Assembly: GCA_018818785.1 (NCBI GenBank)
Contig: JAHIRF010000002.1
Span: 135,874 to 199,873 of the forward strand
DNA from: Thermoplasmatota archaeon
Lineage (GTDB): Archaea > Thermoplasmatota > Thermoplasmata > UBA10834
Direction: 5' to 3'
Length of the DNA stretch: 64,000 bases
Both the position numbers and the translations under genes were made by a program. The notes under the pieces are model-generated. The model did not search any database, had not been told where the DNA came from, and saw only the letters and a program-made list of their open reading frames with translations. This document shows positions 1 to 64,000 of this stretch, one piece after another (the first letter of the stretch is position 1; each line of letters opens with the position of its first letter).

Positions 1-3000
1 AAATGACCTTATCAGATCAGATCTCGTCGACAGGGGTGCCATGTTCCATGAAGGGCAGATCACGCACAGATACGGGCACTGCTGGCGATGTAAGAGGCCG
101 ATCATATACAGGATAACCGAGCAATGGTTCCTGAAGGTCACCGACATAAAGGCGCAGCTCGAAGCTGCCAACGACCAGATCAAGTGGTATCCCGACTGGG
201 CCGGCTCATCCAGGGAGAAGGACTGGATAGCCAATGCAAGGGACTGGTGCATCAGCAGGCAGAGGTACTGGGGGACACCCGTTCCCATCTGGAGATGCGC
301 ATGCGGCAACGTCAAGGTGATCTCATCGATTGAGGAGCTCAAGTCTGGCCGAGGATACGTGGACGGTATGGATGTGCATCGCCCATGGATCGATAATATC
401 ACATTCGATTGCGAGAAGTGCGGGCAGACGATGACCAGGACACCAGATGTTCTGGATGTCTGGTTCGACGCGGGAGTCTGTTCTTGGGCGTCCTTGGGAT
501 ACCCAGCGAGCAAGGATGACTTCGATAAATGGTGGCCAAGCGAGTGGGTCACCGAGGCTCACGATCAGACCCGAGGCTGGTTCTACTCTCAGCTAGTGAC
601 GGGAGTTGTTGCATTCGGCAGATCACCATACAATTCCGTTCTCATGCACGGATGGGCACTTACGCCCCAGGGAGAGGCCATGTCTAAGAGCGAAGGCACG
701 GCAATAGACCCAATAGGTGCGGTGAACACACTTGGCGCCGACGCGCTGAGACTATATCTCCTGAAGGCCAACGCCCCTTGGGAGGACATTCTCTTCCAGA
801 CTGAGGGCGTCAAGGCGGCTAACAGGATCATAAACATCTTCTGGAACGTCTACAAATTCGCAGTCCTGTACATGTCGATAGATAAATTCGACGAATCACA
901 ATGGCGGACCCAATCTCTCAGAGAGACCTTCAGGCCAGAGGATCGATGGATGCTCTCCCGCATCGAGACGATGAAGAGGGACTTCACGCAGGCAATGGAG
1001 ATATATGAGGTGCATCGAGCGGCGAGGATACTCGAGGACTTCATAGTGACGGATCTCTCGCGATGGTACGTCAAGGTAGTGAGGGATAGACTCTGGAAGG
1101 AGGGGGATGACAGGGACAAGACCGCTGCGTTCAAAGTGCTGCACGAGGCGCTGTCAACATCTGCGACCATGCTCGCTCCAATAGCACCTCATGTTTGCGA
1201 AGCAATCTACACCAACCTCAACTCAAGGCCTGAGAGCGTGCACATGGTTCAATGGCCGACTCATGATCCAAGTTGGATCGATGAGGGTCTGGAAGAGGGC
1301 ATGGACCTCGTAAGGGAGATATCCGAGGTGATCGCCCGCATGCGCCAGGAGGCGAATGTGAACCTCCGATGGCCCTTGAAGCGCATCATCATCAAACCGC
1401 AGAATGATGATGTCGCTGATGCGCTGATACAGCTCAAGAATGTCATCCTGTCCCAGAACAACATCAAGGATATGCATGTCGTGCCGGTAGGTGAGGAATG
1501 GGACGAGATGGTCCTGAGCGTGGTTCCGAACCCCAACGCCATAGGGAAGGTCTATCGCCAGTGGTCGAGCAAGATCGCGGTTCTTCTCAAGAACAGGCCT
1601 GCGAAGTCGATCAAGGCCGGTATCGACAAGGGCGAGTACTCACTCGGTATCGAGGGCCAACTCGTCAAGATCCTTCCGAACATGGTGTCCTTCACTTCGA
1701 CGCTCCCACCAGATGTGGTCAGTGACGAGTTCTCCAAGGGTCTGTTCTATGTCGACCTCGAGGAGACCCCCGCGCTCGAAGCGGAGGGATTCGCGAGAGA
1801 GACCATCAGACGGATACAGCAGATGAGAAAGGACATGGGCCTCAACGTAGAGGAATTCATAAAGATAGAGATAGAGTGTTCGCGCAAGATCGAGAACGCC
1901 ATAGAGACCTGGAAGGACCATATCTCAAGGGAGACCAGGGCCAAACGGCTCGAGGTCGCCAATTCTCCAAGAGGGGAATACATCGTCGAGTGGAATGTCT
2001 CGAATGAACAACTCCTGATAGGCATAACCTCACTTAAGATGAAGAAGGCATTGGACGAGCTCGGAGCGATTCCTGGCATGACCGCCGAAAAGGCGCTCAA
2101 GATATTCGACCATGGCTACACTACGGTTGACGCCCTCAAGAACGCATCGATCGAAGACATAGCCTCGATCGATGGCATCACGAACGTCGATGGTAAGAAG
2201 ATCCATGACCATCTAAATGGGGTCGTCCACACAGAACCAGCTCCTGCAGCACCGCCAGCCCCGAGTGTCGCGCAGGCTACTACGGACGTAGCAGCTGCCC
2301 CTCCCCCGAACGAATTCATCGAGCGATTGAAAGCCGTTCCCGGCATGACAGCATCGCTGGCGGACGGATTGTACAGGGCAGGTTTCGTGTCCGAGGAATC
2401 CATCAGGAACGCTTCTGTGGACGATATGATGAAGGTGGACGGAATAAGTCTCGATGTCGCAACCCAGTTATTGGACGCATCCATGAACCCTTCCGTTTCT
2501 GACGGAGCGGCTCAAGTAGCACCCAAGAAGATAGAGCCAGGCGTGAGCGATCTCGAAAGGTCGTTTTCATACCTTGTCGAAGAGGACAGGCCCGAGACAT
2601 CGTACAGTCTGTTCGTAAGCGCGCTCAATAAGGGCATGAAGGGATATTGTGTCACGAGGAATTATCCCGCGAAGATACGCACCAAATTCGACCTCAAGGA
2701 TACGCCATTGGTTTGGCTCTCTAATGTAGGTCGCGAGAACGCCATCAGACCGAAGGACCTCGAGAAGCTGAGCGTCTCCCTGGAACAATTCCTCTCGCAA
2801 CCGGGCGGGGGAATCGTGCTCCTGGATGGTCTGGAGTATCTGATCACCAATAACAATTTCATAACCGTGTTGAGGCTGATACAATCCCTGAGGGATCAGG
2901 TCGCGATCAATCAATCCATACTCCTCATGGCTGTGAACAAGTCGACACTTGAGAGCCATCAGCTCAATCTGCTGGAGCGAGAGGTGGACTACACCATAAC

Positions 3001-3007
3001 TGGATGA
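1..3007 (+). CDS. ileS: Isoleucyl-tRNA synthetase, C-terminal ~2/3 (5' end lies outside the window). An in-frame C-terminal extension of about 330 aa follows: 2-4 helix-hairpin-helix motifs, a Pro/Ala-rich linker, then a DUF835-like domain (~2550..3007).
   Basis: Class I aaRS motifs are present (HCWRCKRPII, PDVLDVWFDAG, KMSKS as 'AMSKSEG'), followed by an anticodon-binding region. After about aa 665 come HhH-like repeats ('GAIPGMTAEKALKIFDHGYTTVDALKNASIEDIASIDGI', 'VPGMTASLADGLYRAGF...VDGISLDVATQLL'). The final ~150 aa aligns with two other proteins in this window (the 14495..15208 and 51324..53171 products). No stop codon interrupts the frame. Confidence 0.8.
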   Translation, partial: NDLIRSDLVDRGAMFHEGQITHRYGHCWRCKRPIIYRITEQWFLKVTDIKAQLEAANDQIKWYPDWAGSSREKDWIANARDWCISRQRYWGTPVPIWRCACGNVKVISSIEELKSGRGYVDGMDVHRPWIDNITFDCEKCGQTMTRTPDVLDVWFDAGVCSWASLGYPASKDDFDKWWPSEWVTEAHDQTRGWFYSQLVTGVVAFGRSPYNSVLMHGWALTPQGEAMSKSEGTAIDPIGAVNTLGADALRLYLLKANAPWEDILFQTEGVKAANRIINIFWNVYKFAVLYMSIDKFDESQWRTQSLRETFRPEDRWMLSRIETMKRDFTQAMEIYEVHRAARILEDFIVTDLSRWYVKVVRDRLWKEGDDRDKTAAFKVLHEALSTSATMLAPIAPHVCEAIYTNLNSRPESVHMVQWPTHDPSWIDEGLEEGMDLVREISEVIARMRQEANVNLRWPLKRIIIKPQNDDVADALIQLKNVILSQNNIKDMHVVPVGEEWDEMVLSVVPNPNAIGKVYRQWSSKIAVLLKNRPAKSIKAGIDKGEYSLGIEGQLVKILPNMVSFTSTLPPDVVSDEFSKGLFYVDLEETPALEAEGFARETIRRIQQMRKDMGLNVEEFIKIEIECSRKIENAIETWKDHISRETRAKRLEVANSPRGEYIVEWNVSNEQLLIGITSLKMKKALDELGAIPGMTAEKALKIFDHGYTTVDALKNASIEDIASIDGITNVDGKKIHDHLNGVVHTEPAPAAPPAPSVAQATTDVAAAPPPNEFIERLKAVPGMTASLADGLYRAGFVSEESIRNASVDDMMKVDGISLDVATQLLDASMNPSVSDGAAQVAPKKIEPGVSDLERSFSYLVEEDRPETSYSLFVSALNKGMKGYCVTRNYPAKIRTKFDLKDTPLVWLSNVGRENAIRPKDLEKLSVSLEQFLSQPGGGIVLLDGLEYLITNNNFITVLRLIQSLRDQVAINQSILLMAVNKSTLESHQLNLLEREVDYTITG

Positions 3008-3013
3008 GCCTGC

Positions 3014-3805
3014 TCAGGACAGCAGTTTGCAGACGATCTTCTGCAATCCGGGGACTGTGGGGAATCTTCCGACATCCTCGGGAGATACCCATTCATATCC
3101 TTGGTGTTCCCAATCTATCGATACCTGTGGATCGCGCACATCGAACAGGAATGAGTGTACGGTCCACACGACGTCGCCGTCTCTGAAGCTCTGAGGGTCG
3201 ATCGAGCGTGCCATGCGGGCGTTCTTCAAACTGACTTCCTCTTCGAGTTCACGTTTTGCGGCAACCTTCGGAGCCTCTCCCGGCTCTATGAACCCAGAAA
3301 CTCCGGCCCATAGTCCGCGATAGGAACCGACCTCGAGGCTCCTCTGCAACAGGAGTATCTTCCCTTTGTGCCTGAGAATGTTGGTGACGACCTGTTTCTC
3401 CTCCACATTCCTCAATTCGAGAGTCCCTGACTCTGCATCGACTATGGCCTTGTCCGATGTCCTCAAGAGGGATACGTCGATGCCATCTATCATCGGTATG
3501 CCCGCGATTATCGCACCCGTCGCCACAATAGGCTCCGCGATTGTATTGACTATAGCAGCTGGAGACGCATTCAGGATCTTGAGCTGATACATAGAATAGG
3601 AGCCGACCGTGCTGCCTTTACCATATGGGAATGCCAGGACGGTCTTCGAGACGCTCTTGCCCCTGCACTCGCATTCTGGATCGAGGATCCGGCCAGTCTT
3701 GGGGTCCACTCCTCCCAGGAATGAGAGTGGGATGCTGCTGGCCAGTACGGCGCCCTTTGCCATGCCGGCTCTGATGCACCTTCCCTTTATTATCGTGATA
3801 TCGCC
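3014..3805 (-). CDS. Phosphomevalonate dehydratase small subunit (aconitase X swivel domain, DUF126) fused to a C-terminal Nudix hydrolase domain. The start is probably non-ATG near 3800, because the long ORF to 3943 overlaps the upstream gene by 154 nt.
   Basis: 'IKGRCIRAGMAKGAVLASSIPLSFLGGVDPKTGRIL...GKSVSKTVLAFPYGKGSTVGSYSMY...PAAIVN' matches the AcnX small-subunit pattern. The C-terminal 'GLWAGVSGFIEPGEAPKVAAKRELEEEVSL' is a Nudix box (G-x5-E-x7-REuxEExGu). Confidence 0.7.
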   Translation of the reverse strand, partial: GDITIIKGRCIRAGMAKGAVLASSIPLSFLGGVDPKTGRILDPECECRGKSVSKTVLAFPYGKGSTVGSYSMYQLKILNASPAAIVNTIAEPIVATGAIIAGIPMIDGIDVSLLRTSDKAIVDAESGTLELRNVEEKQVVTNILRHKGKILLLQRSLEVGSYRGLWAGVSGFIEPGEAPKVAAKRELEEEVSLKNARMARSIDPQSFRDGDVVWTVHSFLFDVRDPQVSIDWEHQGYEWVSPEDVGRFPTVPGLQKIVCKLLS

Positions 3806-4959
3806 TCCAGGAGTTGGTCCGTGGTTCTGAATGTCGCCCTCTGTTTCCCAAGGGTCGGCAGATATACCATGGCCTTGCCTGAGTCTGAGGCCGTCCTCTT
3901 GAACATCTTCTCGATCGGCGCGACCACCATGCATGTATCGCATAGCACTTTGCCGAACCGCTTCAAGGTCTTGACTGCGTCAGGTGCGTTGGCATATGCT
4001 TTGCGCGAAGTGCAGAACCAGACGTTGCAGTCCTTTCGAGGGCGCTTTCCGTCCAGAGTACGAGCCATCCTGCGCAACTCCTGAGTGGAACAGTGGGGGC
4101 ATCCTATCGCCACCAGGTCCCATGAATCATCGCCAGAGAGAGAATCCTGGCATTCCTTCAATTCGGATTCAGGAAGCGAAACACATTCCTCTATCCTGCT
4201 TGTATCAATCTTCGATCTGACACCTGGTCTTCCGTAGAGATACATCGATACTGCACTCGTAGCGGCCATTGCGGCACCGAAGGATTTGTGTTCATCATTC
4301 GTCAAAGTAAGGTTAGTGATGTAGGGTATCCTGTTGCCAGCTATCCTGCCGACGACATAACCCAGCAACGGCACAGAGCCTTGAGGTATCGATTCCACAT
4401 CTATCTGCACGCTGGGAAGTCTGTTCTCGATGAGATGCAGCCCGTACTCGGCTGTCTTGCCGATGACGGCAGCTGCCAATGCAGAAGGCCCACCCTCTCT
4501 GTTGGTCAACGCCCCTAATACGGAGTTCGCGAATACCGTAGCGGACGACTCTGCCCACGCGATATGTTGTCCGGCCCGGGGTCGATTGCCTGCCAAATAG
4601 GGCGTGCAACTGTATAATGGTTCAAGGCCCATCGAAGCATATGCTCTGACGATCCTCATCTGCTTCTCCTTGAATCTCTCGTCGATACCCATCGATCGCC
4701 ATCTCAACACATCCATGCCCAAAGGGTTGACGGAAGCCCTCACTGAAACATGTGCCTCTGACGAGAAATCCTCGATGAACTTTATTCCCGCATCCCCGAC
4801 CGTCTTGAATGACGCTCCCGAGACCTGGGCCGATGATATCGGGACGAGTCTCTTCGCGCCATAGATATCACCTAGAGCGACCAGAAGCTCTATCGCCTTC
4901 TGTCTCCCGAACCCTTCCTCGCCTTTCAGAATCCGCTCTTCCTTCGAAGTGAGATGCAT
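3790..4959 (-). CDS. Phosphomevalonate dehydratase large subunit (aconitase X catalytic domain, DUF521)
   Basis: 389 aa. 'SSAQVSGASFKTVGDAGIKFIED...SVNPLGMD...YSCTPYL...AWAESSATVFANSVLGALTNREGGPSALAAAVIGKT' is typical of the AcnX/DUF521 family. It lies immediately upstream of, and on the same strand as, the DUF126 small subunit. Confidence 0.72.
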   Translation of the reverse strand: MHLTSKEERILKGEEGFGRQKAIELLVALGDIYGAKRLVPISSAQVSGASFKTVGDAGIKFIEDFSSEAHVSVRASVNPLGMDVLRWRSMGIDERFKEKQMRIVRAYASMGLEPLYSCTPYLAGNRPRAGQHIAWAESSATVFANSVLGALTNREGGPSALAAAVIGKTAEYGLHLIENRLPSVQIDVESIPQGSVPLLGYVVGRIAGNRIPYITNLTLTNDEHKSFGAAMAATSAVSMYLYGRPGVRSKIDTSRIEECVSLPESELKECQDSLSGDDSWDLVAIGCPHCSTQELRRMARTLDGKRPRKDCNVWFCTSRKAYANAPDAVKTLKRFGKVLCDTCMVVAPIEKMFKRTASDSGKAMVYLPTLGKQRATFRTTDQLLEAISR

Positions 4960-5189
4960 CGTCTAGAAAAAGGGCGCCCAGTATAATATTGTGATGGGAG
5001 TGGAGGCGGGCCTGTCGGGAATTTCGGACGCATATTATTGACGTCTTTCGAACCCGAGTTCGAGGCTCCGGAAGCCCCTGTGATATCCAAGCTACACTAC
5101 AGGCCCAGTCTGTCGAAAAGCAGAGTGCGTATATCTACCTTGGCAATGCCGGCGCTCCATGGTCGTCTCGTCAAATATGATGATCATGG

Positions 5190-6062
5190 CTACATGGAAA
5201 TGCCGATCAATGTCAAGCCGAAGACGACAGTCATGACTGCTACGGCCTGGACCCAGTTAATCTTCTCCTTGAGAATGGAAAGGGCCAATATCACAGTCAC
5301 TATGGGATATGCACTTGATATCGGCACCACCAACGATGCGTTGCCTCCCTCGAGCGCGTACGTGTACGCGAATGCGCCGACAACATTCAATGACAGGGCC
5401 ACAGCACCGAATGTCCAAGCCATTCGTGTCGGGTCTTCAGACCTCATAGGTGCAGGCCGGATCCTCCGAGCCCATGCGTAGATCAAGGGCGCGGTCAGAG
5501 ATGAAAGGACGTAGAACCCGAATAGGTTCCCTGGGCCAACGCGATCGACAGCTACCTTTGAGGACAGACTCCATACACCCCATGCAAAGAATGCAATTAT
5601 CGCGAATATCATCGATCGTTTGCTCAATGCGTTGACTGCTTTCTTGTCAGGCTCATACGATAGGGCAATCACCCCTGCCACTATGGCTGCTACCCCCATC
5701 ACCTGTGTGAAACTGAGATCTTCGGATAGGAGAAGCACCGCTCCCAAGACCGTGAGCGCAGGATATGCGGCGGATATCGTCCCGGCTATCGCCACCTGCC
5801 CATCCAATATAGACTCGAAATAGCATAGGAAACCGGATATTCCTATTATGCAGGAGCCTGCCGCGAGGAGGGCATCGTCGAGGGATATGGGAATGTCCTC
5901 ACGCCAGAGCAGGAACGCAATGGTATACATCACACCTTCGACCAGTGTGATCAGGAGTGCGACCCTGGCTACGCCTAGACGACCTGTGCTGTACTTGGCG
6001 AATATACCGCTAAGACCCCAGAATAGGGCAACAACCGCCGCTAGCAGGAACCAGCTCTCCAT
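5190..6062 (-). CDS. DMT/EamA-family permease (10-TM)
   Basis: 290 aa, two repeated hydrophobic halves, 'FWGLSGIFAKY' and 'FAWGVWSLSSK' EamA-like repeats. Confidence 0.65.
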   Translation of the reverse strand: MESWFLLAAVVALFWGLSGIFAKYSTGRLGVARVALLITLVEGVMYTIAFLLWREDIPISLDDALLAAGSCIIGISGFLCYFESILDGQVAIAGTISAAYPALTVLGAVLLLSEDLSFTQVMGVAAIVAGVIALSYEPDKKAVNALSKRSMIFAIIAFFAWGVWSLSSKVAVDRVGPGNLFGFYVLSSLTAPLIYAWARRIRPAPMRSEDPTRMAWTFGAVALSLNVVGAFAYTYALEGGNASLVVPISSAYPIVTVILALSILKEKINWVQAVAVMTVVFGLTLIGISM

Positions 6063-6198
6063 CGAAACCCAACCTATGAATCAATGCGTAGCTGGCGGTG
6101 AATCAACCATCTGCTAATCAAGCTTTCTGAGCATTGACGCAAAAGAGACGGACGGGTGAGCAAACCTAATAGCCATATGGCCATCATGCGGGTAGATA

Positions 6199-6588
6199 AT
6201 GACTCGTAGACGACCTTTCGGGGTGACGATCCTCGCAATAGCACAATTGGTCTCAGCGATCCAGTTCCTGTTCGTGGCCTTTGTCATATTGGCGATCTCA
6301 GATTCATCGACTGAGCACACGGGGATCCTTTTCGCGACTGGCCTCGTCTACTTGGCAATGAGCGTATTGTACTTCTTCATCACTGCAGGGTATCTCAAAG
6401 GACGCGAATCATCGAGACGATGGGGGAGGAGGGCTGCGATCTTCGCAATGATAATCGCAGTCGCTGTAATATCTCTGAATGGAGTGATCACAGATCCTCG
6501 AACTCCAGTGCTGACTCTAATCCTCAATCTCTTCATATTCATCTATCTGGGCCGAAAGAAGGTCCGATCTTACTTCAGGTATCGCTAG
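6199..6588 (+). CDS. Small integral membrane protein (4 predicted TM), function unknown
   Basis: 129 aa, four hydrophobic helices, no recognizable motif. Confidence 0.4.
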   Translation: MTRRRPFGVTILAIAQLVSAIQFLFVAFVILAISDSSTEHTGILFATGLVYLAMSVLYFFITAGYLKGRESSRRWGRRAAIFAMIIAVAVISLNGVITDPRTPVLTLILNLFIFIYLGRKKVRSYFRYR

Positions 6589-6668
6589 AACCGATTAGAA
6601 TCTATGCAGAAATATGAAAGGGATTTATGTTGGGTTTGATCAAAGGCGAATCGTTCCATCGATGGAAC

Positions 6669-6866
6669 TTACTTCGCCTTCTTGAACTCGGTGTATCCGC
6701 ACTTGCCGCAGGCGACTCGGTTCGGGTGCTCGGCCATGAAGACGCCTGGTCCGCACTTGGGACAGTGATTCCGCGTCCTCTTGATCTTGCCATCCTCGAC
6801 CTTGAAGAAATCCTTCTTCGCCGTCCTGATCTGCTTCGGCTTCGGTTTCTTGTCCTTTTCCGCCAT
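6669..6866 (-). CDS. rps27ae: Ribosomal protein S27a (eS31)
   Basis: 65 aa, 'KRTRNHCPKCGPGVFMAEHPNRVACGKCGYTEF' zinc-ribbon typical of S27a. Confidence 0.85.
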   Translation of the reverse strand: MAEKDKKPKPKQIRTAKKDFFKVEDGKIKRTRNHCPKCGPGVFMAEHPNRVACGKCGYTEFKKAK

Positions 6867-6879
6867 AGTCGCTACCTCC

Positions 6880-7227
6880 TCACTTCGCCTTCGGTGGTGC
6901 GCGTGCAGCCTTCTGCTTCTTCACGACTGCAACCTTTTCCTTGAGCTTGTTCCTTACGAGTATGTGCTCACGCTCGTACTTCATGACTGCGTCCTTGGTC
7001 TTGTACACCTTGGCATAGCCGACCGTCTCCATCCTGCCGAACTCGGAGGTCATGGAATCAATGACGATTCTCTCCTTCGGGGCCTTCAGAAGCGATGACA
7101 GTTTGTCCTTTACAGCATCTCTCTGGGGAGTTCCCTCCTTTGAGTGGGATGCCTTGAATGTGACCTCGATCCTCTCGAGCAGCTCGTTTTCCTTCTTGTC
7201 GACAATCTCGATCTCCATGGTCTTCAC
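6880..7227 (-). CDS. rps24e: Ribosomal protein S24e (eS24)
   Basis: 115 aa, 'MEIEIVDKKENELLERIEVTFKASHSKEGTPQRDAVKDKL' matches the S24e N-terminus. Adjacent to S27a as in the conserved archaeal cluster. Confidence 0.85.
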   Translation of the reverse strand: MKTMEIEIVDKKENELLERIEVTFKASHSKEGTPQRDAVKDKLSSLLKAPKERIVIDSMTSEFGRMETVGYAKVYKTKDAVMKYEREHILVRNKLKEKVAVVKKQKAARAPPKAK

Positions 7228-7772
7228 CGTATCATGCGATTTATGGCCGCTGTCGCGAACGCCCGCGATTCGCCATTCACGTCTACTACTGCTAACCCCT
7301 TATTGGGTATTCCATATATGATTTGCGCTCCCTCAGGGGCGTATGCTATGGCCACAAGGGCTGCCAGATCCTCTTCGCCCTCCACCTTCACCTTGGTGCG
7401 TGCATCCGATCTCGCGGCGTCCCTCACAGCCCTCCACATTCCGGGAGTTATCTTCCCGGCAGGATTCACGACTGTCACCAATGTCCCGGACATTGTCTCT
7501 ATGCGATTCCTCGAACCGCAATCTATGGACCGTTGCGTTTTGTAATCGAACACCGCCAGATCGGGTTCGATGCCCAAGTCCAGAAGTGTCGTCGTTACGA
7601 CATCACCAACGGTTATGACGCGCCTTGCGCCCTTGATTCGCTCATTCAAGTCGGTGACTCCGACCAACTCACCGAAGGGTCTCGCGAGCTCTTCTCGCAT
7701 ATCATCTGGAAGGACAAGGTCATCTGCTGGGAACGATTCATCGAACCCGCAGGGCGAACTTGCCGTTGACAC
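7224..7772 (-). CDS. DUF359 protein (putative GTP-dependent dephospho-CoA kinase). The start may instead be the internal Met at ~7700.
   Basis: Has the 'LPDDMREELARPFGEL...ITVGDVVT...DYKTQR' pattern. Its position immediately downstream of rpS24e/rpS27a is the conserved archaeal context for DUF359. The overlapping start and stop codons indicate an operon. Confidence 0.55.
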   Translation of the reverse strand: MSTASSPCGFDESFPADDLVLPDDMREELARPFGELVGVTDLNERIKGARRVITVGDVVTTTLLDLGIEPDLAVFDYKTQRSIDCGSRNRIETMSGTLVTVVNPAGKITPGMWRAVRDAARSDARTKVKVEGEEDLAALVAIAYAPEGAQIIYGIPNKGLAVVDVNGESRAFATAAINRMIR

Positions 7773-7923
7773 TTAAGCCCATCCTCCTGGCGATCTCGGA
7801 CTTGCTGTGGTCAATGATTACCACGTAACCCTGCCACTCCTTGGAGGTATCGGCACCGCAGAGAGGGCATTTATCGGCTTCGGTGATCGCGCTGCACTTC
7901 TTGCAGGCCCTCTCAATCTTCAT
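7738..7923 (-). CDS. spt4: Transcription elongation factor Spt4 / RNA polymerase subunit E''
   Basis: 'ACKKCSAITEADKCPLCGADTSKEWQGYVVIIDHSKSEIARRMG' zinc-ribbon plus NGN-binding region, located downstream of rpoE'. The start is probably the internal Met at 7923, giving a 4-nt overlap with rpoE'. Confidence 0.75.
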   Translation of the reverse strand: MKIERACKKCSAITEADKCPLCGADTSKEWQGYVVIIDHSKSEIARRMGLSVNGKFALRVR

Positions 7924-8483
7924 TTCTTGTCCTCCTTCTTCATCCGTTCTTCCTGGATCCATTCGATCTTCCCAAGGCCAGGTTGACGCATCGTCAGTCC
8001 AATCTTGCTCTCCCTCGGGTTCCTCTCGTTGATGCTCAATGACACTATCCTTGCTCTTACGCTGTCGCCAATGCGCAGCTCACGCTTGGTATCCTTGCCG
8101 AGCAAGCGTCTGCCGTCCACATCGACATCGATCCGATCGTCCATGATCTGACTGATGTGGAGAAGTCCATCAAGCGGGCCGAATCTGACGAACGCGCCGA
8201 ACTTCATCACCTCACATACAGTACCTTCAACTATCTCATGCAAGGTGGGTCGGAACATCAGAGTCTCAAACTGGACCTTCTGATATATCGCTCCGTCTCC
8301 ATGGATTATCCTACCATCACCCTGAGGTTCGATGTTCCTGACGAGCACGGTGTAGCTGCCATCACCCTCGACCTTGTTCTGGAAGGATTCTTGGGTCAGG
8401 CGCTCGGCAAGCTTATGGAAATCCTCTCCCAGCAAGTTCGGAGGGACCCTGACGACGTCCTCTTTTGATGCTATTACGTACAT
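7920..8483 (-). CDS. rpoE: DNA-directed RNA polymerase subunit E' (Rpb7 homolog, S1 domain)
   Basis: 187 aa, 'LRIGDSVRARIVSLS' S1 domain, N-terminal Rpb7-like fold, with the RpoE'-Spt4 gene pair conserved. Confidence 0.8.
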   Translation of the reverse strand: MYVIASKEDVVRVPPNLLGEDFHKLAERLTQESFQNKVEGDGSYTVLVRNIEPQGDGRIIHGDGAIYQKVQFETLMFRPTLHEIVEGTVCEVMKFGAFVRFGPLDGLLHISQIMDDRIDVDVDGRRLLGKDTKRELRIGDSVRARIVSLSINERNPRESKIGLTMRQPGLGKIEWIQEERMKKEDKK

Positions 8484-8530
8484 TTAGACAGTCCTCTAAT
8501 GCAACGGATCGCAGGTTTCTCGATTACGCT

Positions 8531-8541
8531 TTATATATATA
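8531..8541 (-). promoter_or_regulatory. AT-rich TATA-like element upstream of rpoE'
   Basis: 'ctttatatatatatgg' lies ~45-55 nt upstream of the rpoE' start on the minus strand. Confidence 0.35.
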
Positions 8542-8548
8542 TGGTTTG

Positions 8549-8570
8549 CCGAGGGGATTGACCCCCTCGG
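8549..8570 (-). terminator. Perfect hairpin (8-bp stem) downstream of the H+-PPase gene
   Basis: 'ccgaggggattgaccccctcgg': CCGAGGGG / CCCCTCGG with a 6-nt loop, 9 nt past the hppA stop codon. Confidence 0.4.
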
Positions 8571-8578
8571 GTCTGAGT

Positions 8579-10783
8579 TTAAGATATCACGAACAGTCCG
8601 ACGAACACGAGCGTCACTGTCGAGAGCAGTTTGACGAGCACGTGTATCGAAGGTCCTGCAGTGTCCTTCAACGGGTCACCGACGGTGTCTCCTACGACCG
8701 CAGCTGCGTGCGTGGGTGATCCCTTTCCACCAAAGTTCCCAGACTCGACGTATTTCTTGCCGTTGTCCCATGCCCCGCCGCCGTTGTTGAACATGTTGGC
8801 GACCATGATTCCAGTGATCGTGCCGACCATGAGCAGACCGCCGACGGCCTGTGGCGCATCGTAGCCGGCCTGGTTCATCAGGACTCCGAAGAGCACTGGC
8901 ACGAGGACGGGCAACAATGCGGGAAGGATCATAGCTTTCAATGCGCCCTTTGTAGCGATATCGACACAGGCCGCATAGTCTGGCTTTGCGGTTCTCTCCA
9001 TTATTCCAGGTATCTCCTTGAACTGCCTGCGGACTTCAGTGATCATCTTCCCTGCGGTCTTTCCGACGGCCCTGATGGCCAATGAAGCGAACAGGAAGAC
9101 AAGCATGGCTCCGAGCAACGCACCCGCGAAGACATCCGGTTGAGCGAGATCCACCTTGAATGCATCTGCCAGGCTGCCTCCGGTCTTGTCGGCAACACGC
9201 TCGAAATAGGCGCCGAACAATAGGAATGCTGCAAGTGCTGCACTTGCCATCGCGTATCCCTTGGTCAAGGCCTTTGTGGTGTTCCCACAGGCATCGAGCC
9301 TGTCGGTCCTCCGTCTGATATCCTCTGGCTGCCTTGACATCTCGACTATTCCACCAGCGTTATCTGTGATGGGTCCGAAAGTGTCCGTTGCAAGTATGAA
9401 TGCACATGTGGCGAGCATACCCATGGTAGCCACTGCGGTGCCGTAGAACCCGTAGACCAGGTGTATAGTTGCGTCATCCACAGCCTCTGCAGGAGCTGCT
9501 GCCTGTCCGAGTGCGAATGCACCCAAGAGAGCAATGATTATTGCGATAACCGGGAGAGCCGTGCTCTCCATCGCGATGGACAAACCGGTTATGATGTTCG
9601 TCGCCGGTCCAGTCTTCGAAGCCTCTGCTATCTCCTTTACAGGTCTCCAGCTTCCAGATGTGTAGTATTGAGTTATGTATACGATTACTATGCTCAGGCC
9701 GATTCCGATGAGTCCTGCAGCGAAGAAGTACAGGTAATTGTCTCCCAACATGTACTTGGTAGATATGTAGAAGAACACCGCTGCGAGCAGGCACGTCACA
9801 TAAAGGCCCTTGTTAATCCCGCTCATCGGGTCCTTGTTTTCATCCTTTATCTTGACGAGCAATACACCAGCCATCGATGCGAATATTCCGAACGATCTGG
9901 CGACCAGAGGGAAGAATATCCACGCGAGGGCGGCCTCTGGAGTCCAGCCAAGAGTCGTTATAGAGAATCCGTATAGTGTCAGACCGAGAACCATCGCACC
10001 GATATTCTCTGCGGCCGTCGACTCGAACAGGTCGGCGCCTCTGCCTGCGCAGTCACCGACATTGTCACCGACGAGGTCAGCTATGACTGCAGGGTTCCTC
10101 GGGTCGTCCTCTGGAATTCCGGCCTCAATCTTTCCGACGAGGTCCGCGCCAACATCAGCAGCTTTTGTGTATATCCCGCCACCAAGCTGAGCGAACAGCG
10201 CAGCGAAACTGGCCCCGAACGCGAACCCAATGGCTGCGTTGAGGGAGTCTCTCACTTCGAGCCCGACGCCAGCAGAGAAAACATAATAGATGCCGGCTAC
10301 TCCAATCAAGCTGAGCGAAACGACCGCCATGCCAGAGACAGCTCCGCCGCGGAACGATGTGACAAGAGCCTCGTTCAGAGATCTCCTTGCAGCAGCTGCC
10401 GTCCTTATGTTGGACCGGACGCTGACATACATTCCAATGTAGCCAGATAGTGCAGACGCGCCCGCACCGACCATGAATGATGCGCCTACCCAATAATAGG
10501 GTTCGATGAAGATTCCAATGAGGACTGCCAGTATCACGCTGATTATGATGATGGTCGTGTACTGGCGCTTCATATAAGCCATCGCACCCTGCTTGATAGC
10601 GTCACTGATCTCCTGCATCTCGGGTGTCCCAAGATCCTTTCTGAAAACATACCAGGTCAGATAGCCTGCGAAGGCAAGACCGACCAATCCCGCAATCGGA
10701 ATCACAAGTGTGATGTCTACCATCCTAAACTCTCCGTTACCGATTGCCGCAGGATTAGGCTCCCAATATAAATTATTAACCAA
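8579..10783 (-). CDS. hppA: Membrane-bound proton/sodium-translocating pyrophosphatase (V-type H+-PPase)
   Basis: 734 aa, multi-TM, with conserved 'GGIYTKAADVGADLVGKIE', 'DNVGDNVGDCAGRGADLFES' and 'GDTVGDPLKDTAGPS' motifs. Confidence 0.9.
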   Translation of the reverse strand: MVNNLYWEPNPAAIGNGEFRMVDITLVIPIAGLVGLAFAGYLTWYVFRKDLGTPEMQEISDAIKQGAMAYMKRQYTTIIIISVILAVLIGIFIEPYYWVGASFMVGAGASALSGYIGMYVSVRSNIRTAAAARRSLNEALVTSFRGGAVSGMAVVSLSLIGVAGIYYVFSAGVGLEVRDSLNAAIGFAFGASFAALFAQLGGGIYTKAADVGADLVGKIEAGIPEDDPRNPAVIADLVGDNVGDCAGRGADLFESTAAENIGAMVLGLTLYGFSITTLGWTPEAALAWIFFPLVARSFGIFASMAGVLLVKIKDENKDPMSGINKGLYVTCLLAAVFFYISTKYMLGDNYLYFFAAGLIGIGLSIVIVYITQYYTSGSWRPVKEIAEASKTGPATNIITGLSIAMESTALPVIAIIIALLGAFALGQAAAPAEAVDDATIHLVYGFYGTAVATMGMLATCAFILATDTFGPITDNAGGIVEMSRQPEDIRRRTDRLDACGNTTKALTKGYAMASAALAAFLLFGAYFERVADKTGGSLADAFKVDLAQPDVFAGALLGAMLVFLFASLAIRAVGKTAGKMITEVRRQFKEIPGIMERTAKPDYAACVDIATKGALKAMILPALLPVLVPVLFGVLMNQAGYDAPQAVGGLLMVGTITGIMVANMFNNGGGAWDNGKKYVESGNFGGKGSPTHAAAVVGDTVGDPLKDTAGPSIHVLVKLLSTVTLVFVGLFVIS

Positions 10784-10959
10784 CTAAGTGCGCAGCTTGT
10801 GCTCTTGAATGTCCGTTATGCCAGCATTATAAACGGCGATACAAATCATGTGTGATAGCCGCTGACAATACGAATCACGACTCGTCGGGTCGAAACAGAC
10901 CGAAAACGATAGAGAAATGATTTGGGGAAAATGGTTTGCGGGCAAATATCGCCGAACGC

Positions 10960-11190
10960 CTATCTCTCGATGAGCGTCTCGACGTATCTCACGAAGCCAA
11001 GCTTCTGGATCTTATCTGCGATCTGGCCGACCTTCTCGAGACCCTGCACGTCCAAGAATGCGACGTAGTCATAGTGTCCGAACACTGTGAATCCGTCTTT
11101 GACTCCAGGGATCTTCGTTATCTTCCCCGCGTCCGTGTATGTCTTAGGCTCCAACATTACGAGTACAACTGCCTTAACCATTTGAATCAC
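10960..11190 (-). CDS. Stand-alone RAM (Lrp/AsnC C-terminal ligand-binding) domain protein
   Basis: 76 aa, 'MIQMVKAVVLVMLE...IPGVKDGFTVFGHYDYVAFLDV' beta-alpha-beta-beta-alpha-beta pattern of the AsnC_trans_reg domain. Confidence 0.55.
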   Translation of the reverse strand: MIQMVKAVVLVMLEPKTYTDAGKITKIPGVKDGFTVFGHYDYVAFLDVQGLEKVGQIADKIQKLGFVRYVETLIER

Positions 11191-11191
11191 C

Positions 11192-11422
11192 TCAGATCTC
11201 CGGGAATCCGATCAGGGTTTCGACTATCTCGACGCCCTCGGAGCCGTATATGGTCATCCCTATCTTCGCGATCTTTGCCAGATCCATGTCCTCGGTTTCG
11301 ATAGCTACATCCCATCTTCCATGCACTGGGAAAGCTTCGACTACGCCTGGCAGTTTCTTAGCAATATCCACGATCTTCTTGGTCTTCAGCAACTTGCAGC
11401 AGACTAATATGCATGCCTTTAC
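11192..11422 (-). CDS. Second stand-alone RAM-domain protein (paralog of the gene just downstream). The long ORF extends to 11521, but the start is probably the Met at 11422.
   Basis: 'MVKACILVCCKLLKTKKIVDIAKKLPGVVEAFPVHGRWDVAIETED' is collinear with the adjacent 76-aa protein. Confidence 0.5.
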   Translation of the reverse strand, partial: VKACILVCCKLLKTKKIVDIAKKLPGVVEAFPVHGRWDVAIETEDMDLAKIAKIGMTIYGSEGVEIVETLIGFPEI

Positions 11423-11615
11423 CATGGAATCCCTTCCGTTGAGGCAGCAAACGGAGTCTATATGTATATAATCTATCCGAAACCACGCATGGAATGGATT
11501 TATGGAGTCTTGGGGAACCACGTTACGCCATTATCATCATTCGTGACGATTCGAACAAAAAGCATTATGACGCAACACAATGATTTTACACATGAGACGC
11601 AATGGCGTCGTATAG

Positions 11616-12317
11616 GTGATTCATATGGGTCCTCCGGAGGAAAGCGTCCAGAAGAAGCGTGATTTTCAGAAAACCAAAGATGATGATCTAGATGCATTCC
11701 TTACGAAGAGGGAACCTTCCAAGAACGCTAAGCCAGTATCATCTGAACTATCGACTAAGAAGCCCCAATCATCGGAATCGGATGAGGATCAACCACCTAA
11801 GGAGACTTCCGATGAGGAGCACGATAATCAGATCAAAGCCGCTAGGACTGGCAGGGCTGCCGCCGAAGCATATCACGATGTCGCTGTCCTGAGGAAGAAA
11901 TCGCATGAACACAGTCACAAGGCGTCCAAGTTCTTCCACAAATACAAGAGCAACGAGGCCAGACGCCAGAAATGCTCCTCCAGGGCCGTCGCATACCGCG
12001 AGAAGGCGTCTGAGCGGAGGGAGAAGGCAAAGGAGCACAGAGCGGCTACCAAAGAATATGATCTGGAGCTGAGGGGCGCTGCGCAGGGCAAGGGGGATCT
12101 GAGCCCTGAGGCACTGAGGAACAAGATCGCTGTCCTTGAGCGCAAGACGGCGAAGCAGGAGTCAAAAGCGAGAAAATACGAATCACTGGCTGCTGATCAG
12201 ACTGAGAAGGCCGCCAAATACAGGACGAGAGCGGCCAAGTTCCTCGAGAAGAACAAGTCGCACGAGAGCGAGTCCCGGATGTATGGGAAGAGGGCAGACA
12301 ACCTCGAGAAGGTCTAG
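11616..12317 (+). CDS. Highly charged, low-complexity, coiled-coil-like protein, function unknown
   Basis: 233 aa rich in K/E/A/R. Repeated 'KAxKYRxRAAKF'-like heptads and an acidic S/D/E N-terminal region. Confidence 0.4.
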   Translation: MIHMGPPEESVQKKRDFQKTKDDDLDAFLTKREPSKNAKPVSSELSTKKPQSSESDEDQPPKETSDEEHDNQIKAARTGRAAAEAYHDVAVLRKKSHEHSHKASKFFHKYKSNEARRQKCSSRAVAYREKASERREKAKEHRAATKEYDLELRGAAQGKGDLSPEALRNKIAVLERKTAKQESKARKYESLAADQTEKAAKYRTRAAKFLEKNKSHESESRMYGKRADNLEKV

Positions 12318-12327
12318 AATCTCGATA

Positions 12328-12747
12328 TCATCGTGTCTTCCGACTCATCTCCTGGCCTTGGGCAGACCAGTGTAGGAAGGATGGTTCATCTTCCAGATCG
12401 ACCGTTTCTGAGCTAGATTCGCCGTTGGCTTTGACGAATACGCGCAGTCTCCCGTCCTGAAGGACCACCTCGGCGGATTCGACCGTCGAACGGTACATAG
12501 CCACGGACTTGCCACCGATGGACACTGCCTTGTCCTCTTCTCGGATCATGCCCGCCTGTTTGAGCAGACGTATCCGTCTGTAGCAGGCCGCGATGGGTAT
12601 CCCTAGCGCTTCGCTGATCTCCGTGGCGTTCATGGCCTGCACCTCCGTCATGGAGAGTATCTCCGATGAATGTTCGTCGAGCATGAGTTTGAAGGAATCC
12701 ATGGCATTCATCGAGTCACGACCTATATCCTCGACAGACCTGACCAT
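12328..12747 (-). CDS. Winged-helix (ArsR/TrmB-like) transcriptional regulator. The 18522..18893 product is a paralog.
   Basis: 'EISEALGIPIAACYRRIRLLKQAGMI' HTH. Shares the motif 'IPIAACYRRI' with the 18522..18893 product. Last gene of the KaiC-like operon. Confidence 0.55.
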   Translation of the reverse strand: MVRSVEDIGRDSMNAMDSFKLMLDEHSSEILSMTEVQAMNATEISEALGIPIAACYRRIRLLKQAGMIREEDKAVSIGGKSVAMYRSTVESAEVVLQDGRLRVFVKANGESSSETVDLEDEPSFLHWSAQGQEMSRKTR

Positions 12748-13670
12748 TCCTGGTCGAAGTTGCTGCCTCCAATACCTTGTAGATGGACAGATGAGTGTTC
12801 GAAACCCGGCTTGTTGGCGGCCCTTTGGAGATAATTCACATCACCAGTCTCTATATCGAGATGAAGGAACACGACATTGTCCACTTTGAGGACTGGCAGT
12901 ATCTTGCCCGCATCCATGCCTTCGGGGTTCTCCACCATCTGGCCACACGCGGAACACTTGCCTGAATCGAGAGGTCCATGCTGTCCACAGAACGGACAGT
13001 CTACCTCGTCGAGTGGGTTGTTGTCGAACTCCATGTCTGTGAATATTCCTACGATACCGGTGTCTCCCAGCTCCAACCGGGTGCCGCATATCGGACACCT
13101 GTCAGTGTTCAATTCAACGACAGTACCACAATGTGTGCACTCGAAAACGAAGTCGGGACCACCTTTGTCGTCCTGCAGATAATGCAGGATGCCCAACTCG
13201 GCATCGAAGTGTATCAGGGGATTGCCGTCCTTCGTGACGAAATCCTCGGGTTGGAATTCTTTGAGATTCTCAGCGCGCAGGAGTTCCTCCATCTCAGCCT
13301 CGTCTATTCCTTGTATGTACAATGCGCGGCACTTCGGACACCTCTCTGCGCCATCGGGCATCTGGGTGTTGCACTCGAAGCATTGGAATGTCTTCATGAC
13401 GGGTCTTGGAGGAGCGTTAGAAGATCTAGCGACAAACTGGTCTAGAACTTGAGCGGTGATCTGGATATCATCGCGTGTAATCTTGGGCGCCTTCAGGGCA
13501 TCAGCCATATGTTTCCTGCTCATAGGCTTCGCCTTGACAACCCGTCTTAGATGCCTCTTCTCTTCCTTGACAGTGATGAAGGTACCTTTCTTTCCTAATC
13601 TCCTGGCCTTCGCTGGGGCATTCGCATCCTCGTCGACCCCTTCATCAGTCTGTTGGCGTTTCGCTTTCAT
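12723..13670 (-). CDS. Four-zinc-ribbon protein, function unknown
   Basis: 315 aa with four CxxC...CxxC pairs (CFEC..CPKC; CTHC..CPIC; CPFC..CSAC). Basic N-terminus. Confidence 0.5.
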   Translation of the reverse strand: MKAKRQQTDEGVDEDANAPAKARRLGKKGTFITVKEEKRHLRRVVKAKPMSRKHMADALKAPKITRDDIQITAQVLDQFVARSSNAPPRPVMKTFQCFECNTQMPDGAERCPKCRALYIQGIDEAEMEELLRAENLKEFQPEDFVTKDGNPLIHFDAELGILHYLQDDKGGPDFVFECTHCGTVVELNTDRCPICGTRLELGDTGIVGIFTDMEFDNNPLDEVDCPFCGQHGPLDSGKCSACGQMVENPEGMDAGKILPVLKVDNVVFLHLDIETGDVNYLQRAANKPGFEHSSVHLQGIGGSNFDQEWSGLSRI

Positions 13671-13805
13671 ATCCCAGATCCTCTCGTCAGATGTTTCGAA
13701 TCGTTTCTCTCAGCTCAACGATTGGATAGGATTACTTATACCGGTGTCGACACGGTAATCAGCGCTGATAACACCAGACCCTGCCAGTCTTCAGGCGTCG
13801 GAGGC

Positions 13806-14498
13806 TCAGAATCGCGCCTTCAGCACTATCACGCCGTCTTTGCGTGTTATATCAACCGATTGCTTCCCAGTCAGATGGTTGGTGCCTCTCATCTTGAGCA
13901 CCTCTATGTATTTGCGCCTGGCATCTCCTTCGTCGGAGAGCATCAGAAGGATGACCCCATCTACCGCGTACGATATCTCCGCGGGGTACAGTTCACCCGG
14001 ATGTACTTCACCTGTCAGAATGGTGACGGCCTGCCAGTTCTTCAATCGGGTCGCGAGATCGAACGCGAATACCCTGTAGTCATCTTTCATCATCGTACCC
14101 ACCACCGTGATTGGATCGATGACGATCCTGTTGGGCATCACCTCGGCGATCTTCTTGTCTATGATGTCGAGTATCTCTTCACCACTCCTCTTTCGGAGTT
14201 CGAGGCCGAGGTCGAAGTAGACTATCTCCTTGCCGTAGAACTCACGCTTGGCGAACTCGAACTGAGTGGCATATCTCAGCATCCACTGCGCAGGCTCGCT
14301 GAGTGTGCTTATGTAGAGGCACTGCTCGCCATTCTCAGCACCTGAGAACATGAATTTCTGGGCGAACGTGGTCTTGCCAGATCCCGCACCGCCAGCTACG
14401 AGGACAACCGATGGATAGGGGAAGCCTCCTTCGATCATATCGTCCAGGCCAGGAATGCCACTGCTCAGTCTCGGGAAGCCATTCTCGATCATATTCAA
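13806..14498 (-). CDS. KaiC-like / RecA-superfamily ATPase (single KaiC domain)
   Basis: Walker A 'VLVAGGAGSGKTTFAQKF', KaiC-like 'CLYISTLSEP', Walker B 'RIVIDPITVV'. 230 aa. Confidence 0.8.
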   Translation of the reverse strand: MNMIENGFPRLSSGIPGLDDMIEGGFPYPSVVLVAGGAGSGKTTFAQKFMFSGAENGEQCLYISTLSEPAQWMLRYATQFEFAKREFYGKEIVYFDLGLELRKRSGEEILDIIDKKIAEVMPNRIVIDPITVVGTMMKDDYRVFAFDLATRLKNWQAVTILTGEVHPGELYPAEISYAVDGVILLMLSDEGDARRKYIEVLKMRGTNHLTGKQSVDITRKDGVIVLKARF

Positions 14499-15208
14499 AT
14501 CACTCCTTTCGAAATATCGCTCTTCGCCAGTCCTCCGGGACTGCCCTGGAAGACATGTCTTATCTGCATATCAGGTGACAGTTCGATCGTCTTCGTCGCG
14601 ATTTCAGACACAAACTCGAAGAGGACCGGATGAACCTCCTTGTCCATCGCCAAGACGGTGATCACTCTCTGGGAGGCTCTGTTCCTCAGCACCGCGAGAT
14701 ACTTCGTGAAGAATGTCTCCACGCTCGCCATCGTGTTATAGGTCAGCAGGGTGGATACATTGTCCATCACGACGAACTCGACCATTGAGAACTCTGATGA
14801 GATATCAGGGTTCGAGCCATTCGAACCTGCTATGAACTCCGGTAGAACCTCGATGTGAAACGGTCCTTTCTGGAATTCAGCAGCGACCGCACCGCCTTTC
14901 GTATCTGACGATTGGACCGATATGGCATCAACGAAAGACAGATTGGTCTGATCGATGCCATGGAGCTGGAGGAGATGTGAGACATATTGGTGGGGTCTAT
15001 CGATCGTTATCATGATGCCTTTCTTCTGTTTTCGCTCCAGGAGCGCTTTCAGAAGAACCAAGTTCAATCGGACCAGATTCGTATACTTCACCGATATGAG
15101 ATACAGCCCGCTCTCTCCTTCAGTCTGAATCTCTGAGCTGATGATCTTGACTAGCTGGAGATCCTTCTCATTCACTCGTCGCACACCCACTACACGACTA
15201 TCACTCAA
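14495..15208 (-). CDS. Stand-alone DUF835-like domain protein. The gene overlaps the KaiC-like ATPase start by 4 nt.
   Basis: 'GIMITIDRPHQYVSHLL...NLSFVDAIS' and 'VEFVVMDNVSTLLTYNTMASVETFFTKYLAVLRNRASQRVITVLAMDKEV' align collinearly with the C-terminal domains of the IleRS extension and of the 51324..53171 product. No Walker A motif. Confidence 0.5.
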   Translation of the reverse strand: MSDSRVVGVRRVNEKDLQLVKIISSEIQTEGESGLYLISVKYTNLVRLNLVLLKALLERKQKKGIMITIDRPHQYVSHLLQLHGIDQTNLSFVDAISVQSSDTKGGAVAAEFQKGPFHIEVLPEFIAGSNGSNPDISSEFSMVEFVVMDNVSTLLTYNTMASVETFFTKYLAVLRNRASQRVITVLAMDKEVHPVLFEFVSEIATKTIELSPDMQIRHVFQGSPGGLAKSDISKGVI

Positions 15209-15417
15209 TAATGCGTTATTTCATATAAGCAGATTCCCGAGATTATCCAGTGAGATATGCATTCGAACGACCATTGATCCTCAATCTAAACGGCCCGACT
15301 CATTCCCAGCAGACATTACCAAGCGTTTGCCATACATCGAAAAAGATATAAACGGGACCTATCATTGTCCTCACTGCGTCCACAGTCTAATGGGTGTTCT
15401 GACGGCGTTGGTACAGT

Positions 15418-16290
15418 ATGACGGAAGAGCTTGTTGCAGAACTCGAAGAAAAGCGGGCACGGCACAATGCCGATGCCGAACGGCACAAGAGGCTCAGAGA
15501 TGAGCTTAATGAGAAGACTAGGGAATGGGCCGACCGAAGAGATGAATTGAATGCACAGGTTCGAAAGCTCATAGAAGAGGCCAACGCCAGACGCGAGACG
15601 AGGGACAAGCTCAACGCCGAGGTCAGAGAGGTCAAAGCCAAGAGAGACGATTGGAACAGGAAGTTCAACGACCAGAGCGATAAGGTCATCACACTCAAGC
15701 GGGAGAACATGCCCAAGAGCGGCCAATCAATCCGAAAGTACAAGGCTGAGCTCAGGACGCTCGAGAAGAGACACATGACCTCGGTCCTCACCACCGAGAA
15801 GGAGAGAGCCCTGGTCGAAGAGATATCATCGCTCAGCAACAAGATACGCTCCCTCGAGAAAGAGATGGAGCAGTTCACCGAGGTCAAGACTGCCGAGCAC
15901 GACGCAAGAGAGGCGAAGGATCAGGCTGAGACATTCCACAGGCAGGTCTCCGAATACGCCGAGAAGGCGCAGATGGAGCACGATGCCATGCTGAAGCTCT
16001 ACGAGGAAGCGGACGCCATCAGAAAGGAGGCCGACGATGCCCAAGAGAAGTTCATCGATGCCAAACTAACCGCTGACGAGGAGCACCGTGAGCATATAGA
16101 GCACATCCGACAGGTTCACGATTTCGACAAGATCATAACTGGCATCCGTGACAAGAGTCGCAAGTCCCGCAGAGAGAATGACGAGAGTTCTGTCAAGAAA
16201 GAGGCCGAGGAGATCTACGATAAGTTCCGGAGCGGAGAGAAGCTCAGCACCGAGGACATCATGGTGCTTCAGAAATCCGGTTACATGTGA
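15418..16290 (+). CDS. Archaeal coiled-coil protein (COG1340-like)
   Basis: 290 aa, almost entirely heptad-repeat E/K/R-rich sequence, upstream of SRP54. Confidence 0.45.
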   Translation: MTEELVAELEEKRARHNADAERHKRLRDELNEKTREWADRRDELNAQVRKLIEEANARRETRDKLNAEVREVKAKRDDWNRKFNDQSDKVITLKRENMPKSGQSIRKYKAELRTLEKRHMTSVLTTEKERALVEEISSLSNKIRSLEKEMEQFTEVKTAEHDAREAKDQAETFHRQVSEYAEKAQMEHDAMLKLYEEADAIRKEADDAQEKFIDAKLTADEEHREHIEHIRQVHDFDKIITGIRDKSRKSRRENDESSVKKEAEEIYDKFRSGEKLSTEDIMVLQKSGYM

Positions 16291-16591
16291 GGTGCACCGG
16301 CTCCACATGAAGCGGGGGTTCTGCCAGTTGAAAAAGCGACGTTATTCCCGCGATATGCTGGCTATGTACTTCGTTTAAGACCTCTGCCCCGGCAAAGTAT
16401 TTAAGGGCTGATTCGATAATTATAAATAGGGCACCGCCAATATATCACCCGGGAAATTTTGGGCTAGTTGTTAGAGTGCATCCCATCCCTTCTGACAAGG
16501 CTAGCCCTTCCCTTCCCTTTTTTTGTAAATGGAAGAACGGTTGCACAACATATTTATCCGAAGCGTAGCTTAGCGGCGGAAGTAGATTCAG

Positions 16592-17932
16592 ATGGTGCTG
16601 GAAAACCTCGGTGGCGCTCTGAAAGACGCAATCAAAAAGATCGCCAACGCATCACATGTTGACCAGAAGCTTGTCAAGGAAGTCGTGAAGGATATTCAGC
16701 GCGCGCTCCTTCAGGCAGATATCAATGTCAAACTAGTCATCTCGATGACTAAGGAGCTCGAGCAACGGGCGCTCACGGAGAAGCCCCCTGCAGGCATGAG
16801 CTCGCGGGAACATGTCATAAAGATAGTGTATGAGGAGCTAGTGAAGCTCATCGGAAAGGGAGGGGAGATACCTGCCAAACCCCAGCGGATACTTATGGTG
16901 GGGCTCTATGGTCAGGGAAAGACTACCACATCGGGCAAATTGGCTAAGGACCTCCACAAGAGAGGCATGAAGGTCGGCCTTGTCGCTGCCGATGTCCACC
17001 GACCTGCTGCCTTTGATCAGCTCACCCAGATTGGCGCCAAGATAAACGTGCCAGTGTTCGGCGACCCCAAGGAGAAGAGCGCAGTCAAGATAGCCAAGCG
17101 GGCAATGAAAGAGTTCGAGGGCTACGATGTCATCATATTCGACACATCAGGCAGACACGCCCTGGAGGCCGACCTCATCGATGAGATAGAATCGGTCGCC
17201 AAGATAGTCGACGCGGAGCAGAAGATACTCGTCCTTGACGCGCAGACTGGGCAGCAGGCAGGGCCTCAAGCCAAGGCGTTCCATGATGCAGTCCATGTCA
17301 CTGGCGTCATAATAACCAAGTTGGATGGCACTGCCAAGGGCGGAGGGGCGCTCAGCGCAGTCGCGGAGACCGGCGCCCCGATCTGTTATGTGGGAGTGGG
17401 CGAGCATCTTGAGGATATCGAGCGGTTCGACCCCGATCGTTTCATAAGCAGGCTTCTGGGGATGGGGGATATCAAGTCCCTCATAGAGGTCGCGAGCGAG
17501 GTCATGGATGAGGAGAAGGCCGAAGAGGCTGCGCGTAAGATGATGTCCGGCAAGTTCTCCTTGAAAGAGATGTACGATCAGATGGAGATGCTCCAGGGTA
17601 TGGGGCCTCTGAAGAAGATCGCGTCCATGCTTCCGGGTATGTCTGACAAGCTACAAGAGCAGGACATGGAGGCGACCCAGGAGCGCTTGGTAAGGTTCAG
17701 GGTCATAATGGATTCGATGACCGAGGAGGAGCTTGAGAACCCCAAGCTCATCAAGTCGTCCAGGATCATAAGGGTCGCGCGCGGGAGCGGCACGACCACA
17801 AAAGAAGTCAAGGAGCTGCTGAAGCAGTATGACATGTCCAAGAAAGCCATGAAGGGTTTCATGGGCAACCGGAAGATGCGGAGGCAGCTCATGAAGCAGT
17901 TCAAGGGCGCTGACTTCTCCAAGGAGGCATGA
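16592..17932 (+). CDS. srp54: Signal recognition particle protein SRP54
   Basis: N domain, G domain ('GLYGQGKTTTSGKLA', 'DTSGR', 'TKLDG') and a Met-rich C-terminal M domain. Confidence 0.9.
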   Translation: MVLENLGGALKDAIKKIANASHVDQKLVKEVVKDIQRALLQADINVKLVISMTKELEQRALTEKPPAGMSSREHVIKIVYEELVKLIGKGGEIPAKPQRILMVGLYGQGKTTTSGKLAKDLHKRGMKVGLVAADVHRPAAFDQLTQIGAKINVPVFGDPKEKSAVKIAKRAMKEFEGYDVIIFDTSGRHALEADLIDEIESVAKIVDAEQKILVLDAQTGQQAGPQAKAFHDAVHVTGVIITKLDGTAKGGGALSAVAETGAPICYVGVGEHLEDIERFDPDRFISRLLGMGDIKSLIEVASEVMDEEKAEEAARKMMSGKFSLKEMYDQMEMLQGMGPLKKIASMLPGMSDKLQEQDMEATQERLVRFRVIMDSMTEEELENPKLIKSSRIIRVARGSGTTTKEVKELLKQYDMSKKAMKGFMGNRKMRRQLMKQFKGADFSKEA

Positions 17933-18525
17933 CAATGAGACGATTCGTCGTATTGGGCCATAGGGCCATCACGTCTGCTGATTTCAAACTCGATGACCTC
18001 TGCGGGTCAACCGGTCGGTTGGATATCCTCCTCAGATGCGTCAATTCGGCGTTCTTCCTATCACATTCGATCCGAAGGGATGTGGAGATCACGCTCATGC
18101 TCCTCGGAGAGCCCAACCCACCAAAGACCATACGGATCGACGGCTCGGAGGTCAAATACCTCAATCCTGACGAGAGGAGCACCGCCGCCCTGATAAGGAA
18201 CGCACTCATGCAGAAGGGCGAGGGCGAGAGAAGGTGCTCTCCGGGCATATATGTCTCTGAGCGGAGCTACCAGGATGTCCTGTCGAACATATCGAAGGAG
18301 TCCCAGATGTACTATCTCAAAGAGGATGGGGCGGACATCAGGTCTTGCGACTTCGTCCAGGACAACACATTCGTCATGGGGGACGATCAGGACCTCACTC
18401 CTGAGGAGGAGGAGATACTGATGAACTACGAGCCGAAGAAGATATCATTGGGACCTGTCAGCTACCACGCGGACCATTGCGTGACACTAGTCAATAACGA
18501 GCTCGACCGAAAGAACATCGCCTAA
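17929..18525 (+). CDS. trmY: tRNA (pseudouridine54-N1)-methyltransferase TrmY (DUF358, SPOUT)
   Basis: 'MRRFVVLGHRA...GRLDILLRCVNSAFFLSHSIRRDVEITLMLLGEPNPPKTIRIDGSEVKYLNPDERSTAALI' matches the TrmY pattern. Confidence 0.72.
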   Translation: MTMRRFVVLGHRAITSADFKLDDLCGSTGRLDILLRCVNSAFFLSHSIRRDVEITLMLLGEPNPPKTIRIDGSEVKYLNPDERSTAALIRNALMQKGEGERRCSPGIYVSERSYQDVLSNISKESQMYYLKEDGADIRSCDFVQDNTFVMGDDQDLTPEEEEILMNYEPKKISLGPVSYHADHCVTLVNNELDRKNIA

Positions 18526-18893
18526 GAATATTTGGTCCCGAGACGCGTGACCCTATTCCCTGCGTCTGGCTCATCCGAATCGCCGTTCTCAGGGTGAACA
18601 TCGAACTTCAGCGAGAACCTGCCTTTTGAGAATTTGATCGCAGCCGACTTGAGACGGCACTTGTACATCCTCACTCTACGACCTTTATAGACCTCCTTGT
18701 CCTGGTCTATGGTAATGAGCCCTGCATCTTCCAGCTCATGTATACGCCTATAGCAGGCCGCGATGGGTATACGGCATAGCTTGCTCAGCTTCTGGGCGGA
18801 CATGGGGGATGTATAGGTGTACGCAAGGATCTTCTGGGAATAATTATCCGCCAGAAGCTTGGACACCTCCTTGGACTTCTCTTCGGGGGTCAT
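18522..18893 (-). CDS. Winged-helix transcriptional regulator, paralog of the 12328..12747 product
   Basis: 'LSKLCRIPIAACYRRIHELEDAGLI' shares the IPIAACYRRI motif with the KaiC-operon regulator. Confidence 0.5.
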   Translation of the reverse strand: MTPEEKSKEVSKLLADNYSQKILAYTYTSPMSAQKLSKLCRIPIAACYRRIHELEDAGLITIDQDKEVYKGRRVRMYKCRLKSAAIKFSKGRFSLKFDVHPENGDSDEPDAGNRVTRLGTKYS

Positions 18894-19048
18894 CTAGCTC
18901 CATTGAATGAGTAATTGCAGCATTTAAGCTGGTTTTCGTCAGGTTATCAGTGGTGATAAGGAACCTGGCAATATCCGGAATGTCCGATTCATACGCGCGA
19001 AACAATTATCTCTCCCGGGTATATGTCCTATCATCGGGAGAAAGTCCC

Positions 19049-20386
19049 ATGCCAGTCTGTCCATTGGATTTCAGGTACGGCAGAGCCGAGATGAAGGAGA
19101 CATTTGACGAGGAGAACCGTCTTCAGCGACTGCTAGATGTGGAGGCGGCGTTGTCGCTGGCTCATGCGAAGGTCGGGAACATCAAACAGGACCATGCAGA
19201 CATCATAAAGAAGACTGCATCCACAAGGTACGTCAAACTCTCTCGGGTGCAGGAGATCGACGCCAAGATAAACCATGAGATAACGGCGTTGATACGCGCG
19301 TTGAGCGAGCAATGTGGCGAGAGCGGGAAATACGTACACGTGGGCGCTACCTCCAATGACATCCTCGATACGGCTGCCGCACTACAGATCAAGGACGCTA
19401 TCGAGATCATCCAGAAGGATCTTGCCGAGTTCAAGAAGGTGCTTGCAGAGAGAGCCAGGGAGCACCGAGACACGATCATGGTCGGAAGGACACATGGCCA
19501 ATATGCCTTGCCGATCACATTCGGACTGAAGGTCGCCAACTACGCTCTCGAGATGCACAGGCAGGAGCAGCGGCTGAGGGAATGCTCCGCACGGATACTC
19601 GTAGGCAAGATGAGTGGGGCGGTAGGTACCGGCGCAGGCTTCGGGCCCAAGGCAACGGAGATCCAGAAGGCAGTGATGGAGGAACTTGGCCTAGGAGTTG
19701 AGGAAGGACCGACCCAGATAGTAGGTCGTGACAGGTATGTCGAGCTCATGTCCGTGCTTACGAACATCGCGTGCTCCATCGAGAAGTTCGCGACGGAGGT
19801 CAGGAACCTCCAGAGAGGGGAGCTTGGAGAGGTATCCGAGCCGTTCGATGAGAACAACCAGGTCGGCAGCTCTACGATGGCGCATAAGAAGAATCCTGTC
19901 ACGGCAGAGAATGTATGCGGCCTAGCGAGGATCGTCCGCGGCTTCATGACACCTGCTTTCGAGAGCGCGATCCTATGGCACGAGAGGGACCTTACAAACT
20001 CATCAGCGGAGCGATTCTTCATCCCGCATTCGTTCATACTCTTGGATGACATGCTCGCAAAGATGACCAAGATGTACGCGGGCCTCGTCGTCAACAAGGA
20101 GCAGATGCAACGCAACCTTGCCAGAGCTGGTAGCGTCATAATGGCAGAATCAGTCATCCTCGCCCTTGTCGGGAAAGGCATGGGCAGACAGGATGCTCAC
20201 GAACTGATACGGAAATGCAGCATGGAATCCCAGCGTGCATGCGAGGATTTCAAATCATATCTGATGGCGAACAAGGACGTAACTGGCCTGCTGTCGGAGG
20301 CGGATATAGATGCCGCATTGGATCCCAGGGCGTATCTTGGTACGACGGGACAGACTGTGGACAACATTCTAAAAATTGTAGGCTGA
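19049..20386 (+). CDS. purB: Adenylosuccinate lyase
   Basis: Fumarate-lyase signature 'GSSTMAHKKNP'. The N-terminus 'MPVCPLDFRYGR' is typical of PurB. The ORF extends upstream to 18950, but 19049 is the likely start. Confidence 0.88.
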   Translation: MPVCPLDFRYGRAEMKETFDEENRLQRLLDVEAALSLAHAKVGNIKQDHADIIKKTASTRYVKLSRVQEIDAKINHEITALIRALSEQCGESGKYVHVGATSNDILDTAAALQIKDAIEIIQKDLAEFKKVLAERAREHRDTIMVGRTHGQYALPITFGLKVANYALEMHRQEQRLRECSARILVGKMSGAVGTGAGFGPKATEIQKAVMEELGLGVEEGPTQIVGRDRYVELMSVLTNIACSIEKFATEVRNLQRGELGEVSEPFDENNQVGSSTMAHKKNPVTAENVCGLARIVRGFMTPAFESAILWHERDLTNSSAERFFIPHSFILLDDMLAKMTKMYAGLVVNKEQMQRNLARAGSVIMAESVILALVGKGMGRQDAHELIRKCSMESQRACEDFKSYLMANKDVTGLLSEADIDAALDPRAYLGTTGQTVDNILKIVG

Positions 20387-20430
20387 CGAAAGTTAGAAAT
20401 ATCTCTCGTCAGCTCCCCAGCTAGCATACG

Positions 20431-20502
20431 GGCCCTTAGATCAGTGGAAGATCGCTTCCTTCGCAAGGAAGAGGTCGTGGGTTCAAATCCCACAGGGTCC
20501 AT
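20431..20502 (+). tRNA. tRNA-Ala (anticodon CGC)
   Basis: 72-nt cloverleaf. Acceptor GGGCCCT/AGGGTCC with G3:U70, anticodon loop TTCGCAA, T-arm GTGGG-TTCAAAT-CCCAC. No encoded CCA. Confidence 0.85.
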
Positions 20503-20538
20503 TCTAAGCCTGACTGGCCAATTTTCAATCAGCCGGAA

Positions 20539-21696
20539 TTGATTTCTCCCCTGTCCCAACAAACTCCTTCATCTTCTTTCTCTTCCGAAGCCTCCCGGGA
20601 CCATGAAGATTATCGAATCTTTCAGTATGTCAACGACTTCGAGGAGGTCAGGCTCAAGCTAGTAAAGGGCAAATTAGACCTGAACCTGCCTGAGGACCGG
20701 GATCTATGCATAAAACTCTATCAGAAATGGGTCACAGACGACAATTACATGGTTCTGAGAAAAATCGACCCTCGTGGACCAATCGAGTATCAGGTATGCA
20801 AGGCTCGCAAGCGTGGAAACGATGTAGACGCATACAGGATCCATCGACAGCTTCGCATCATAAAGGACTCAATCGTCGAATATGCTCAAAGCAATCAACG
20901 CCTGAGGGCTACTAGGGCCGTCCATGTGACGGGCACGATTGACCCTAGATTGGTCGATAATGATCTCGAATACGCTTGGCAGTACCTTGGATACTGGTTC
21001 AATATGTTCCTGGCAAGCCTGAGAAAGCGATGTGTCAGAAACATCACGCTCAAGGAAGAGAAGGAAAAAGCCAAGGAACTCAAGATTCGAGTATATCGGT
21101 CCTGGGAGTCCCATGGATCGGGATGGCCCCATTTCCATGCTATTCTATGTTTTGAGGGATACTCCTGGACAATCTTCCAAGATTCAAAGTCGAGGTGGCG
21201 ACTCAATGACAAGGACACATTCCAAGATGCTTGGAGCTTCGGATGGATAGATGTAGTAGCCCTCACCCCTGGCACGACTAACAAGAATGTCGAGAAGGTC
21301 GTATCGTATGTCAGCAAGTATGTGGGCAAAGGGGCCACTGAGATGGATTATCGTCATGTGGAATCCTGGCCTCGAAAGAGACTCCTGACCGAATCGCTTT
21401 TATGGTACTTTGGCAAAAGGTCATATTCGATCAGTCGTGGGCTATTGGAGGGACATGACCACCCTAACGACTTGAAAAAACGTATAAGCACAATTCAAAC
21501 GAACATAGAAGGAGAATGCGTCCCAGAGCTTGAAATTGTGTGGGAATTCATTGGAATGGTGCGCGGAAAAGACACCGAATTGGATGGCTACACCTGGGTC
21601 AAGACGTATACGGATCCACCTGATTGGCTAGACCTATGCTGGAAACCTTGTCGTAGCTACGTGGGAACATGTTGGATGAATACTTGGGGGAGTTGA
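20539..21696 (+). CDS. rep: Rolling-circle replication initiator (HUH superfamily Rep)
   Basis: Motif 1-like 'AVHVTGTI', HUH motif 'WPHFHAILCF', Tyr motif 'VSYVSKYVGK'. First gene after the tRNA att site. Confidence 0.6.
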   Translation: MISPLSQQTPSSSFSSEASRDHEDYRIFQYVNDFEEVRLKLVKGKLDLNLPEDRDLCIKLYQKWVTDDNYMVLRKIDPRGPIEYQVCKARKRGNDVDAYRIHRQLRIIKDSIVEYAQSNQRLRATRAVHVTGTIDPRLVDNDLEYAWQYLGYWFNMFLASLRKRCVRNITLKEEKEKAKELKIRVYRSWESHGSGWPHFHAILCFEGYSWTIFQDSKSRWRLNDKDTFQDAWSFGWIDVVALTPGTTNKNVEKVVSYVSKYVGKGATEMDYRHVESWPRKRLLTESLLWYFGKRSYSISRGLLEGHDHPNDLKKRISTIQTNIEGECVPELEIVWEFIGMVRGKDTELDGYTWVKTYTDPPDWLDLCWKPCRSYVGTCWMNTWGS

Positions 21697-21697
21697 G

Positions 21698-21907
21698 ATG
21701 TTCGTTTGCGACGGATGTCAACATGAATTCGATTTTCTAATGATTATCTGTGGCCTAGCGTTGTGCAATGAATGTCTTAAACCGTACGATGACGCATTAT
21801 CGGAATGTCAATCGCATAAAGAATTGGACATTGTGGGTCGACGGATACGTTCGGATATTCTGTCTTTTCGAAAAGGGGAGAGAGTCAATAAGTGTTTTAG
21901 AGAGTAG
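21698..21907 (+). CDS. Small zinc-finger protein (element cargo)
   Basis: 69 aa, 'CDGCQHEF...CGLALCNEC' Cys4-type pattern. Confidence 0.35.
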   Translation: MFVCDGCQHEFDFLMIICGLALCNECLKPYDDALSECQSHKELDIVGRRIRSDILSFRKGERVNKCFRE

Positions 21908-21926
21908 TGGTCGGAGGTCGTCAGTC

Positions 21927-22787
21927 TCATGATTCGTTATGCTTTTCGCAAGTGATAGTTCTTGTATTGATTTCCTTGAGCAGTTCTTTGACTCCAGGCA
22001 ATTTCGTCAGAGAGCGTTGCCATCGGTCGAATGATTCAGTATAGAATTCAATGACAAAACCTTCGGAGAAGACAAGCAAAGTACGGTCTGGACGATTGAG
22101 GAATGCGAGTTCTAGATTCTTAGGCTTGATCTCGTCTTCGAATTTCCACTCGTACTTTTGATTCTTGCTTACCCTTTTGTCCTTGCGGTTGATGAATTCG
22201 TCGATTTCGAAGGTGAGATTATCTGGATCTTCTTGATTCAGTAGCGGCATTATTGCGTCTCTCAATGGTCCGCTTTTCAGAACCATGGCTTTTCTATGCT
22301 TCGGAGGGTGGATGAATCGAGATAAGGATTTCTTGAAGTAGAGATTCATTCTTTCCATGTCTTTCTTGTTATTGACTGATGTGATCTTTGGCGGAGGAGA
22401 ACCCGGCCTCGAAAGGAGAATCATGAAAGAGTTCAGAAACTCTTCAATCGTGATGAGTCTGTAATATTTATGAGCTTTTTCTCGGTCTGGTTCTCTTTCG
22501 TCAGTGAGGTGGGGTTCGAATCCAAGCGACTTCTGAACCAGACCCAGATGGACAGATGGGTCAATACTTGCGTGTGCCTTCACAATTGTTTCGTATTCGT
22601 TGATTTGTTTTGATACAATTTTGAGAATTGCGATTCCTTCAGCTGAAATCGTCATCTTCTTCTTGATGTGCTTCTTGCTCATCCTTTCGGAATAATATTG
22701 CTTTGATATAAAGCGTGAGAGGTATGGATCGAATGCTGTTGCTTGTGAGGATAGAATAATGCCTTTAGGCTGCCGAAACCGAATCAA
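21927..22787 (-). CDS. Hypothetical protein (element cargo), AT-rich codon usage
   Basis: 286-aa ORF, K/E-rich, no motif recognized. Confidence 0.35.
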   Translation of the reverse strand: MIRFRQPKGIILSSQATAFDPYLSRFISKQYYSERMSKKHIKKKMTISAEGIAILKIVSKQINEYETIVKAHASIDPSVHLGLVQKSLGFEPHLTDEREPDREKAHKYYRLITIEEFLNSFMILLSRPGSPPPKITSVNNKKDMERMNLYFKKSLSRFIHPPKHRKAMVLKSGPLRDAIMPLLNQEDPDNLTFEIDEFINRKDKRVSKNQKYEWKFEDEIKPKNLELAFLNRPDRTLLVFSEGFVIEFYTESFDRWQRSLTKLPGVKELLKEINTRTITCEKHNES

Positions 22788-22977
22788 GAGGGGGTATGAG
22801 CGCAGTTGCGTTAGAGGCGTTCTAGAGGGGGCTTGGAAGAGGTCAGATGAAGAGGGAGGGAACAGAAGAAGACTGGTAATGAGAGTTGGCTCTTAGCCTG
22901 GTGGCAGGACTGAATGGGGATTCCCCGGAAGCCTTTATGTAGCGAGTTGACGGTCAGAGAAGACAAGGGGTGGAATT

Positions 22978-23268
22978 GTGAATAGCAGTGAACCCGATTC
23001 AGATCAGGGAGAACCAACCTGGTTCAAGACATGGTGGGAGAGGGAGGAGAAACGTCGCTCGAGACGCGAGCTGACTGAAGGCGGTTTTGGCATATTCACC
23101 ATCGGTCTCGGAGGCATCGCAGTCGGTCTGGGATTGGCCGCACTTGAGGACGCCAATACTGTGGCGGTTGCCCAAGTCCTCTTGGTCAGCATGTTCGCCA
23201 TGATTGTGGGGATGGTGATAGCTATGGCCAGTCTGTTCGGTTACAGGCGGAAAAGGGGTCCCAAATGA
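22978..23268 (+). CDS. Small membrane protein (element cargo)
   Basis: 96 aa, 2 TM after a charged N-terminus. Confidence 0.35.
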   Translation: MNSSEPDSDQGEPTWFKTWWEREEKRRSRRELTEGGFGIFTIGLGGIAVGLGLAALEDANTVAVAQVLLVSMFAMIVGMVIAMASLFGYRRKRGPK

Positions 23269-23435
23269 CGAATTTTCTGGAGGGACTTGTTGGCTTATCT
23301 GTTGGTTTGGTGCTTTCCGCGATTATAGCAAATGCTCTATGGACGATACAGCCAATTGGTACAGTGCTGATTGGTGTCATAGATGTCGTGGCCGTCGTCG
23401 CATACGTCAAGGGATTGGCGGGTGGCAGAGGATAG
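23265..23435 (+). CDS. 56-aa two-TM peptide. Its ATG overlaps the stop of the 22978..23268 gene (ATGA).
   Basis: Direct translation gives 'MTNFLEGLVGLSVGLVLSAIIANALWTIQPIGTVLIGVIDVVAVVAYVKGLAGGRG'. Below the ORF-track length threshold. Confidence 0.3.
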   Translation: MTNFLEGLVGLSVGLVLSAIIANALWTIQPIGTVLIGVIDVVAVVAYVKGLAGGRG

Positions 23436-23493
23436 AGTCCGGTTCTAATCTGACTGGGAGAAGACCATAGAGTGGAAATGTGCCACTCGAGCA

Positions 23494-24045
23494 TTAGTAG
23501 AGTTTGCCTCGCTCATATCTGAACGAAGCGTGCTCATGCTTCTTGTCTCGTAACACTGATCTGAACAGGCTAGGGTACTCGATTTCCTCAAGAGGTAGGC
23601 AATAGACTTCGTCTGGCATTGACGGCTCTCCCCCTAGGCCCAGAACCATAAACACAGTCTCTGGACATACTCCCTTCTGAAAGCTGCGATACGCTTCCAG
23701 GCGGTCCTGTTCACATATCTTGAACTTGTCATCATAGAGTCTGGCTCTCCATTTCGCTTCGACCCAGAACTTGTCCCTGCTCCTTCGGTCCTTTATGTAG
23801 AGGTCCGGCTTTCTGCTGCCTTCGGGATCATCCCTCTGCTTGATTTCGAAATCGCGATTCGGAAACATGTTTTCCACGAACGCTTCGAAATCCTTGCCTT
23901 TCGCATACTGGACAGGATCATAGTTTCGCTTCAATTGAACCAATCCCGGACATTGATGACAAGGAGACCAGATAGTTGTTTCGGAAGGTCCCGCCTGGGT
24001 CTCCAGGCTTTTTTGCTCAGAAAAGCCCAGAGAGAGGAGACACAA
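23494..24045 (-). CDS. PD-(D/E)xK nuclease-fold protein (restriction-endonuclease-like / NERD-like)
   Basis: 'RKPDLYIKD...KFWVEAKWR' gives D...(D)-x(n)-E-x-K spacing. 183 aa. Confidence 0.45.
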   Translation of the reverse strand: MCLLSLGFSEQKSLETQAGPSETTIWSPCHQCPGLVQLKRNYDPVQYAKGKDFEAFVENMFPNRDFEIKQRDDPEGSRKPDLYIKDRRSRDKFWVEAKWRARLYDDKFKICEQDRLEAYRSFQKGVCPETVFMVLGLGGEPSMPDEVYCLPLEEIEYPSLFRSVLRDKKHEHASFRYERGKLY

Positions 24046-24133
24046 TCAGGATTACGTTGTCTGCGTACCTCAATCCAAAAAGCATAATTCTCATTGATTA
24101 CCAGCCAAGCACCCGTATTCTGAGGGGAGATGC

Positions 24134-25159
24134 TTGGCTTATGGTGGCAAAGGAACTAATCGGAGTATGACAATTAGGTGCCTATATGTTGGTTTGCCAA
24201 CAGGGAGGTTGACAGATACGGAGAGCGAATCGGAGACTAGAAGTCACAACAAGAAGGTTGATAGCATCAACAAATCAGGCTATGGTTTCCAGAGAAAGAT
24301 TGCACTTGAGATCTCTAGCACCGAGAAATGGGATGTTGAGATTGAGAAGCCCCTCGTAAGATTCGAAGAAAGGTCGGTGGAAGAGGTCAAGGTTGACATC
24401 TTAGCTCGCTCCAGACGGAAGTTCAGCGATATGCCTAGAGCAGTTTCTGTGATTGAATGCAAGAGACATGATCCCAAGTATTCAGAATGGCTCTTCTTCT
24501 CTCGAGGCAGCAATCTTGGAGAGATTGAAGGTCGAGAGAAATTCCCATCAGTTTGGTGTCACCTCACCGGTGGCAGTTATTCCTTCGATAACAAACATCA
24601 CAAGACGGGTAGAATGGGGATGTACGAGGGTTATTTCCCAAGTCTGGCTGAATGGGCTGATATCAAATACAGTGATTCTTTTGGGGTTCCGACGAGGCGC
24701 GATGGTACGATTGGTGCCGCAGACTCAGGAGTGATTCAGCATGCTGCTAACCAGGTGGCTCGGGGAGTGCTCGGCGCTGTTCATAGCCTCCACGAATACC
24801 GAAACTCGCGGAGGAAAGAGCGATTTCTTCCTCTTACGGGGAATCATCTAGTCCTTCCAGTCCTTGTCACAACTGCTCCAATTTACGTGTGCCATGTTGA
24901 TGATGCAGCCACGGACTTACTGCAGGGCAGTATTCCTCCCGACGGTCTAGAGACTGAATCGAAGAAGTGTCTGCTATTCAGATATTCGCTCCCTATAGGT
25001 CTTTGGTTCCCACCTGATACGCTCGCAGGAGACGGATTGCCGGACCTGACGTCACTCTCCGTATGGGTAGTCAGTTCATCATTCTGCAAAGAGTTCTTTT
25101 CGCTCGTTGACAAAGACGCTGCTCATTGGCAAGAAATGGCTCCGATTCAGGGACAGTGA
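24134..25159 (+). CDS. Putative PD-(D/E)xK-like nuclease / hypothetical protein (element cargo)
   Basis: 'VKVDILARSRRKFSDMPRAVSVIECKRHD' is a candidate D...E-x-K motif. 341 aa. Transcribed divergently from the 23494..24045 gene. Confidence 0.35.
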   Translation: MAYGGKGTNRSMTIRCLYVGLPTGRLTDTESESETRSHNKKVDSINKSGYGFQRKIALEISSTEKWDVEIEKPLVRFEERSVEEVKVDILARSRRKFSDMPRAVSVIECKRHDPKYSEWLFFSRGSNLGEIEGREKFPSVWCHLTGGSYSFDNKHHKTGRMGMYEGYFPSLAEWADIKYSDSFGVPTRRDGTIGAADSGVIQHAANQVARGVLGAVHSLHEYRNSRRKERFLPLTGNHLVLPVLVTTAPIYVCHVDDAATDLLQGSIPPDGLETESKKCLLFRYSLPIGLWFPPDTLAGDGLPDLTSLSVWVVSSSFCKEFFSLVDKDAAHWQEMAPIQGQ

Positions 25160-25171
25160 TACAGGAAGAAT

Positions 25172-26500
25172 TCATTCTTCTGAAATGATGTCTCTGAAGT
25201 CCTCGAATGTCTCTGGATAGAAGACCTCGATGTCACACGGGATTTCAGAGAATTCCTTTAATGACAGAATATTGTCGACGACGGATGCTCCAACGCACTG
25301 GGGGATATTCGTTACAAGGTATGCGCTGCTAACGTGAATATCGGCCTTGTCATAGGTCCTCCAATGATTGGAAAGCTGGTTGAGATCTTCACGGATTTGC
25401 GATTCCAGGGTTCGTCCAGGTGAGTCGAGATGGTGAACCTTAGATTCGACGATTCCAATTTCGTTCTCATCCTCCATTTGAAATACCGCGTCCTTCTCGG
25501 TGTCATCGGCCAGTCCTTCCACATATACACCAGGTGCCCAGCTGCGGCCGCTTTCTCGGAGGCTCCAGTGTACCGTGGTGCCCAGCAAACCGTCGCGGGC
25601 ATCCAGCAATTTGGCAAGTGGCGATTTTGGGTAGTAGAATGTACCCACAGCCATTTCGGACTTGCAGACTGGGCAGGTCGAGACCGGAGGGTCCTGGCTA
25701 GCTACCGCAAAGTACGATTGAGGATGTTTCCTGCATTGAGTGCACCAAACTAGCGATGTCGCCGGGGACAAGAGACAGAAGCGGTCGGCAAGCTGTTTTA
25801 GTGTGCGGTGATATTCTTCATAGCTCTGTCTGGAGGACACAAGGAGATTTTCTAGGTGCTTCCGGCCGAATTGCAGCGCACCATATTTCCATATTGAAAA
25901 AATGCTAGCTAGGGCAGGAACCACCAAATCTCCGGCTCTGCTCGTGATTGTGTTTACGACTTTTCTTAGCCCATCTTCACTGTACATCTGAATGATTCTG
26001 TTTGTTACCTCTCTGGTGACGATCTCCGTCCTGATCTCTTCCTCTCGTTCAGTTTCAAGTGATGGAAGCTTCGCGGTCGTTTCCTGAAACTGCTCTTCAA
26101 AACCCGCGAGAATATCAGGTAGGATTGGAAGAAACCTATTCAAGGCGTCGTATACATGGACTCGGAGCTCGGCGTCAGACTTGCTTGCTTCGTAGGCCAA
26201 TGGATCGTGGTCACGGAAGGGCATGCTTTCATCATAAAAGATGGGGAGAACAACTCCCTTGAATGGCATGTAGTCATGCCTGTGGCGCCAGAGAAACTTG
26301 CGAATGTCCTCCTCCGTCGCGACCGCGTCAAAAAGCTGTGTAAGTTCTGGGACCGATTGAATGGTCTTCAACGAATTCAGCTGGTCTGAATCACACTTCA
26401 GCTTCCTTTTGGAGCCGTCCCTGAGGGTGACCGTTTCAAGAATGTTCATTAGGTCATGGTCATCGATTTTCACAGCCCTCGGATGGGGTCTACATGCCAT
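25172..26500 (-). CDS. Large hypothetical protein with an internal zinc ribbon (element cargo)
   Basis: 442 aa, 'CTQCRKHPQ...CPVCKSE' zinc ribbon, no other recognizable domain. Confidence 0.35.
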   Translation of the reverse strand: MACRPHPRAVKIDDHDLMNILETVTLRDGSKRKLKCDSDQLNSLKTIQSVPELTQLFDAVATEEDIRKFLWRHRHDYMPFKGVVLPIFYDESMPFRDHDPLAYEASKSDAELRVHVYDALNRFLPILPDILAGFEEQFQETTAKLPSLETEREEEIRTEIVTREVTNRIIQMYSEDGLRKVVNTITSRAGDLVVPALASIFSIWKYGALQFGRKHLENLLVSSRQSYEEYHRTLKQLADRFCLLSPATSLVWCTQCRKHPQSYFAVASQDPPVSTCPVCKSEMAVGTFYYPKSPLAKLLDARDGLLGTTVHWSLRESGRSWAPGVYVEGLADDTEKDAVFQMEDENEIGIVESKVHHLDSPGRTLESQIREDLNQLSNHWRTYDKADIHVSSAYLVTNIPQCVGASVVDNILSLKEFSEIPCDIEVFYPETFEDFRDIISEE

Positions 26501-26682
26501 AAACCTTCAGGTCCGGTATTAGGTCTACTACAGACTATAGACTGTAGAAAGTAGTCAGTTATCTTACTGGCCTTGGGGCGAACCGCAAGATACAAATGCA
26601 CGAAGTCTGTTAAGATTTATGGATCGTGTAACCTGGAATTTTGGCTTTGGTCTGATTCCTTTCGCGGCCTAGTGGCCCTCTG

Positions 26683-27987
26683 TTGTATTTAATTTTGATA
26701 TTGTTGATCCAGCCAGCACGACTAGGTTGCGAAAGATTGATCAACAAAGGAGACGAAGAATCGTCGTGGGCGGGCAGTTGGCGCTTGAGAGAAAACGTTA
26801 ACTCCCTAGATAGTGATGTAACGAGCGGTCCTGAGGATGGGACAACTCAGGACCGCAAGGGATACAATGAACCCGGTCGTGAACCCAGATCGGGGCAGGG
26901 GAGACGGAAGAGCTCGACGCATAGAAGAAGGAAGCCAGGAAGGGAGCGTGGTCCGAGGTCAAATGGCCCTTATCCGTTCCTGACTGAGCTTAAGGTCTAT
27001 CTGAAGGACGTGGAGCATGCACATGCGGAATCCACACTGACAGACATGGCAAGGAAGCTGCGGCATATCCATGATGTTCTCAAGGAGCTGAAATCGAAGG
27101 GACTTGTACAGACTACAAGTCCCCGAAAGATGGGAGAACAAGAGATCTTTGCATTTGTTGCATGGATGAACGCCAAGGATGGCCTGCGTTCAAGGCCTTT
27201 GGGCGAAGCCACTCAGAAGAAGACGCTTCACCAGTTGAAGAGCTTCCTGGCGCATCTCGACAATGGCGTAATCGACAGAATGCTGAAGAAGAAGCAGCTG
27301 AGGATGCCGCGAGAACGGAATGTTCCTCGTGAATCGTTTGAGGCGGATGAGCTTGCCCAGATTATGACGAGTCTCAAAGAGGCGGCTGCCAAGGGGTCAA
27401 TGAATGCCTTCGGCGTGTTTGGCCATGCTCTGTTCTGCGGATATGCGGGCACGAGACTCAAGGAGGTCAGGCTAGCTCAGAGAGGCGACTACTTGGCCAA
27501 GTTCTATGAATTGACCGTGCTTCATCCAAAGGGCGAGAAGTCCTGGGGAGATCCACGAATAGCACAAATCTGCCCTCCTGGGAGGCCGTTCGCCGACGAT
27601 TTCATGGCTATGCGCGACCGAGAGCTAAGGAAGTCCGACATCCTTGACAGCAAGGCGATCCCATTGGTGCCTAGAGTCATAGGAGGCAGAGTCGAACGCT
27701 GGCCAGATTCGGTCCTTCATAACGTGAAGTGCGAGGTCGAGCGTGACCGTATGCTGCAGTTCGACTTTCGCAAGCTGAGAAGAACTTACGGCCAGAACGC
27801 TTTAGATGCCGGTACGCCAATGGACTTCGTGAGTGGAGCTCTAGGTCACGCACACGTGGCGACGACTCAAAGGTCCTACGTCCGTCTGAAAAGCAGTAGA
27901 GTCTTTGCGGAGATAGACCGTGCCTATGCGAATGCGTCTGTAAATTCAATCCCCGTTGATTGCGATAAGGCCAGGTGTTCGAAATGA
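26683..27987 (+). CDS. int: Tyrosine recombinase / phage-type integrase. The true start is probably internal, near 27046; the first ~120 codons of the ORF are low-complexity.
   Basis: Catalytic region 'FRKLRRTYGQNALDAGTPMDFVSGALGHAHVATTQRSYVRL' shows the R...HxxR...Y pattern. Confidence 0.72.
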   Translation: MYLILILLIQPARLGCERLINKGDEESSWAGSWRLRENVNSLDSDVTSGPEDGTTQDRKGYNEPGREPRSGQGRRKSSTHRRRKPGRERGPRSNGPYPFLTELKVYLKDVEHAHAESTLTDMARKLRHIHDVLKELKSKGLVQTTSPRKMGEQEIFAFVAWMNAKDGLRSRPLGEATQKKTLHQLKSFLAHLDNGVIDRMLKKKQLRMPRERNVPRESFEADELAQIMTSLKEAAAKGSMNAFGVFGHALFCGYAGTRLKEVRLAQRGDYLAKFYELTVLHPKGEKSWGDPRIAQICPPGRPFADDFMAMRDRELRKSDILDSKAIPLVPRVIGGRVERWPDSVLHNVKCEVERDRMLQFDFRKLRRTYGQNALDAGTPMDFVSGALGHAHVATTQRSYVRLKSSRVFAEIDRAYANASVNSIPVDCDKARCSK

Positions 27988-28367
27988 GGAGCCACAGGGT
28001 CCACCATCCATGAGAAAAGGACATAAGGGCGGACTACCAGGGAAAGATTCTTGTGCTGAAGAGAACGATTGCAGCAAGGGAGTCGACTTGAATTCTGATT
28101 CAGAGAGACCCGTCAAGGCCAATGCTCCTGTCCGAATTCCCCGGATACTGCTCATGATTGGCAGTATTGGGGTGATCCGAGGGGTTCTAGCATGCATCAG
28201 GCGTGTAGGAAGAAGAAAAGGAGTTTAGCTCCGGGCCAATTCCCCGCTGATTGAATCCGAGTCCTGACATACTGGCTCCTCAGGGATTCAAATCCCCTTC
28301 AGTTTGAATCCTGATGTAAGGGGCCGTAGACACGGAATAGGAATCTTCAAGCCATGAACAGCGATTT

Positions 28368-28868
28368 ATGGTTGAGGAAATGGCGCTTAGATTGAGCAGA
28401 TCGATTAGACAATTCGGCCTGATAGCTGCAGTGGTGGGCGTAGTGGCCATTCTTGCATTTGCAGCCTATGTTCTTGTCTTCTCGACCATTACGGTGTCCG
28501 GCGTGGTGGACCACAAGACGATTGTTGGAATAAGGGACGACTGTCAGTACACCCTTGTGGTCATCGTTCCCTGGGGCATACAGGTCCAGGATTCAGCCCT
28601 TCAGAGTCTCTTCTCTGATAAGGATGTCAATTTGACGATTGACGAGTCATTGGAGTGGGATATCAGGTCTTGCGGATATGCAGAGATACGCTACCTAGCT
28701 AGCGTGAGATTGTCAACGGGAGACTCGGTCAATGATATTGAACCAGGAGGAACTCTCGCCTACTTCGTTAAGAGAGATGACTTCAACAAACTAGGATTCA
28801 TTGATAACCACACAATCAGTGTAGAGAAGTTCGAATTCGCCACCATCAGAGATGTGGACAAGGGTTGA
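28368..28868 (+). CDS. N-terminally membrane-anchored protein (element cargo)
   Basis: 166 aa, with one TM ('FGLIAAVVGVVAILAFAAYVLVF') followed by a soluble domain. Confidence 0.35.
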   Translation: MVEEMALRLSRSIRQFGLIAAVVGVVAILAFAAYVLVFSTITVSGVVDHKTIVGIRDDCQYTLVVIVPWGIQVQDSALQSLFSDKDVNLTIDESLEWDIRSCGYAEIRYLASVRLSTGDSVNDIEPGGTLAYFVKRDDFNKLGFIDNHTISVEKFEFATIRDVDKG

Positions 28869-28925
28869 ACGCCTTCTGATGTGCAGTTACGATGAATCCT
28901 GTGTAGAATGATGGAAGGGGTTTGG

Positions 28926-29055
28926 TGAGGGGCAACGATCCCCTCCTAAAATGACCAAAGCGTTTGCTATCTCTCAACGCGTCTCCTCGGCGAAGGTGCC
29001 CTAACAAGGGCATTTTGGACTATGAGCCAGTCATCTTCGTGGTCCATCATCCCAA
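28926..29055 (+). repeat. Copy 1 of a ~130-nt imperfect direct repeat. It contains two hairpins and ends in a degenerate copy of the tRNA 3' end.
   Basis: 'gaggggcaacgatcccctc' and 'gccctaacaagggc' palindromes. About 85% identical to 29692..29830. Confidence 0.6.
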
Positions 29056-29141
29056 TGAGTCGATGAGAAGAAGCCATAAGAGCGGAATGCCTGAGTAAAC
29101 TAGATAACAATCCATGTCCATCAACATATAGAGGACTGGCG

Positions 29142-29534
29142 ATGAGGTGTCCGCATTGTGCATTTGAGAGTCCACCAGATAACAATTACTGCGGCCGCTG
29201 TGGAGGAAAACTGGGAGCGATGAGTCCTAACTCAAACGTGCCTGAATGGTTGCGTGACGAAGGGAGAGGTGTTGGAGGAAGCCTATATCCTGAGGCGTCC
29301 TTCATCGACCCTGCTTCGTGGAGCATTGCCCAGAAGAAGAGATGGACAGCATTGGGTGGCATTGCGATGGCATTCATGGTTACATTCATTCTGGCGATAG
29401 CGTTCACGACCACTGACGCATTCACACGAGACCTCTTCTTAATCATGGCCCTTGTCCTTGCGTTCGTATTTGGGTCGATGATTGCTGCCCGCTGCTACAG
29501 AATGTCTATCCGCAAGAAGGAACTCGAGCAATGA
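29142..29534 (+). CDS. Zinc-ribbon + 2-TM small protein
   Basis: 'CPHCAFESPPDNNYCGRCGG' N-terminal ribbon, C-terminal hydrophobic helices, 130 aa. Confidence 0.45.
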   Translation: MRCPHCAFESPPDNNYCGRCGGKLGAMSPNSNVPEWLRDEGRGVGGSLYPEASFIDPASWSIAQKKRWTALGGIAMAFMVTFILAIAFTTTDAFTRDLFLIMALVLAFVFGSMIAARCYRMSIRKKELEQ

Positions 29535-29691
29535 ACCGTCACTGGTGCAAAATGTATGCATGAACCGATTCGGAGAACTCGGATGCGAACATCAATTTTA
29601 TGAGATTCATTGATTGCTATGATGATTCATTGCGATTAGATCGTGGGTGTACCTGTTGAAGGGTCATGAGCTGAGGATGTTGAAGAGGTTT

Positions 29692-29830
29692 AGTGAAGGG
29701 TAATTAACCCCTCTAAAAAGAACAACGGGTTTGCTACCTCTCAATCCGCTTCCTCGGCGAAGATGCCCTAACAAGGGCATTTCGGGGTGTGAGCCAGTCA
29801 TCTTGATGGTCCCTAATCCCACAGGGTCCA
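29692..29830 (+). repeat. Copy 2 of the ~130-nt repeat. It ends with the exact 16-nt tRNA-Ala 3' end (attR, 29815..29830).
   Basis: 'AATCCCACAGGGTCCA' is identical to 20487..20502. Confidence 0.7.
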
Positions 29831-29880
29831 CCAATTCTGAGAAAAGGCCAAAGGGGGGCAAATAGAGGCTTCCCCAGCAA

Positions 29881-30123
29881 ATGATATATGTTCACGATTC
29901 AGTGGCAATCATCATGCAATGCATGCAATGCGGTGCCTCCAATCCGGAAAATGCCAAATCCTGTCAACTTTGCATGAACTCTTTGGAGATAGAAGATTAC
30001 AAAGATCCAGCATTCTACGCAGAGTCACCTTCTTGGAACTCATATGGCAACATCATACTCATACTGGGGCTGCTGTTCACGGCATTCTTCTTGGTGTCGA
30101 TGCTCCTTGTATTCTTCTTTTGA
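29881..30123 (+). CDS. Zinc-ribbon + TM small protein
   Basis: 'CMQCGASNPENAKSCQLC' followed by one TM. 80 aa. Confidence 0.4.
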   Translation: MIYVHDSVAIIMQCMQCGASNPENAKSCQLCMNSLEIEDYKDPAFYAESPSWNSYGNIILILGLLFTAFFLVSMLLVFFF

Positions 30124-30223
30124 CGGAAGAAGAGAATGAGTTCGAGCTGAGTTTTCGCATGTCTTCCAAAGATGCTGGGGTAAGAAAATGTGATAGAGGC
30201 GGAAGAGCTGACTGTGGAAATGG

Positions 30224-31270
30224 CTACTCAGAATTACTCTTCAGGCGCCATATCTTACGATCTCCTGGCGCGCCATACTGAAAGTAGTGAAAGAGAATCA
30301 CTGAGGTAAGCATGATCAGCTGACCTATCACGCACAGATACCATCCAAGCTGAAGCTTTGCAGCGAATACAGCGCCAACAGTCATAGTTCTGTACTCCCC
30401 GAACACCAGTCCCCAAAACAGAGTCAATGCAAGAGTGACGATCAGTAGGTCCTGAGCGAACTGCAAGATAACCAGACCACTCATCTTGCGGACGAACAAG
30501 CACAGAATGACCAGCGCAGTGGACAGGACTGCTATAACAAGCACAAGGTATACCAGTGGTGAGACTTCGGACCCGTTGTTGGAATAAGGACTCTGACCGT
30601 ACAAGCTTGATGCGGACCCGGAGTTCCAGGCCAGGAAGAATCCCGCCACTGTAATGGCACATCCAAAGACGATGATGGGAATGGATACCCAGAAGAGAGA
30701 TGCTGTGTGGGATTTCGCGGGTGACAGTCTAATCGAATTGCGATTTCCGTCATTTGACTTACAGGCTTCATGATACATGCCCAGTGTTAGCAGGCACGCG
30801 GCCGAACCAGAAAACAACGCAATGAACCACCCAATCACCATTTCGTCAAGTGCAGACCAGAGAACAGATAGATCTGCCGACCCAATTGGCCAAGGCAATT
30901 CCCAGTGGACATAGAGCAATGGTCCCGCCAGGGCCAAGCTGTTCAACATCGACGAGGCACGAAGGGCTACGGTATGCTCCCTCTTCTTGGCGATGGCGAA
31001 CATAGAGAGGAGAAGGGAGATGATTGCGGCCGTAAAGCATATAAAGAGTGCGATCGCCGTGTAGAAAGTAAGACCACTTGAAGGACCGTCCATAAGACTC
31101 GGATACAGCAATTCAAGCGGTCCAGCATAAGAGATACTCGCATAGATCCGCTCCCAGGGAAGGAAATATGCGACTATTACGAGAACCTGAGCGAGCGCTA
31201 GACAATAGCGAAGCCAGAATGCCTTTGCCTTAACCGTACCCTTCAACGATGCTCGCTTCCACCCAGACAT
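30224..31270 (-). CDS. Polytopic membrane protein (about 9 TM), function unknown
   Basis: 348 aa, hydrophobic throughout. Confidence 0.45.
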   Translation of the reverse strand: MSGWKRASLKGTVKAKAFWLRYCLALAQVLVIVAYFLPWERIYASISYAGPLELLYPSLMDGPSSGLTFYTAIALFICFTAAIISLLLSMFAIAKKREHTVALRASSMLNSLALAGPLLYVHWELPWPIGSADLSVLWSALDEMVIGWFIALFSGSAACLLTLGMYHEACKSNDGNRNSIRLSPAKSHTASLFWVSIPIIVFGCAITVAGFFLAWNSGSASSLYGQSPYSNNGSEVSPLVYLVLVIAVLSTALVILCLFVRKMSGLVILQFAQDLLIVTLALTLFWGLVFGEYRTMTVGAVFAAKLQLGWYLCVIGQLIMLTSVILFHYFQYGAPGDRKIWRLKSNSE

Positions 31271-31371
31271 CCATTTAAATCATGCTTTTGCGCTATATTA
31301 ATATCACTCGGATAGACAAGGATTGTAGCTGGAATGCAGATTCGCATATACCGTGGGAAAGGCCATAGGAC

Positions 31372-31836
31372 CTATTTCTTCTGAGGCGCGCCACAAAACG
31401 GGCACTTGCTTGACGTGACCTCTATCAAGGCGTTGCAGTATGGGCATGGATACTTGACAATCTCCCTGACCACTTCCTTCACGATCGTTGGCTGTGAAGA
31501 GTGAGTAGTCTCTGCACTCTGGCTTGCCATTCCGCTCTGAATAGCAGTTATCCACGGTTCAGGCGTATCGACTTGGAATTCATGGCGGGGAATCCCTGAC
31601 ATCTCTGTAGTGTCAACTACTACCACAAGAATCGGCTTCTGAACCATCCCAAGGATCTTGTTCGCCCTCTGGACATTCATTGACTTAATTGCCTTGAGCG
31701 GAATGGATTGGGTAACATAGTCCTTCCGATTTACCAGACCGCTTCGAGTGACGAACTTGAGCTGCCCGTTCTCCAGCTCAAGAACGCCTGGATTGCCCCT
31801 ATACCAAGCTGGCGATGAATAGGACAGCACACTCAC
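31372..31836 (-). CDS. PH/GRAM-like domain protein with a C-terminal zinc ribbon
   Basis: 'VLELENGQLKFVTRSG' bacterial-PH-like N-terminus, 'CPYCNALIEVTSSKCPFCGA' ribbon. Confidence 0.4.
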   Translation of the reverse strand: MSVLSYSSPAWYRGNPGVLELENGQLKFVTRSGLVNRKDYVTQSIPLKAIKSMNVQRANKILGMVQKPILVVVVDTTEMSGIPRHEFQVDTPEPWITAIQSGMASQSAETTHSSQPTIVKEVVREIVKYPCPYCNALIEVTSSKCPFCGAPQKK

Positions 31837-32156
31837 CTATCTGTTCATCGTTCTGCCGCACTGCGGACAAACCGCCTTGGGAGCTGACAGCAATGCCTTG
31901 TGCTTTGGAACGCATCCGAAACAGTAGACCTTCCCAGCGTTCTGTCATCCCTGAGTCTTGCAGATCAATCCCGGTGGCTGCATTAATCCTCCAACCGATT
32001 TCCCACAGTTCACACATATGCCTCGCACCATAACCACTCCGACCTGGCATTTTCCTTTCGGCTCATAAGCCTTCCTGTATTCTCTCTTTAGAAAAGGCCA
32101 TAGAGGCGGATAGGTATTTAGCCAACTGAGGGCTTTCAGCTATCGGGGGATCCAGA

Positions 32157-32720
32157 ATGGCGAAAGCGGCACTTATGATGGGGATTGCAGTCGCTGTTGT
32201 TGCTCTGATTATCGTTTCATTGTCGTGGGCATACTACAGTCCAGAGTATTCGTGGGATGCCTCTATACGGGACAGCGACGGCGATGGTTATCCCGATAAC
32301 ATCGATCCATATCCTGATGACCCTGCGAAGTGGACATCCCCTTCGGTGACTCCTACAACATCAATTGCGCATGTCACCGTATTCAACGGCATCAAGTTCA
32401 TAATTGGCGCAGGCGCTGAGGTGCCTTGGTCAGATGTCACAATCATACTTTCGGATGGGAGCCAACATGAGGCATGGGACAACATCTCGTCATCAGATCT
32501 GGATGACACAATCTATGATTCCCAAAGCTACGGAGATGAATATGTCGGCGAGTTATGCGTCTCTCTCGTCGTCACAGACCTAGACGGTAATGGTCGAATG
32601 GACGAAATGGACTACTTCACCCTGATAGCAGACGAGTTCTCATATGGGCAGACCTACAGCATTTTCTTGGTCTATGATCCCACTGCAGAGGAAATCACTC
32701 GATGCATCTTCACTGGGTAG
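32157..32720 (+). CDS. Membrane-anchored extracellular protein with a thrombospondin-type-3-like Asp-rich calcium-binding repeat
   Basis: N-terminal TM, 'DSDGDGYPDNIDPYPDD'. Confidence 0.4.
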   Translation: MAKAALMMGIAVAVVALIIVSLSWAYYSPEYSWDASIRDSDGDGYPDNIDPYPDDPAKWTSPSVTPTTSIAHVTVFNGIKFIIGAGAEVPWSDVTIILSDGSQHEAWDNISSSDLDDTIYDSQSYGDEYVGELCVSLVVTDLDGNGRMDEMDYFTLIADEFSYGQTYSIFLVYDPTAEEITRCIFTG

Positions 32721-32783
32721 AGGGTCCTTGTACCGAGAAAACGCCATAGAGGCGGAAGGACATGCAGCGAACGGTCGATAGAA

Positions 32784-33158
32784 ATGGCAAAGAAGATGAT
32801 TGTATGCAAGAAATGTGGAGTCAAGAATCCAGACTATGCCTTCCGTTGTGGCTCTTGTGCCTCCACGCTCCGCAGTCCTACTGCCAAGGATTCGCGTGCA
32901 ACTCGAGGAGAACAGACATCAGAGGGCCTAGTCGATTCCGTCGACGGACATATGACCAATGACCGAAAACCGATCTGGCAAACAAGATATCGTAACCGCG
33001 TTGCGTTGAACTTGTTCTTGATCGCCCTTTTCGCATTCATTCTTATCATGGACATATTGTCTGGTGCAAGCGCTCTCAACATTGCTGTTGTGCTGGTGTT
33101 TCTGGCTCTTTCCACCACGCGGTTCCTCCTTACTTGGCGGAGGATCCAACAAGCGTAG
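32784..33158 (+). CDS. Zinc-ribbon + 2-TM small protein
   Basis: 'CKKCGVKNPDYAFRCGSC' ribbon, C-terminal TM helices, 124 aa. Confidence 0.45.
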   Translation: MAKKMIVCKKCGVKNPDYAFRCGSCASTLRSPTAKDSRATRGEQTSEGLVDSVDGHMTNDRKPIWQTRYRNRVALNLFLIALFAFILIMDILSGASALNIAVVLVFLALSTTRFLLTWRRIQQA

Positions 33159-33278
33159 CATCGTTCCTCTGATCCAATCCTATTCAGACGATCATCGACT
33201 AGTTGCTACTCCCGTTGCATAGACCCTGGCGAATGTGTCTGTCCAGAAGGATCTCAGGCATTGGACTCTAGTCTCAGC

Positions 33279-33827
33279 CTATGCAAGCAGGCCAGCGGAC
33301 TTCAGCTCTTCTGTGATCTTGTCGACGGCAGTCTCGGCATCCTCAGGCTTTCGGGCGCCAGTGCAAACAAGTTTCCCGCTGCCGAACAGAAGCATAACTA
33401 CCTTCGGCACGTCGAGACGGTACACGAGTCCGGGGAATTGCTCAGGTTCGTACTCGACCTTCTCAAGACCAAGTGTGATAGCCGTCGCATTGAGGTTGAT
33501 CTTCGCCCCGAGGTTGCTTGTGGCAACGATGTTCTGCACCACGATATCTGGCTCTTTCGTGATCACAACACCAGCAGCTTCTATCTCCTTGACCACCTTG
33601 CCAACAGCAGTCTTGACCTGCTCGAGGCTCTTGGCTCCCGTGCAAACGACCTTTCCGCTCCTGAAAAGCAGCGTCGCCGTCTTAGGTTCTTTGAGCCTGT
33701 ATATCAGACCTGGGAACTGCTCAGGTTCGTATTCCGCACCGTCAAGCGTAATCGCAATCGCCTGAAGATCTAGCTCCACCCCTAGAGATGCTGAGGCGAC
33801 AACGTTCTCTATCTTAATCACTGCCAT
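33279..33827 (-). CDS. tbp: TATA-box binding protein
   Basis: Two direct repeats containing 'NVVASASLGVELDL...YEPEQFPGLIYRL' and 'NIVATSNLGAKINL...YEPEQFPGLVYRL'. Confidence 0.92.
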   Translation of the reverse strand: MAVIKIENVVASASLGVELDLQAIAITLDGAEYEPEQFPGLIYRLKEPKTATLLFRSGKVVCTGAKSLEQVKTAVGKVVKEIEAAGVVITKEPDIVVQNIVATSNLGAKINLNATAITLGLEKVEYEPEQFPGLVYRLDVPKVVMLLFGSGKLVCTGARKPEDAETAVDKITEELKSAGLLA

Positions 33828-34018
33828 AGGATATGCACCGACCTAACAGTAATGCAATGGATGGCTTATATAGTTTATAAATGAGCGCTTAGTCGGCAAT
33901 GAAGCTCCTCAAAATCGAAAATGTCGATTGTGGCTCATCTTTTATATCCATTTTGGTTTAATTCGAATTGTAGCACGCTGCCCTTATAGCGTCTTCGTCA
34001 CTATCCTATACGATACCA

Positions 34019-34408
34019 TCATTTCCGGCGAATATCACGCAGCTTCACCTCAAGGGCGATAGTATCGAGCAACATACGGAGGCGTCGTCCCTTGCTTTCC
34101 ACCTCTTCGCGGCTAACCGAAGAAGACTCAGGACACAGTTCGTCCACCATCACCTCACCGTCGACAGACATGTTCACAGGGTAGATGACGCAGCCTAAGG
34201 GCCTACGCGAGTACTCCCTGCATCGCTTCATCCCATGATCGTAGAAGAAACAGTATCCTCCAATGTTGCGCAGCCTAGGTATACTATCAACGCCGCGATT
34301 CACGAAATCCTCTCGATTATGACCATTTCTCTCGAGTCGCGCAATATCTGCATCGCATAGCTCCATCTCAGTATCGCTACAGCACTTCTCGCAATGAGAA
34401 CATCGCAT
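34019..34408 (-). CDS. YkgJ-family putative Zn/Fe-chelating CxxCxxCC protein
   Basis: 'CSHCEKCCS' at the N-terminus. 129 aa. Confidence 0.5.
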   Translation of the reverse strand: MRCSHCEKCCSDTEMELCDADIARLERNGHNREDFVNRGVDSIPRLRNIGGYCFFYDHGMKRCREYSRRPLGCVIYPVNMSVDGEVMVDELCPESSSVSREEVESKGRRLRMLLDTIALEVKLRDIRRK

Positions 34409-34539
34409 CGAACCTACGAGGTCTGCGGGATAGTTAAAGCTTGGGGCCGTCCGAGCAGATATGTGTTGTGAAAAGAGGCTGGCGCCATTGGTGCGATCGG
34501 TCTCCTTGAAATGCCATTTGCATCAGCCTGCAACAGATG

Positions 34540-35103
34540 TCATTGCAGCTGTTTTCGGCGGTAACAATCCCTCGAATGGTCGTTTACCATACCCACTGCC
34601 TCCATGAAGGCGTAGCATATTGTGGGTCCCACGAATCTGAATCCCCTTCTCTTGAGATCCTTGCTCATCTCGATGGCCTCATCGGACGTAGTCAAGAGTC
34701 TGCACGATTCTCTCTTGGGAGTCATTGTTGGCTTTCCCCTGACGAATTGCCATATGTATGAGTCGAAGGTCCCGAATTCATGCTGAACCCTCACGAATGC
34801 CTTTGCATTGGTTATCGCCGATTCAATCTTCAAACGGTTCCGAATGATGCCCCCATTAGATAATAGCCTGCGGATGTCTTTAGGTCCATAGGCTGCGACC
34901 TTCACGGGATTGAAGTCATCAAACGCCTTCCGATAATTCTCCCGCCTGCGCAATATCGTCATCCACGTGAGGCCTGCCTGCGCCCCCTCAAGCACGAGGA
35001 ATTCGAATAATCTACATTCGTCATGTACCGGCACGCCCCATTCCTTGTCATGGTATTCTATCGAAAGTGGGTCGTCACTAACCCATTCACAGCGCTTCTT
35101 CAT
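34540..35103 (-). CDS. tag: DNA-3-methyladenine glycosylase I
   Basis: 'RCEWVSDDPLSIEYHDKEWGVPVHDECRLFEFLVLEGAQAGLTW' is typical of Tag. Confidence 0.8.
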   Translation of the reverse strand: MKKRCEWVSDDPLSIEYHDKEWGVPVHDECRLFEFLVLEGAQAGLTWMTILRRRENYRKAFDDFNPVKVAAYGPKDIRRLLSNGGIIRNRLKIESAITNAKAFVRVQHEFGTFDSYIWQFVRGKPTMTPKRESCRLLTTSDEAIEMSKDLKRRGFRFVGPTICYAFMEAVGMVNDHSRDCYRRKQLQ

Positions 35104-35295
35104 CCTATCCCACATAAATATCATCAAATGGCGGATAATAGCTTCGCAAATAGAGAGCCGTAATACTATGGATTACCCAACGATGTTGAATTCGACTTGA
35201 CCAAAATATAGAAAATATGCGACACTCATGATGGTCTGAGGGATTTCATCACCTCATTGGGCCTCAATGAATGATCAATCTATGACGGGAATCGT

Positions 35296-35973
35296 GTGCC
35301 GATGATGACCATGAACAAGAAACAGACTGTGAGCACAGAGGAGGTCGGAAGGAAGCTGCACCTCGATTACATGTACTCCTCCAAGGACGAATATCAGAAG
35401 ATCCTTGACAATACCAACACCCTTCTGAAACATATACGCAAGCAAAGCCTGGATATCGACAAATTCTTCGACGAGATCATCACGGTCATCAGAAGACGTC
35501 TTTGGATAAGAGAAGTCACTGTCGCTCTGTTCAATCCCGAGAAGAGCTGCTACATGTACAGGTACATGGGCGGTCTCAGGAACGATACCTGGGAAGCACA
35601 TAAAAGCCTATCATACACAAAAGAGGAGCTTGTCAACCCTAATGTGTACAAATCGAGGGAGATCAGCAAAGAGACCATCCTCTTCCTGGCAGAGGACAAC
35701 CCCTACGGGGAGGGTGAGGCTAAGACATACAATCGTCCTGCGATGCTGGAATCCATGAGGCGCTCGGCTGAGGACAGCATAGAGGGCGACTACTTCGATA
35801 TCTGGATACGTGGGAAAAACGACGATATACTGGGCTGGATAGAGATATCTGGAACCATTGATTACAAATTTCCCACCATAGAATCGCTGAAATGGATAGA
35901 GATACTGGCTTCACTGGCAGGCTTGGCAATAGGACTCTCAAATGTCAAGAATGAAAAGGGAAGAAGATTTTGA
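35296..35973 (+). CDS. Hypothetical protein (possible GAF-like fold)
   Basis: 225-aa ORF, no clear motif. Confidence 0.3.
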   Translation: MPMMTMNKKQTVSTEEVGRKLHLDYMYSSKDEYQKILDNTNTLLKHIRKQSLDIDKFFDEIITVIRRRLWIREVTVALFNPEKSCYMYRYMGGLRNDTWEAHKSLSYTKEELVNPNVYKSREISKETILFLAEDNPYGEGEAKTYNRPAMLESMRRSAEDSIEGDYFDIWIRGKNDDILGWIEISGTIDYKFPTIESLKWIEILASLAGLAIGLSNVKNEKGRRF

Positions 35974-36026
35974 CCAGACCCGTTCGTTCAAGCCTGGTCG
36001 TCGGGTTTTCCTCTGAACTTGTTCCA

Positions 36027-37034
36027 CTAGCGCTTTCTCAGTTTTGGATTGAATATCTCGTCCATTGCATATCCAATGAGGGTGAACCCAAGAACGACAG
36101 CCACAATGCACAACCCAGGCACCACAATCCATAAATAGAGGCCTTGGCGAATGGCGAATGCTGCGTCGGCATCAGCAATCATGTTCCCCCAGGTCACCAC
36201 CTTTGATGAATCGGGTCCGAGTGAGATGTAGCTCAAGGTGCTCTCCGAGAGGATCGAAAGCGCTATCGTCAATATCGCGTTGGCAAACATCAACGGGAAG
36301 ACATTCGGGAAGATATGCTTCCTGACGATGTAATAGTCGCCCGCGCCTACGGCCTTGGCACGTTCCACGAAGGATCGTTCCTTGAGAGAGAACACCTGCG
36401 CCCTGACTATCCTCGCTGTGCTTGACCATCCAGTTATCCCGATGACGAACACGACCTTGGTGACGCTAGCACCTCCTGGCAAGACCGCTGCAAAGACTAT
36501 CATCAATGCCAGCCAAGGTATGACGAGGAACACGTCAGTGATTCTCATCAGGACGTCGTCCTTTATGCCACCCCAATATCCGCTGAGCAATCCAACACCA
36601 GCGCCCATACCCATGGATACCGCTGTAGCCACCAATCCAACTAATAGCGAGACTCTCGTGCCATATACAACTCTTGCTAGAACATCCTGATAGTATGAAT
36701 CCGTGCCCAGCCAGTGTTTGAGTGAAGGCGGCGACTCCTTTGGTGTGCTGTAATCCTGGTCAAAGGGTCCGTATGCCTGGTCCCAACCGCCGATGATAGA
36801 GAGTAATGACATCACCAGTGGAGAGAACACGGCCATCACCACGAATATCATCAGTATTATCAAGCCGGCCATTCCTAGCCGGTTCTTGCGGTATATGCGC
36901 CACATTTTCAACGCATTCTTCTTCATCAGGCGCATTTTCTCTATCGTAGGTTCGGATAGACCAATACGAAATCGAGGTTTGGTCGGAGCCTTGCTGTCCT
37001 TGGGAATATGTATTGAATCATCCATAGCAATCAC
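36027..37034 (-). CDS. Peptide/nickel ABC transporter permease (DppC/OppC type)
   Basis: 6 TM, 'GTDSYYQDVLARVVYG' N-terminal motif and the EAA-like region of binding-protein-dependent permeases. Confidence 0.78.
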   Translation of the reverse strand: MIAMDDSIHIPKDSKAPTKPRFRIGLSEPTIEKMRLMKKNALKMWRIYRKNRLGMAGLIILMIFVVMAVFSPLVMSLLSIIGGWDQAYGPFDQDYSTPKESPPSLKHWLGTDSYYQDVLARVVYGTRVSLLVGLVATAVSMGMGAGVGLLSGYWGGIKDDVLMRITDVFLVIPWLALMIVFAAVLPGGASVTKVVFVIGITGWSSTARIVRAQVFSLKERSFVERAKAVGAGDYYIVRKHIFPNVFPLMFANAILTIALSILSESTLSYISLGPDSSKVVTWGNMIADADAAFAIRQGLYLWIVVPGLCIVAVVLGFTLIGYAMDEIFNPKLRKR

Positions 37035-38011
37035 TCCATCTTCACCCTCGGGTCCATATAGACCAGCAGCACGTCAGCAATCAAATTAGCGATGATCACT
37101 ACTACGGCAATCAAGAAAAATGCCGCCTCTAATAATGGAAAATCCTTATCGATGGTGGCCTTCACGGTCAACCACCCTATCCCGGGATAATCGAAGACGA
37201 CTTCGGCTTGGAAGGCGCCACCTACGACGAATGCGATATCGATCGCAATCAGCGCGACCATAGGAAGCATGGCATTGGGTAGTGCGTGATCCTTCAGGAC
37301 CTTTCGTTCGGTCATACCCTTGGCCCTGGCAGTGGTTATGTACTCCTCGGTCATCACATCGATCAAAGAACCCCGCATGATGAGGGAAAAAGCGGCAATA
37401 CTCCCTATGGTCAGGGCCGTAGCTGGTAATACCAAATGCGATAACATGTCTTTGATCGAGATCCATGTGAACTCGAACCTCGTGCCGTACTCCAATGCAC
37501 CACCAGAGGGGGTCCACTTGAGTTCGGTAGCGAATATGACGATGAGCATCATCGCAAACCAGAAGGTTGGCATTGCATAGAAGAACAATGAAAATGCCAT
37601 TGATCCAGTGTCGAAGGCGCCTCCACGCTTCCATGCAGCCAGAATTCCAATCGACATCCCGATGACTATCATAAGTATCGACGAAGTTCCCGTGAGAATC
37701 AGGGTCCACACCATGTTGTCAAGTATGATGTCCATGGCGGGCCTAAGCGGTTCCGAGATAGCATTCCCGAAGTTGAGTGTGAACACGTTCTCAATGTACT
37801 TGAGAAATTGCACATAAATCGGTTGATCGAGCCCGAAATCATGAATGAACTGTTCCTTATATTCATCGGATACCCTAGTATTGTTCCTGAGATTCATCAA
37901 AGGGTCACCGGGTATGACTCGGAAAAGGAAGAAGTTCATCACGACTACCATGAGGAGGGTTATGAAGGAGTTAAAGGCCTTTCTTGCAATCAATATCTTG
38001 CCGTTTCTCAT
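37031..38011 (-). CDS. Peptide/nickel ABC transporter permease (DppB/OppB type)
   Basis: 'FLFRVIPGDPL' is typical of the DppB N-terminus. 6 TM. 4-nt overlap with the downstream permease. Confidence 0.78.
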   Translation of the reverse strand: MRNGKILIARKAFNSFITLLMVVVMNFFLFRVIPGDPLMNLRNNTRVSDEYKEQFIHDFGLDQPIYVQFLKYIENVFTLNFGNAISEPLRPAMDIILDNMVWTLILTGTSSILMIVIGMSIGILAAWKRGGAFDTGSMAFSLFFYAMPTFWFAMMLIVIFATELKWTPSGGALEYGTRFEFTWISIKDMLSHLVLPATALTIGSIAAFSLIMRGSLIDVMTEEYITTARAKGMTERKVLKDHALPNAMLPMVALIAIDIAFVVGGAFQAEVVFDYPGIGWLTVKATIDKDFPLLEAAFFLIAVVVIIANLIADVLLVYMDPRVKME

Positions 38012-38152
38012 CGTAGCACCTAATGCATTGTTACCTTGAGAGGACTGAGCACGGATTCCACCTATTCACTATCCACACTTCTCTCCAGCTTATGCACTGC
38101 ATCCTGGAATGAAATGGAAAACGGTTTGAAGAAGGGGTTTATCACGACACTA

Positions 38153-40816
38153 TCAGGATGTCAGTGGCGGTTCTTCAGGCGGGGATGGTGGCTCGGCGCT
38201 CTTCCTGCGCTTCATCATCATGATAGCAGCCAATGCTCCGACTATCGCGATCACCGCGATTATCCCCGCGATGGCCACTGCGCTTATTCCGCCAGAATCA
38301 TCCTTCACTGGTGTCAGATTCACATTGCATACGGTCGTATTGCCAGCTGTGACCTCCGCGGTGGTGACATTCTTCTCGTATCCAATCTTTGTCACGTTGA
38401 CGATCACAGTCCCTGCTTCGACAGCGATGAACGAATAGAATCCTGTAGCGTTCGTCGTGAATTTCTTCGTCTTATCGCCATACGTTATCTCCACGGTAGC
38501 ACTTGCGATCGATGCACCTGTCTCGTTGTCGTATACGTAGCCAGACAGAGTTCCAGATGTCAGTGCCAGCGTAAGGTTCACCCATGTTGTCTCACCGGCA
38601 ACGATAATGGCATCACCGGAAGCTATTCCATATCCGGTCTTCGATGCATTGACCATATACGAACCTTCAGGCAATGACACCATGTATGCTCCATCGACGT
38701 CAGTTGATCTCGACTGGTCACTAACGAGGATTGTCGCTCCTACGATACCAACAGAGTCCTCATCGGACACGACGCCTCTTAGCCATCCACTACCCTCCGC
38801 CAAATCGGTTACATTGACGACAAGATCATCCACACCGGAAAGTCCGCCTGGATCTGTGACCCTCAACATCACGCTGACAATGCCAGTCTGGTCGAATTTA
38901 TATGATACCGTACGACCATCAAGCACTGTGCTGGACAAATCCGGTTCTGTGAACTCCCACTCCCAGGTGAGCGTTTCTGTTGCATCGTTCTCGTCATCCG
39001 CTTCACCTGTGAACGACAATGTCTCTCCAACAGTACACGATTGATCCTGGCCCGCGTTCACGTTCTCCGGAGGCATCGGATCGACCCAATCTGCCACAGG
39101 CGTGACTTCGAAGAAGAACCACATCGATCCAGGAGTCATACCCGCATTGGCCGTCATGTCTGGATAGTTGGTGAATCTCTCTGTGGTGTATGCATATAGA
39201 CCCATTGGATAGTACAACACAACATACGGGCACTGATCATAGAGGAGCGCCTGCATTTCGAGGATGATAGATTGTCTTTCCTCTTTATCCACCGTGGTTT
39301 GCTGTTCTAGGTACATACGATCATAGGTCGCATTGGACCAGAAGGAGTCAGACCACCGTGTCCAGTCCTGTGGACTCTGCGGAATCTGGTCAGTTGTCTG
39401 CGTCGAAAGCATGAAGTTCGGATCAACATCGGTGTCCCATGCCCATATGAACAGATCCATCTGACAGCCGAGCCATAGGTTGTACATCTGCCCCTCGGAT
39501 ATACCCGCAGGAGTAGCCTTTATGCCAATCTCAGCTAGCGAGTCCTCAATGTCAATCGCAGCTGAACGGTCGTCGGTCTTGTCACTCCTGTAGTAGAACG
39601 AGAATTCCAGATCGACTCCAGATGTGCCGTTGTCTCTGATATCGTTGCCGTCAGTGTCAACGTATCCAGCTGCGTCCAGAAGTGCATTCGCCTTGGCGAT
39701 CTGATAATCCCACCTGGTCTCCTCATCGACATAGTAATGCCAATATGAAGTCGCGGTCGGAATAATCGAATCACCGACTTCTGCGAGTCCTTCCATGACG
39801 TCGTTGACAATGTAGTCCTTGTCCGTCGCCATAGCGATCGCCTGACGAACAGAAAGGTTGGTAGTCTCGAGATTGTCACTGGCCTTGGGGAAGTTCTCTC
39901 GCAGTTCAGGAGAGGCACAGTTGATACCTAGTTCGAATATCGACAGAGCCTTTACAGCCTGTCCCGCGATTCCATCCGTCTCAAGCGTCTCAGTCCAGAG
40001 TCTTGCGGGAACACCCATTGCGACATCGATATCATCCGCCCAGAGTGCCTCCATCATCGTGGTATCTGACAAGAATATCTTGAAGAGAACCTGATCGACC
40101 ACGACCTGGTCGATATAATACTCGTCCCAGGCAAGCATTCGAATCCACCCAAGCGTGGCATCATACTCATCGAGGATCAGCGGCCCAGAGCCGATGGGGC
40201 CGTCAGGAAATGCGGTCTGGTCCCATGGATCAATCTTGTCAAGTTTGTCCACATCGACTTCGCTCCATAGATGCTCGGGCAATATCGGCACCATGATGGT
40301 CAACATCGTGGCCTTCTTGACATCAGTGGTGATCTGTACGGTGTAATCATCGATAGCAACAACAGGATGCACAATGTTTGACAGATAGTCGATCCAGAGC
40401 GCGCATGTGTCTGGATTCTCAAGTATCGTATTGTATGTGAATACTACATCATCTGCGGTCACATCCTGGCCGTCGTGCCATTTGGCGTTCTCAACGAGGT
40501 TGAATGTCCAGACGAGACCAGATGCGTCAGTCGTCCAGGATTCCGCCAACTGATCTCCTGGAGATAGGTCCGGTTCAACGGATGTGAGCGTGTCATACAC
40601 GAGGAAATTTATCGTGTACGATATGCTCAAGGCCATCTTGAATGGATTCAGAGTATCCGGTTTCTGAAGGACTCCAACGATCAACTCGGAGTCCTCTTCA
40701 GCTGCCCCAGATTGTTTCGAAACCATTGGGAAGGCAAATAGCCCCACCAACAGAACAAGCGCACATATAGCCGCGGCAAGGTGCCGTCTTCCTGCACCGT
40801 AGTTCAGATGATTCAC
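38153..40816 (-). CDS. Family-5 (Dpp/Opp-type) extracellular solute-binding protein. A long C-terminal extension of PKD/Ig-like and carboxypeptidase-regulatory-like beta domains ends in a TM anchor.
   Basis: Signal peptide plus an SBP_bac_5-like region (~550 aa). The C-terminus has 'VSVMLRVTDPGG', 'GVVSDEDSVGIVGATILV' and 'SGYVYDNETGASIASATVEI' Ig/CarboxypepD_reg-like repeats, then a TM helix and a PPSPPEEPP tail. Confidence 0.65.
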   Translation of the reverse strand: MNHLNYGAGRRHLAAAICALVLLVGLFAFPMVSKQSGAAEEDSELIVGVLQKPDTLNPFKMALSISYTINFLVYDTLTSVEPDLSPGDQLAESWTTDASGLVWTFNLVENAKWHDGQDVTADDVVFTYNTILENPDTCALWIDYLSNIVHPVVAIDDYTVQITTDVKKATMLTIMVPILPEHLWSEVDVDKLDKIDPWDQTAFPDGPIGSGPLILDEYDATLGWIRMLAWDEYYIDQVVVDQVLFKIFLSDTTMMEALWADDIDVAMGVPARLWTETLETDGIAGQAVKALSIFELGINCASPELRENFPKASDNLETTNLSVRQAIAMATDKDYIVNDVMEGLAEVGDSIIPTATSYWHYYVDEETRWDYQIAKANALLDAAGYVDTDGNDIRDNGTSGVDLEFSFYYRSDKTDDRSAAIDIEDSLAEIGIKATPAGISEGQMYNLWLGCQMDLFIWAWDTDVDPNFMLSTQTTDQIPQSPQDWTRWSDSFWSNATYDRMYLEQQTTVDKEERQSIILEMQALLYDQCPYVVLYYPMGLYAYTTERFTNYPDMTANAGMTPGSMWFFFEVTPVADWVDPMPPENVNAGQDQSCTVGETLSFTGEADDENDATETLTWEWEFTEPDLSSTVLDGRTVSYKFDQTGIVSVMLRVTDPGGLSGVDDLVVNVTDLAEGSGWLRGVVSDEDSVGIVGATILVSDQSRSTDVDGAYMVSLPEGSYMVNASKTGYGIASGDAIIVAGETTWVNLTLALTSGTLSGYVYDNETGASIASATVEITYGDKTKKFTTNATGFYSFIAVEAGTVIVNVTKIGYEKNVTTAEVTAGNTTVCNVNLTPVKDDSGGISAVAIAGIIAVIAIVGALAAIMMMKRRKSAEPPSPPEEPPLTS

Positions 40817-41020
40817 TTATACTAGTCCCCCTACTATCCGCCTGAACCTGGAGAATTAGATCCCCCGGCCCTAAGCAATGCAAGCCGGATTATACAAGAT
40901 GCTATAAAAACGATGGCATTTACAGACACGAATGCGGAGCATAATCGAATAATGATGTCGATTACCGACGCATCTGAAAGGCCAGAATCAAAATCTATGC
41001 ACGTAAATAACCATTCGAAC

Positions 41021-41030
41021 TCCTTTTATA
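41021..41030 (+). promoter_or_regulatory. TATA box of the SRP RNA gene
   Basis: 'ttttatatta' about 20-25 nt upstream of the predicted RNA 5' end. Confidence 0.4.
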
Positions 41031-41047
41031 TTAGGTGCATGCATTTG

Positions 41048-41368
41048 CGAGTCGCTAGGCTTGACCGGGACGTTCGGCGTGTCCTTATACACCAAAATCG
41101 TCGACAGTGGGGGTGACAGCTGGGGACGTCGTAACCGAACCGGCGCCAGTCCAGAAGCCGACAGTGAGGCCCTGTCCGATGGGGTTGAAGGGGGCTATAT
41201 GCTCCTGCCGGAGGGCGGGGGTGTGTGCCTTTGTCGCGGAGATCGGGTCAGGCCCTGACGGGAGCAGCCTTACCGCGAACTATCAACGCTCACCGGGAAG
41301 CGGGACCGAGGAGGTTTCTGGGTCGCTGGCGCATGGAGAGGCCGGCAACCCCAGTGGCCTAGCACTCC
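41048..41368 (+). ncRNA. Signal recognition particle RNA (7S RNA)
   Basis: Helix-8 core 'GGTCAGGCCCTGACGGGAGCAGCC' matches the universally conserved SRP RNA motif (CAGG-stem-loop-stem-AGCAG). The 5' 'gagtcgctaggc' pairs with the 3' 'gcctagcactcc' (helix 1). Internal long-range complementarity runs 'ctgggg'/'ccccag' and 'ggcgccag'/'ctggcgc'. GC-rich, with a T-rich stretch after the 3' end. No convincing ORF. Confidence 0.55.
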
Positions 41369-41531
41369 TCCTTTTCTCTCAAGAGAGTCGAGCACGGCGG
41401 ACGCCGCAGCGTGACAGCATCCTTTTACTAGCTCAACCTACCCGAGCGTTTAGGCGCCCTCTCGGATTGGTTGCTAACCGCTGTGTTACCGTGTTTCTCG
41501 CTCTTCCTATCAACATGAAGCGCCAGCGTGC

Positions 41532-42512
41532 TCATAGCTTTTGCGGAGTCGAGCATCCAAAGGTATCAGTCCCGAAATCGAACAGGGTGCGACTCTCACC
41601 TTGGTGGATCAAATCGAGTCTTTGTGAGCTGGTGACCACGCCGCAGCGCGCGCCCTGTACGCCTGCGCGCTTGAACCCGTTCAAGACGGATCTGGCCTTG
41701 CTTGGCTCACATGTCACGACGAAACCGAATCCCTGATACGCGAGGAGCCATTGCAGGAGGTCGACATTGCGGGGTCTGGGTATCAACGATACATCTACCT
41801 CCGCTCCGCACGAGCTTGATTCCAAGAGCATGCCAAGCGTGCCCAACGATCCTGGATTGCTGATATCCTTCCCAGAGCTGAGCATTGGCGCCATCCTGTG
41901 CATCAACCTCACAAGTTTCTGGACCTCAAGGGAGGTTTTCATGCTCGTCGTATCCCAGGAATATCTGAGTCCCCGAGTGAATCTTCCTACCAAATCCATC
42001 GCGAATATGATCGAATCGCCGGCCTTTGCCCCGGAGCTCAGTAGGAGATGCTCCCTGTCAGTCCTTCCCAGTATCGCCACATCGATCGCGTCATAAATCG
42101 TGTCAGGGTGCAGGTGCCCACCCACCATGGGGACACCGAACTTATCACAAGCGGACCTCATGCCATCGACGATCTTCCTGCGTTTCGCCGCATCAGAGCA
42201 CGATAAGACATTGACTGCTGCCATGGGCAAGCCACCCATCGCGGAGATGTCGTTGACGTTGACAAGCACTGCGCAATAGCCCGCCCATCGCGGATTCTTC
42301 TGTATTAGGTCAGGTCGTATGCCATCAGCAGCCATCAGCAACACTTCCGACCCGAACTCCATGGCGGCCGCATCCTCCCCGTGGGTCGCGATCACGCCCT
42401 TGGCATAAAGGGGGAGCAGCCTCGAAGCGACTGAGGATATAGCGGATTTCCTGACCACCCCTCGATAGGCTCTGATCGCCTCAACCAGCTTGTCAGCATC
42501 TATCATGTCCAC
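41532..42512 (-). CDS. AIR-synthase-related (PurM-superfamily) protein
   Basis: 'GEDAAAMEFGSEVLLMAADGI', 'NVNDISAMGG' and 'VGGHLHPD' are typical PurM-like N- and C-domains. Confidence 0.55.
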   Translation of the reverse strand: MDMIDADKLVEAIRAYRGVVRKSAISSVASRLLPLYAKGVIATHGEDAAAMEFGSEVLLMAADGIRPDLIQKNPRWAGYCAVLVNVNDISAMGGLPMAAVNVLSCSDAAKRRKIVDGMRSACDKFGVPMVGGHLHPDTIYDAIDVAILGRTDREHLLLSSGAKAGDSIIFAMDLVGRFTRGLRYSWDTTSMKTSLEVQKLVRLMHRMAPMLSSGKDISNPGSLGTLGMLLESSSCGAEVDVSLIPRPRNVDLLQWLLAYQGFGFVVTCEPSKARSVLNGFKRAGVQGARCGVVTSSQRLDLIHQGESRTLFDFGTDTFGCSTPQKL

Positions 42513-42540
42513 GACACCGCCATCTATCGGATACTTCGAT

Positions 42541-43161
42541 TCAGAGTTTGGTCTGGACGGTCTCCTTCATGTGCGATCGTAGGTTGAACCGTTCGGCCAC
42601 GATCTCCGCCAGAACCTTCATGAACTCCTCTTCGAGATCTGCTTCCACTATCGTCGGTATGTCGCTGTTCGGGACCTTGTATCCCATGCGAGTCAACACA
42701 ACCTTCGCGTCGGTCCGTTCCTCTGGGGTGGCCTTCCTCCCCTCGATGACACCATCCAGATTGCATCTGCGGACCTCCATATCGAACACAGCCCTCTTGA
42801 AGAGTCTTTGGAGACAGTAGGCAGCCAGTGAGGCTCTCTCGGTAGCCGTCCCTGCATTCATAGAGGCGGCCTCGCCTATGAGTTCGTATATGTTCTTCTC
42901 CCTGGTGGATGATATTGAGAATACTTTTGCGGGCTTGATATCTCTAGCTCTGAGTATGTTCATGTCTGCGAGGGCCTTCAGATACCCTGTCAACTCAAGC
43001 CTATGGAGCTTGATGCCCTTGGTGCCGAGCTCCCGACATATGCCGCTTATCGATGCGGGGTCCTTCTTCAGTATCTCGAGGACGAGTTCCTTCATGTCCT
43101 TCTCTGGCGAGAACATAGTACCGGACTTGGTAACAGATTCGGTAATAAAACCCTTTCTCAA
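42541..43161 (-). CDS. Hypothetical protein with a probable N-terminal wHTH
   Basis: 'ISGICRELGTKGIKLHRLELTGYLKALADMNIL'. Confidence 0.3.
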   Translation of the reverse strand: MRKGFITESVTKSGTMFSPEKDMKELVLEILKKDPASISGICRELGTKGIKLHRLELTGYLKALADMNILRARDIKPAKVFSISSTREKNIYELIGEAASMNAGTATERASLAAYCLQRLFKRAVFDMEVRRCNLDGVIEGRKATPEERTDAKVVLTRMGYKVPNSDIPTIVEADLEEEFMKVLAEIVAERFNLRSHMKETVQTKL

Positions 43162-44765
43162 TTCAGCAGGGCGGGCCCGATCAATTGCCAGAGGATTAGG
43201 AATAGCACGGACAACGCGAACATGAGCGTGAGGGTGCCGACGGCTTTCTCCCTCTGCTCGGTCGAAAGGCCTTTCCTGATCTTGCTGAGCAGATAATCCG
43301 CCGAATCACGGAACAGATATCCTCCATCTAGAGGTACCGCAGGCAGGACGTTGGTCAGGCCGAGCATCAAGTTCAGCCAGAATATCCAATACAATGAATT
43401 GGTGAGGATCCAGAAGGCTCCCGCAGGCATCCACGCGAACGCACCGCTCGGTTCGTAGAGGTCAGTGACCGGTGACCGCAACGGAGCCAAATCAAGGAAC
43501 GGCAGCGCTATCAGTCTAAGCCAGGACCTGGAGAAATCGTCTAGATTCCTGTCGCCATCGAATGGATCGGAAAGAATAGCCGCATAGTAATCGGCATCTT
43601 CGACGTCGAGCCCCATGTTGAGGAAGCCCGCCCCGAGATATCCCTGACCATAGAATGAATCCTCGTTGTCCGAGGGGTAGAATTCATCATAGAAATCGTA
43701 CTTATCTGAAAGCGTGAGCGAAGTTATCGTCTCATTGAACTGGAAGGATTCGCTCGCATCATCGTAGCTCATGATGGAGACATTGACGACCTGGTCCGAG
43801 TGGGTCGCCACCATCGCCTGCCTCAGGTCGTCCAGGTTCCTGAGCTCAGTATCGTTCAACGAGAGGATTACCATCCCTGCATGCAGGCCGCCGATGTTCG
43901 CAGCATAATCCTTCACAGTGTACGAAACGACTAATCCGTACACGACACCCGAGGCAGTCAGATGTTCTCCAGAGAAGGTGTATTCGACATCCACCAAGGA
44001 GCCAGGGGCTATGGAAGATAGCTCATCGAGATCTTCAGCAGAGGTCAACCCGACACCGCCGACGGAGGTAACCACGCTCGAGGTCGTGACACCTGCGAAA
44101 TTGACAGGCGAACCCTCCACCACACCCATGGTTAGAGCCCCATCCTCGGCAGGTTCCACGGAGGCCATCATGACGCCTGAGAACAAGGATAGTACCACAA
44201 TGGCGACGATTATGTTCGTCGCCGGACCCGCCGCGAAGACTCTCGCCCTGATCTTCCGCGTGGTCGACCGCAGCTCCATCTCATCAGGTTCCACAAATGC
44301 TCCCACGGGGAACACGAAGAAGAGCACTCCCAGGGATACGAGCTTCAAGTTGCCCAGGCGGGTCATGATGCCATGTGCCAGTTCATGCACGACGATGGCG
44401 ACCACGAGCCCCAGTATGCCGTATCCCAGAGGTATGATAGGGTTTATTCCCGGGATCCCAAGTATCAGCTCAGGGGAAGGGGCTTGCGCGACCTGGTCGA
44501 CTATGGTCGCCTCCCACAAGAGGAGCACCATGATAATCACCATGGACCCTGCACATATCCATAGTGACAGCTTCCCATAGATGGTCCAGAGCAGCTTTCG
44601 TTGTGATACTCGGTCGATGAAGTCCCTGCCCTTCTGGGTCTTCATCATTATCATCGGACCCATTAGACTCAAGTTGTGACGTTCGAGCCATTTGGTCCTG
44701 TTCAGAACGTATATCAGAAGAATCCAAGCGATGAACACTATGAGCGCGATAAGGTATCCGTTCAT
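43158..44765 (-). CDS. Site-2 protease (M50 family intramembrane metalloprotease) with PDZ domains
   Basis: 'HELAHG' zinc motif, 'NVLPAVPLDGG' LDG motif, and a central PDZ-like region. Confidence 0.8.
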   Translation of the reverse strand: MNGYLIALIVFIAWILLIYVLNRTKWLERHNLSLMGPMIMMKTQKGRDFIDRVSQRKLLWTIYGKLSLWICAGSMVIIMVLLLWEATIVDQVAQAPSPELILGIPGINPIIPLGYGILGLVVAIVVHELAHGIMTRLGNLKLVSLGVLFFVFPVGAFVEPDEMELRSTTRKIRARVFAAGPATNIIVAIVVLSLFSGVMMASVEPAEDGALTMGVVEGSPVNFAGVTTSSVVTSVGGVGLTSAEDLDELSSIAPGSLVDVEYTFSGEHLTASGVVYGLVVSYTVKDYAANIGGLHAGMVILSLNDTELRNLDDLRQAMVATHSDQVVNVSIMSYDDASESFQFNETITSLTLSDKYDFYDEFYPSDNEDSFYGQGYLGAGFLNMGLDVEDADYYAAILSDPFDGDRNLDDFSRSWLRLIALPFLDLAPLRSPVTDLYEPSGAFAWMPAGAFWILTNSLYWIFWLNLMLGLTNVLPAVPLDGGYLFRDSADYLLSKIRKGLSTEQREKAVGTLTLMFALSVLFLILWQLIGPALLN

Positions 44766-44813
44766 TTCAGGTGACCAACTGTCTGCGCATCAGGATACTG
44801 ATATTAATTGGTT

Positions 44814-45236
44814 TCATTCTTTTTCGTTGTGATCATCTGGGGAACCAGGCACTTCGGGGCGATGTCGGGCCCATTCCTCATCCGACAATTCATCGTATAC
44901 ATCCGTCGAATGATCCACATCCACCTTGACTGCCTCATCCATCTGCGCCAGTCTGATGATCTGATCCTTCTTCAGTATCCAGAAATGAATCCGCCAGAGC
45001 TTGCCCTTCTTGATCAGGACCTCTTCCTGTGTCGTTGTGAGCATTCCGGCCTCCTCGAGCATGTAGAAGACATCTCGATCCTCTGGAGTCAGTCTATTAT
45101 CGATGACTTCGTCTGTGTATCCGAAGAAACTCATCAGGTATTCTGCTAGCTTCGCGATCTCCTCAGAGGACATCCCTTTCTTGCCGATGGTCCTCTTGAG
45201 AGCTAGTTCCACCTGCTGCATGGTGACAATAGTCAT
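44814..45236 (-). CDS. Conserved hypothetical protein
   Basis: 140-aa ORF, acidic C-terminus. Confidence 0.3.
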   Translation of the reverse strand: MTIVTMQQVELALKRTIGKKGMSSEEIAKLAEYLMSFFGYTDEVIDNRLTPEDRDVFYMLEEAGMLTTTQEEVLIKKGKLWRIHFWILKKDQIIRLAQMDEAVKVDVDHSTDVYDELSDEEWARHRPEVPGSPDDHNEKE

Positions 45237-45301
45237 CCCAATCCCGAAGATGAAACTCAGTACACTCCTATAAGACTGTCGAATAAGAATAATGCAGAGG
45301 T

Positions 45302-45988
45302 CTATGTCCGGGACCTGTGATCCACGACTTTGAAATCAGGCCCAGAGATGCCGGCAATGATACGCTCGGCCCAGTGCAACTTCCTTCGCTTGACTGCCAA
45401 TGTCTTCCCCGGCTTGGACGAGGGGTTGTCGAAGTCGAATCCGATCAGATGCGCCTTCTTTGCCCCCAGCTCCGAGGATATGCACACTGCTCTGTCCCCG
45501 TCAGTGAATCCACCGAAATTGTAGAGGCCTGTCACCGGTTCGCACTGACATGTCCCCACGATCGGCCCAGTGAATAGTGGGACATAGGCCTTGAGCGACG
45601 GGACGTTGTCGCCGTGGGCATGTACGAACACCACGGTCCCCTCCGCGTTCGCGTCCACCTGGTCTCCGACCACACCATCCAAGTCGGTCACGATCAGCTT
45701 AGGCTTGATTCCAGAATCCAATAGGTGCGTGGTTGCGCCATCTGCCGCGATCACGAAAGCCTGCGAGGGGATGGATGACAATTCATTCGAGAGGCACTCC
45801 CCTCCACCGCAGACATACACCTCATCCGGAAACCCTCTCAGGAGGTAATCCATGACTCCAACGCAATCAGTCGCTCGGGGCATCAGCAGTTCGGCGAGGG
45901 TATGCGCAGATACGATATCCTCATCTTCGGAGAATCCGAACTCGGAAGAGATATGCCGGTAGATCGGCATCCAATCCGCGAGTCTCAA
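45302..45988 (-). CDS. DUF115 / MptE-like protein (putative archaeal 6-hydroxymethyl-7,8-dihydropterin pyrophosphokinase)
   Basis: 'VITDLDGVVGDQVDANAEGTVVFVHAHGDN' pattern. Confidence 0.45.
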   Translation of the reverse strand: MRLADWMPIYRHISSEFGFSEDEDIVSAHTLAELLMPRATDCVGVMDYLLRGFPDEVYVCGGGECLSNELSSIPSQAFVIAADGATTHLLDSGIKPKLIVTDLDGVVGDQVDANAEGTVVFVHAHGDNVPSLKAYVPLFTGPIVGTCQCEPVTGLYNFGGFTDGDRAVCISSELGAKKAHLIGFDFDNPSSKPGKTLAVKRRKLHWAERIIAGISGPDFKVVDHRSRT

Positions 45989-45992
45989 GAGG

Positions 45993-47150
45993 TCACGCTC
46001 CGGACGCCTGACGCGTTTTGCCCGCCTCGCTTCTGAGAGATGCGTTCAATACTGAGCTGAATATGGCGATTAGGATACCGGTTATCATCTCTGCGATTAC
46101 CACGGTGAGGTCGTAGTCTCCATATCCGATGAAATAGGATAGGGCGTCTGCGGAACCCTGGACGATGAAACCCGTTGCGAGCACGGAGACCATCATGACG
46201 ATGAACGACCAACGGATCTTTCCCGTCTGCATGAATGTCGTGACAGACTTGCCCGATTCGAAGGCGAACACGCCGAATACGATGAACCACACAGCACCGG
46301 ATACGAAAATCAGTATCGAGATGGCCAGGCTCCGCTCATGCGACAGGAGTGATTCACGATATACCGTGGCCATATCGAACCCTATCAGCAGGCCTACAAC
46401 CCCGAGGACCAGCCCTATTATTGCGAACGGGATCGCAAGGCTTCCCTGTCTAATGGATCTCTTGGTCCGGACGATGCGCTCGCGCAGGGCATCCGCCCAC
46501 CTGTAGGACCACCCCAGCAGGTACAGCCCAAGGACGATGCCTATGACCCCGACGGCCATCTGAGAAAGCAGACCGATATCTTCGTAATTCTGTTCTACGA
46601 ATTCCACGATCTTGACTATCAGCGATAGCATGCCCCAGATGATGAGCACGAGTGAGAGAGGGACTACCCATTTCCGTCTCATCTTCTCGTCCTGGAGGGT
46701 CTTGACGATGAGGTAATATGTGCCCTCGATGCTCTTGCTCTGCTTCACGTAGACGCGCCGTACAGAATCGATCTTGATCCTCGAGGAAATCACGGGGTAT
46801 ATCGCCTCGTCCTCGACCCCGTCACTGACGAGGATGGCACGGTCGGGTTTCACGACCTCAAGGACGTTCTCCAGCTGAGTAGCGAGTATGAGGTCGGATT
46901 GGAAGCCCACATGCGAATCACCCGAGATGGTAGCTATCTCCGCGTCCATACCCCGTTTCACAAGGTCGTCGTAGAGCTGCAAGCCAGACAGGATGGTGTT
47001 CGTGTCGACCTCCTCGGGGTCCGCAAGTCCGAGCGCCAGTGCAGATTCGATGTTCTCTTCTCTACCGATGACAGGACCGTTTATACCCGCCTTTGAGCCT
47101 AGGTCGTCATCCCTGTCTACGCATAGAACGAGAATCCTCATCAGACCCAC
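45993..47150 (-). CDS. DUF373-family membrane protein
   Basis: N-terminal soluble domain 'RILVLCVDRDDDLG...AILVSDGVEDE', followed by 6-7 TM. Confidence 0.5.
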   Translation of the reverse strand: MGLMRILVLCVDRDDDLGSKAGINGPVIGREENIESALALGLADPEEVDTNTILSGLQLYDDLVKRGMDAEIATISGDSHVGFQSDLILATQLENVLEVVKPDRAILVSDGVEDEAIYPVISSRIKIDSVRRVYVKQSKSIEGTYYLIVKTLQDEKMRRKWVVPLSLVLIIWGMLSLIVKIVEFVEQNYEDIGLLSQMAVGVIGIVLGLYLLGWSYRWADALRERIVRTKRSIRQGSLAIPFAIIGLVLGVVGLLIGFDMATVYRESLLSHERSLAISILIFVSGAVWFIVFGVFAFESGKSVTTFMQTGKIRWSFIVMMVSVLATGFIVQGSADALSYFIGYGDYDLTVVIAEMITGILIAIFSSVLNASLRSEAGKTRQASGA

Positions 47151-47254
47151 CTAATGGCCCGCAGGGTTATTTTACTCTGCGCCTGGGAGATACTGGCTCA
47201 GACAATCATGGGTTTGGTTAAAAATGCTTATATAATAACCACCGATTTATCTGT

Positions 47255-47899
47255 ATGATGGCCAAAAAATTCGACCGCGCCGAACCCAAGAAAGAATGCC
47301 CTAGTTGTGGTCTCGGCGTTTCACTCGAGGCCAACATATGTGAATTCTGTGGCTGGGACTTCGAAGAGGAGGATGAGTGGATACTCCAGATCGAGAAGCT
47401 CGAGAGGGAGCTCATGCTCGAGAAGCAGAAGTTCGAGCCCGGTTCAGTCAACCACATGATAGAATCAACGCTCAGTAATCCTGTCCTTGATAGAACCGAG
47501 ACGCGTTGCGATGATGATAAGCCCGCGACTGCTAGCGACCTCCTTGCAGGTGGAAGAGCAGCGAACAACCCGCCTGTGAGAAGGGTACAAGAGCCAGCAT
47601 CCGTACACATGGCACATCCTAAGGCGGCGATGCCGAAGAACGAACCCAAGGTCGCCGCGGAACCCACTCCAAAGACAAGGACTGTCAGGAGCGTCAAGAA
47701 ACCATCTCCTGCGCCGGTCGTCGAGCCCGAACCCCTGGTCGAGGAGCAGTCGCTCCCCGAATTCGTGCCGGAGACCCGAGCACCCGCTCAGAGGACTATC
47801 AGGAAGGTGCGGCAGGTGGCTGCACCAAAGCCCGCGCCGATGCCCGTGCCAACGGAACCTCCGAAGAAGACCCGCGCGATCAGGCGCGTGAAGGATTGA
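47255..47899 (+). CDS. N-terminal zinc-ribbon protein with a long Pro/Lys/Ala-rich disordered tail
   Basis: 'CPSCGLGVSLEANICEFCGW'. The tail carries the repeats 'PKTRTVRSVKK' and 'KKTRAIRRVKD'. Confidence 0.4.
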   Translation: MMAKKFDRAEPKKECPSCGLGVSLEANICEFCGWDFEEEDEWILQIEKLERELMLEKQKFEPGSVNHMIESTLSNPVLDRTETRCDDDKPATASDLLAGGRAANNPPVRRVQEPASVHMAHPKAAMPKNEPKVAAEPTPKTRTVRSVKKPSPAPVVEPEPLVEEQSLPEFVPETRAPAQRTIRKVRQVAAPKPAPMPVPTEPPKKTRAIRRVKD

Positions 47900-47982
47900 G
47901 ATGACGGAATATCGGTCCGGCACCACCGCTCTTGTTAAGTACGGATTGGATTATTATCTCAATTCCCGGGGAGAGTAGATAA

Positions 47983-48624
47983 TTGCGCATTCGTTGGCAT
48001 GGCCATGCGTGTTTTGAGGTCGGAGGGAGCGTCGATGTCGTCACGGACCCTCACGATGGTAAATCGATCGGCATACATGCACCTGACGCCAAGGCAGATC
48101 TAGTGTTGATATCTCACGGTCATTTCGACCACAACTGCCCTAAGGCCGTCGAGAAGGAAGATACAACGGTCATATCGGATCCGATCATGACCGTCGAGCA
48201 AGGGGTCAGAGTGGAAGGCATAGAAGCCGACCACGATGATGCTGGAGGGAAGAAGAGAGGAAAGGTGACCATCTTCAAGTTCGAGCTTGACGGCATGTCC
48301 TTCTGTCATTTGGGTGACCTCGGCCACGAACTCGACGATTCGACGGTTGAGCAGCTTGCACCGATCGATTTCCTGTTCGTCCCTGTCGGGGATGTGTTCA
48401 CGATAGGACCTGAATCCGCTGTGAGAACGATAAAGAAGCTCGGACCCAAAGTGGCAGTGCCCATGCATTACCGCACTTCGGGCCTTTCCCTATCAATCAA
48501 GCCTATACAGAATTTCCTCGACCTCTGCGACAAGGGACAAGTCGTCAGAGTCGGCAACGAAGTCGACTTCTCGTCGGAAGATCTACCAGAGGAAGGCACG
48601 GAGATCTGGCTGTTCTCGCTTTAG
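47983..48624 (+). CDS. MBL-fold metallo-hydrolase
   Basis: 'ISHGHFDH' metal-binding motif. Confidence 0.7.
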   Translation: MRIRWHGHACFEVGGSVDVVTDPHDGKSIGIHAPDAKADLVLISHGHFDHNCPKAVEKEDTTVISDPIMTVEQGVRVEGIEADHDDAGGKKRGKVTIFKFELDGMSFCHLGDLGHELDDSTVEQLAPIDFLFVPVGDVFTIGPESAVRTIKKLGPKVAVPMHYRTSGLSLSIKPIQNFLDLCDKGQVVRVGNEVDFSSEDLPEEGTEIWLFSL

Positions 48625-48633
48625 CCAACCACA

Positions 48634-49293
48634 TCAGTATAGCCCTAGACCGTCCTCTAGTTTACCCAGCTCTATGGGGGTGCTCTTGCCACCGATGTAC
48701 GCACCCTTGCTGTTCGCAACGGCGCATGCACCGAGGTACGGCGTCCCGTAGTTCAATGTTGCAAGCGCGGCAGGCACTTTGAAGAACGCGGATATCTCCT
48801 TCAGCTCGTCCTGCGATGTCCGCGGGTGACATACGATGCCCTTTGATGTCACAATAGCTACTGAGCCCACAGTATCTATGCAAGCGATGGTCCTGCGCAG
48901 AACCTCAACTCCAAGGGTATCTTCTATGATCTTAACAGATGATCGGGACGCATTGAGATTTACAAACGCCCCATGATCGTTGGCCAATATGTTATTCCCG
49001 GCGGCGTTCAACTTCTCCTCCATTATGCCTACCCTGAGGTCCTTCGGCAATCTCTTCAATTCGGACTTATCGGCGAAGTTCGTCACGACTATCCCGTTGG
49101 AATTCATCGAAGCGAGCGAACCGATCAAGACGGAGCCAGCGAGATACGTGCACAGGACATCGACGCCTAGAGCCTCCTGCAAATCGTCCTTGACCCAGGG
49201 ATCGGTCGCCTCGGGCAATATCGCCAGTTTCTCACTGGCTGCGCAAAAGACACCCACATAGGGACTACCCATCATCATGCCGATCTTGAGCAT
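48634..49293 (-). CDS. eif6: Translation initiation factor 6 (aIF6)
   Basis: 'GSPYVGVF', repeated 'GS..IG' pentein repeats, and position in the L39e-L31e-aIF6 cluster. Confidence 0.85.
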   Translation of the reverse strand: MLKIGMMMGSPYVGVFCAASEKLAILPEATDPWVKDDLQEALGVDVLCTYLAGSVLIGSLASMNSNGIVVTNFADKSELKRLPKDLRVGIMEEKLNAAGNNILANDHGAFVNLNASRSSVKIIEDTLGVEVLRRTIACIDTVGSVAIVTSKGIVCHPRTSQDELKEISAFFKVPAALATLNYGTPYLGACAVANSKGAYIGGKSTPIELGKLEDGLGLY

Positions 49294-49313
49294 CGATTCT
49301 ACTCCGAAAATCC

Positions 49314-49607
49314 TCACTCATCAGGAAGGGACACTTCGATCAGACCATCCTCGAACCGGATAGCCTTTACGCGCACCTTGCTGGGAGGATTCTCAATACC
49401 CTTCGACCACAGAAACTCATTCAGACGGTAATCGATCCATACATCCTTCTTAGGGGCATCCGCCTCATCCGAGGGGGCCCTGTCGGCCAGATGTCGGAGG
49501 ACATATTCCTTGATCTCCTTGATAGCTCTGGGCGCGCGCTTCGTCTTTGGCACATTCCTCGTCATGGGTAACGGAATTGTGAAAACTCTCTCTACTTCTT
49601 CGACCAT
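49314..49607 (-). CDS. rpl31e: Ribosomal protein L31e
   Basis: 'VFTIPLPMTRNVPKTKRAPRAIKEIKEYVLRH'. Confidence 0.85.
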   Translation of the reverse strand: MVEEVERVFTIPLPMTRNVPKTKRAPRAIKEIKEYVLRHLADRAPSDEADAPKKDVWIDYRLNEFLWSKGIENPPSKVRVKAIRFEDGLIEVSLPDE

Positions 49608-49616
49608 GGTAAGCCC

Positions 49617-49772
49617 TCACACCTTCAACTTGGTCCTTCTCCAGTGCCTTCGCTTCGGATGCCTGAGGAAGGTTCTGTTCGTCCTCATCATGACCCAGGC
49701 AGGGACTCTCCTGTTACTCTTGATGGCCTTCATTAGCCTGAGTTTTCTAGCAGTCGGTTTGTGCTTGGACAT
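49617..49772 (-). CDS. rpl39e: Ribosomal protein L39e (51 aa, absent from the >=60-aa ORF track)
   Basis: Direct translation of the minus strand gives '[51 protein letters not shown]'. Confidence 0.8.
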
Positions 49773-49776
49773 CGGG

Positions 49777-50118
49777 TCATCTCCTCTCAATCTTGATCTC
49801 TCTTTTCGTCGGCATGATCTTCCGCAGCAATTGCCTCAGGGTGTAATCGTCTATCTTCTGGTTCACCCGTCCCGATTGGACTAGCGTTATCAGCTGGTTC
49901 TCGACAGACTCGACCAGGTCGGGTCGGGTCATGCGCAAGTTGGCGAGCCTTTCTCTCGCCTCAGGGGTCAGTATCTGCCGCATGACCATGGCCTTCTGGG
50001 CGTCTACCTGCTTCGTCTGCTCATGCGCCATGGCCTCCTGCTGTGCTCTCAACTGGAGTTCCTGGATCTTGCGTTGCCTCAGAGCCGCTAGCTCATCTTC
50101 GTCTGGCATATCGCTCAC
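49777..50118 (-). CDS. PDCD5/TFAR19-like DNA-binding protein
   Basis: '[13 protein letters not shown]...[41 protein letters not shown]'. Confidence 0.75.
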
Positions 50119-50574
50119 TTAAAGATATTTTGTGAGTTCGGGGTTCTTGGCCGCAAGTTCCTTCAGGACCACGGTGGACACGCTGTCCACTAGTTTCTGG
50201 CCCATGGGGGAGATCTTCCTGCCTCCGTCCCGCTCTTTCTGTATCAGTTGGCTTTTCTCTAGCAATTGAATCGTCGAACGTGCTATCGAGCGCGAGCCCC
50301 TGACCGCCTTGTCGGGTTTGGCGCCGCGGTCCGCGTAACCACCATAGCAGGCGGCGAGCCTCGTCGAACCCATCGGACCGTCGATGTATATCTTCCTGAG
50401 GACGGCAGCGGACCTGATATACCACCAGTCTTCCTGCACAGGACTCTTTTCCTTGTGTCGTCCGGTCTTGACATATGCAGCCCATTCTGGCGGTTTTATC
50501 GTCTCGATCTTCTTCAGCTCTTCCGCAAGCCTTGGAATGAGCTTGTCTGCGGGCACATCAAACGCCGTAGCCAT
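50119..50574 (-). CDS. rps19e: Ribosomal protein S19e
   Basis: 'WWYIRSAAVLRKIYIDGPMG...RGSRSIARSTIQLLE'. Confidence 0.85.
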   Translation of the reverse strand: MATAFDVPADKLIPRLAEELKKIETIKPPEWAAYVKTGRHKEKSPVQEDWWYIRSAAVLRKIYIDGPMGSTRLAACYGGYADRGAKPDKAVRGSRSIARSTIQLLEKSQLIQKERDGGRKISPMGQKLVDSVSTVVLKELAAKNPELTKYL

Positions 50575-50754
50575 TGGATTACCTCAAACGAGTGTGACTT
50601 ACATACTGAAAGCATGTGCCACATGGGTGGCAAAACGCGGATAAGTTGGTGCTCATATTTAAATGCTTGTTGCCTATCGATATCGCCAGCATATGGACCG
50701 TATCTCTTTGGTAGCATATACACGACCAGGGGAAAAGGCTTTTGAGAGAAGTCG

Positions 50755-51318
50755 ATGCTTGTGGCAGCCGTGAGAACTGTAATCGGCATCACGGGAGCAT
50801 CGGGAACGACCTACGGCATAAGGCTTCTGAAAGCGCTCCCCGGCCATAAGACCGTCATCTTGTCCGAGGACGGGATGCATGTGGCCAGGATCGAGATGAA
50901 CCTCGATAGGATGGACATAGAAGCTCTGGCAGATTGCCATAATGACAACTCAGATCTGGCAGCTCCAGTTGCATCGGGATCGAGCAGATTCGATAATGTC
51001 ATCATAGCCCCTTGCAGCGTATCAACCATGTCTAAGATCGCCTGCGGGATATCGGACACGTTGATAACGAGAGTGGCATCGATCGCATTGAAGGAGAGGC
51101 GGAAGCTCGTCCTGCTCGTGCGCGAAACCCCTCTGTCGACGATACATCTGGAGAATATGCATAGGCTCTCAGCAGCCGGTGCCGTCATCATGCCCGCAAG
51201 TCCAGCGTTCTATCCGAACCCAGATACGGTCGATGACATGGTCGACTTCCTCGTCGGGAGAATCCTCGACGTACTCGACATAGAGAACTCATTATACAAG
51301 CGCTGGGAAGGAGAGTAG
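50755..51318 (+). CDS. ubiX: UbiX-family flavin prenyltransferase (prFMN synthase)
   Basis: 'VIGITGASGTTYGIRLL', 'IIAPCSVSTMSKIACG'. In archaea this partners the UbiD-type anhydromevalonate-phosphate decarboxylase of the mevalonate pathway. Confidence 0.78.
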   Translation: MLVAAVRTVIGITGASGTTYGIRLLKALPGHKTVILSEDGMHVARIEMNLDRMDIEALADCHNDNSDLAAPVASGSSRFDNVIIAPCSVSTMSKIACGISDTLITRVASIALKERRKLVLLVRETPLSTIHLENMHRLSAAGAVIMPASPAFYPNPDTVDDMVDFLVGRILDVLDIENSLYKRWEGE

Positions 51319-51323
51319 GTCCG

Positions 51324-53171
51324 TCACAGGTAATCGTGTACCTCGTCGAACTCGTCGCTGATGATCTTGTACTCATCCTCGGGAATGCGTTCCTTGTTCA
51401 CTGGGACGATGACCGATGCGCCGTGAATCGCGGATAGGTCGTTCACCCGCTTCACGAATGCCAGCGCCGCTTCGAACCCGTTTTCAGATAGTATGACCTC
51501 AAGGCCCTCTATCAGCAGTCCTGAGCGCTTCGTCGTCATCAGGAAAGTGGAGACGGTCTCCATCGCGTCCCCGTCCAGGTCGTGGATGTTCACGCTGTCT
51601 ATGTCGGTGGTGCTGTCGCACATGCATTTCACGTCGAAATCATCGCCGAGGTCGTGTTGCTCGCGCACCTTACCTGGGAATTCGTTCGTCATGATGAGCG
51701 CGGGTCGTCCAGAAAGTCCCATGGCGCGTATCATGCTGTATCCTCTTCGTGAATCGATGTCCACGATGATGTAGCTTCTACCGCCCTTCACCTCCTCCTG
51801 GAATGCACCACATCTAGTGCACTGAAGAGTATAGGGGTCTTCTTCGCCGGTTGACAGGAAGGTCTCATCACATGCCTTGCACTGGATCGACCGCGTGTGC
51901 TCTGGGAACAACACCTCGCCGCATTGCGGGCACGCCTGCGCCTTCTCCGCACAATCCATGTGCATCTGATGTCCGCAGATGCATTCGTAGAGTTCCTTCT
52001 CCGCATCAATCGGACGCATGCACATCTGACATCTCAGCATGTGGGAATCGTCATCCTGCTTCACGACCGCCTGCTTCACGGGGATGACGAGATCATCCGG
52101 TATCTCTAACGTCGCACGGTCATAGAGCGTCTTGGAGAACACGTAGCTTGCGAAGATGAACCCGGGCACCAGGAAATACATGTAGGAACCGTAAATCATC
52201 GTGCCCCTGCTGGCGAATGAGAACATGAATGGGAGCACATAGAACAGGGAAAGGATTCCGACCAGCGCCCATGTGAACCATCTCACAATCGGGAGCTGCT
52301 TGGCTGAACCTCTGAAACGCTTCGGATGCTGCATCAGATACTTGCTGAACCTCTTCGCCGATATCCTCAATATCAGTATGCATCCGAACAGGAGCACTAT
52401 GAAGGATATCTGGCTGTTCTCATAGATGCTGAAAGGCTCATAGGTCATGGTCTCTTGGACGGCCGACTCGCCCGGAAGAACCTCGCCCTCAAAGGTATAC
52501 CAGATGATCGTACCGATGGGGGTCCTTAGCTCGCTGATCTTTCCTGCAACCAGATCAGGGGATGTGAAGCTGCTCATGCCGAACATCATCACCCGGTCCT
52601 TCACTATCAATGTGCCATCGAATGTGAAGCCGGTGACAGTGTTGAGTGCACCAGCGAAGGTCTCCAACGGAACCTCCGATGGCCTCATGAGCTTCGTGAC
52701 GCTCTCGCCTATGCAATTGAACCTTATGCTGATGGACATCACATCGGTAGAGGAATATCTCGTGTCGACTATGCCCGATGTGGCATGTCTTAATTCGTAA
52801 TCGGTCATGTTCTCGAAGTCGGTGGGACTATTGATCGTCATGCCCCAATGCTGCCTGCCGGCCAGGGCATCCGTGAACGCGACAAGAAACGCTCTGGCCT
52901 CGGACACTTCGAGATACTGGTTATCGTTCGTGTCGAAATTTGTATAATATCCCCTGCTTTCGAATATGGATTGACGCAATTCGATGGCAGGGACGCCTTC
53001 GAATGTCAGCTGCACCTTGCCATCGCCTTCCATCGTGTCCAGGACGGTGAACGACATCTTCGATTCGATAATCATCACGTTCCCATCGTGGGCGGATGTT
53101 CCCATGGGAACTGAGACGATGAGTGCCATGCACAAGAAGAGGACCAACATTGCTGTCCTGAAACGCATCAT
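51324..53171 (-). CDS. Multidomain membrane protein: signal peptide, extracellular domain, ~4 TM, RING-H2-like zinc finger and further zinc ribbons, then a C-terminal DUF835-like domain
   Basis: 'CQMCMRPIDAEKELYECICGHQMHMDCAEKAQACPQCGE' (C3H2C3-like). The C-terminal 'RSGLLIEGLEVILSENGFEAALAFVKRVNDLSAIHGASVIVPVNKE' aligns with the IleRS extension and the 14495..15208 product. Confidence 0.55.
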   Translation of the reverse strand: MMRFRTAMLVLFLCMALIVSVPMGTSAHDGNVMIIESKMSFTVLDTMEGDGKVQLTFEGVPAIELRQSIFESRGYYTNFDTNDNQYLEVSEARAFLVAFTDALAGRQHWGMTINSPTDFENMTDYELRHATSGIVDTRYSSTDVMSISIRFNCIGESVTKLMRPSEVPLETFAGALNTVTGFTFDGTLIVKDRVMMFGMSSFTSPDLVAGKISELRTPIGTIIWYTFEGEVLPGESAVQETMTYEPFSIYENSQISFIVLLFGCILILRISAKRFSKYLMQHPKRFRGSAKQLPIVRWFTWALVGILSLFYVLPFMFSFASRGTMIYGSYMYFLVPGFIFASYVFSKTLYDRATLEIPDDLVIPVKQAVVKQDDDSHMLRCQMCMRPIDAEKELYECICGHQMHMDCAEKAQACPQCGEVLFPEHTRSIQCKACDETFLSTGEEDPYTLQCTRCGAFQEEVKGGRSYIIVDIDSRRGYSMIRAMGLSGRPALIMTNEFPGKVREQHDLGDDFDVKCMCDSTTDIDSVNIHDLDGDAMETVSTFLMTTKRSGLLIEGLEVILSENGFEAALAFVKRVNDLSAIHGASVIVPVNKERIPEDEYKIISDEFDEVHDYL

Positions 53172-53330
53172 GAGGACCAGTATGGCAGTATCTGGTCAGA
53201 TTGCTCTTAATGCTTTCGCATCTCATTATCACGCATCACAAGCAGAAGCCCTTGTACGGTAGACCTTCGGAATCGACATGGATTCCCTGGATCTGCGGCA
53301 ATAACGGAACCGGGACGATGCATCATGCAG

Positions 53331-56213
53331 CTATTCGGCATATACTGCGGGCCGACCAGGCTTCGCAAACCTGCTACGTCCTTTCGGGTCAACCAACTCG
53401 GGGTCGTCGACCGAACGAACTTCGACCGCACATCCGAACTGCTCGCCCAGGAAACCGCTGGCGGCTTTGAGTACCTCGAGCTCGTCGAATTTTGCAGACA
53501 GCATGACTCGGTCATGTTCGGCAGCCCTCGAAACCTCCTGTGCGACATCCTTTGCGAAAGCAGGTATTGCCTTCTTCATCTCAGGAGTCTTCGCATCGGG
53601 CATGGCAGCCTTTATCAATGCGGACACATCCACCTTTCCTTTCGGTTGACCGAGTGCAGCTGATAGCATCTCGATCTTCCACGATGGAGCCACCATGATG
53701 GAGATCTTCGTAGGGCTCATGCTCGTGACCTTCAGGATCTCAGATACATCCTGCATGAGATTCTGGATGAGCTTCTCCTTGGCCTCCTCCGATATCACTT
53801 CATCGTTCCTGCTTCCATCGGAGAGTCGGTGCAGAGATACGAACGGCTTCTGGCCTATGTGTTCCCATAGTTCCTCGGACAGATGAGGTGTGATCGGAGC
53901 CATGAGCGGTATCCAGGTTCTCAGCGCATCCATCAGGACGCTCCTGCTCTTTCCGCCTCGTCTGAGGTACCATTTGATATCCTGAGATATCTCGAAATAC
54001 ACTTCGTTGGAGTACGAGCGGATATCGTAGTCTGCCATATGCTCGTGGAGCTTGGCCAGGCGCATGTTCAACCTCGCCAAGAGCCACGCGTCCATTCCGG
54101 TGCTCTCCTCGGTCCCTATCCTCAGCAGATCATCCACAAGGATCCAGGTCTTCTCCAACCGGTCGCTGTAGCTCTCGACCTTCTCGTCATCCCAAGCAAC
54201 ATCGACGAAGAGAGAGGATATGTGCGCATAGAAGAGCCGCATCGCATCGACCCCGAACTTCTCTGCAGCATCGGGGATCGGCTGCGCGCCACCTTTCGAT
54301 TTGGATATCTTGCTACCTGTAGATGTGATGTACCAGTTGACCATGATCCCGTTCGGGCGGTGCTCCGGCCTCAAGATCGCCACATGGTTCATCAGGAAGA
54401 CCGGGAAGTGAACGGTCATGTGCTCCTTGCCCCCGAGGTTGATGTCGAGAGGATACCAGTACTCGAACTCGGCCCTCATCATGCCGAGGGTCTCCACGGA
54501 TACGCCCGATTCTGCCTCGACGACCGTCACATCCCCTTCACCAAGGATCACATAATCGAAGAACTTCTCAGTCATGCCATCGGGTTTTATGATGCCTTCG
54601 TTGGCGTATCTGGACAGGACATAATAGACAGGATACAACGTGCTATCGGCGATCGCCTCGATTATCCATCTCTGGTCGAACGGGAATCTCGTACCGAGCC
54701 AATTGCCAAGGCGGACACATGCTCTCTCCCTGTACCATTCTATGACGTTCTGTATGTTGTCGAAGTACTCCTTGGGCAGGATCTTCATCGTCCTTGCGTG
54801 CTCTTTCGACCGCTCCTTCAGGCCAGGGTTTGCATAATCGATGAACCATTGGTCGGGTATCTTCCGTACGAGGACCTTCTCACCGCATCGGCAGATGACC
54901 TCCTCAGACAGGTCGCGCATGATCGCCGCTTGGCTGCCAGAGAGCATCTGCGCCCTTATCGCATCCTTAGCGGCCTCGACAGGCTTTCCTGAGAACTCTC
55001 CACATGAAGAGTTCATGACACCCCTGTGGAAGCCGGCCTTGTAGACCTCCTTGGTCGCCTCATCCAATTTGGGATCGGCCATAGTCGAAATGCCCATCCT
55101 CTCGCATATCTCGACCGCGGGCATCGGCCCCCAGCCTGGTGTGTCTATGATCGCGATCGGCTTCGCACCCTCTATCATCTCATCCGTCAGATTGTACCGG
55201 GCCCTCATATCGGAGTTGCGCTTGAGCTCGACCAGACCGATCCAATCGACCGGTGCATCCGATGGGACACTCATGACGAGCCCGGTGCCAATGTTCGGAT
55301 CGCACAGATTCGACGGGAACACAGGGATCATCTTGCCCGTGAATGGCGCCTTGCACCTCTTCCCCATCAACGCGCTGCCGTCCGTCGAACCCAGCACCTT
55401 GACCGAATCCATCTGCAGCGCGAGCTTCTCGGCGGCGGGTCTGCTGACCACCCATGTCTCGCCATCAACCTCTGCATCGACGTATTCCACATCAGGGTTC
55501 ACCCAGAAGTTCGTGAGGCCGAACACGGTCTCAGGCCTCAGGGTCGCTGCAACCAGATTCCTGCCGTCATCGAGATCGAACTTCAGCAAGGTGTATTCCA
55601 GCACCTCGGCGGTCCCGCCCTTCTGAATGTCGGTCTCGGAGGCATCGATCGCAACCGGCCCATGCTCAAGACAGGCCGGTGCGAAATATGGTTTCTGAAT
55701 GAGCAGTCCATGTGCCTTCAGCTTGCGCATCTGCCATTCTATGAACCTGGAATAATCCGGATATGTCGTGCATGTGAACCTGCGCCAATCAGACATGAAG
55801 CCGAACCGCTTCCAATAATCATTCACATAGACCTCGTTGAAGAACCTGACGACACCATCTGCGTTCGCCAGAGATTCGATCGTCTCGGATGTGCACCCAT
55901 TGGCTTCCAGTATTCCGATAGTTGCTGGATCCCCTCGCTCCACCTTACGAGCGAAACTGATAGCGCCGTTGCCAGTAGAATGCGTCCCCACAGGGAACAG
56001 GACATTGTGTCCAGTCATCATCTTGTACCTGACGATCGCGTCGGTGATGGTGTATCCCCTCATATGCCCGACATGGAGATACCCTGTGACACCAGGGTAT
56101 GCGAATATCATGAAGAATTTCTTCTTTCCAGGCACGGGATTCGATTCGTTTATCCTGGCCTTGTACCAGGCGGTCCTCCATTTGGCTTCCATCGCCGAGA
56201 AATCCAGTGTCAT
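53331..56213 (-). CDS. leuS: Leucyl-tRNA synthetase (archaeal type)
   Basis: 'HVGHMRGY' HIGH motif, 'KISKSKG' KMSKS motif, CP1 editing domain. The long ORF extends to 56438, but the start is likely the Met at 'MTLDFSAMEAKW'. Confidence 0.9.
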   Translation of the reverse strand: MTLDFSAMEAKWRTAWYKARINESNPVPGKKKFFMIFAYPGVTGYLHVGHMRGYTITDAIVRYKMMTGHNVLFPVGTHSTGNGAISFARKVERGDPATIGILEANGCTSETIESLANADGVVRFFNEVYVNDYWKRFGFMSDWRRFTCTTYPDYSRFIEWQMRKLKAHGLLIQKPYFAPACLEHGPVAIDASETDIQKGGTAEVLEYTLLKFDLDDGRNLVAATLRPETVFGLTNFWVNPDVEYVDAEVDGETWVVSRPAAEKLALQMDSVKVLGSTDGSALMGKRCKAPFTGKMIPVFPSNLCDPNIGTGLVMSVPSDAPVDWIGLVELKRNSDMRARYNLTDEMIEGAKPIAIIDTPGWGPMPAVEICERMGISTMADPKLDEATKEVYKAGFHRGVMNSSCGEFSGKPVEAAKDAIRAQMLSGSQAAIMRDLSEEVICRCGEKVLVRKIPDQWFIDYANPGLKERSKEHARTMKILPKEYFDNIQNVIEWYRERACVRLGNWLGTRFPFDQRWIIEAIADSTLYPVYYVLSRYANEGIIKPDGMTEKFFDYVILGEGDVTVVEAESGVSVETLGMMRAEFEYWYPLDINLGGKEHMTVHFPVFLMNHVAILRPEHRPNGIMVNWYITSTGSKISKSKGGAQPIPDAAEKFGVDAMRLFYAHISSLFVDVAWDDEKVESYSDRLEKTWILVDDLLRIGTEESTGMDAWLLARLNMRLAKLHEHMADYDIRSYSNEVYFEISQDIKWYLRRGGKSRSVLMDALRTWIPLMAPITPHLSEELWEHIGQKPFVSLHRLSDGSRNDEVISEEAKEKLIQNLMQDVSEILKVTSMSPTKISIMVAPSWKIEMLSAALGQPKGKVDVSALIKAAMPDAKTPEMKKAIPAFAKDVAQEVSRAAEHDRVMLSAKFDELEVLKAASGFLGEQFGCAVEVRSVDDPELVDPKGRSRFAKPGRPAVYAE

Positions 56214-56280
56214 CTTGGTCAGCCAGCAATATGACGGAAGGGTTGATACCAATAAAAGGTTTCTTGAGAAGCCGATATCC

Positions 56281-56577
56281 TCAGGCTCCGCGCCTCTTGC
56301 TGTGCAAGAAGAACGCAGCTGGACCCGCAGTCGCCGACACCACTCCCACGAGGCTGAGCACAAGCCCGATGAACAATGGCAGGGAGGATGAGCTGAAGAC
56401 CTCATGGGATTCGGATGTCGATCCATCGCTACCCGCACTGACCGTTTCGAGTGAGGATAGAGAGTATACTGTTATGACGAAACCCATGACGAACAATGCT
56501 ATGCCGACCCCCACAACGATAGGTGTTCCCTTCAGCTTGAAGGGGCGCTTGCGGTCGCTATCATCATTTGATGCCAT
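56281..56577 (-). CDS. Small 2-TM membrane protein
   Basis: 98-aa ORF. Confidence 0.3.
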   Translation of the reverse strand: MASNDDSDRKRPFKLKGTPIVVGVGIALFVMGFVITVYSLSSLETVSAGSDGSTSESHEVFSSSSLPLFIGLVLSLVGVVSATAGPAAFFLHSKRRGA

Positions 56578-56825
56578 CTAGTAGATTCCCCTCTAGTCTA
56601 AAAGATGCATACAAGATGCTGTTGATAAAACTTGCCGGTGTCCATGGACATATTGGTGCAATCATGGACCCGTATGACTGGCAGACCAATTTGAGGGCCA
56701 CGTTTCGACCGGCCAGGTGATTGGGTATGACATTATCAGACGAAATGTGACATTTTGGATACCTATATATATGATTGTATGACATATGTTCCTTCTGCGT
56801 CAGCAAATTGGGATGGGATGCACAC

Positions 56826-57206
56826 ATGAACGACCCGTTGGAAAATGAACGAATAACTCTTCGCCTTGATTCGGAGGATCTCCGGCTCATCGACGAGTTC
56901 ATAACGAACAGCAACGAGTTCTCCAACAGGTCGCAACTAGCACGCGCGGCAATACGCGCATACGTGGATGCAAAGCTAGGGTGTGCAGAGGGAGCGAGCA
57001 ACAAACCGAACGAGGTGGTCGTGGAGCTACCACCTCTAGTGATGGATACCGTAACACACCTCGTGACTGAGGGCGTCTACAATTCGGTGTCCGAGGCGCT
57101 AAGCGACTGCGCCCGACACCACTTCCTCCACGCGGAGCACGTGGAGACCATAAAGAAGGACGTTACGCAGCTGAGGAGCACGGTTAAGGTCGTTCCCCGA
57201 GCTTAG
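56826..57206 (+). CDS. Ribbon-helix-helix (CopG-like) DNA-binding protein, apparently with a tandem RHH. The start is likely the internal Met of the 56775 ORF.
   Basis: 'ITLRLDSEDLRLIDEFI...SNRSQLARAAIRAYV', then 'VVVELPPLVMDTVTHLVTEGVYNSVSEALSDCARHHF'. Confidence 0.5.
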   Translation: MNDPLENERITLRLDSEDLRLIDEFITNSNEFSNRSQLARAAIRAYVDAKLGCAEGASNKPNEVVVELPPLVMDTVTHLVTEGVYNSVSEALSDCARHHFLHAEHVETIKKDVTQLRSTVKVVPRA

Positions 57207-57298
57207 GCACTGTTTGTGGGCGCCTTGGCATGGTTGGGGGATTCTCTCAGTTGAGAGGACCCTCTCTCGAATGTCAACGGTGAACGGAGGCCAGAAGG

Positions 57299-58087
57299 AT
57301 GACGGCGGAAGAAGGGAACAGCACGGAAGAGATAATCAATTCATTGGGAGCGAGTCTGGGCGAACCGACGATAGCAGTTGTTGGCTGTGGAGGAGCGGGC
57401 TCGAACATCGTACATCGCATGTACTGGAAGCACAACAGGGTCGAGACCGTTGCCATCAACACGGATGAGGAGCACTTGAGAAAGACGGATGCCCACAGGA
57501 AAGTGTTGATAGGCAAGAACGTGTCCTTCGGCAAGGACGCCGGCGGTTACCCCGAGATCGGTGAGCACTGCGCAGAGAAGGCTCGCGAGGTCATACGAGA
57601 GGCGATAAAGGGCTACGACATCGTGTTCGTCGTCGCAGGAATGGGAGGCGGCACCGGTACGGGCGTAGCACCCATAGTGGCCAATGTCGCCAAGGAGATG
57701 AACGCGATCTCATTCGCTGTGCCGATACTTCCATTCGAGGTCGAGGGCGCCAATCGCATGAAGACTGCGGTGGATGGGCTCGCCAAGCTCAAGGATAATG
57801 CGAGCTTCACAATCGTGCTCGACAACAATAAGTTGATCGGCCTGGGAGACTCTCTGTCAGTCTCAGACGCTATGGGAGTCATCGACCGGAGCGTCATGAA
57901 GATCGTGGATTCCGTTTCGCAGCAGACCAGCTCGTATGTGAGCTCGCTCATGGAAGAGATATCAGGATTCACGGATACGGATGCATCGGAAGAAATGCCG
58001 CAGACCATGCCTTCAACGATGGAAGGACCGATGATACATGCGGATCTGAACCCGATGCTCAACAATTTCGGGCCTGGCTTCTTCTGA
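57299..58087 (+). CDS. FtsZ/tubulin-superfamily GTPase-domain protein. It is C-terminally truncated, with no T7-loop domain, and has an acidic tail.
   Basis: 'GCGGAGSN' (T1), 'GMGGGTGTG' tubulin signature (T4), and 'FTIVLDNNKL' match the FtsZ N-domain. The protein ends about 60 aa later, with no 'N-x-D-F-A-D' T7 motif. Confidence 0.65.
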   Translation: MTAEEGNSTEEIINSLGASLGEPTIAVVGCGGAGSNIVHRMYWKHNRVETVAINTDEEHLRKTDAHRKVLIGKNVSFGKDAGGYPEIGEHCAEKAREVIREAIKGYDIVFVVAGMGGGTGTGVAPIVANVAKEMNAISFAVPILPFEVEGANRMKTAVDGLAKLKDNASFTIVLDNNKLIGLGDSLSVSDAMGVIDRSVMKIVDSVSQQTSSYVSSLMEEISGFTDTDASEEMPQTMPSTMEGPMIHADLNPMLNNFGPGFF

Positions 58088-58121
58088 GAAGCCCATGGAC
58101 GAACGATCGGAGGGATAGCCC

Positions 58122-58529
58122 ATGAGACGCATCCTCAATGATTCCGGAAATTGGCTTAAGACGATTGACGAGTCAGAATGGAACGAAATCAGGAAGGACT
58201 ATCTCGAAGATGAGATCAGAAGCATATGTGAGCCTTTCGTCTTCGACCCGGATTCCGTCCCGGAGAATGAGGAGAAGTCGATCGGTTCGGTGTTCGTGCC
58301 TGCACGGTGTGGCACCGGAAAGCGTCTGAATGGAACCATCGGCAACGTGATGATGAAGAGGGTGTCTCATGATGATACGCACAGCTTTGAGGTTCACGTG
58401 AAGGTCTGGACCGCGTCCGGTCGCGAACCTCCGAGATTGGCAGATGTGCACGCGTGGAGATTCGATTCCGTACACGAAGCGGAGCGATTCATCTCGCCGC
58501 CGTCGAAGAATAACTTCGCTTGGGTATGA
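58122..58529 (+). CDS. Hypothetical protein downstream of the FtsZ-like gene
   Basis: 135-aa ORF. Confidence 0.3.
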   Translation: MRRILNDSGNWLKTIDESEWNEIRKDYLEDEIRSICEPFVFDPDSVPENEEKSIGSVFVPARCGTGKRLNGTIGNVMMKRVSHDDTHSFEVHVKVWTASGREPPRLADVHAWRFDSVHEAERFISPPSKNNFAWV

Positions 58530-58616
58530 TGATCGAACGAGAAACCCCTTCCGCGGGTGTTTTCAGATAGATTAAGACGACAAATGGTTTCTAGTCGCAA
58601 AGCGCTAACCATCTCG

Positions 58617-59717
58617 ATGAAGGCTGGCTTCGTCATCAATCCGATCGCCGGCATGGGAGGACCTGTCGGTCTGAAGGGTACCGACGGAATCGATGCGGTT
58701 GAAGAGGCCATAGATCGAGGCGCAGCCAGGACGGCTGAACGGAGGGCCATCGACTCATTGCAGGGAATCAAATCAGCAGAGCTCCCCATAGAGTTCGTCA
58801 CCTGTTCTGGAATCATGGGGGAGACCGCCCTTACCGCAGCCGGATTGGAGGCTCGCGTTGTCTGCAAATCCAAGCCTGAGACGGATTCCGCGGATACCAG
58901 GAACTGTGTGGCAAGGTTCATCGACGAAGGAGCTGAGATAATCATATTCGTCGGAGGAGACGGGACCGCGAGGGATGTTTTGTCCGTAGTTGGCTCAAGG
59001 CTCCCGATTCTAGGCGTTCCGGCAGGAGTCAAGATGCATTCCGCAGTCTTCCTTAACACACCCCAGGCCTTGTCACAGGTGATGGAGTCGTTCCTCAGAT
59101 CCAGATTATCTGAAGAAGCCGATGTGATGGACATAGATGAGGAGGCTTTCAGGGAGGGCAGGGCGATAAGTCGCCTATTCGGGGTGGCGCGGGTACCTGA
59201 CGACCGCGTCCACATGCAGACTGGAAAACAGTCCTTTGTTTCAGGCACGGCGGACGACGAAGCGTTGGAATTGGGGCGGTACATCGTCGACACGATGGAG
59301 CCTGACATCACGTACATAATTGGTCCAGGAGGCACAACTGCGCACGTCGCCAAAGCGATGCAGTCAGACAAGACATTGCTGGGCGTCGATGTATACAGGG
59401 ACGGATACATCGTCTGTCACGATGCTTCCGAGAGGGACCTGGAGGCAATCATGGCTTCAGGCAGACCGGCCAGGATAATCGTCTCGCCCATCGGCTCTCA
59501 AGGGTTCCTGTTCGGGCGAGGCAACCAGCAGATATCACCTGAGGTCATAAGACGCGTCGGATTGGAGAATGTGATCATCATATGCACGCCAACAAAGCTC
59601 CTGTCGACGCCTGTGATGAGAGTTGACACCGGAGATGCTTCATTGGATGCCCAGCTCAGAGGCAGCGCCAAGGTCGTGGTCGGCTACAAGAGAAGAAGGC
59701 TTGTGCGAATACTCTGA
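58617..59717 (+). CDS. ATP-NAD kinase-like protein (COG3199-type)
   Basis: 'IIFVGGDGTARDV' GGDG motif. The ORF extends upstream to 58557. Confidence 0.55.
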   Translation: MKAGFVINPIAGMGGPVGLKGTDGIDAVEEAIDRGAARTAERRAIDSLQGIKSAELPIEFVTCSGIMGETALTAAGLEARVVCKSKPETDSADTRNCVARFIDEGAEIIIFVGGDGTARDVLSVVGSRLPILGVPAGVKMHSAVFLNTPQALSQVMESFLRSRLSEEADVMDIDEEAFREGRAISRLFGVARVPDDRVHMQTGKQSFVSGTADDEALELGRYIVDTMEPDITYIIGPGGTTAHVAKAMQSDKTLLGVDVYRDGYIVCHDASERDLEAIMASGRPARIIVSPIGSQGFLFGRGNQQISPEVIRRVGLENVIIICTPTKLLSTPVMRVDTGDASLDAQLRGSAKVVVGYKRRRLVRIL

Positions 59718-59733
59718 TCTGATTCGGACTTGT

Positions 59734-60624
59734 TCATGTCCCCGAATCATCCTTCTCCAGAAGAATGGCCCAATTAGCCTCCACCGCGCTCTGTATCGAG
59801 GACACCTCAGCCGGAGTCAGATGAGCGAAACGCCCCTGTAGCTTCAGGTAGTCGCTCACTGGCAGACCCTTTCCTTTCCTCGTCACATGCACCTTCCCGT
59901 TCTCGATCTCGTAAAGGGGGAACACATGAGTATCGACCGCGAGTCTTGCGATCTCGATCGTATACATCGGATTGGCCTTCCAGCCAGGTGGGCACGGCGA
60001 GAGCGCGTGTATGAACTTCATTCCCTTGATGGCCTTTGCTTTCGCGACTTTCTTTATGAAATCCTCGGGGTGCGCCACAGACACCGTCGCCGTATATGGC
60101 ACTCTGTGAGCCTGCATTATGGCCATGATATCCTTCTTCTGCTCCTGCTTGAAGTCATGGTTCTTCCCGACCGGGGTCGTGGTGGTCCATGCCCCCCATG
60201 GAGTGGAACCGCTTCTCTGGATGCCAGTGTTCATGTATGCTTCGTTATCGTACATCACATAGATGGCGTCGGTCTGTCTCTCCGCCGCTCCGGACAACGA
60301 TTGTAGACCGATATCGACTGTCCCTCCGTCGCCAGCGAACCCGACTACGGTGACATCCTCCACCCCCTTCATATCCAGGGCGGCGCGCAATCCGGATATC
60401 GATGCGCCTGTGGCTTCGAAGGCCGAATACACGAGCGGAACCTTCAGACAGTTGCTAGGCCAGTATCCAGGCATCACCGCCCAGCAGCATGCAGGGATCG
60501 ATATGATGGTCCTCTCCCCGAGGCCTTTCAACAGGTATCTCATCACTAGGTTGGCACCGCATCCGGGACAACCCGTGCTTCCAGGATATGTGTGCTCTTC
60601 CTCTGGGATGGTCATCTTTGGCAT
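59734..60624 (-). CDS. porB: 2-oxoacid:ferredoxin oxidoreductase beta subunit (TPP-binding)
   Basis: 'CPGCG' and 'GDGG' TPP motifs. Confidence 0.8.
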   Translation of the reverse strand: MPKMTIPEEEHTYPGSTGCPGCGANLVMRYLLKGLGERTIISIPACCWAVMPGYWPSNCLKVPLVYSAFEATGASISGLRAALDMKGVEDVTVVGFAGDGGTVDIGLQSLSGAAERQTDAIYVMYDNEAYMNTGIQRSGSTPWGAWTTTTPVGKNHDFKQEQKKDIMAIMQAHRVPYTATVSVAHPEDFIKKVAKAKAIKGMKFIHALSPCPPGWKANPMYTIEIARLAVDTHVFPLYEIENGKVHVTRKGKGLPVSDYLKLQGRFAHLTPAEVSSIQSAVEANWAILLEKDDSGT

Positions 60625-61811
60625 CAATGCCACCTCCTCGGAAGACCCGCGACATCGACCCATTCGACATCGGTCTCCTCCCTGCGCTTGACGAAGAGTT
60701 GGATGTCGTCGAATATCTTCTCCAATATCTTCGGAGTTATGTCACGGCCACCCAGACCTGCTATGTAATTCTTCATCGCCGGCCTCTTCGGGCAGTCGTA
60801 AATCGATCCTTTGATCTCGGTGAAGAATGCACCTGAGACGCCGAAAGTATAGCTGCGATCGAGTACCGCGATGCCGGCCACCTTGCTTGCGAGTGCTCTG
60901 AACTCCTCGTGCGGGAACGGTCTGAACACCCTCAGTCTGGCAAGTCCTACCTTCTGTCCTTTCTCCCTCAGGCTGTCAACCACGTCCTTAGCGGTGGCAG
61001 CCGTGGATCCCGCGGCTACCAGTACCACCTCGGCGTCGTCGCAGCGGTAGTTCTCCAGCAGGCCCCCGTATTCCCTCCCGAACACTTGCTTGAACTCCTT
61101 CTCCACACGGAGTATCCTTTCCCGAGCCGCTTTCATCGCGAGCATCGCCTTGTATCTGAACTCCATGTACTGATCGGGTTTCACGAGCGATCCGAAGCCC
61201 ATGGGCTTGCCGATCTCCACCTTCAGCTCTGGCGAGAATGATGGTAGGAACGAATCGACGGCCTCCTGTTCAGGCATGTCGACCGGTTCGGATGTATGTG
61301 AGAGTATGAATGCGTCCTCTATCACCATCGCTGGAAGCATCACGTTTCTGCTTTCGCAGATCTTGTATGCCATGATCGTCGTGTCCAGGACCTCCTGATT
61401 GCTCGAACAGAAGAACTGCAGCCATCCCGTGTCCCTCTGGGCTATGGAGTCCATGTGATCGGCCCAAACGCTCCATGGTGGAGCCATGGCCCGGCTCACA
61501 TTTGTTATCACGATCGGCAGTCTTGCACCCGACGCCCACATGAGGACTTCGTGCATGAGGGTGAGGCCGTGTGAGCTAGTAGCCGTGTAAGTCCTCGCTC
61601 CCACGATGGACGCGGATATGCATGCCGCCATAGCGCTGTGCTCGCTCTCTACCGAGATGAACTTGGCCTTCAGCTCTCCGGTTGATACAAGCTCCGCGAG
61701 CTTCTCGACGATGGAAGTCTGAGGGGTGATCGGATAAGCCGCGATGACTTCCGCCCGAGATAGCTTCGCGCCATAGGCAGAGGCGTAGTTCCCGGTCATC
61801 ACCTGTCTCAT
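60624..61811 (-). CDS. porA: 2-oxoacid:ferredoxin oxidoreductase alpha subunit
   Basis: 'MTGNYASAYGAKLSRAEVIAAYPITPQT...SEHSAMAA' is typical of PorA. Confidence 0.8.
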   Translation of the reverse strand: MRQVMTGNYASAYGAKLSRAEVIAAYPITPQTSIVEKLAELVSTGELKAKFISVESEHSAMAACISASIVGARTYTATSSHGLTLMHEVLMWASGARLPIVITNVSRAMAPPWSVWADHMDSIAQRDTGWLQFFCSSNQEVLDTTIMAYKICESRNVMLPAMVIEDAFILSHTSEPVDMPEQEAVDSFLPSFSPELKVEIGKPMGFGSLVKPDQYMEFRYKAMLAMKAARERILRVEKEFKQVFGREYGGLLENYRCDDAEVVLVAAGSTAATAKDVVDSLREKGQKVGLARLRVFRPFPHEEFRALASKVAGIAVLDRSYTFGVSGAFFTEIKGSIYDCPKRPAMKNYIAGLGGRDITPKILEKIFDDIQLFVKRREETDVEWVDVAGLPRRWH

Positions 61812-62080
61812 TCGATACCCTCCTTGATCATCTCGATGCATTTCGCGGGACATTCAGCAGAACAGATGCCGCAGCCTTTGCAGTATTTCAAGTCGATGAC
61901 TGGCACGAAGTCCACGAGCTTTATCGCCGCATCAGGACAGAACTTCCAGCAGATAGTGCATCTCTTGCACTTCGATATATCGACGATTGGCCTGAATGCC
62001 CTCCAAAGGCCGGTCATGTTCATGGTACTTGGCGTGTTCGAGATCGGCGTCAGCGGTATCTCTTCGTAGCTCTTTGTCAT
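61808..62080 (-). CDS. porD: 2-oxoacid:ferredoxin oxidoreductase delta subunit (2x[4Fe-4S] ferredoxin)
   Basis: Two CxxCxxCxxxCP motifs. Confidence 0.8.
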   Translation of the reverse strand: MTKSYEEIPLTPISNTPSTMNMTGLWRAFRPIVDISKCKRCTICWKFCPDAAIKLVDFVPVIDLKYCKGCGICSAECPAKCIEMIKEGIE

Positions 62081-62634
62081 ACGGCAACCTCTCTAGTCCG
62101 CTCGTATGCTTCCCTGGCCGCCTCGACATTCTCGTCCTTCTTGACAGGGGCGACCTCCCGGATAATCTCCAACATCGCCTCTATTGACACCCAATCGCTC
62201 ATCTTGGCGAACCCACCCATGATCGCAGTGTTCACTATGGGAGTCATCTTGGATCCGATGCCATGTGTCGCGGCGATGGCCGTGGCGTCCAATGTATAGT
62301 ACTGGAATCGGTCCGATATTTCTGGGAGAGTCTTATCATCGGGGTAGTTTATCAGAACCTTGCCTCCAGGTTTGAGGCCTTCAAGGAGGTCCACGCCCTT
62401 AAGGAGAGTGCTGTCGAGCACGACGATGTAATCCGGTTCGTAGATGCTTGATTTGATCCGGATGGGATTCTTGTCAATACGAGCATATGCGGTGACTGGC
62501 GCGCCACGCCGCTCAACTCCGAAGAAAGGAAAGGATGATACTTCGAATCCCATTTTGAATGCTGCCTTCGCCAGGACTTCTGAAGCTATGACGACCCCCT
62601 GGCCGCCCCTACCATGAAACCTGACCTCAATCAC
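62077..62634 (-). CDS. porG: 2-oxoacid:ferredoxin oxidoreductase gamma subunit
   Basis: 'GRGGQGVVIASEVLAKAAF'. Confidence 0.8.
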   Translation of the reverse strand: MIEVRFHGRGGQGVVIASEVLAKAAFKMGFEVSSFPFFGVERRGAPVTAYARIDKNPIRIKSSIYEPDYIVVLDSTLLKGVDLLEGLKPGGKVLINYPDDKTLPEISDRFQYYTLDATAIAATHGIGSKMTPIVNTAIMGGFAKMSDWVSIEAMLEIIREVAPVKKDENVEAAREAYERTREVAV

Positions 62635-62756
62635 TCGGATGCACCAATTCGTGCGTTAGCGACTTCAGCATATTAAGTATTCTCTCACCTACTAGTACGG
62701 GACCTTGCATTGACATATCCTGGCACGCAAAGACGCGATTCGGAACGGATTTAGAT

Positions 62757-63227
62757 ATGAGATATGCACTTACACGAAATGTGAACAGGAGTTTCTCGTC
62801 TCTGAACGCCCGAGCGATCTGTCACTCGACCGAAGACGTCGAGAAGGTCAGGCAATCGATGCTCAATGCATTGGGGGAGATAGAGCTGCATGTTTCTGTG
62901 GCGAAGGGGCATCATGGAAATCCGATGGAGATAATCGAAGCGCGCACAGAAAAGATGCGTGAAATCGATGGTTTCTTCAAGAAGATGCAGGCAGAGGATC
63001 TTGAAGTGATCGACAGGACAATCGAATCGAGGATAGACGATGCATGCAACCTATTCCTCAGGTTGAGCAAACAAGATGCGTTTCATGAGATCATACGATT
63101 GGCCACCGATGATGATGCCATCGCCATCAGGATAAAAATAAGGGCATATCCAGCGAAGCGCGAGAGCGCCATTGTGCAGGCACGCGAGTATCTCGCAACC
63201 GCGCAAGACAAACTATCGAGTGCGTAG
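62757..63227 (+). CDS. UPF0201/COG1931-like putative RNA-binding protein
   Basis: 'ARAICHSTEDVEKV' N-terminal pattern. 156-aa ORF; the true start may be internal. Confidence 0.4.
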   Translation: MRYALTRNVNRSFSSLNARAICHSTEDVEKVRQSMLNALGEIELHVSVAKGHHGNPMEIIEARTEKMREIDGFFKKMQAEDLEVIDRTIESRIDDACNLFLRLSKQDAFHEIIRLATDDDAIAIRIKIRAYPAKRESAIVQAREYLATAQDKLSSA

Positions 63228-63297
63228 ATAGATGGCAAACGGCAACTCTTTCGATTGATTCTTATATGGAGCCTGGCATCCGGCATATGCGACACAA

Positions 63298-63382
63298 GCA
63301 GGGGTAGCCAAGTCCGGTCAACGGCGCAAGGCTTAGGACCTTGTCCAGCAGTGGTTCCGCGGTTCGAATCCGCGCCCCTGCA
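63298..63382 (+). tRNA. tRNA-Leu (anticodon TAG), long variable arm
   Basis: Acceptor GCAGGGG/CCCCTGC, anticodon stem CAAGG/CCTTG with loop CTTAGGA, variable arm TCCAGCAGTGGTTCC, T-arm CGCGG-TTCGAAT-CCGCG. Confidence 0.8.
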
Positions 63383-63452
63383 CCTCTTTTTCCACTGAAG
63401 GGCGTTCGACGCGAAAGAAACCGCAACTGCCTAGCTGTTTCCAATAGGGAGT

Positions 63453-63788
63453 CTATTTCGGGGTTTTGATTGACCGAATGACCAGAAATACTACTAAGGC
63501 GACAGGGGCAATTATGAGAATCGCACCAAGTATCTCTTCATTCTCGTAGATTAGAGTCACTCCAGAGACGACACCGAGAAGTAGTGCCACGAACACAAGT
63601 ACTCCGGTGACGGGTGGCACGGACCTGACTCTCCACCTCACACTCATTTCGTAAGGTTCACTTGCATGTACCAACCTTCTTGAAGATGGTCCGAAGCCAG
63701 CCATGAATGTCACAGAGATACGATTGAACCGAGAGGACATATAGGTTATCAGGGAAGCCCATGCAGCCAGAAACGTTATCAGCAGCAA
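63453..63788 (-). CDS. Small 3-TM membrane protein between tRNA-Leu and its partial duplicate
   Basis: 111-aa ORF. Confidence 0.3.
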   Translation of the reverse strand: MLLITFLAAWASLITYMSSRFNRISVTFMAGFGPSSRRLVHASEPYEMSVRWRVRSVPPVTGVLVFVALLLGVVSGVTLIYENEEILGAILIIAPVALVVFLVIRSIKTPK

Positions 63789-63808
63789 CCGCCCTACTAA
63801 AGGACGGG

Positions 63809-63860
63809 CTTAGGACTATGTCCAGCAGTGGTTCAGAGGTTCGAATCTGCGATCCGAAAC
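63809..63860 (+). repeat. Partial duplicate of the tRNA-Leu 3' half (anticodon loop to T-arm). Putative remnant att site.
   Basis: 'gcttaggactatgtccagcagtggttcagaggttcgaatctgcg' vs tRNA 'gcttaggaccttgtccagcagtggttccgcggttcgaatccgcg'. No 5' half or D-arm. Confidence 0.5.
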
Positions 63861-63940
63861 ATCAAGGGGCTCATAGGGTTACCTCACAAAGAATATTAAC
63901 ATCGCGACTCAATAATCAAGAAAGGTGTTCGAATGGAGTG

Positions 63941-64000
63941 CCCAAACTGCGGAAAGGAGCTGATGGCGAACGCAACGACGTGTCGTGCGTGTGGAAGCAC
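63941..64000 (+). CDS. Start of another zinc-ribbon protein (truncated by the window end)
   Basis: 'MECPNCGKELMANATTCRACGS'. Confidence 0.3.

Follow-up and report, generated by a model that had tools for sequence, protein, structure and literature searches.

A conserved in-frame fusion of isoleucyl-tRNA synthetase with helix–hairpin–helix and DUF835 domains in Thermoplasmatota

Results

Organization of the fused gene

The stretch of DNA analysed here (the window, 64,000 nucleotides from a Thermoplasmatota archaeon) opens inside a gene for isoleucyl-tRNA synthetase (IleRS), the N-terminal ~373 residues of which are encoded upstream of it. Frame 2 of the + strand, which enters at the edge of the window (nt 2), is free of stop codons as far as nt 3004, giving 1001 codons (Table 1). 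The Pfam domain limits on this product place the end of the IleRS body near residue 678 (nt ~2035), and the frame runs on for 323 codons beyond this point, in agreement with the first-pass annotation, which had proposed an in-frame extension of about 330 codons past the normal end of an IleRS. By our own arithmetic, a stop-free run of 323 codons would arise by chance at the G+C content of the window with a probability of the order of 10−6, and the E-values of the Pfam domains found in the extension (see below) settle the question of a chance run. The next gene, coding for an AcnX small subunit–NUDIX protein, is convergent and starts from nt 3014 on the other strand, an arrangement also present in relatives. 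No KaiC gene was found beside the IleRS gene, here or in relatives; it is the genes of FEN1 and AcnX/NUDIX that adjoin it.

Table 1. Features of the fused gene within the window (residues are numbered on the 1001-codon window product).
Feature	Position (nt)	Strand	Basis
IleRS body, C-terminal 678 aa of about 1051	2..2035	+	Pfam
First (HhH)2 domain, aa 679–738	2036..2215	+	Pfam HHH_5, HHH_2; PDB profiles; NCBIfam; model
Pro/Ala-rich flexible linker 1, aa 739–768	2216..2305	+	Sequence; low pLDDT
Second (HhH)2 domain, aa 769–828	2306..2485	+	Pfam HHH_5 second stretch; HHH aa 798–816; model
Linker 2, aa 829–855	2486..2566	+	Low pLDDT
DUF835 domain, aa 856–1001, RecA/KaiC-fold alpha/beta, no P-loop ("iKaiC")	2567..3004	+	Pfam; model
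Stop codon of fused gene	3005..3007	+	ORF reading

The synthetase body

In the window product, Pfam recognizes the C-terminal half of the class I catalytic domain, including its KMSKS-type loop (tRNA-synt_1, residues 35–257, E = 7e-59), the anticodon-binding domain (Anticodon_1, residues 314–462, E = 1e-35) and DUF5915 (residues 481–676, E = 6e-21), which is the usual C-terminal domain of IleRS of the archaeal/eukaryotic type. The KMSKS loop reads AMSKS (nt 677–691) and follows the pattern [APRQ]M[SH]KS across the clade, with the second lysine present in every case and the first replaced, a substitution known among active class I enzymes. The positions of the HIGH motif and of the CP1 editing peptide are upstream of the window; in the orthologues the former is H-[IVL]-G-T, conserved clade-wide with Thr and not His at the fourth position, and the latter, WTTTPWT, does not vary among the intact proteins. 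The orthologue P0121 (1374 aa, 98% identity over the 1001 residues of the window) passes the NCBIfam equivalog model for ileS, TIGR00392 (956.1 bits, cut-off 621.4), and dN/dS values for the IleRS core are between 0.03 and 0.11. With catalytic and editing motifs conserved in the clade and the equivalog model passed, the enzyme part reads as intact, and from its sequence it looks like a complete, editing-competent IleRS.

The helix–hairpin–helix domains and linkers

The extension had been described as two pairs of helix–hairpin–helix (HhH) motifs with a Pro/Ala linker between them, an arrangement that is borne out by Pfam, by the sequence and by the predicted structure. HHH_5 (PF14520) matches in two stretches, with 60.5 bits on the whole window product (E = 2e-16) and 64.2 bits on the extension alone (E = 1.5e-17), against a cut-off of 27. 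The first (HhH)2 domain is of the RadA-N-terminal/NusA-AR/haloarchaeal eL32-N-terminal type, and the PDB profiles matched by the HhH part are those of eL32, NusA AR1/AR2 and the RadA/Rad51 N-terminal domains, with further matches in NCBIfam. The predicted structure contains two five-helix bundles with pLDDT of ~95, the second at model residues 101–160. The Pro/Ala-rich stretch between the HhH pairs, TEPAPAAPPAPSVAQATTDVAAAPPP, has pLDDT below 50 at model residues 78–95, and linker 1 differs in length and composition among homologues; linker 2 has low pLDDT at model residues 167–174, and up to residue 187 the chain lacks regular structure.

Within the protein, conservation is lowest in the HhH domains (26–43% identity, dN/dS 0.13–0.35). 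Their number varies from 0 to 2 among homologues, in which Zn ribbons or low-complexity sequence replace or join them, and the second domain in particular is missing, or accompanied by Zn ribbons, in some cases. In P0445, from Ca. Sysuiplasma, there is no HhH, and a linker of ~40 residues joins DUF5915 to DUF835. The domains are also net acidic (mean charge −1.3 and −2.3; pI 5.8 and 4.2 for those of the window), like the acidic repeats through which NusA binds proteins, and this acidity disfavours strong binding to nucleic acids. The earlier suggestion that the HhH domains moonlight in nucleic-acid binding is thus weakened by their variable number, poor conservation and charge.

The DUF835 domain

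DUF835 (PF05763) is matched at residues 865–994 over profile positions 6–135 of 136 (E = 7e-35, 120.2 bits against a cut-off of 33.1), and the predicted structure, together with structural comparison, gives the domain a RecA-like alpha/beta fold. Residues 856–1001 contain no Walker A P-loop of the form GxxxxGK[ST], the loop between strand 1 and helix 1 being the acidic EEDRPETS; because of this we class the domain as inactivated KaiC-like ("iKaiC") and not as an ATPase, with term and class following Galperin et al. 2018 (PMC5847659). A sequence search for a solved DUF835 structure found none, the PDB profile search matching only the HhH part, and the literature yielded no experimental work on any DUF835 protein. 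Reportedly, Makarova, Galperin and Koonin (mBio, 2017) treat DUF835/"iKaiC" domains as output domains of archaeal signalling proteins. By identity (90% and 71%, compared with 80% and 62% for the catalytic domain) and dN/dS (0.01–0.04), DUF835 is shown to be the most conserved part of the protein, more so than the catalytic domain.

Most of the 150 best DUF835 representatives carry the domain at the C-terminus, and elsewhere it is joined to sensor modules such as REC and PAS-GAF (the PAS-GAF-DUF835 proteins). Among the long representatives scanned, those of aminoacyl-tRNA synthetase (aaRS) type were all IleRS or IleRS-like, with no other aaRS found on DUF835, and the rest were PAS-GAF sensors or had N-termini without an assigned domain. 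In a neighbour-joining tree of DUF835 domains the IleRS-linked sequences fall mostly together, with proteins of unassigned N-terminus interspersed; as this tree carries no support values, we do not draw from it a single origin of the IleRS-linked domains.

The window also encodes a receptor with signal peptide, TM segment and Zn finger that has DUF835 at its C-terminus. In the window, directly after LeuRS, lies a gene for a membrane-anchored DUF835 protein, an adjacency kept in relatives. The first-pass annotation had proposed two homologues of the terminal domain, and one of them stands, the C-terminus of the Cys-rich (RING-finger) membrane protein encoded at 51324–53171 (−), which is recognized both by Pfam (E = 1.5e-11) and by our own HMM (E = 3e-15). 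The other, the stand-alone KaiC-associated protein of 237 residues encoded beside a KaiC-like gene (14495–15208, −), is not supported, having an hhalign E-value of only 0.4 against the DUF835 profile; its own match to KaiC is faint (Pfam E = 0.026) and below the cut-off.

Conservation of the fusion among relatives

All of the 120 closest IleRS homologues (98–49% identity) carry DUF835, and the IleRS C-terminus (DUF5915) and DUF835 are found in one ORF in 74 of 80 GTDB species representatives, so that the extension, when looked for in orthologues as the earlier annotation had advised, proves general. The six exceptions correspond to assembly gaps (N-runs), long-read frameshifts or contig ends. 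The holders belong to Methanomassiliicoccales, allied orders and Ca. Sysuiplasma, and the fusion recurs in assemblies made independently, by many studies and with different sequencing technologies, including the complete chromosomes CP070748.1 and OY970070.1, which disposes of a missing stop or frameshift in the source assembly. The dN/dS values indicate strong purifying selection on the fused protein, across both the junction and the tail.

Gene callers do at times report separate HhH-DUF835 proteins of 240–290 residues (P0059, P0011 and P0013), and these were considered as a split-gene state, but all are artefacts (nested call, N-gap, frameshift). At locus L003 the separate call is nested in an ORF of 1439 aa that is itself intact, L006 has an N-run inside ileS and L005 a frameshift, and the fragmentation of ileS at L001 and L002 occurs in long-read assemblies that also split FEN1 and Cpn60. 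In the window there is an ATG at the junction (nt 2040), but this Met is not conserved, the aligned stretch being K-M-K, K-L-R, K-V-K or H-L-K in homologues. Crude consensus scans detected neither a TATA-like box inside the gene nor a Shine-Dalgarno-like sequence ahead of nt 2040, so the internal signals that could mark a separate gene, another point raised by the first-pass annotation, lend it no support. We conclude that ileS-HhH-DUF835 is a true in-frame fusion and not the product of a missed stop or frameshift, and that it is vertically inherited across a large part of Thermoplasmatota, the phylum of the Thermoplasmata.

In the literature, searched without Makarova, Galperin and Koonin 2017, we found no published description of the IleRS-HhH-DUF835 fusion, and NCBIfam has no model for the IleRS-DUF835 architecture. 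The first-pass annotation likewise knew of no described case. In public databases, however, the fused proteins are numerous and named plainly "isoleucine--tRNA ligase"; with so many entries under this name, the fusion is undescribed rather than unseen.

IleRS-like paralogues that keep the tail

Related Thermoplasmatota also have IleRS-like paralogues from which HIGH, KMSKS and the editing motif are absent, while the anticodon-binding domain, HhH and DUF835 are kept. Against TIGR00392 these score 200–355 bits, below the ileS cut-off; Anticodon_1 still gives ~95 bits, whereas tRNA-synt_1 drops from 300–400 to 78–117 bits. One of the genes lies between those of a tRNA-guanine transglycosylase and an AsnC-type amino-acid-binding domain. 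P0356, P0359 and P0361, named "isoleucine--tRNA ligase" and devoid of KMSKS, are probably not synthetases, to judge from these sequences, and database entries of this kind deserve to be flagged. The paralogues suggest that catalysis is dispensable and the link between IleRS and DUF835 is not.

Discussion

In eukaryotes, domains appended to aaRS are well known, building the multi-synthetase complex and giving signalling roles; to our knowledge, archaea offer few examples. In the present case a class Ia synthetase, an essential enzyme, is permanently linked to what comparative genomics proposes to be an output module of KaiC-centred archaeal signalling, and the join holds in a broad archaeal clade that includes the Methanomassiliicoccales, gut and wetland methanogens. 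The tail may link tRNA charging to archaeal signalling, and the pseudo-IleRS proteins with the same tail provide a testable hypothesis, that tRNA(Ile) charging or isoleucine supply may be read via a synthetase-shaped sensor. The fusion also gives the DUF835 family a defined partner for study.

As our best reading, we propose tentatively that the protein both charges tRNA(Ile) and reports its charging status to a KaiC-type signalling network. How far the IleRS body is occupied by tRNA(Ile) and isoleucine would be the input, a flexible and exchangeable tether would be formed by the HhH domains and linkers, and iKaiC would act as a docking or output module. The conserved partner that it would bind is most likely either a ring of KaiC-family ATPases or other proteins with DUF835. 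The pseudo-IleRS-HhH-DUF835 paralogues would be dedicated sensor versions of the same device. The logic would be like that of GCN2, in which an aaRS-like sensor is joined to a signalling domain, except that here the synthetase would be active and the output a different one. A more specific reading, which we regard as unlikely, is that IleRS-iKaiC and its dead paralogues form an archaeal sensor of amino-acid starvation, passing the balance between uncharged and charged tRNA(Ile), or the occupancy by isoleucine, through iKaiC to KaiC-family ATPase hubs. If it were true, Thermoplasmatota would gain something that archaea, as far as we know, otherwise lack, a functional equivalent of GCN2 or RelA. 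The strong conservation of DUF835 equally fits a purely structural role, in oligomerization or in the assembly of a translation complex.

The main rival to the signalling reading is an assembly scaffold, in which the RecA-fold DUF835 would oligomerize with itself or with other DUF835 proteins and bring IleRS into a higher-order translation complex or to the membrane, much as the repeats appended to metazoan IleRS serve the multi-synthetase complex, with no signalling involved. We consider this somewhat unlikely. The related RecA-fold proteins PH0284, FlaH, KaiC, Elp456 and RadA form rings or filaments, the linkers are of the flexible kind typical of tethers, DUF835 is highly conserved, and the LeuRS gene of the window adjoins that of a membrane-anchored DUF835 protein. 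Moreover, assembly of the human MARS complex needs the appended C-terminal domains of IleRS and LeuRS (PMC4394549), and in archaea, too, aaRS form complexes, with EF1A and with ribosomes (PMC2094089, PMC4005694). However, a role in positioning the enzyme is hard to square with the retention of the tail by catalytically dead paralogues; elsewhere DUF835 is joined to classical sensors (REC, PAS-GAF) and not to translation proteins, and no second type of aaRS bears it among the long representatives checked.

Still less probable, in our view, is an appendage acting in cis, whose HhH domains, perhaps along with the RecA-like domain in the manner of Elp456, would bind tRNA, rRNA or DNA non-specifically. 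Such an appendage could raise the affinity for tRNA or tether the enzyme to the ribosome, like the RNA-binding domains appended to eukaryotic synthetases. (HhH)2 domains are classic non-sequence-specific binders of nucleic acids, and the closest matches here include the N-terminal HhH of haloarchaeal eL32 and the N-terminal domains of RadA/Rad51, but the low conservation, inconstant number and acidity of the HhH domains, and their complete absence from P0445, speak against it. That the cell produces HhH-DUF835 on its own as well, or even chiefly in that form, through an internal start or proteolysis in the linkers, with the fusion functionally minor, we hold to be very improbable: the linkers, being disordered, would be accessible to proteases, and the junction ATG and the separate gene calls point the same way, but those calls are all artefacts, the junction Met is unconserved, the gene offers no TATA-like or Shine-Dalgarno-like signal and the frame is intact in 74 of 80 species. 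Finally, an artefact in which a lost stop codon, a frameshift or a chimera in the assembly has joined ileS to a neighbouring HhH-DUF835 gene has a negligible likelihood, with nothing found in its favour and given the independent assemblies and complete chromosomes with the same fusion and the purifying selection across junction and tail.

Comparison with known systems

With the archaeal DUF835/"iKaiC" signalling proteins (PMC5847659) the fused protein shares the Pfam family PF05763, the C-terminal position in a multidomain protein and the RecA/KaiC fold without a P-loop. In those proteins, however, the N-terminal partner is a REC, PAS, GAF or membrane sensor, whereas here it is a full-length and apparently active housekeeping aaRS, and the IleRS-linked DUF835 is unusually conserved by comparison. 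The single-domain archaeal KaiC-like ATPases PH0284 (2dr3), FlaH/ArlH (4wia, 4yds) and SSO2452 (2w0m), with 13–18% identity to the DUF835 domain, have Walker A and bind ATP, in contrast to the acidic loop that replaces the P-loop here. RadA/Rad51 has the same order of HhH followed by RecA-fold, and the paralogue P0382 matches the RadA model from HhH into the core, but the fused tail differs in its two HhH domains, long disordered linkers and absence of an ATPase motif, and we found no evidence of a recombinase function for it.

Another C-terminal, non-catalytic appendage on an IleRS of the eukaryotic/archaeal type is found in metazoans, where the appended repeats mediate protein–protein contacts and the multi-synthetase complex depends on them for its assembly (PMC4394549); these repeats and the DUF835 tail have unrelated folds, independent origins and different partners. 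NCBIfam catalogues one IleRS with an extra domain, NF040702 ("ileS_w_GNAT"), but that domain is an N-acetyltransferase, different from DUF835, and P0121 reaches 403 bits, below the cut-off of 1999.

GCN2, in which a protein kinase is coupled to a HisRS-like domain, senses uncharged tRNA. Both systems combine an aaRS or aaRS-like body with a signalling domain, and the pseudo-IleRS-DUF835 proteins supply catalytically dead aaRS-like versions here too. GCN2, however, is built on HisRS, a class II enzyme, and has a kinase output, whereas the protein described here is built on IleRS, of class Ia, has iKaiC as its putative output and retains an apparently active synthetase; with no kinase domain found by Pfam in the window product, it is not a member of the GCN2 family. 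The likeness is one of architecture only, and on this view the fused protein may work like GCN2.

Fused reading frame and tail structure

The ileS frame extends beyond the left edge of the window and comprises 1001 codons inside it, with Pfam matches to the IleRS domains, to two HHH_5 stretches and to DUF835. DUF5915 is the usual C-terminal domain of archaeal/eukaryotic-type IleRS, and the IleRS body reaches to about aa 678 (nt 2035), with 323 more codons following in frame. The first-pass annotation had described an in-frame C-terminal extension of IleRS, with two HhH pairs and a Pro/Ala linker between them, and both the open frame and the Pfam matches bear this out, so that the IleRS-HhH-DUF835 observation is confirmed. 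No break in G+C content or skew was seen across the IleRS/tail junction. The window protein belongs to the IleRS family and to Pfam DUF835.

Features of the fused gene, of its surroundings in the window and of a paralogous gene
Feature	Location	Strand	Remarks
ileS fusion, open frame	nt 2 to stop 3005-3007	+
tRNA-synt_1	aa 35-257	+	Pfam
Anticodon_1	aa 314-462	+	Pfam
DUF5915	aa 481-676	+	Pfam
HHH_5, two stretches	tail	+	Pfam
DUF835	aa 865-994	+	Pfam; E 7e-35, 120 bits vs cut-off 33
KMSKS loop	nt 677-691		AMSKS
HIGH motif	P0121 aa 51-57		upstream of nt 2
AcnX small subunit-NUDIX fusion and AcnX large subunit	3014-4959	-	ORFs 3014-3943 and 3790-4959
Apparent four-gene operon	12328-15208	-
KaiC-like ATPase of the operon	13809-14570		stop-free frame
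LeuRS-like gene	53331-56438	-	region 51324-56438
P0371 gene (pseudo-synthetase)	L090 8001-12140; L091 5760-9899		loci of relatives

In the AlphaFold2 model of the tail (aa 669-1001, from a 67-sequence alignment; mean pLDDT 87.8), two five-helix (HhH)2 domains (pLDDT ~95), a pair of linkers without order (pLDDT <50-60) and an alpha/beta domain (pLDDT 90-98) are predicted. In their sequences the HhH domains are similar to the eL32 N-terminal HhH domain of haloarchaea, to the NusA acidic repeats AR1/AR2 and to the RadA/Rad51 N-terminal domain; the order in RadA, HhH and then a RecA fold, is also that of the tail. The DUF835 domain lacks a Walker A motif, in whose place it has the acidic loop EEDRPETS; this agrees with the label 'iKaiC' given to DUF835 by Galperin et al. 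2018 (PMC5847659). Its Walker-B-like strand, LLDGLEYL, is invariant.

The fusion across the clade

When the whole 1001-aa product was used as query, PF05763 was found beside the IleRS domains in 120 of the 120 best matches, with identities from 98% down to 49%. These proteins come from Thermoplasmata, Methanomassiliicoccales and Methanomassiliicoccus MAGs, are nearly all full-length (1277-1446 aa, with a few shortened entries), and are named plain isoleucine--tRNA ligase by NCBI and JGI; in every complete aligned homologue the segment after the IleRS body measures 226-394 aa. A locus scan covering one genome per GTDB species gave 176 loci encoding relatives of the tail, and in 74 of the best 80 DUF5915 and DUF835 lie within one stop-free ORF, the other six being broken by N-runs or long-read frameshifts (four) or cut by contig ends (two). 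Closed genomes also carry the fusion, among them CP070748.1, CP070732.1, CP070736.1 and OY970070.1. The gene order is conserved as well, from FEN1 to the ileS fusion, the convergent AcnX/NUDIX genes and then S27e, S24e, DUF359, Spt4 and Rpb7. The extension is thus present in the orthologues, where the first-pass annotation had proposed to look for it, and the 120 homologues and 74 loci support a real fusion of IleRS to HhH and DUF835, leaving practically no room for an artefact that joined ileS to the tail. Separate expression of the tail is very improbable too, since the signals of an internal start or promoter are missing: there is no TATA-like box within the fused gene and no SD-like sequence ahead of nt 2040, and the Met at the window junction is not kept among homologues. 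The full-length protein would measure ~155 kDa, and a tail made on its own ~35 kDa. On this essential enzyme the DUF835 fusion is genuine and ancient; it extends across the clade and is under strong selection.

Three candidate stand-alone HhH-DUF835 genes were rejected: one is a gene call nested in an intact ORF of 1439 aa, one is due to a scaffold gap and one to a frameshift. Frameshifts in long-read Methanomassiliicoccaceae MAGs (L001 and L002, also L050, L070, L071 and L079) split ileS, FEN1 and Cpn60, and give rise to spurious 'DUF5915-HhH-DUF835' database proteins of 430-590 aa.

Apparent catalytic competence and regional constraint

The IleRS body looks like a working, editing-competent IleRS, as judged from its ileS equivalog score, signature motifs, editing peptide and low dN/dS. 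With 956 bits against a cut-off of 621, the orthologue P0121 (1374 aa, 98% identity) is accepted by the ileS equivalog model of NCBIfam, and the editing peptide WTTTPWT is invariant. Compared within the fused clade, the class I signature motifs are variant but found clade-wide: HIGH reads H-[IVL]-G-T throughout the orthologues, and the KMSKS loop follows [APRQ]M[SH]KS, the first Lys being Ala, Pro, Arg or Gln. Against close relatives, the dN/dS of the whole IleRS body is 0.03-0.11; within it, identity to the window protein is 80% in mid-distance and 62% in far homologues for the catalytic domain, and 78% and 60% for DUF5915. The corresponding values are 90% and 71% for DUF835 (dN/dS 0.01-0.04), and 34-43% and 26-33% for the HhH domains (dN/dS 0.13-0.35).

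The HhH region also varies in composition: some homologues have one HhH domain plus low-complexity sequence and others a Pro-rich linker alone, the Methanomassiliicoccales type has one or two extra Zn ribbons, Ca. Sysuiplasma has a linker of ~40 residues in its place, and some tails, with TPR repeats, reach ~1290 aa. Because this region is plastic and DUF835 is the most constrained, the conserved functional unit consists of the IleRS body and DUF835, with HhH domains that behave as an exchangeable tether or adaptor.

DUF835 proteins and pseudo-synthetases

A search with the DUF835 domain alone against 1.84 billion representatives returned 2859 matches with E<=1e-3, of which 99 had E<=1e-30. 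Among the best matches, IleRS-type fusions (1228-2329 aa) make up nearly all of the long proteins, and the remaining ones are PAS-GAF-DUF835 sensors or have N-termini without assignment. In an alignment of 25 IleRS-type DUF835 proteins, all three signature motifs are present in 12, five are intermediates, in most of which KMSKS is lost or degenerate, and eight (P0371, P0382, P0383, P0388, P0390, P0413, P0419 and P0361) have kept none of HIGH, KMSKS and the editing peptide. These eight, IleRS-like paralogues from other Thermoplasmatota, can be aligned to the ileS model over its full length, at 200-355 bits, far under the cut-off; tRNA-synt_1 scores 78-117 bits, versus 300-400 in the intact class, and Anticodon_1 still scores ~95 bits. 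They are pseudo-synthetases in which the anticodon-binding module, HhH and DUF835 have been retained; GCA_021792665.1 and GCA_027324445.1 are genomes with such a gene. PGAP names the degenerate proteins 'class I tRNA ligase family protein', and P0361, like the intermediates P0356 and P0359, carries the NCBI name 'isoleucine--tRNA ligase' despite KMSKS loss. The P0371 gene has an archaeosine tRNA-guanine transglycosylase gene on one side, and on the other genes for an AsnC-type ligand-binding domain, an acyl-CoA dehydrogenase and an aminotransferase.

Related loci in the window

A second class Ia synthetase gene, LeuRS-like, has about 160 nt downstream of it, on its own strand, the gene of a 615-aa DUF835 protein (51324-53171), in which DUF835 is preceded by a signal peptide, an extracytoplasmic domain, TM helices and a Cys-rich C1/RING-like finger. 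This adjacency is kept in two relatives (L087 and L088) at 42-57% identity, and in a third (L089) an MMPL gene is inserted between the two; because synteny extends over the entire neighbourhood, the adjacency may reflect inheritance and not function. Of the four products of the apparent operon, the 237-aa one matches KaiC only faintly (E 0.026) and is devoid of a P-loop; the others are a single-domain KaiC-like ATPase of 230 aa (13806-14498; PF06745, E 3e-42; Walker A GGAGSGKT), a double-Zn-ribbon protein of 315 aa and an HTH regulator. The operon provides a candidate KaiC-hub partner of DUF835 proteins, without linkage to ileS. Convergent to the fused gene, an AcnX-type dehydratase has its small ('swivel') subunit joined to a NUDIX domain, with a Nudix box visible in the 3014-3943 ORF, and the large subunit (3790-4959) adjoins it; the same fusion occurs in the relatives L002, L003 and L006, and L001 has a separate NUDIX gene call. 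An overlap of ~150 nt between these two ORFs as listed makes it probable that the downstream gene really starts at an internal site.

Possible function of the fusion

In this protein an apparently active IleRS is connected, by flexible linkers that bear the HhH domains, to a KaiC-fold domain without a P-loop, the most constrained part of the whole. Our tentative preference is for a sensor/output role, in which the synthetase body would be the input and the iKaiC domain would serve for docking or output, towards a partner that is conserved. We favour this over a pure enzyme tether because DUF835 is elsewhere found C-terminal to sensor modules (REC, PAS-GAF, membrane receptor), because the IleRS-DUF835 link outlives the loss of catalysis, with the anticodon-binding domain kept, and because of the extreme constraint on DUF835. 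The pseudo-enzyme paralogues point to a sensor role.

The main rival, to which we give a lower though appreciable probability, is that the tail acts structurally, in oligomerisation or in the assembly of a complex; ring-forming relatives, the role of the C-terminal repeats appended to metazoan IleRS (PMC4394549) and the archaeal aaRS complexes (PMC2094089, PMC4005694) are consistent with such a scaffold. A cis-acting nucleic-acid-binding appendage is less likely still, given that the HhH domains are plastic and net acidic, and their behaviour as an exchangeable tether or adaptor also weakens the nucleic-acid moonlighting initially suggested for them.

The core interpretation of the first-pass annotation is supported, and we infer a function for the fusion in line with the sensor/output role. 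In the literature we found no description of an IleRS-DUF835 or aaRS-iKaiC fusion, a passing mention in the 2017 mBio paper on KaiC-like hubs being possible, and NCBIfam has no model for this architecture. The fused sequences are abundant in public databases, so what is new is their recognition and interpretation, not the data. Both kinds behind the fusion are known: synthetases that carry an added domain, and iKaiC serving for output. NCBIfam ileS_w_GNAT models another IleRS fusion, different from the present one. The window protein is not a KaiC-type ATPase, as its KaiC-fold domain lacks the P-loop of those enzymes, and it is not a homologue of GCN2, but may work alike.

Follow-up and report, generated by a model that had tools for sequence, protein, structure and literature searches.

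A predicted phosphomevalonate dehydratase small subunit carrying an intact Nudix domain in the Thermoplasmata

Results

Gene order and the start of the fusion gene

The window, that is, the whole 64,000-nucleotide stretch of archaeal DNA that we analysed, carries on its minus strand a gene for the large subunit of phosphomevalonate dehydratase (PMDh), directly followed by a long open reading frame in which the swivel domain of the small subunit runs on into a Nudix domain. The genes and their junction are laid out as follows.

3790..4959, minus strand: AcnX large subunit (PMDh-L), 389 amino acids (PF04412, E 1.8e-133), putative translationally coupled partner
3014..3943, minus strand: long ORF, 309 amino acids, swivel plus Nudix, directly after the AcnX large-subunit gene
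3014..3793, minus strand: proposed real gene for the PMDh small subunit plus Nudix, 259 amino acids, from ATA (3793..3791) to the TGA stop (3016..3014), based on TK1248 homology and a 59-locus start comparison
3794..3943, minus strand: upstream extension, residues 1-50 of the long ORF, inside the large-subunit gene and probably untranslated
3790..3793, minus strand: ATAA junction, where the ATA start (3793..3791) overlaps the large-subunit TAA stop (3792..3790)
3804..3808, minus strand: GGAGG Shine-Dalgarno-like motif, 10 nt upstream of the ATA

The signature enzyme of the archaeal mevalonate pathway is PMDh, which belongs to AcnX type IIb and makes trans-anhydromevalonate 5-phosphate out of mevalonate 5-phosphate; to our knowledge, every version characterised is a plain two-subunit enzyme. 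The large subunit in the window matches 7cnr_A with an E-value of 6e-91 and, compared with TkAcnX, whose residue roles have been described (PMC8184944), it keeps Cys110/283/342, Glu129, Ser130/131, Lys361, Tyr365 and Asn79, while Asn53 is replaced by Thr and Val49 by Ala. The three cysteine cluster ligands and the MVA5P-binding residues are retained in this protein, which is encoded next to the small subunit.

The initial annotation had noted that the long ORF overlaps the large-subunit gene by 154 nt, and had taken this to imply a non-ATG start or translational coupling. Such an overlap is indeed present between the long ORF and 3790..4959, but it appears to be an artefact of ORF extension, residues 1-50 being most likely untranslated. 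An upstream ATG start was rejected: residues 1-46 of the ORF have an AlphaFold pLDDT below 50, in relatives the frame is closed by stops lying 91-145 nt upstream of the large/small junction, and the ATGs in question simply arise where the large subunit encodes Thr-Cys342 (aCA TGc). The expectation of a non-ATG start with coupling fared better, as sequence comparison places the most likely start at the ATA codon that overlaps the upstream TAA by 4 nt (ATAA). Homology of the ORF to TK1248 residues 4-129 begins at this codon (residue 51), and the 4-nt start/stop overlap geometry is kept in all 59 loci of the start-codon comparison, where the codon at the junction is ATG in 19, ATA in 19, GTG in 11, CTG in 8, and TTG and CTA in one each. 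In several relatives the first ATG, GTG or TTG comes only 47-152 nt downstream. In this respect the window's clade, with its ATA, differs from the characterised small subunits, which start with ATG. The gene caller used on the source contig had instead started the protein at M61 (3763; 249 amino acids), which we judged unlikely, as this would remove strand beta1 (IKGRCIRAG), conserved at the protein level in all relatives and aligned with TK1248. We also rejected a -1 frameshift yielding a large-small-Nudix polyprotein, since no slippery heptamer was seen before the stop and relatives of the ATG type have a plain ATGA overlap. Termination-reinitiation at the ATAA overlap would start translation of the fusion protein, and would keep its level in step with the large subunit. 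In the locus comparison almost every locus of the ATA/CTG clade had GGAGG, one (L027) having GGGGG instead; the motif also falls within the large-subunit coding sequence, so that its conservation has two possible causes.

Two domains in one reading frame

Within the long ORF, a swivel domain and a Nudix domain are joined by a short linker (residue numbers are those of the 309-residue ORF).

3410..3793, minus strand: AcnX swivel domain, the PMDh small subunit proper, residues 51-178 (PF01989, TK1248 homology, Foldseek)
3596..3622, minus strand: catalytic loop GKGSTVGSY, in which Ser111 corresponds to the general base Ser62 of TkAcnX, and Thr112 and Val113 contact the substrate
3389..3409, minus strand: short linker RNVEEKQ, residues 179-185, across which the model is continuous and confident
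3017..3388, minus strand: Nudix domain, residues 186-309 (PF00293, fold and profile matches)
3227..3295, minus strand: Nudix box G217-x5-E223-x7-R231-E232-L-E-E235-E236-V-S-L, quoted string GFIEPGEAPKVAAKRELEEEVSL
3104..3115, minus strand: DWEH motif, residues 277-280, hallmark of the Nudix subfamily

The Pfam model AcnX_swivel (PF01989) matched residues 73-152 with an E-value of 2e-29 (101.7 bits, cutoff 27), and the swivel aligned over its full length with TK1248 (7cnr_B, E 5.5e-39, about 57-58% identity), to which Foldseek also assigned it with a TM-score of 0.95 and 58% identity. The NCBIfam model for DUF126 proteins (NF003046) gave 156.6 bits against a cutoff of 163 while covering model positions 3-130 of 132. 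GKGSTVGSY and SFLGG of the fusion align with TK1248, and the residues with assigned roles in TkAcnX (general-base Ser62, the substrate-contacting Thr and Val, and Leu27(S); PMC8184944) are conserved among the fused proteins: S111 and L76 in 110 of 111 each, T112 and V113 in all 111. The N-terminal half thus is, as judged by homology, a bona fide PMDh (AcnX type IIb) small subunit and the partner of the upstream large subunit. It shares with TK1248 (PDB 7CNR/7CNS) and A. fulgidus AF0055 (2HI6) the swivel, the Ser-Thr-Val loop, the Leu and the adjacent large subunit; however, alignment with these two characterised small subunits, a comparison of the kind that the initial annotation had called for, revealed that both end at about residue 130, just where the Nudix begins, whereas the fusion goes on through the 7-residue linker into the 124-residue Nudix domain. 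The Nudix tail is therefore specific to this clade. Another kind of swivel fusion is known from the AcnX form that unites the swivel with its own large domain, whereas here it is a separate subunit joined to an unrelated hydrolase.

For the C-terminal half, the Nudix model PF00293 matched residues 189-305 (E 3.3e-18, 66.4 bits, cutoff 21.1). The claim of a complete Nudix box was borne out, as GFIEPGEAPKVAAKRELEEEVSL fits GX5EX7REUXEEXGU save for a Ser in place of the last Gly, a position at which 87 of 111 fused proteins have Gly. G217, E223, R231, E232, E235 and E236 are each present in all 111, and the DWEH residues in 110-111 of them. Structure prediction of the fusion returned a confident two-domain AF2 model (mean pLDDT 81.7, pTM 0.71) with generally high confidence over residues 49-309, and Foldseek related the Nudix part with probability 1.00 to many Nudix structures (target-normalised TM up to 0.81), among them BdRppH, NudI, NudG and M. 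mazei 3grn. Profile comparison with the PDB matched NudI at an E-value of 8.6e-14, NudB and NudJ being weaker among the matches to characterised relatives, while the NCBIfam equivalog models all stayed below their cutoffs (NudG 46.4 of 156 bits, NudI 32.9 of 95, NudB 27.1 of 103, MutT 27.5 of 148). The fold and a complete box are common to NudI (6DT3), NudG (2RRK), BdRppH (3EES), 3GRN, NudB (2O1C) and NudJ (3DKU), and the M. mazei MutT-related protein 3GRN also has the same C-terminal pattern, YEH..Y.WV...ETLP. In contrast to such small MutT-like hydrolases, with which its identity is 20-30%, the fusion Nudix has invariant motifs of its own (RS, WAxVSG with a Ser before the box Gly, DWEH, TVPxL) and an attached swivel. 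Since the Ser-Thr-Val residues of PMDh and the Glu and Arg residues of the Nudix box are invariant or nearly so in about 111 fused proteins, both halves look functional.

Distribution of the fusion

The initial annotation had proposed a fusion of the AcnX small subunit of PMDh with a Nudix domain, and both Pfam domains do lie in one ORF that recurs in independent assemblies. ORF 3014..3943 contains neither a stop nor a frameshift between swivel and Nudix, the frame being open throughout and the box residues invariant. PF01989 together with PF00293 was found in all 120 best relatives in each of two homology searches, the matches of the second carrying MAG names only. Among 80 species-level genome loci, 70 have the swivel-Nudix architecture, with AcnX-L directly upstream in 65 of those 70. 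The hosts are Thermoplasmata and Methanomassiliicoccales, and the same architecture is met in hundreds of assemblies made independently, as a single fused ORF in NCBI, ENA, JGI and Logan assemblies and in the closed chromosomes CP070732.1, CP070748.1, OY970070.1, OW818644.1 and OY760646.1. That the fusion could be an assembly or sequencing artefact joining two genes is thereby refuted and may be dismissed with near certainty; nothing was found in its favour, the spurious part of the long ORF being confined to its first 50 codons. Mean identity to the window protein over about 111 fused proteins is 64% for the swivel and 64% for the Nudix, so the two halves are equally conserved. From these sequence data, the fusion is real, old and clade-wide in the Thermoplasmata, Methanomassiliicoccales included. 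Our search of the literature turned up no paper that connects Nudix enzymes with phosphomevalonate dehydratase, anhydromevalonate, AcnX or DUF126.

At one locus (L082) the long ORF reaches 739 amino acids; Pfam assigns it swivel and Nudix only, so we did not retain it as a three-part fusion, and the extension is probably open frame.

The Nudix domain outside PMDh

The Nudix of the fusion belongs to an archaeal subfamily, defined here by the motifs RS, WAxVSG[FY]xE, DWEH and TVPxL, all of which the window protein has. An alignment of 20 sequences from four architectures contained 21 invariant columns; in it the D, E and H of DWEH are invariant and the W nearly so across all architectures, and the invariant residues of the subfamily are mostly charged or polar (R201, S202, S216, E220, R254, H263, D277, E279, H280). 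A pattern scan detected a relative in at least 584 species-level genomes, and we found no characterised member. Besides the swivel, fusion partners of the subfamily (40-48% identity) are IF-2B-like sugar-phosphate isomerases, HAD phosphatases and CinA. Database proteins with the IF-2B fusion architecture, of which HVO_1934 is a candidate further member, have the same Nudix subfamily (40-49% identity) with its hallmark motifs joined to a phosphate-ester enzyme, but their Nudix is N-terminal and the partner a sugar-phosphate isomerase homologue, whereas the Nudix studied here is C-terminal on a swivel. In a neighbour-joining tree of the Nudix domains the swivel and decayed-swivel forms lie mostly apart from the IF-2B-fused forms, an alignment of about 125 residues being too short to tell one fusion origin from several. 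Stand-alone members occur in Thaumarchaeota, Bathyarchaeota and Aenigmatarchaeota, where isoprenoid neighbours are absent; around stand-alone members lie a PIN-ATPase-KH gene, Trm5, Rad51-like, PfkB kinase, D-aminoacyl-tRNA deacylase and L19e genes, among which no consistent theme was seen. In a Thermoplasmatales-like lineage a cis-prenyltransferase gene (UppS) follows a stand-alone member by 35 nt, an adjacency found in two closely related MAGs only and thus effectively in a single lineage.

Proteins of about 245 amino acids annotated as 'NUDIX pyrophosphatase', from Ca. Sysuiplasma and other Thermoplasmata MAGs, have the same two-domain layout and Nudix subfamily, their N-terminal domain being a swivel by hhalign (probability 98.1%, E 7e-14). 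They differ from the window protein in having lost the GKGSTVGSY loop and in the missing AcnX large-subunit gene at their locus. One of them, a syntenic orthologue, lies in the conserved order H+-PPase, Rpb7, Spt4, DUF359, S24e, X-Nudix, IleRS-DUF835, FEN1, and no AcnX-L was found within 16.7 kb of it; further loci likewise keep the Nudix with no adjoining PMDh large-subunit gene. By their sequences, these decayed-swivel proteins are derived, PMDh-inactive relatives. The Nudix-box residues are also invariant in them and in the stand-alone forms, and that sister lineages keep the Nudix although they lack a large-subunit gene at the locus and their swivel has decayed indicates that the Nudix has a function of its own. 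Taken together, we consider it close to certain on these comparisons that a PMDh small subunit and an intact Nudix form an old, clade-wide fusion, the Nudix of which outlasts both loss of the large-subunit gene from the locus and decay of the swivel.

Discussion

What reaction the Nudix half may carry out is best approached from the enzyme to which the initial annotation had pointed, type-1 isopentenyl-diphosphate (IPP) isomerase (IDI). This enzyme likewise combines a Nudix fold with an isoprenoid link, and a divergent IDI would fit a domain adjoining an isoprenoid-pathway enzyme and weakly matching the IDI model NF002995 (E 5e-4). The score behind this match is nevertheless only 19.7 bits, where the cutoff is 127. 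The position preceding the box Gly, which we take to correspond to catalytic Cys67 of E. coli IDI, holds a Ser (Ser216) in all 111 fused proteins and in all architectures aligned, and the REx2EE hydrolase box that is degenerate in IDI is canonical and intact here. IDI is also absent from the 19 and 30 PDB sequence matches and from the top 50 fold matches, and we therefore rejected it as a functional lead and regard this reading as highly improbable. Nor is IDI, the one enzyme that the initial annotation had named, alone among Nudix enzymes in having an isoprenoid connection, given that E. coli NudB, NudF, NudI and NudJ convert IPP and dimethylallyl diphosphate (DMAPP) to the monophosphates IP and DMAP, of which DMAP feeds UbiX (PMC6058358, PMC12359138).

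We infer that the Nudix hydrolyses a small phosphoanhydride in a Mg2+-dependent manner, with a job probably tied to isoprenoid precursor metabolism yet independent of the PMDh reaction itself. The initial annotation's suggestion that a phosphate or diphosphate of the pathway is the substrate may thus hold in some form. We tentatively propose that it removes the terminal phosphate of C5 prenyl diphosphates, turning DMAPP into DMAP and/or IPP into IP. This proposal draws on the presence of NudI among the closest characterised relatives, on the UppS adjacency in one lineage, and on a UbiX gene within the window:

50755..51318, plus strand: UbiX family flavin prenyltransferase, which consumes DMAP; 47 kb away, in the same window and outside the locus

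The UbiX assignment is backed by NF004685 (224 bits, cutoff 188) and TIGR00421 (214 bits, cutoff 108.9). DMAP made by the Nudix would serve UbiX as prenyl donor for prenylated FMN, the cofactor that anhydromevalonate-phosphate decarboxylase, next in the pathway, requires, and IP would be the substrate of the last enzyme, isopentenyl phosphate kinase, so that the Nudix would supply a cofactor precursor and/or set the IP/IPP balance. The full picture, a dedicated C5 prenyl-diphosphate phosphohydrolase that provides DMAP for UbiX and adjusts the IP/IPP ratio with isopentenyl phosphate kinase, its gene being translated by ATA/CTG termination-reinitiation, is more speculative still. Several observations argue against C5 substrates. 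NudI, NudB and NudJ share only 20-28% identity with the domain, which scores under every NCBIfam cutoff, and they are primarily nucleotide or pterin hydrolases whose prenyl-diphosphate activity is promiscuous; the largely charged or polar invariant residues are not obviously suited to a hydrophobic C5 tail; other fusions, and stand-alone forms away from isoprenoid genes, speak for a more general substrate or for clade-specific ones; and if decayed-swivel lineages have a pathway that does without prenylated FMN, DMAP supply would not explain why they retain the Nudix.

The domain could instead be a hydrolase of nucleotides or their derivatives with a house-cleaning role, acting on pyrimidine (d)NTPs in the manner of NudI and NudG, on dinucleoside polyphosphates or on ADP-ribose/NAD, and fused only for co-expression or stability, with no link to the pathway. 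Its best sequence and fold matches act on nucleotides (NudI, the CTP pyrophosphohydrolase NudG, BdRppH, Ap4A hydrolases), it occurs in many unrelated contexts, including CinA and IF-2B-like partners of nucleotide or ribose-phosphate salvage, and it outlasts PMDh loss. Against this, every match remains under its family cutoff, and direct reading of the fusion sequence found none of the four specificity patterns of CoA, ADP-ribose, NADH and Ap4A Nudix enzymes (LLTxR[SA]x3Rx3Gx3FPGG; a Pro some 16 residues beyond the box; SQPWPFPxS; a Tyr some 18 residues beyond it). The equal identity of both halves over many species-level lineages and a swivel scaffold that outlasts catalysis also argue for a functional or structural tie. 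We consider a nucleotide substrate to be about as probable as C5 prenyl diphosphates, each being less likely than not.

A different tie would exist if the Nudix made the substrate of its partner, mevalonate 5-phosphate from mevalonate 5-diphosphate here and ribose 1,5-bisphosphate (R15P) from PRPP in the IF-2B fusions. One IF-2B-like partner passes the eIF-2B_rel model and reaches 201 bits with the model for ribose-1,5-bisphosphate isomerase, a Nudix-IF2B fusion is present in a thaumarchaeon (L073), and in Thaumarchaea a Nudix has been proposed to make R15P from PRPP (PMC7300363). HAD-Nudix fusions would fit a two-step dephosphorylation, and substrates of this kind would agree with invariant residues that are polar and charged. 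We know of no source of mevalonate 5-diphosphate (a phosphomevalonate kinase) in Thermoplasmata, however, and lineages that have kept the Nudix without the PMDh large subunit speak against a role bound to the PMDh substrate, which leaves this reading improbable. Slightly less probable again is a non-catalytic Nudix that would help PMDh to dimerise, stabilise it or sense a ligand for it. Dimers are common among Nudix proteins, the AF2 model sets the two domains in a defined arrangement, and swivel and Nudix remain joined after swivel catalysis is lost; but E223, R231, E232, E235 and E236, invariant with or without a functional swivel, are the signature of an active hydrolase.

As for its significance, a clade-wide PMDh-Nudix fusion, in a clade that takes in the methanogenic Methanomassiliicoccales, suggests that the supply of isoprenoid precursors has an additional step or point of control that has gone unrecognised. 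The decayed-swivel relatives show that a catalytic subunit can persist as a scaffold for its fusion partner, and they mark lineages with a probably altered mevalonate route. The conserved ATAA/CTGA start-stop overlaps offer a test case for non-canonical-codon termination-reinitiation in archaea; if the proposed start holds, near-cognate initiation at ATA (or CTG) within ATAA would be maintained naturally across many archaeal species. With a subfamily of this breadth, a single function would annotate many proteins, including the Nudix-IF-2B fusions. Should the substrate be DMAPP or IPP, this would explain the archaeal source of DMAP for the prenylated-FMN cofactor of the next enzyme, and a product of the pathway would feed the cofactor of the pathway's own decarboxylase, closing a loop.

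A predicted phosphomevalonate dehydratase carrying a Nudix domain

The ORF of the initial annotation was confirmed at 3014..3943 (-), with 309 aa, and so was its reading as one swivel-Nudix fusion: Pfam matched both domains in the same frame, each far above its curated cutoff, and neither a stop nor a frame change separates them. The elements concerned are the following, with residue numbers counted along the long ORF.

3014..3943 (-), residues 73-152: AcnX swivel domain, Pfam, E 2e-29
3014..3943 (-), residues 189-305: NUDIX domain, Pfam, E 3.3e-18
3227..3295 (-): Nudix box, the string quoted in the initial annotation
3790..4959 (-): full AcnX large subunit, just upstream on the same strand, PF04412, E 1.8e-133

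The NCBIfam DUF126 model aligned to residues 51-178. The swivel part aligned end to end with TK1248, the solved small subunit of the T. kodakarensis enzyme TkAcnX (E 5.5e-39, query 3-128 / chain 4-129), and its AlphaFold model superposed on TK1248 with a TM of 0.95. Ser62, Thr63, Val64 and Leu27 of the TkAcnX small subunit have been assigned to catalysis and substrate contact (PMC8184944), and their equivalents are present in the window protein, in GKGSTVGSY and SFLGG. The window large subunit matched 7CNR chain A with an E of 6e-91 and retains the three cysteines of the cluster together with Glu129, Ser130/131, Lys361, Tyr365 and Asn79. Judged by this alignment, the superposition and the residues kept in both subunits, the swivel half and the large subunit together are predicted to be the phosphomevalonate dehydratase (PMDh) of the archaeal mevalonate pathway. 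Small subunits of solved structure differ in that they end exactly at the point where the Nudix part of the window protein starts.

Start of the small-subunit gene

Using the species-level loci in which both genes were complete, we found that a codon in the small-subunit frame begins with the base directly preceding the large-subunit stop in 59/59 cases, giving a 4-nt overlap. This codon is ATG in 19, GTG in 11 and TTG in 1 (31/59 together), and ATA in 19, CTG in 8 and CTA in 1 (28/59). The window junction, at which the small-subunit gene lacks a canonical start codon, reads GGAGG-N10-ATAA (3790..3808, -) and comprises two overlapping codons.

3793..3791 (-): ATA codon, overlapping the large-subunit stop
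3792..3790 (-): TAA stop of the large subunit

In several species of the ATA clade the frame is closed by a stop 91-145 nt upstream, and the first canonical start downstream comes only after 47-152 nt, yet the residues directly after the ATA are conserved and alignable with TK1248. Given these features, the fusion gene most likely starts at the ATA, which would yield a protein of 259 aa by termination-reinitiation, and the gene caller's start at Met61 is probably too short. The 154-nt overlap with the large-subunit gene reported initially is an artefact of ORF extension.

Spread and conservation of the fusion

The swivel-Nudix fusion is genuine and old, and it is under selection. Of the 1101 relatives that a search with residues 49-309 brought up, the best 120 (57-97% identity) all carry both Pfam domains; a Methanomassiliicoccus version as query returned 845, overlapping more or less with the 1101 and likewise fused in the best 120/120. 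When a single genome was scanned for each species, at least 584 genomes proved to hold a Nudix-domain relative. Swivel-Nudix genes make up 70 of the best 80 loci, and the large-subunit gene lies directly upstream in 65 of these 70. Records of the fused gene are titled Thermoplasmata, Thermoplasmatota and Methanomassiliicoccales MAGs, and include five closed chromosomes. In a set of 111 fused proteins the swivel and the Nudix domain are conserved to an equal degree, each averaging 64% identity to the window; the Nudix-box residues G217, E223, R231, E232, E235 and E236 are invariant, as are T112 and V113 of the swivel loop, and S111 is kept in 110/111.

Neighbouring genes

Besides the upstream large subunit, a convergent isoleucyl-tRNA synthetase (IleRS) gene lies downstream in 60 of the best 80 loci, all of them among the 70 with a swivel-Nudix gene. 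The genes of note elsewhere in the window are these.

41..3007 (+): isoleucyl-tRNA synthetase with a long C-terminal HHH_5 + DUF835 extension
50755..51318 (+): UbiX family flavin prenyltransferase, 187 aa, 224 bits on NF004685 (cutoff 188)
51324..53171 (-): second DUF835 protein, 615 aa, weak C1_2 zinc-finger match

The full IleRS-DUF835 gene is seen in locus L001 (11953..16077, 1374 aa total), and the fusion is convergent to the swivel-Nudix gene in loci L001, L003 and L005. The second DUF835 gene sits between UbiX and leucyl-tRNA synthetase (53331..56438), so that two DUF835 genes adjoin class I aminoacyl-tRNA synthetases within one window. At about 20539..32720, about a dozen called genes follow in a run without a Pfam match, the first being a 385-aa ORF (20539..21696) with a weak match to REP_ORF2-G2P, a rolling-circle replication protein; a mobile element or provirus may have integrated in this region.

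The Nudix subfamily

Sequence and fold searches placed the Nudix domain among small MutT-like hydrolases, namely NudG, NudI, BdRppH, the Methanosarcina mazei structural-genomics protein 3GRN, Ap4A hydrolases and, as weaker matches, NudB and NudJ. Identity to all of these is just 20-30%. Every NCBIfam equivalog score fell far below its cutoff. The lead towards type-1 IPP isomerase failed: the family model gave 19.7 bits, where its cutoff is 127, the position of the isomerase's catalytic cysteine holds an invariant serine in the subfamily, the hydrolase box is intact, and no isomerase was among the PDB matches listed.

When the Nudix part was searched by itself against the full library, a well-defined subfamily emerged, with the invariant motifs RS, WAxVSG, DWEH and TVPxL, the Ser of WAxVSG directly preceding the box glycine. 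Among the relatives and literature looked at, we found no characterised member. Members at 40-57% identity have several architectures: stand-alone proteins of ~135 aa, fusions to HAD phosphatases, CinA (including one Chloroflexota MAG, L064) or alpha/beta hydrolase, tandem repeats, and, in 29 of the top 150 cluster representatives, a Nudix domain N-terminal to an IF-2B-family protein.

P0136, P0144, P0145, P0165 and other protein relatives; locus L073, 6007..7368: Nudix-IF-2B fusions, Nudix N-terminal

In three loci from Thermoplasmatales-like MAGs (L078 4895..6195, L080 2056..3067 and L061 837..3034), a stand-alone Nudix gene comes next after a PIN-PilT ATPase-KH gene, the two overlapping by 4 nt. 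L078 and L080 share 90% identity, and in both a cis-prenyltransferase (UppS) gene begins 35 nt after the Nudix gene.

Relatives with a decayed swivel

The most informative result on the role of the Nudix domain came from about 36 cluster representatives of ~245 aa that lack a Pfam swivel match. These proteins, 'NUDIX pyrophosphatase' in their NCBI annotation, belong to Ca. Sysuiplasma and further Thermoplasmata MAGs. Their N-terminal domain of ~110 residues starts and ends like the swivel domain and matched the swivel family over its whole length in profile-profile comparison (probability 98.1%, E 7e-14), and the GKGSTVGSY loop is absent.

L005-L007, 8001..8729: decayed swivel and intact Nudix, in window synteny without the AcnX large-subunit gene
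L091 and L092: likewise decayed swivel and intact Nudix

One such gene stands in the gene order of the window (H+-PPase, Rpb7, Spt4, DUF359, S24e, the gene itself, convergent IleRS-DUF835, FEN1), and no large-subunit gene or remnant was found in 16.7 kb. In a second lineage the catalytic loop is partly decayed and the locus is likewise without a large subunit; a third has a different gene context. A more divergent swivel-Nudix group (P0143, P0151, P0153) keeps the Pfam swivel match with the catalytic loop replaced (e.g. PYIKDPETCY), and its members resemble forms in which swivel decay is under way. Loss of the dehydratase at the locus thus left both the swivel scaffold and the Nudix domain in place, and the latter has a selectable function independent of the PMDh reaction.

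Predicted function of the Nudix domain

In the archaeal mevalonate pathway, PMDh is followed by a UbiD-type decarboxylase dependent on prenylated FMN, and phosphorylation of IP is the task of the final enzyme. The window UbiX scores above both NCBIfam cutoffs, and therefore the organism has the prenylated-FMN system used by this decarboxylase; the precomputed Pfam lists of the window showed no gene of UbiD type. In E. coli, NudB, NudF, NudI and NudJ are reported to dephosphorylate IPP and DMAPP to their monophosphates, and DMAP to be the UbiX substrate for prenylated FMN (PMC6058358; PMC12359138). These activities, the UbiX gene in the window and the persistence of the fusion over a whole class of archaea suggest that the Nudix domain is linked to isoprenoid precursors. 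Taken with the pathway itself, they lead us to put forward DMAPP/IPP hydrolysis as the leading, still tentative, candidate activity. A prenyl substrate is made less likely by the polar nature of the residues invariant in the subfamily and by its wide spread through contexts unrelated to one another. On homology alone a nucleotide house-cleaning enzyme is about equally likely. As a third option, the Nudix domain may make the substrate of its own fusion partner, which would be mevalonate diphosphate here and PRPP in the IF-2B fusions; the IF-2B-fused members lie above the cutoff of the eIF-2B_rel model and reach 201 bits with the model for ribose-1,5-bisphosphate isomerase, and a PRPP-acting Nudix step has been proposed for Thaumarchaea (PMC7300363).

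Annotation pipelines already label these proteins as DUF126 protein or 'predicted aconitase with swiveling domain / MutT', so the architecture is visible in databases, and our literature search found no paper mentioning it. The fusion is a known enzyme, PMDh, in a new form, joined to an uncharacterised Nudix subfamily, and the finding would matter more if the missing DMAP proved to come from the Nudix domain, or if this domain served to control the archaeal pathway.

Follow-up and report, generated by a model that had tools for sequence, protein, structure and literature searches.

Known KaiC-type systems

The principal signalling hubs specific to archaea are predicted to be KaiC-like ATPases and, to our knowledge, almost none of these proteins has a defined partner, target or cis-element. 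KaiC-like ATPases and inactivated KaiC homologs were presented as signalling hubs by Makarova, Galperin and Koonin (2017, mBio), as relayed in PMC5847659 and PMC10983859, and the DUF835 domain is labelled "iKaiC" in PMC5847659. The locus analysed here, which belongs to an uncultured member of the Thermoplasmata, resembles these archaeal hubs in that it combines a single-domain KaiC ATPase, a homolog devoid of ATPase motifs and a winged helix-turn-helix (wHTH) protein, and in that function is predicted there as it is here. It differs from what they describe in that the inactive homolog belongs to a family without a Pfam model, is strictly coupled to one KaiC, and shares a defined candidate operator. 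A sequence-only reading of the window (the whole stretch of DNA analysed, 64,000 nucleotides) knew of no characterized function for this combination; this holds true experimentally, but the KaiC/iKaiC hub concept had already been published (as relayed in PMC5847659).

Other described systems share parts of this design. Gene 2 of the locus has the fold and motifs of the cyanobacterial KaiC (CI-CII), and genes 1 and 2 together (as well as the protein P0211, see below) make up a two-KaiC-domain unit. Here, however, the unit is split into two polypeptides, one of them inactive. The S431/T432 phosphosites lack conservation, neither KaiA nor KaiB appears among the annotated neighbours, and nothing supports oscillation. 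The Elp4/5/6 and RAD51-paralog complexes (BCDX2, Rad55-Rad57) are heteromers that join degenerate subunits with related RecA-type ones, all of them RecA-fold paralogs, a likeness to genes 1-2 that is limited to fold and logic (identity 9-14%). The archaeal ArlH/FlaH and aRadC (Sso2452, RadC1/2) proteins have the fold and size of gene 2, which nevertheless scores far under the cutoffs of these families and has other neighbourhoods; ArlH is reported (bioRxiv 10.1101/2021.03.19.436134) to be an example of how such proteins regulate partners through nucleotide-dependent oligomerisation. As for the regulators of the TrmB/TrmBL1 and Csa3 types, gene 4 matches the TrmB wHTH and (in PADLOC) the Csa3/CARF3 wHTH, but it is a small stand-alone wHTH without a sugar-binding or CARF domain. 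The TATCA half-site found in the present promoters resembles the Thermococcales TGM (TATCAC-N5-GTGATA), from which it differs in half-site spacing.

From these comparisons and the evidence presented below, our best reading is that the locus encodes a KaiC/inactive-KaiC complex placed inside a small wHTH regulon (probability of about 0.6).

Gene content and gene junctions

The four open reading frames, all on the minus strand, lie where the sequence-only reading had placed them. Gene 1 (14495..15208) encodes an inactivated, P-loop-less KaiC-like protein (iKaiC) of RecA/KaiC fold, gene 2 (13806..14498) a single-domain KaiC-type ATPase, gene 3 (12723..13670) a protein with three Cys4 zinc ribbons, and gene 4 (12328..12747) a wHTH regulator (HTH_20 / ArsR-TrmB-like). 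Gene 1 itself probably starts further in, with an in-frame GTG (15190 or 15175) that lies downstream of where transcription is predicted to begin.

The tight packing claimed for the four genes holds for genes 1 and 2 but not for genes 2 and 3, which are separated by a 135-nt spacer (124-152 nt wherever gene 3 adjoins gene 2, L002 excepted). Even at the gene 1-gene 2 junction, GGAGTGATTTGAATATG, the announced ATGA overlap is absent: gene 2 begins either with a TTG start overlapping the TGA stop of gene 1, or with the ATG at 14492, which lies 2 nt past that stop and is preceded by GGAG. As to genes 3 and 4, their 25-nt overlap is probably an artefact of taking the first ATG. In orthologs gene 4 mostly starts 3-17 nt past the stop of gene 3, which points to ATG 12711 as the probable start in the window. 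In the locus L002, two Peptidase_C11 genes are inserted between the gene pairs.

Gene 2 is a single-domain KaiC-type ATPase

Gene 2 turned out to be the bona fide single-domain KaiC that had been announced, its residues 12-227 aligning to positions 2-228 of the 231 positions of the PF06745 profile (E=2.8e-42; 145.1 bits for a cutoff of 26.6). Its Walker A motif is GGAGSGKT, a Walker A is kept in 22/22 partner KaiCs, and across 15 orthologs the motifs GxAGxGKTTF, TLSEP, RxVIDPI and KMRGTxH do not vary. The catalytic motifs are intact: Walker A, Walker B and, as assigned from motif position, the catalytic glutamate and the Arg/Lys finger of KMRG. The match to TIGR03880 (KaiC_arch_3; E=8e-33) is below the cutoff of that model. 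A circadian KaiC (TIGR02655 / NF006799) was considered and rejected for gene 2, a single domain of 230 aa that scores 75-100 bits for cutoffs of 408-546. The positions equivalent to KaiC S431/T432 are (S/A/G)-Y and variable; since they are not conserved, timing based on autophosphorylation is unsupported.

Two further proposals would place genes 1-2 in an archaellum or pilus machine (ArlH-like) or in an anti-phage defence system. Scores are far under the family cutoffs and no arl or pil genes occur at any locus. PADLOC gave no system-level match for genes 1-3: genes 1 and 3 had no match, and genes 2 and 4 had just generic P-loop and wHTH matches. With the partner genes absent, both proposals are effectively excluded.

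Gene 1 belongs to a separate family of inactivated KaiC-like proteins

The absence of a Walker A motif from gene 1 was borne out across its family ([AG]x4GK[ST] in 0/135 members). The KMRG motif was not found in gene 1 either, while a Walker-B-like aspartate (D149) is retained; the gene has lost the nucleotide-binding and catalytic motifs, as expected of an iKaiC. Its predicted structure has a KaiC/RecA-type fold, which confirms the suspected RecA-like fold without a P-loop, with Elp6 and XRCC2 among the best structural matches (identity 9-14%). An alternative is that genes 1-2 are a RadA-paralog (aRadC-type) recombination-mediator pair comparable to Rad55-Rad57 or BCDX2, acting in DNA repair and not in signalling; we regard it as improbable.

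In searches against Pfam, gene 1 of the window matched only KaiC (E=0.026), with no DUF835 match at E<=0.1. Among 25 family members, 14 matched PF06745 (all below cutoff, best 6.9e-5) and nine matched DUF835 (all sub-threshold, best E=3.3e-3), and the gene 1 profile had no match among PDB sequences. The family numbers 635 clusters (50% identity) at E<=1e-3, the closest of which have no Pfam match. The nearest named families are DUF7504 (PF24336) and DUF7090 (PF23365). They include distant members of the gene 1 kin, at profile E values of 1e-10 to 1e-18, which also match KaiC weakly, whereas gene 1 and its relatives to E ~1e-25 give no above-threshold match to them, and KaiC is not adjacent to the remote members examined. 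The gene 1 family is a separate inactivated-KaiC family without a Pfam model.

The sequence-only reading had instead regarded gene 1 as a DUF835-like protein, aligning domain-for-domain with the C-terminal domains of IleRS and of a membrane protein, onto which this partner domain had supposedly been copied. DUF835 (PF05763) is real in both places, at E=7e-35 on the C-terminus of IleRS and at E=1.5e-11 on the membrane protein, and these two window copies match each other (3e-11), but the alignment with gene 1 fails. First, BLASTP of gene 1 against the two copies gave E=0.9 and 2.1. Second, a search of all window ORFs with the HMM of the gene 1 family, all filters disabled (--max), recovered neither DUF835 region at E<=10. 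Third, hhalign of gene 1 against DUF835 yielded a probability of 1.6-14%, over about 95 collinear columns. Fourth, in P0149 and P0156 the DUF835 and gene 1-like domains are distinct domains of one protein. On the terms for refutation set by the sequence-only reading itself, no significant alignment of the three regions to one another or to a shared HMM, gene 1 thus parts from the two DUF835 copies, and the copying claim falls.

The resemblance is not void, though. Both families are P-loop-less members of the KaiC superfamily, share a Walker-B-like hhhhD(G/N)h..L motif and are found as C-terminal parts of membrane proteins (for the gene 1-like domain, in P0170). The sub-threshold DUF835 matches of 9/25 members and the collinear hhalign columns also speak for a relationship, and the classification of DUF835 as an inactivated KaiC (PMC5847659) makes both families iKaiC-type. 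Against this, more gene 1 members match KaiC (14) than DUF835 (9), DUF835 spans about 135 aa for a gene 1 core of about 200 aa, and there is no significant sequence or profile similarity. Gene 1 is DUF835-like at the level of one broad superfamily and no closer, and its identification as DUF835 is already largely refuted.

Genes 1 and 2 are coupled

Gene 2 lies directly downstream of gene 1 in every locus with downstream DNA, with a gap of -4 to +4 nt in nearly all of them, and this adjacency persists in Methanomassiliicoccales-type MAGs, where gene 1 identity has fallen to about 31%. So strong a conservation rules out the chance juxtaposition that the sequence-only reading had allowed for between the KaiC-like gene and its P-loop-less partner. 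Judging from these junctions, the two genes are translationally coupled. They were also lost together in L028, where one deletion joined the N-terminus of gene 1 to the C-terminus of gene 2. In P0211 a KaiC domain is naturally joined to a gene 1-like domain in a single chain, and P0120 lies within a co-directional KaiC-X-TPR-gene 1-like cluster.

The wHTH proteins and a shared operator-like palindrome

Gene 4 is indeed a wHTH protein, with matches to HTH_20 (PF12840; 33.8 bits for a cutoff of 27), HTH_24 (24.9 bits for a cutoff of 21.9) and the TrmB wHTH (E=2.7e-5), and below-cutoff matches to the NCBIfam ArsR/SmtB and SdpR models. Its paralog, said to lie some 6 kb away, was found about 5.8 kb away (18522..18893, minus strand), with the same recognition helix, IPIAACYRRI. 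This helix is invariant and also occurs in the wHTH genes located immediately upstream of gene 1 in L022 and L025, an arrangement different from that of the window.

A TTATC-N6-GATAA palindrome occurs, with the same geometry, 14-15 nt upstream of a TATA box at gene 1, gene 3 and the wHTH paralog. The gene 1 site (15243..15258; ATATC-N6-GATAA, one mismatch) is followed 14 nt downstream by the TATA-like box TTATATGA (15221..15228, minus strand), the predicted promoter of genes 1-2. The spacer between genes 2 and 3 holds the site GTTATCA-GCGC-TGATTAC (13755..13772, minus strand) and, 15 nt downstream of it, the TATA-like box GGTATAAGT (13734..13742, minus strand); the ATG of gene 3 follows about 65 nt further downstream. 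At the paralog, the palindrome CTTATCACCACTGATAAC (18943..18960), in which the core TTATCA-N4-TGATAA is exact, stands 14 nt upstream of the CTTAAATG box of the paralog gene (18921..18928); it also faces a divergent adenylosuccinate lyase gene. The boxes of genes 1 and 3 presumably function as promoters, that of gene 3 being assigned from its conservation and position.

The palindrome is concentrated in these promoters: over 28 loci, 39/53 sites fall in the gene 1, gene 3 and paralog promoters, which make up 3.1% of the 351 kb covered (an enrichment of 87-fold; binomial p=2e-47), and so do three of the four sites in the window. It was found in 11/13 gene 3-gene 4 promoters and 13/16 paralog promoters. 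At gene 1 it occurs in 13 loci, 24-117 nt upstream of the gene, including distant loci without genes 3-4; these are just 13 of 28 gene 1 promoter segments, some of them incomplete or duplicated, and the site is degenerate in the closest relatives of the window (L003-L005). The alignment of gene 1 promoters has a conserved CTTATATG block at the TATA-like box.

Two gene pairs rather than one operon

The sequence-only reading had proposed a self-contained four-gene operon forming an ATPase-driven signalling module, whose DUF835-like subunit would be the same as the domain carried by IleRS and the membrane sensor. The four genes are co-oriented and close, and no oligo-T terminator was found in the gene 2-gene 3 spacer, so that read-through is possible. 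Yet the spacer holds a promoter-like block, and the genes are not inherited as a unit. Genes 3-4, with their own conserved promoter and operator-like site, survive the loss of genes 1-2 in three lineages (L018, L028, L036), and the spacer palindrome, conserved wherever gene 3 occurs, still precedes gene 3 together with the TATA box in L036 and L028, two loci from which genes 1-2 are missing or deleted. Conversely, seven loci (L001, L011, L019, L021-L024) carry genes 1-2 and lack genes 3-4, and no palindrome lies near the DUF835 genes of the window. These findings, added to the failure of the DUF835 comparisons, make the four-gene module quite unlikely; we lean instead towards two adjoining gene pairs with separate promoters, belonging to one small regulon. 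If the pairs depend on each other functionally, they do not do so obligately, since in three lineages genes 3-4 stand without genes 1-2.

It may then be asked whether the pairs are functionally unrelated and held together by the gene order of the clade. Each pair is found without the other, two Peptidase_C11 genes separate them in L002, and the block SRP54 <- DUF7121 <-, -> gene 1, 2, 3, 4, <- cc233 ... H+-PPase is syntenic throughout the clade. What argues against synteny alone is, first, that the same palindrome stands at the same distance from the TATA box at gene 1, gene 3 and the wHTH paralog and, second, that in L022 and L025 wHTH genes with the same helix are placed directly upstream of gene 1. 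The same partners in a different gene order argue for functional linkage, which leaves synteny alone an unlikely explanation. An association of the gene 1-gene 2 pair with the wHTH family is supported by the two gene arrangements and the common putative operator.

Proposed model

We propose that genes 1 and 2 form an obligate couple, gene 1 being a fast-evolving, P-loop-less KaiC-fold paralog. Translational coupling would ensure that both are made in fixed stoichiometry, and we infer that their products form a heteromeric KaiC-like assembly, whatever biological signal it may serve. Gene 2 would supply ATP binding and hydrolysis, and gene 1 would be a non-catalytic scaffold or adaptor that sets the oligomeric state or recruits partners, as Elp6 in Elp4/5/6, XRCC2/RAD51D in the RAD51-paralog complexes, or one ring of a two-ring KaiC. 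The coupling of translation, the joint deletion in L028 and the fusion P0211 support such a complex indirectly. Since gene 1 is devoid of the KMRG arginine finger, an alternating mixed ring would leave the active sites of gene 2 incomplete.

On the regulatory side, the IPIAACYRRI wHTH proteins would bind TTATC-N6-GATAA as dimers. With operator-like sites predicted in the promoter of gene 4's own unit and in that of the paralog, this binding may regulate the expression of the wHTH genes themselves while co-regulating the KaiC pair. The location of the palindrome upstream of BRE/TATA suggests activation. The binding factor could also be a protein other than gene 4 or its paralog.

A bolder proposal would be that in Thermoplasmatota the KaiC pair and the IPIAACYRRI wHTHs make up a KaiC-based switch or timer, a closed transcriptional feedback loop powered by ATP. 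In it, the wHTH would drive the pair via TTATC-N6-GATAA and the complex would feed back on the wHTH, while the same KaiC network would dock onto DUF835, an unrelated iKaiC domain carried by IleRS and by the membrane protein encoded beside LeuRS. If true, KaiC signalling would thereby be linked to branched-chain aminoacylation and to translation, but we regard this proposal as a long shot.

Returning to the KaiC/inactive-KaiC complex within a wHTH regulon, the locus provides a compact test case, with its obligate couple, a candidate regulator family with an invariant helix, and a precise candidate operator at three promoter classes, from uncultured Thermoplasmata to Methanomassiliicoccales. The lineages without one or the other gene pair are natural knock-outs, and the locus defines an iKaiC family so far unmodelled. 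Its value is incremental, as one more instance of a scheme already predicted for archaeal signalling and not a new principle. As the hosts are uncultured, tests would need a heterologous setting.

The zinc-ribbon protein

Gene 3 had been credited with four zinc ribbons; its 12 invariant cysteines make three Cys4 ribbons. AF2 modelled the protein poorly (pLDDT 54.6). Besides the ribbons, it has a basic motif at the N-terminus, two copies of an hhHFDxExGxhxYL element and, at the C-terminus, an invariant W..LSRI tail. Its family, of 35 clusters, is restricted to the clade.

Four genes and their products

Four minus-strand ORFs are present where the sequence-only reading had placed a four-gene operon, namely gene 1 (14495..15208), gene 2 (13806..14498), gene 3 (12723..13670) and gene 4 (12328..12747). 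Gene 1 has no above-threshold Pfam match, and its true start is probably, as in homologs, an in-frame GTG at 15190 or 15175. As had been proposed, gene 2 encodes a single-domain KaiC-type ATPase (PF06745, E=2.8e-42; Walker A GGAGSGKT). Its Walker A, Walker B, TLSEP glutamate and KMRG finger are invariant, and Ser/Thr is not conserved at the positions matching S431 and T432 of KaiC. Gene 3, which had been credited with four zinc ribbons, has 12 invariant cysteines and thus three Cys4 zinc ribbons. Its N-terminus carries a basic motif, the hhHFDxExGxhxYL element is duplicated, and the C-terminal W..LSRI tail is invariant. It belongs to a small family of 35 clusters, and its AF2 model, built with 28 sequences, is poor (pLDDT 54.6, pTM 0.24). 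Gene 4 encodes a winged-helix protein (HTH_20-type) with, as announced, a paralog at 18522..18893 (minus strand), the recognition helix of which (IPIAACYRRI) is identical.

The junctions differ from what had been described. The gene 1-gene 2 junction, supposedly an ATGA overlap, reads GGAGTGATTTGAATATG, i.e., a TTG/TGA overlap or an ATG lying 2 nt past the stop codon, this alternative ATG start of gene 2 having GGAG ahead of it. Genes 2 and 3, said to be nearly overlapping, are separated by a spacer of 135 nt. The apparent 25-nt overlap of genes 3 and 4 is probably the product of choosing the first ATG, because the start of gene 4 lies 3-17 nt past the gene 3 stop in most orthologs, a position corresponding here to the ATG at 12711. 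The DNA is archaeal; the nearest public contig by gene 1 belongs to a Thermoplasmata MAG (97% protein identity), and all relatives are MAGs of Thermoplasmata, Thermoplasmatota or Methanomassiliicoccales.

Gene 1 and DUF835 are separate inactivated KaiC-like families

DUF835 (PF05763) is present, as had been claimed, at the C-termini of the isoleucyl-tRNA synthetase (IleRS; E=7e-35) and of a membrane protein (E=1.5e-11), and these two copies match one another (E=3e-11). The claim extended the alignment to gene 1, but gene 1 aligns with neither copy (BLASTP E=0.9 and 2.1), so that the idea of a gene 1 domain copied onto both proteins is left without support. Run with filters off on every ORF of the window, the gene 1 family HMM retrieved gene 1 itself and neither DUF835 copy at E<=10. 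A weak match of this HMM at 35275..35973 (E=0.016) was dropped, as it has no Pfam support and lies inside a probable integrated element. Compared profile to profile, the gene 1 family reached a probability of 1.6-14% with a DUF835 alignment and of 2-6% with that of the partner KaiCs. Sub-threshold matches pointed to KaiC in 14 of 25 family members and to DUF835 in nine. The family profile gave no match at E<=10 among all PDB sequences. An exhaustive profile search (E<=1e-3) collected 635 clusters, of which those close to gene 1 have no Pfam family and the remote ones are DUF7504 or DUF7090 proteins with weak KaiC matches. Two of the proteins found, P0149 and P0156, contain a bona fide DUF835 domain plus, as a separate part of the chain, a domain of the gene 1 type. 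Because the alignments fail and both domains coexist in these two proteins, gene 1 and DUF835 are separate inactivated KaiC-like (iKaiC) families. Gene 1 is thus an inactivated KaiC-like protein with a family of its own, and DUF835, which carries the label 'iKaiC' in PMC5847659, is another such family. Gene 1 can be called DUF835-like in the loosest sense only.

The gene 1-like domain also occurs C-terminally in large AAA_16-DUF835-TPR proteins (P0149, 712 aa; P0156, 916 aa) and in a membrane-anchored protein (P0170, 386 aa). These DUF835-like architectures suggest analogous adaptor or output roles for both iKaiC families. Structural comparison placed PDB 3bs4 (PH0321) among the best matches to gene 1; this Pyrococcus protein of KaiC fold, as yet uncharacterised, was crystallised 'in complex with an unknown peptide'. 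The peptide is a possible hint of peptide binding by degenerate KaiC-fold proteins, which may be relevant to the invariant tail of gene 3.

Genes 1 and 2 form the conserved unit

A KaiC gene lies downstream of gene 1 in every fetched locus with DNA there, at -4 to +4 nt in nearly all of them, as the predicted KaiC-like adjacency required, and this also holds where gene 1 identity is only ~31-38%. Gene 1 evolves much faster than its partner, the mean pairwise identity being 0.39 for gene 1 versus 0.67 for gene 2. In the relative locus L028, a single deletion running from gene 1 into gene 2 joined what was left of the two, and both genes are gone together. The resulting ORF (111 aa; 9989..10324 of OY970070.1, a complete chromosome) fuses in frame the N-terminal ~50 residues of gene 1 to the C-terminal ~55 residues of KaiC; this chimera is a clean deletion scar, the pair having been lost in one event and genes 3-4 kept. 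In P0211, a P-loop KaiC domain and a domain of the gene 1 type are naturally joined in one chain. One remote gene 1 relative sits in a KaiC-X-TPR-gene 1-like cluster, and the even more remote DUF7504-type relatives P0229 and P0150 have no KaiC neighbour, so that obligate pairing does not extend beyond the gene 1 family itself. The gene 1-gene 2 pair is the conserved unit, and what is new here is an iKaiC family without Pfam model and with an obligate KaiC partner. The recurrent neighbours at distant loci (a YdjM-like membrane protein and 'fam5') were set aside as clade-specific and offering no functional lead, and PADLOC assigned no defence system.

Genes 3 and 4 are a separate unit

The single four-gene operon of the sequence-only reading does not hold, given a conserved spacer block and the absence of one pair or the other from some loci. 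First, the gene 2-gene 3 spacer is kept at 124-152 nt and contains a block, GTTATCA-N4-TGATTAC followed 15 nt on by GTATAAG, which is kept between genomes of only ~45-55% protein identity. Second, this block stands ahead of gene 3 in L028, where genes 1-2 are deleted, and in L036, though the syntenic slot holds no genes 1-2. Third, L018 has a frameshifted, truncated gene 1 and an insertion in place of gene 2, with genes 3-4 intact. Fourth, seven loci have room past gene 2 but no genes 3-4. In L002, two inserted peptidase genes lie between the two pairs. The 'operon' is, as a new result, two separable units.

A predicted operator is common to both units

The palindrome TTATC-N6-GATAA, with at most one mismatch, occurs at only four sites in the 64-kb window, three of which are at the promoters of gene 1, gene 3 and the gene 4 paralog. 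The gene 1 site (15243..15258, one mismatch) lies 14 nt upstream of the CTTATATG box, and the paralog site (18943..18960) lies 14 nt upstream of the CTTAAATG box; the gene 3 site is at 13755..13772. The fourth site (40609..40624), inside a long coding region, was taken as chance, and the window has no palindrome near its DUF835-carrying genes. Of the 53 sites in 28 loci (351 kb), 39 are located within the gene 1, gene 3 or paralog promoter windows, which make up 3.1% of the sequence (87-fold enrichment, binomial p=2e-47). The gene 1 palindrome is found in 13 loci, among them L011, L022-L024 and L026, all without genes 3-4. The IPIAACYRRI helix is invariant in gene 4, its paralog and the wHTH genes that immediately precede gene 1 in L022 and L025. 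The site enrichment and the invariant recognition helix support a regulon in which the wHTH proteins would bind the palindrome; both the binding and the sign of regulation are inferred. A site just upstream of BRE/TATA is in the position typical of archaeal activators. This defined operator, predicted from sequence and common to both units, is new.

Perfect TTATCA-N4-TGATAA sites also occur in L025 (4694), flanked by a further KaiC-like P-loop gene and the divergent gene of a secreted protein (893 aa); in L022 (6213), ahead of a secreted protein (960 aa); and upstream of adenylosuccinate lyase in both L002 (1227) and the window, where the 18943..18960 site is common to this gene and the wHTH paralog. 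Since perfect palindromes precede these further genes, the regulon may be larger, taking in purB and other KaiC-like genes.

Proposed mechanism

The translational coupling of genes 1 and 2, their joint loss, their natural fusion and the likeness of gene 1 to Elp6, XRCC2 and RAD51D, the non-catalytic subunits of heteromeric RecA-fold complexes, suggest that the two proteins form a hetero-oligomer. In such a complex, gene 2 would be the ATPase and gene 1 a scaffold or adaptor. A strictly alternating ring would cripple the gene 2 active sites, because gene 1 has no KMRG finger; a stacked or capping arrangement, comparable to the two rings of KaiC, would be at least as likely. In combining a KaiC-like ATPase with an inactivated homolog of KaiC and a wHTH protein, the locus follows an archaeal signalling proposal (Makarova, Galperin, Koonin 2017, as cited in PMC5847659 and PMC10983859). 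ArlH and CirA are experimental precedents. A rival, less likely functional context for genes 1-2 is that of the RadA paralogs known as aRadC.

DUF835 and branched-chain aminoacyl-tRNA synthetases

The IleRS-HhH-DUF835 gene (41..3007, plus strand; DUF835 part ~2594..2983) is continuous in the window, and the fusion is real at the ORF level. Its C-terminal extension of ~325 aa comprises an HhH, a Pro/Ala linker, a second HhH and then DUF835, an inactivated KaiC domain. The fusion recurs, with an added zinc ribbon, as one uninterrupted ORF of 1439 aa in L030 (1410..5729), a Methanomassiliicoccales MAG, and is split by frameshifts in L029; public protein sets hold only 100-260-aa 'DUF835 domain-containing' fragments. 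The FEN1 - IleRS(DUF835) - AcnX/NUDIX synteny is conserved, and in the papers searched, one of which mentions DUF835, we found no account of the fusion. It is probably more unusual than anything else near the finding, though independent of genes 1-4. The other DUF835 copy is C-terminal in a membrane protein with C1/RING-like zinc fingers (51324..53171, minus strand), directly downstream of the co-oriented leucyl-tRNA synthetase gene (53331..56438, minus strand). Both copies in the window are thus physically linked to the gene of a branched-chain aminoacyl-tRNA synthetase, one fused and one adjacent.

Neighbouring genes and an integrated element

Divergent from gene 1 is a 290-aa DUF7121 coiled-coil protein (15418..16290, plus strand; Pfam DUF7121 E=1e-42), always adjoining SRP54 (16592..17932, plus strand). 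These two were rejected as parts of the module, as DUF7121 stays beside SRP54 without genes 1-2 in L036. The gene 1-DUF7121 intergenic region has a second strongly conserved block on the DUF7121 side, CAACGCCnTCAGAACA...GGACAAT...TTTATAT. On the other flank, convergent with gene 4, a conserved 233-aa Lys/Glu-rich coiled-coil protein without Pfam family (11616..12317, plus strand) is syntenic across every close relative, and two small stand-alone Lrp/AsnC ligand-binding-domain proteins are encoded at 10960..11190 and 11192..11521 (minus strand). Immediately past tRNA-Ala (20430..20501), the G+C content falls from ~0.54 to 0.48-0.50, and the stretch opens with an ORF (20539..21696) that gives a match to rolling-circle replication proteins (REP_ORF2-G2P, E=1.4e-6); from this drop and this match, the region of about 20.5-38 kb is probably a plasmid or virus-like element integrated at tRNA-Ala.
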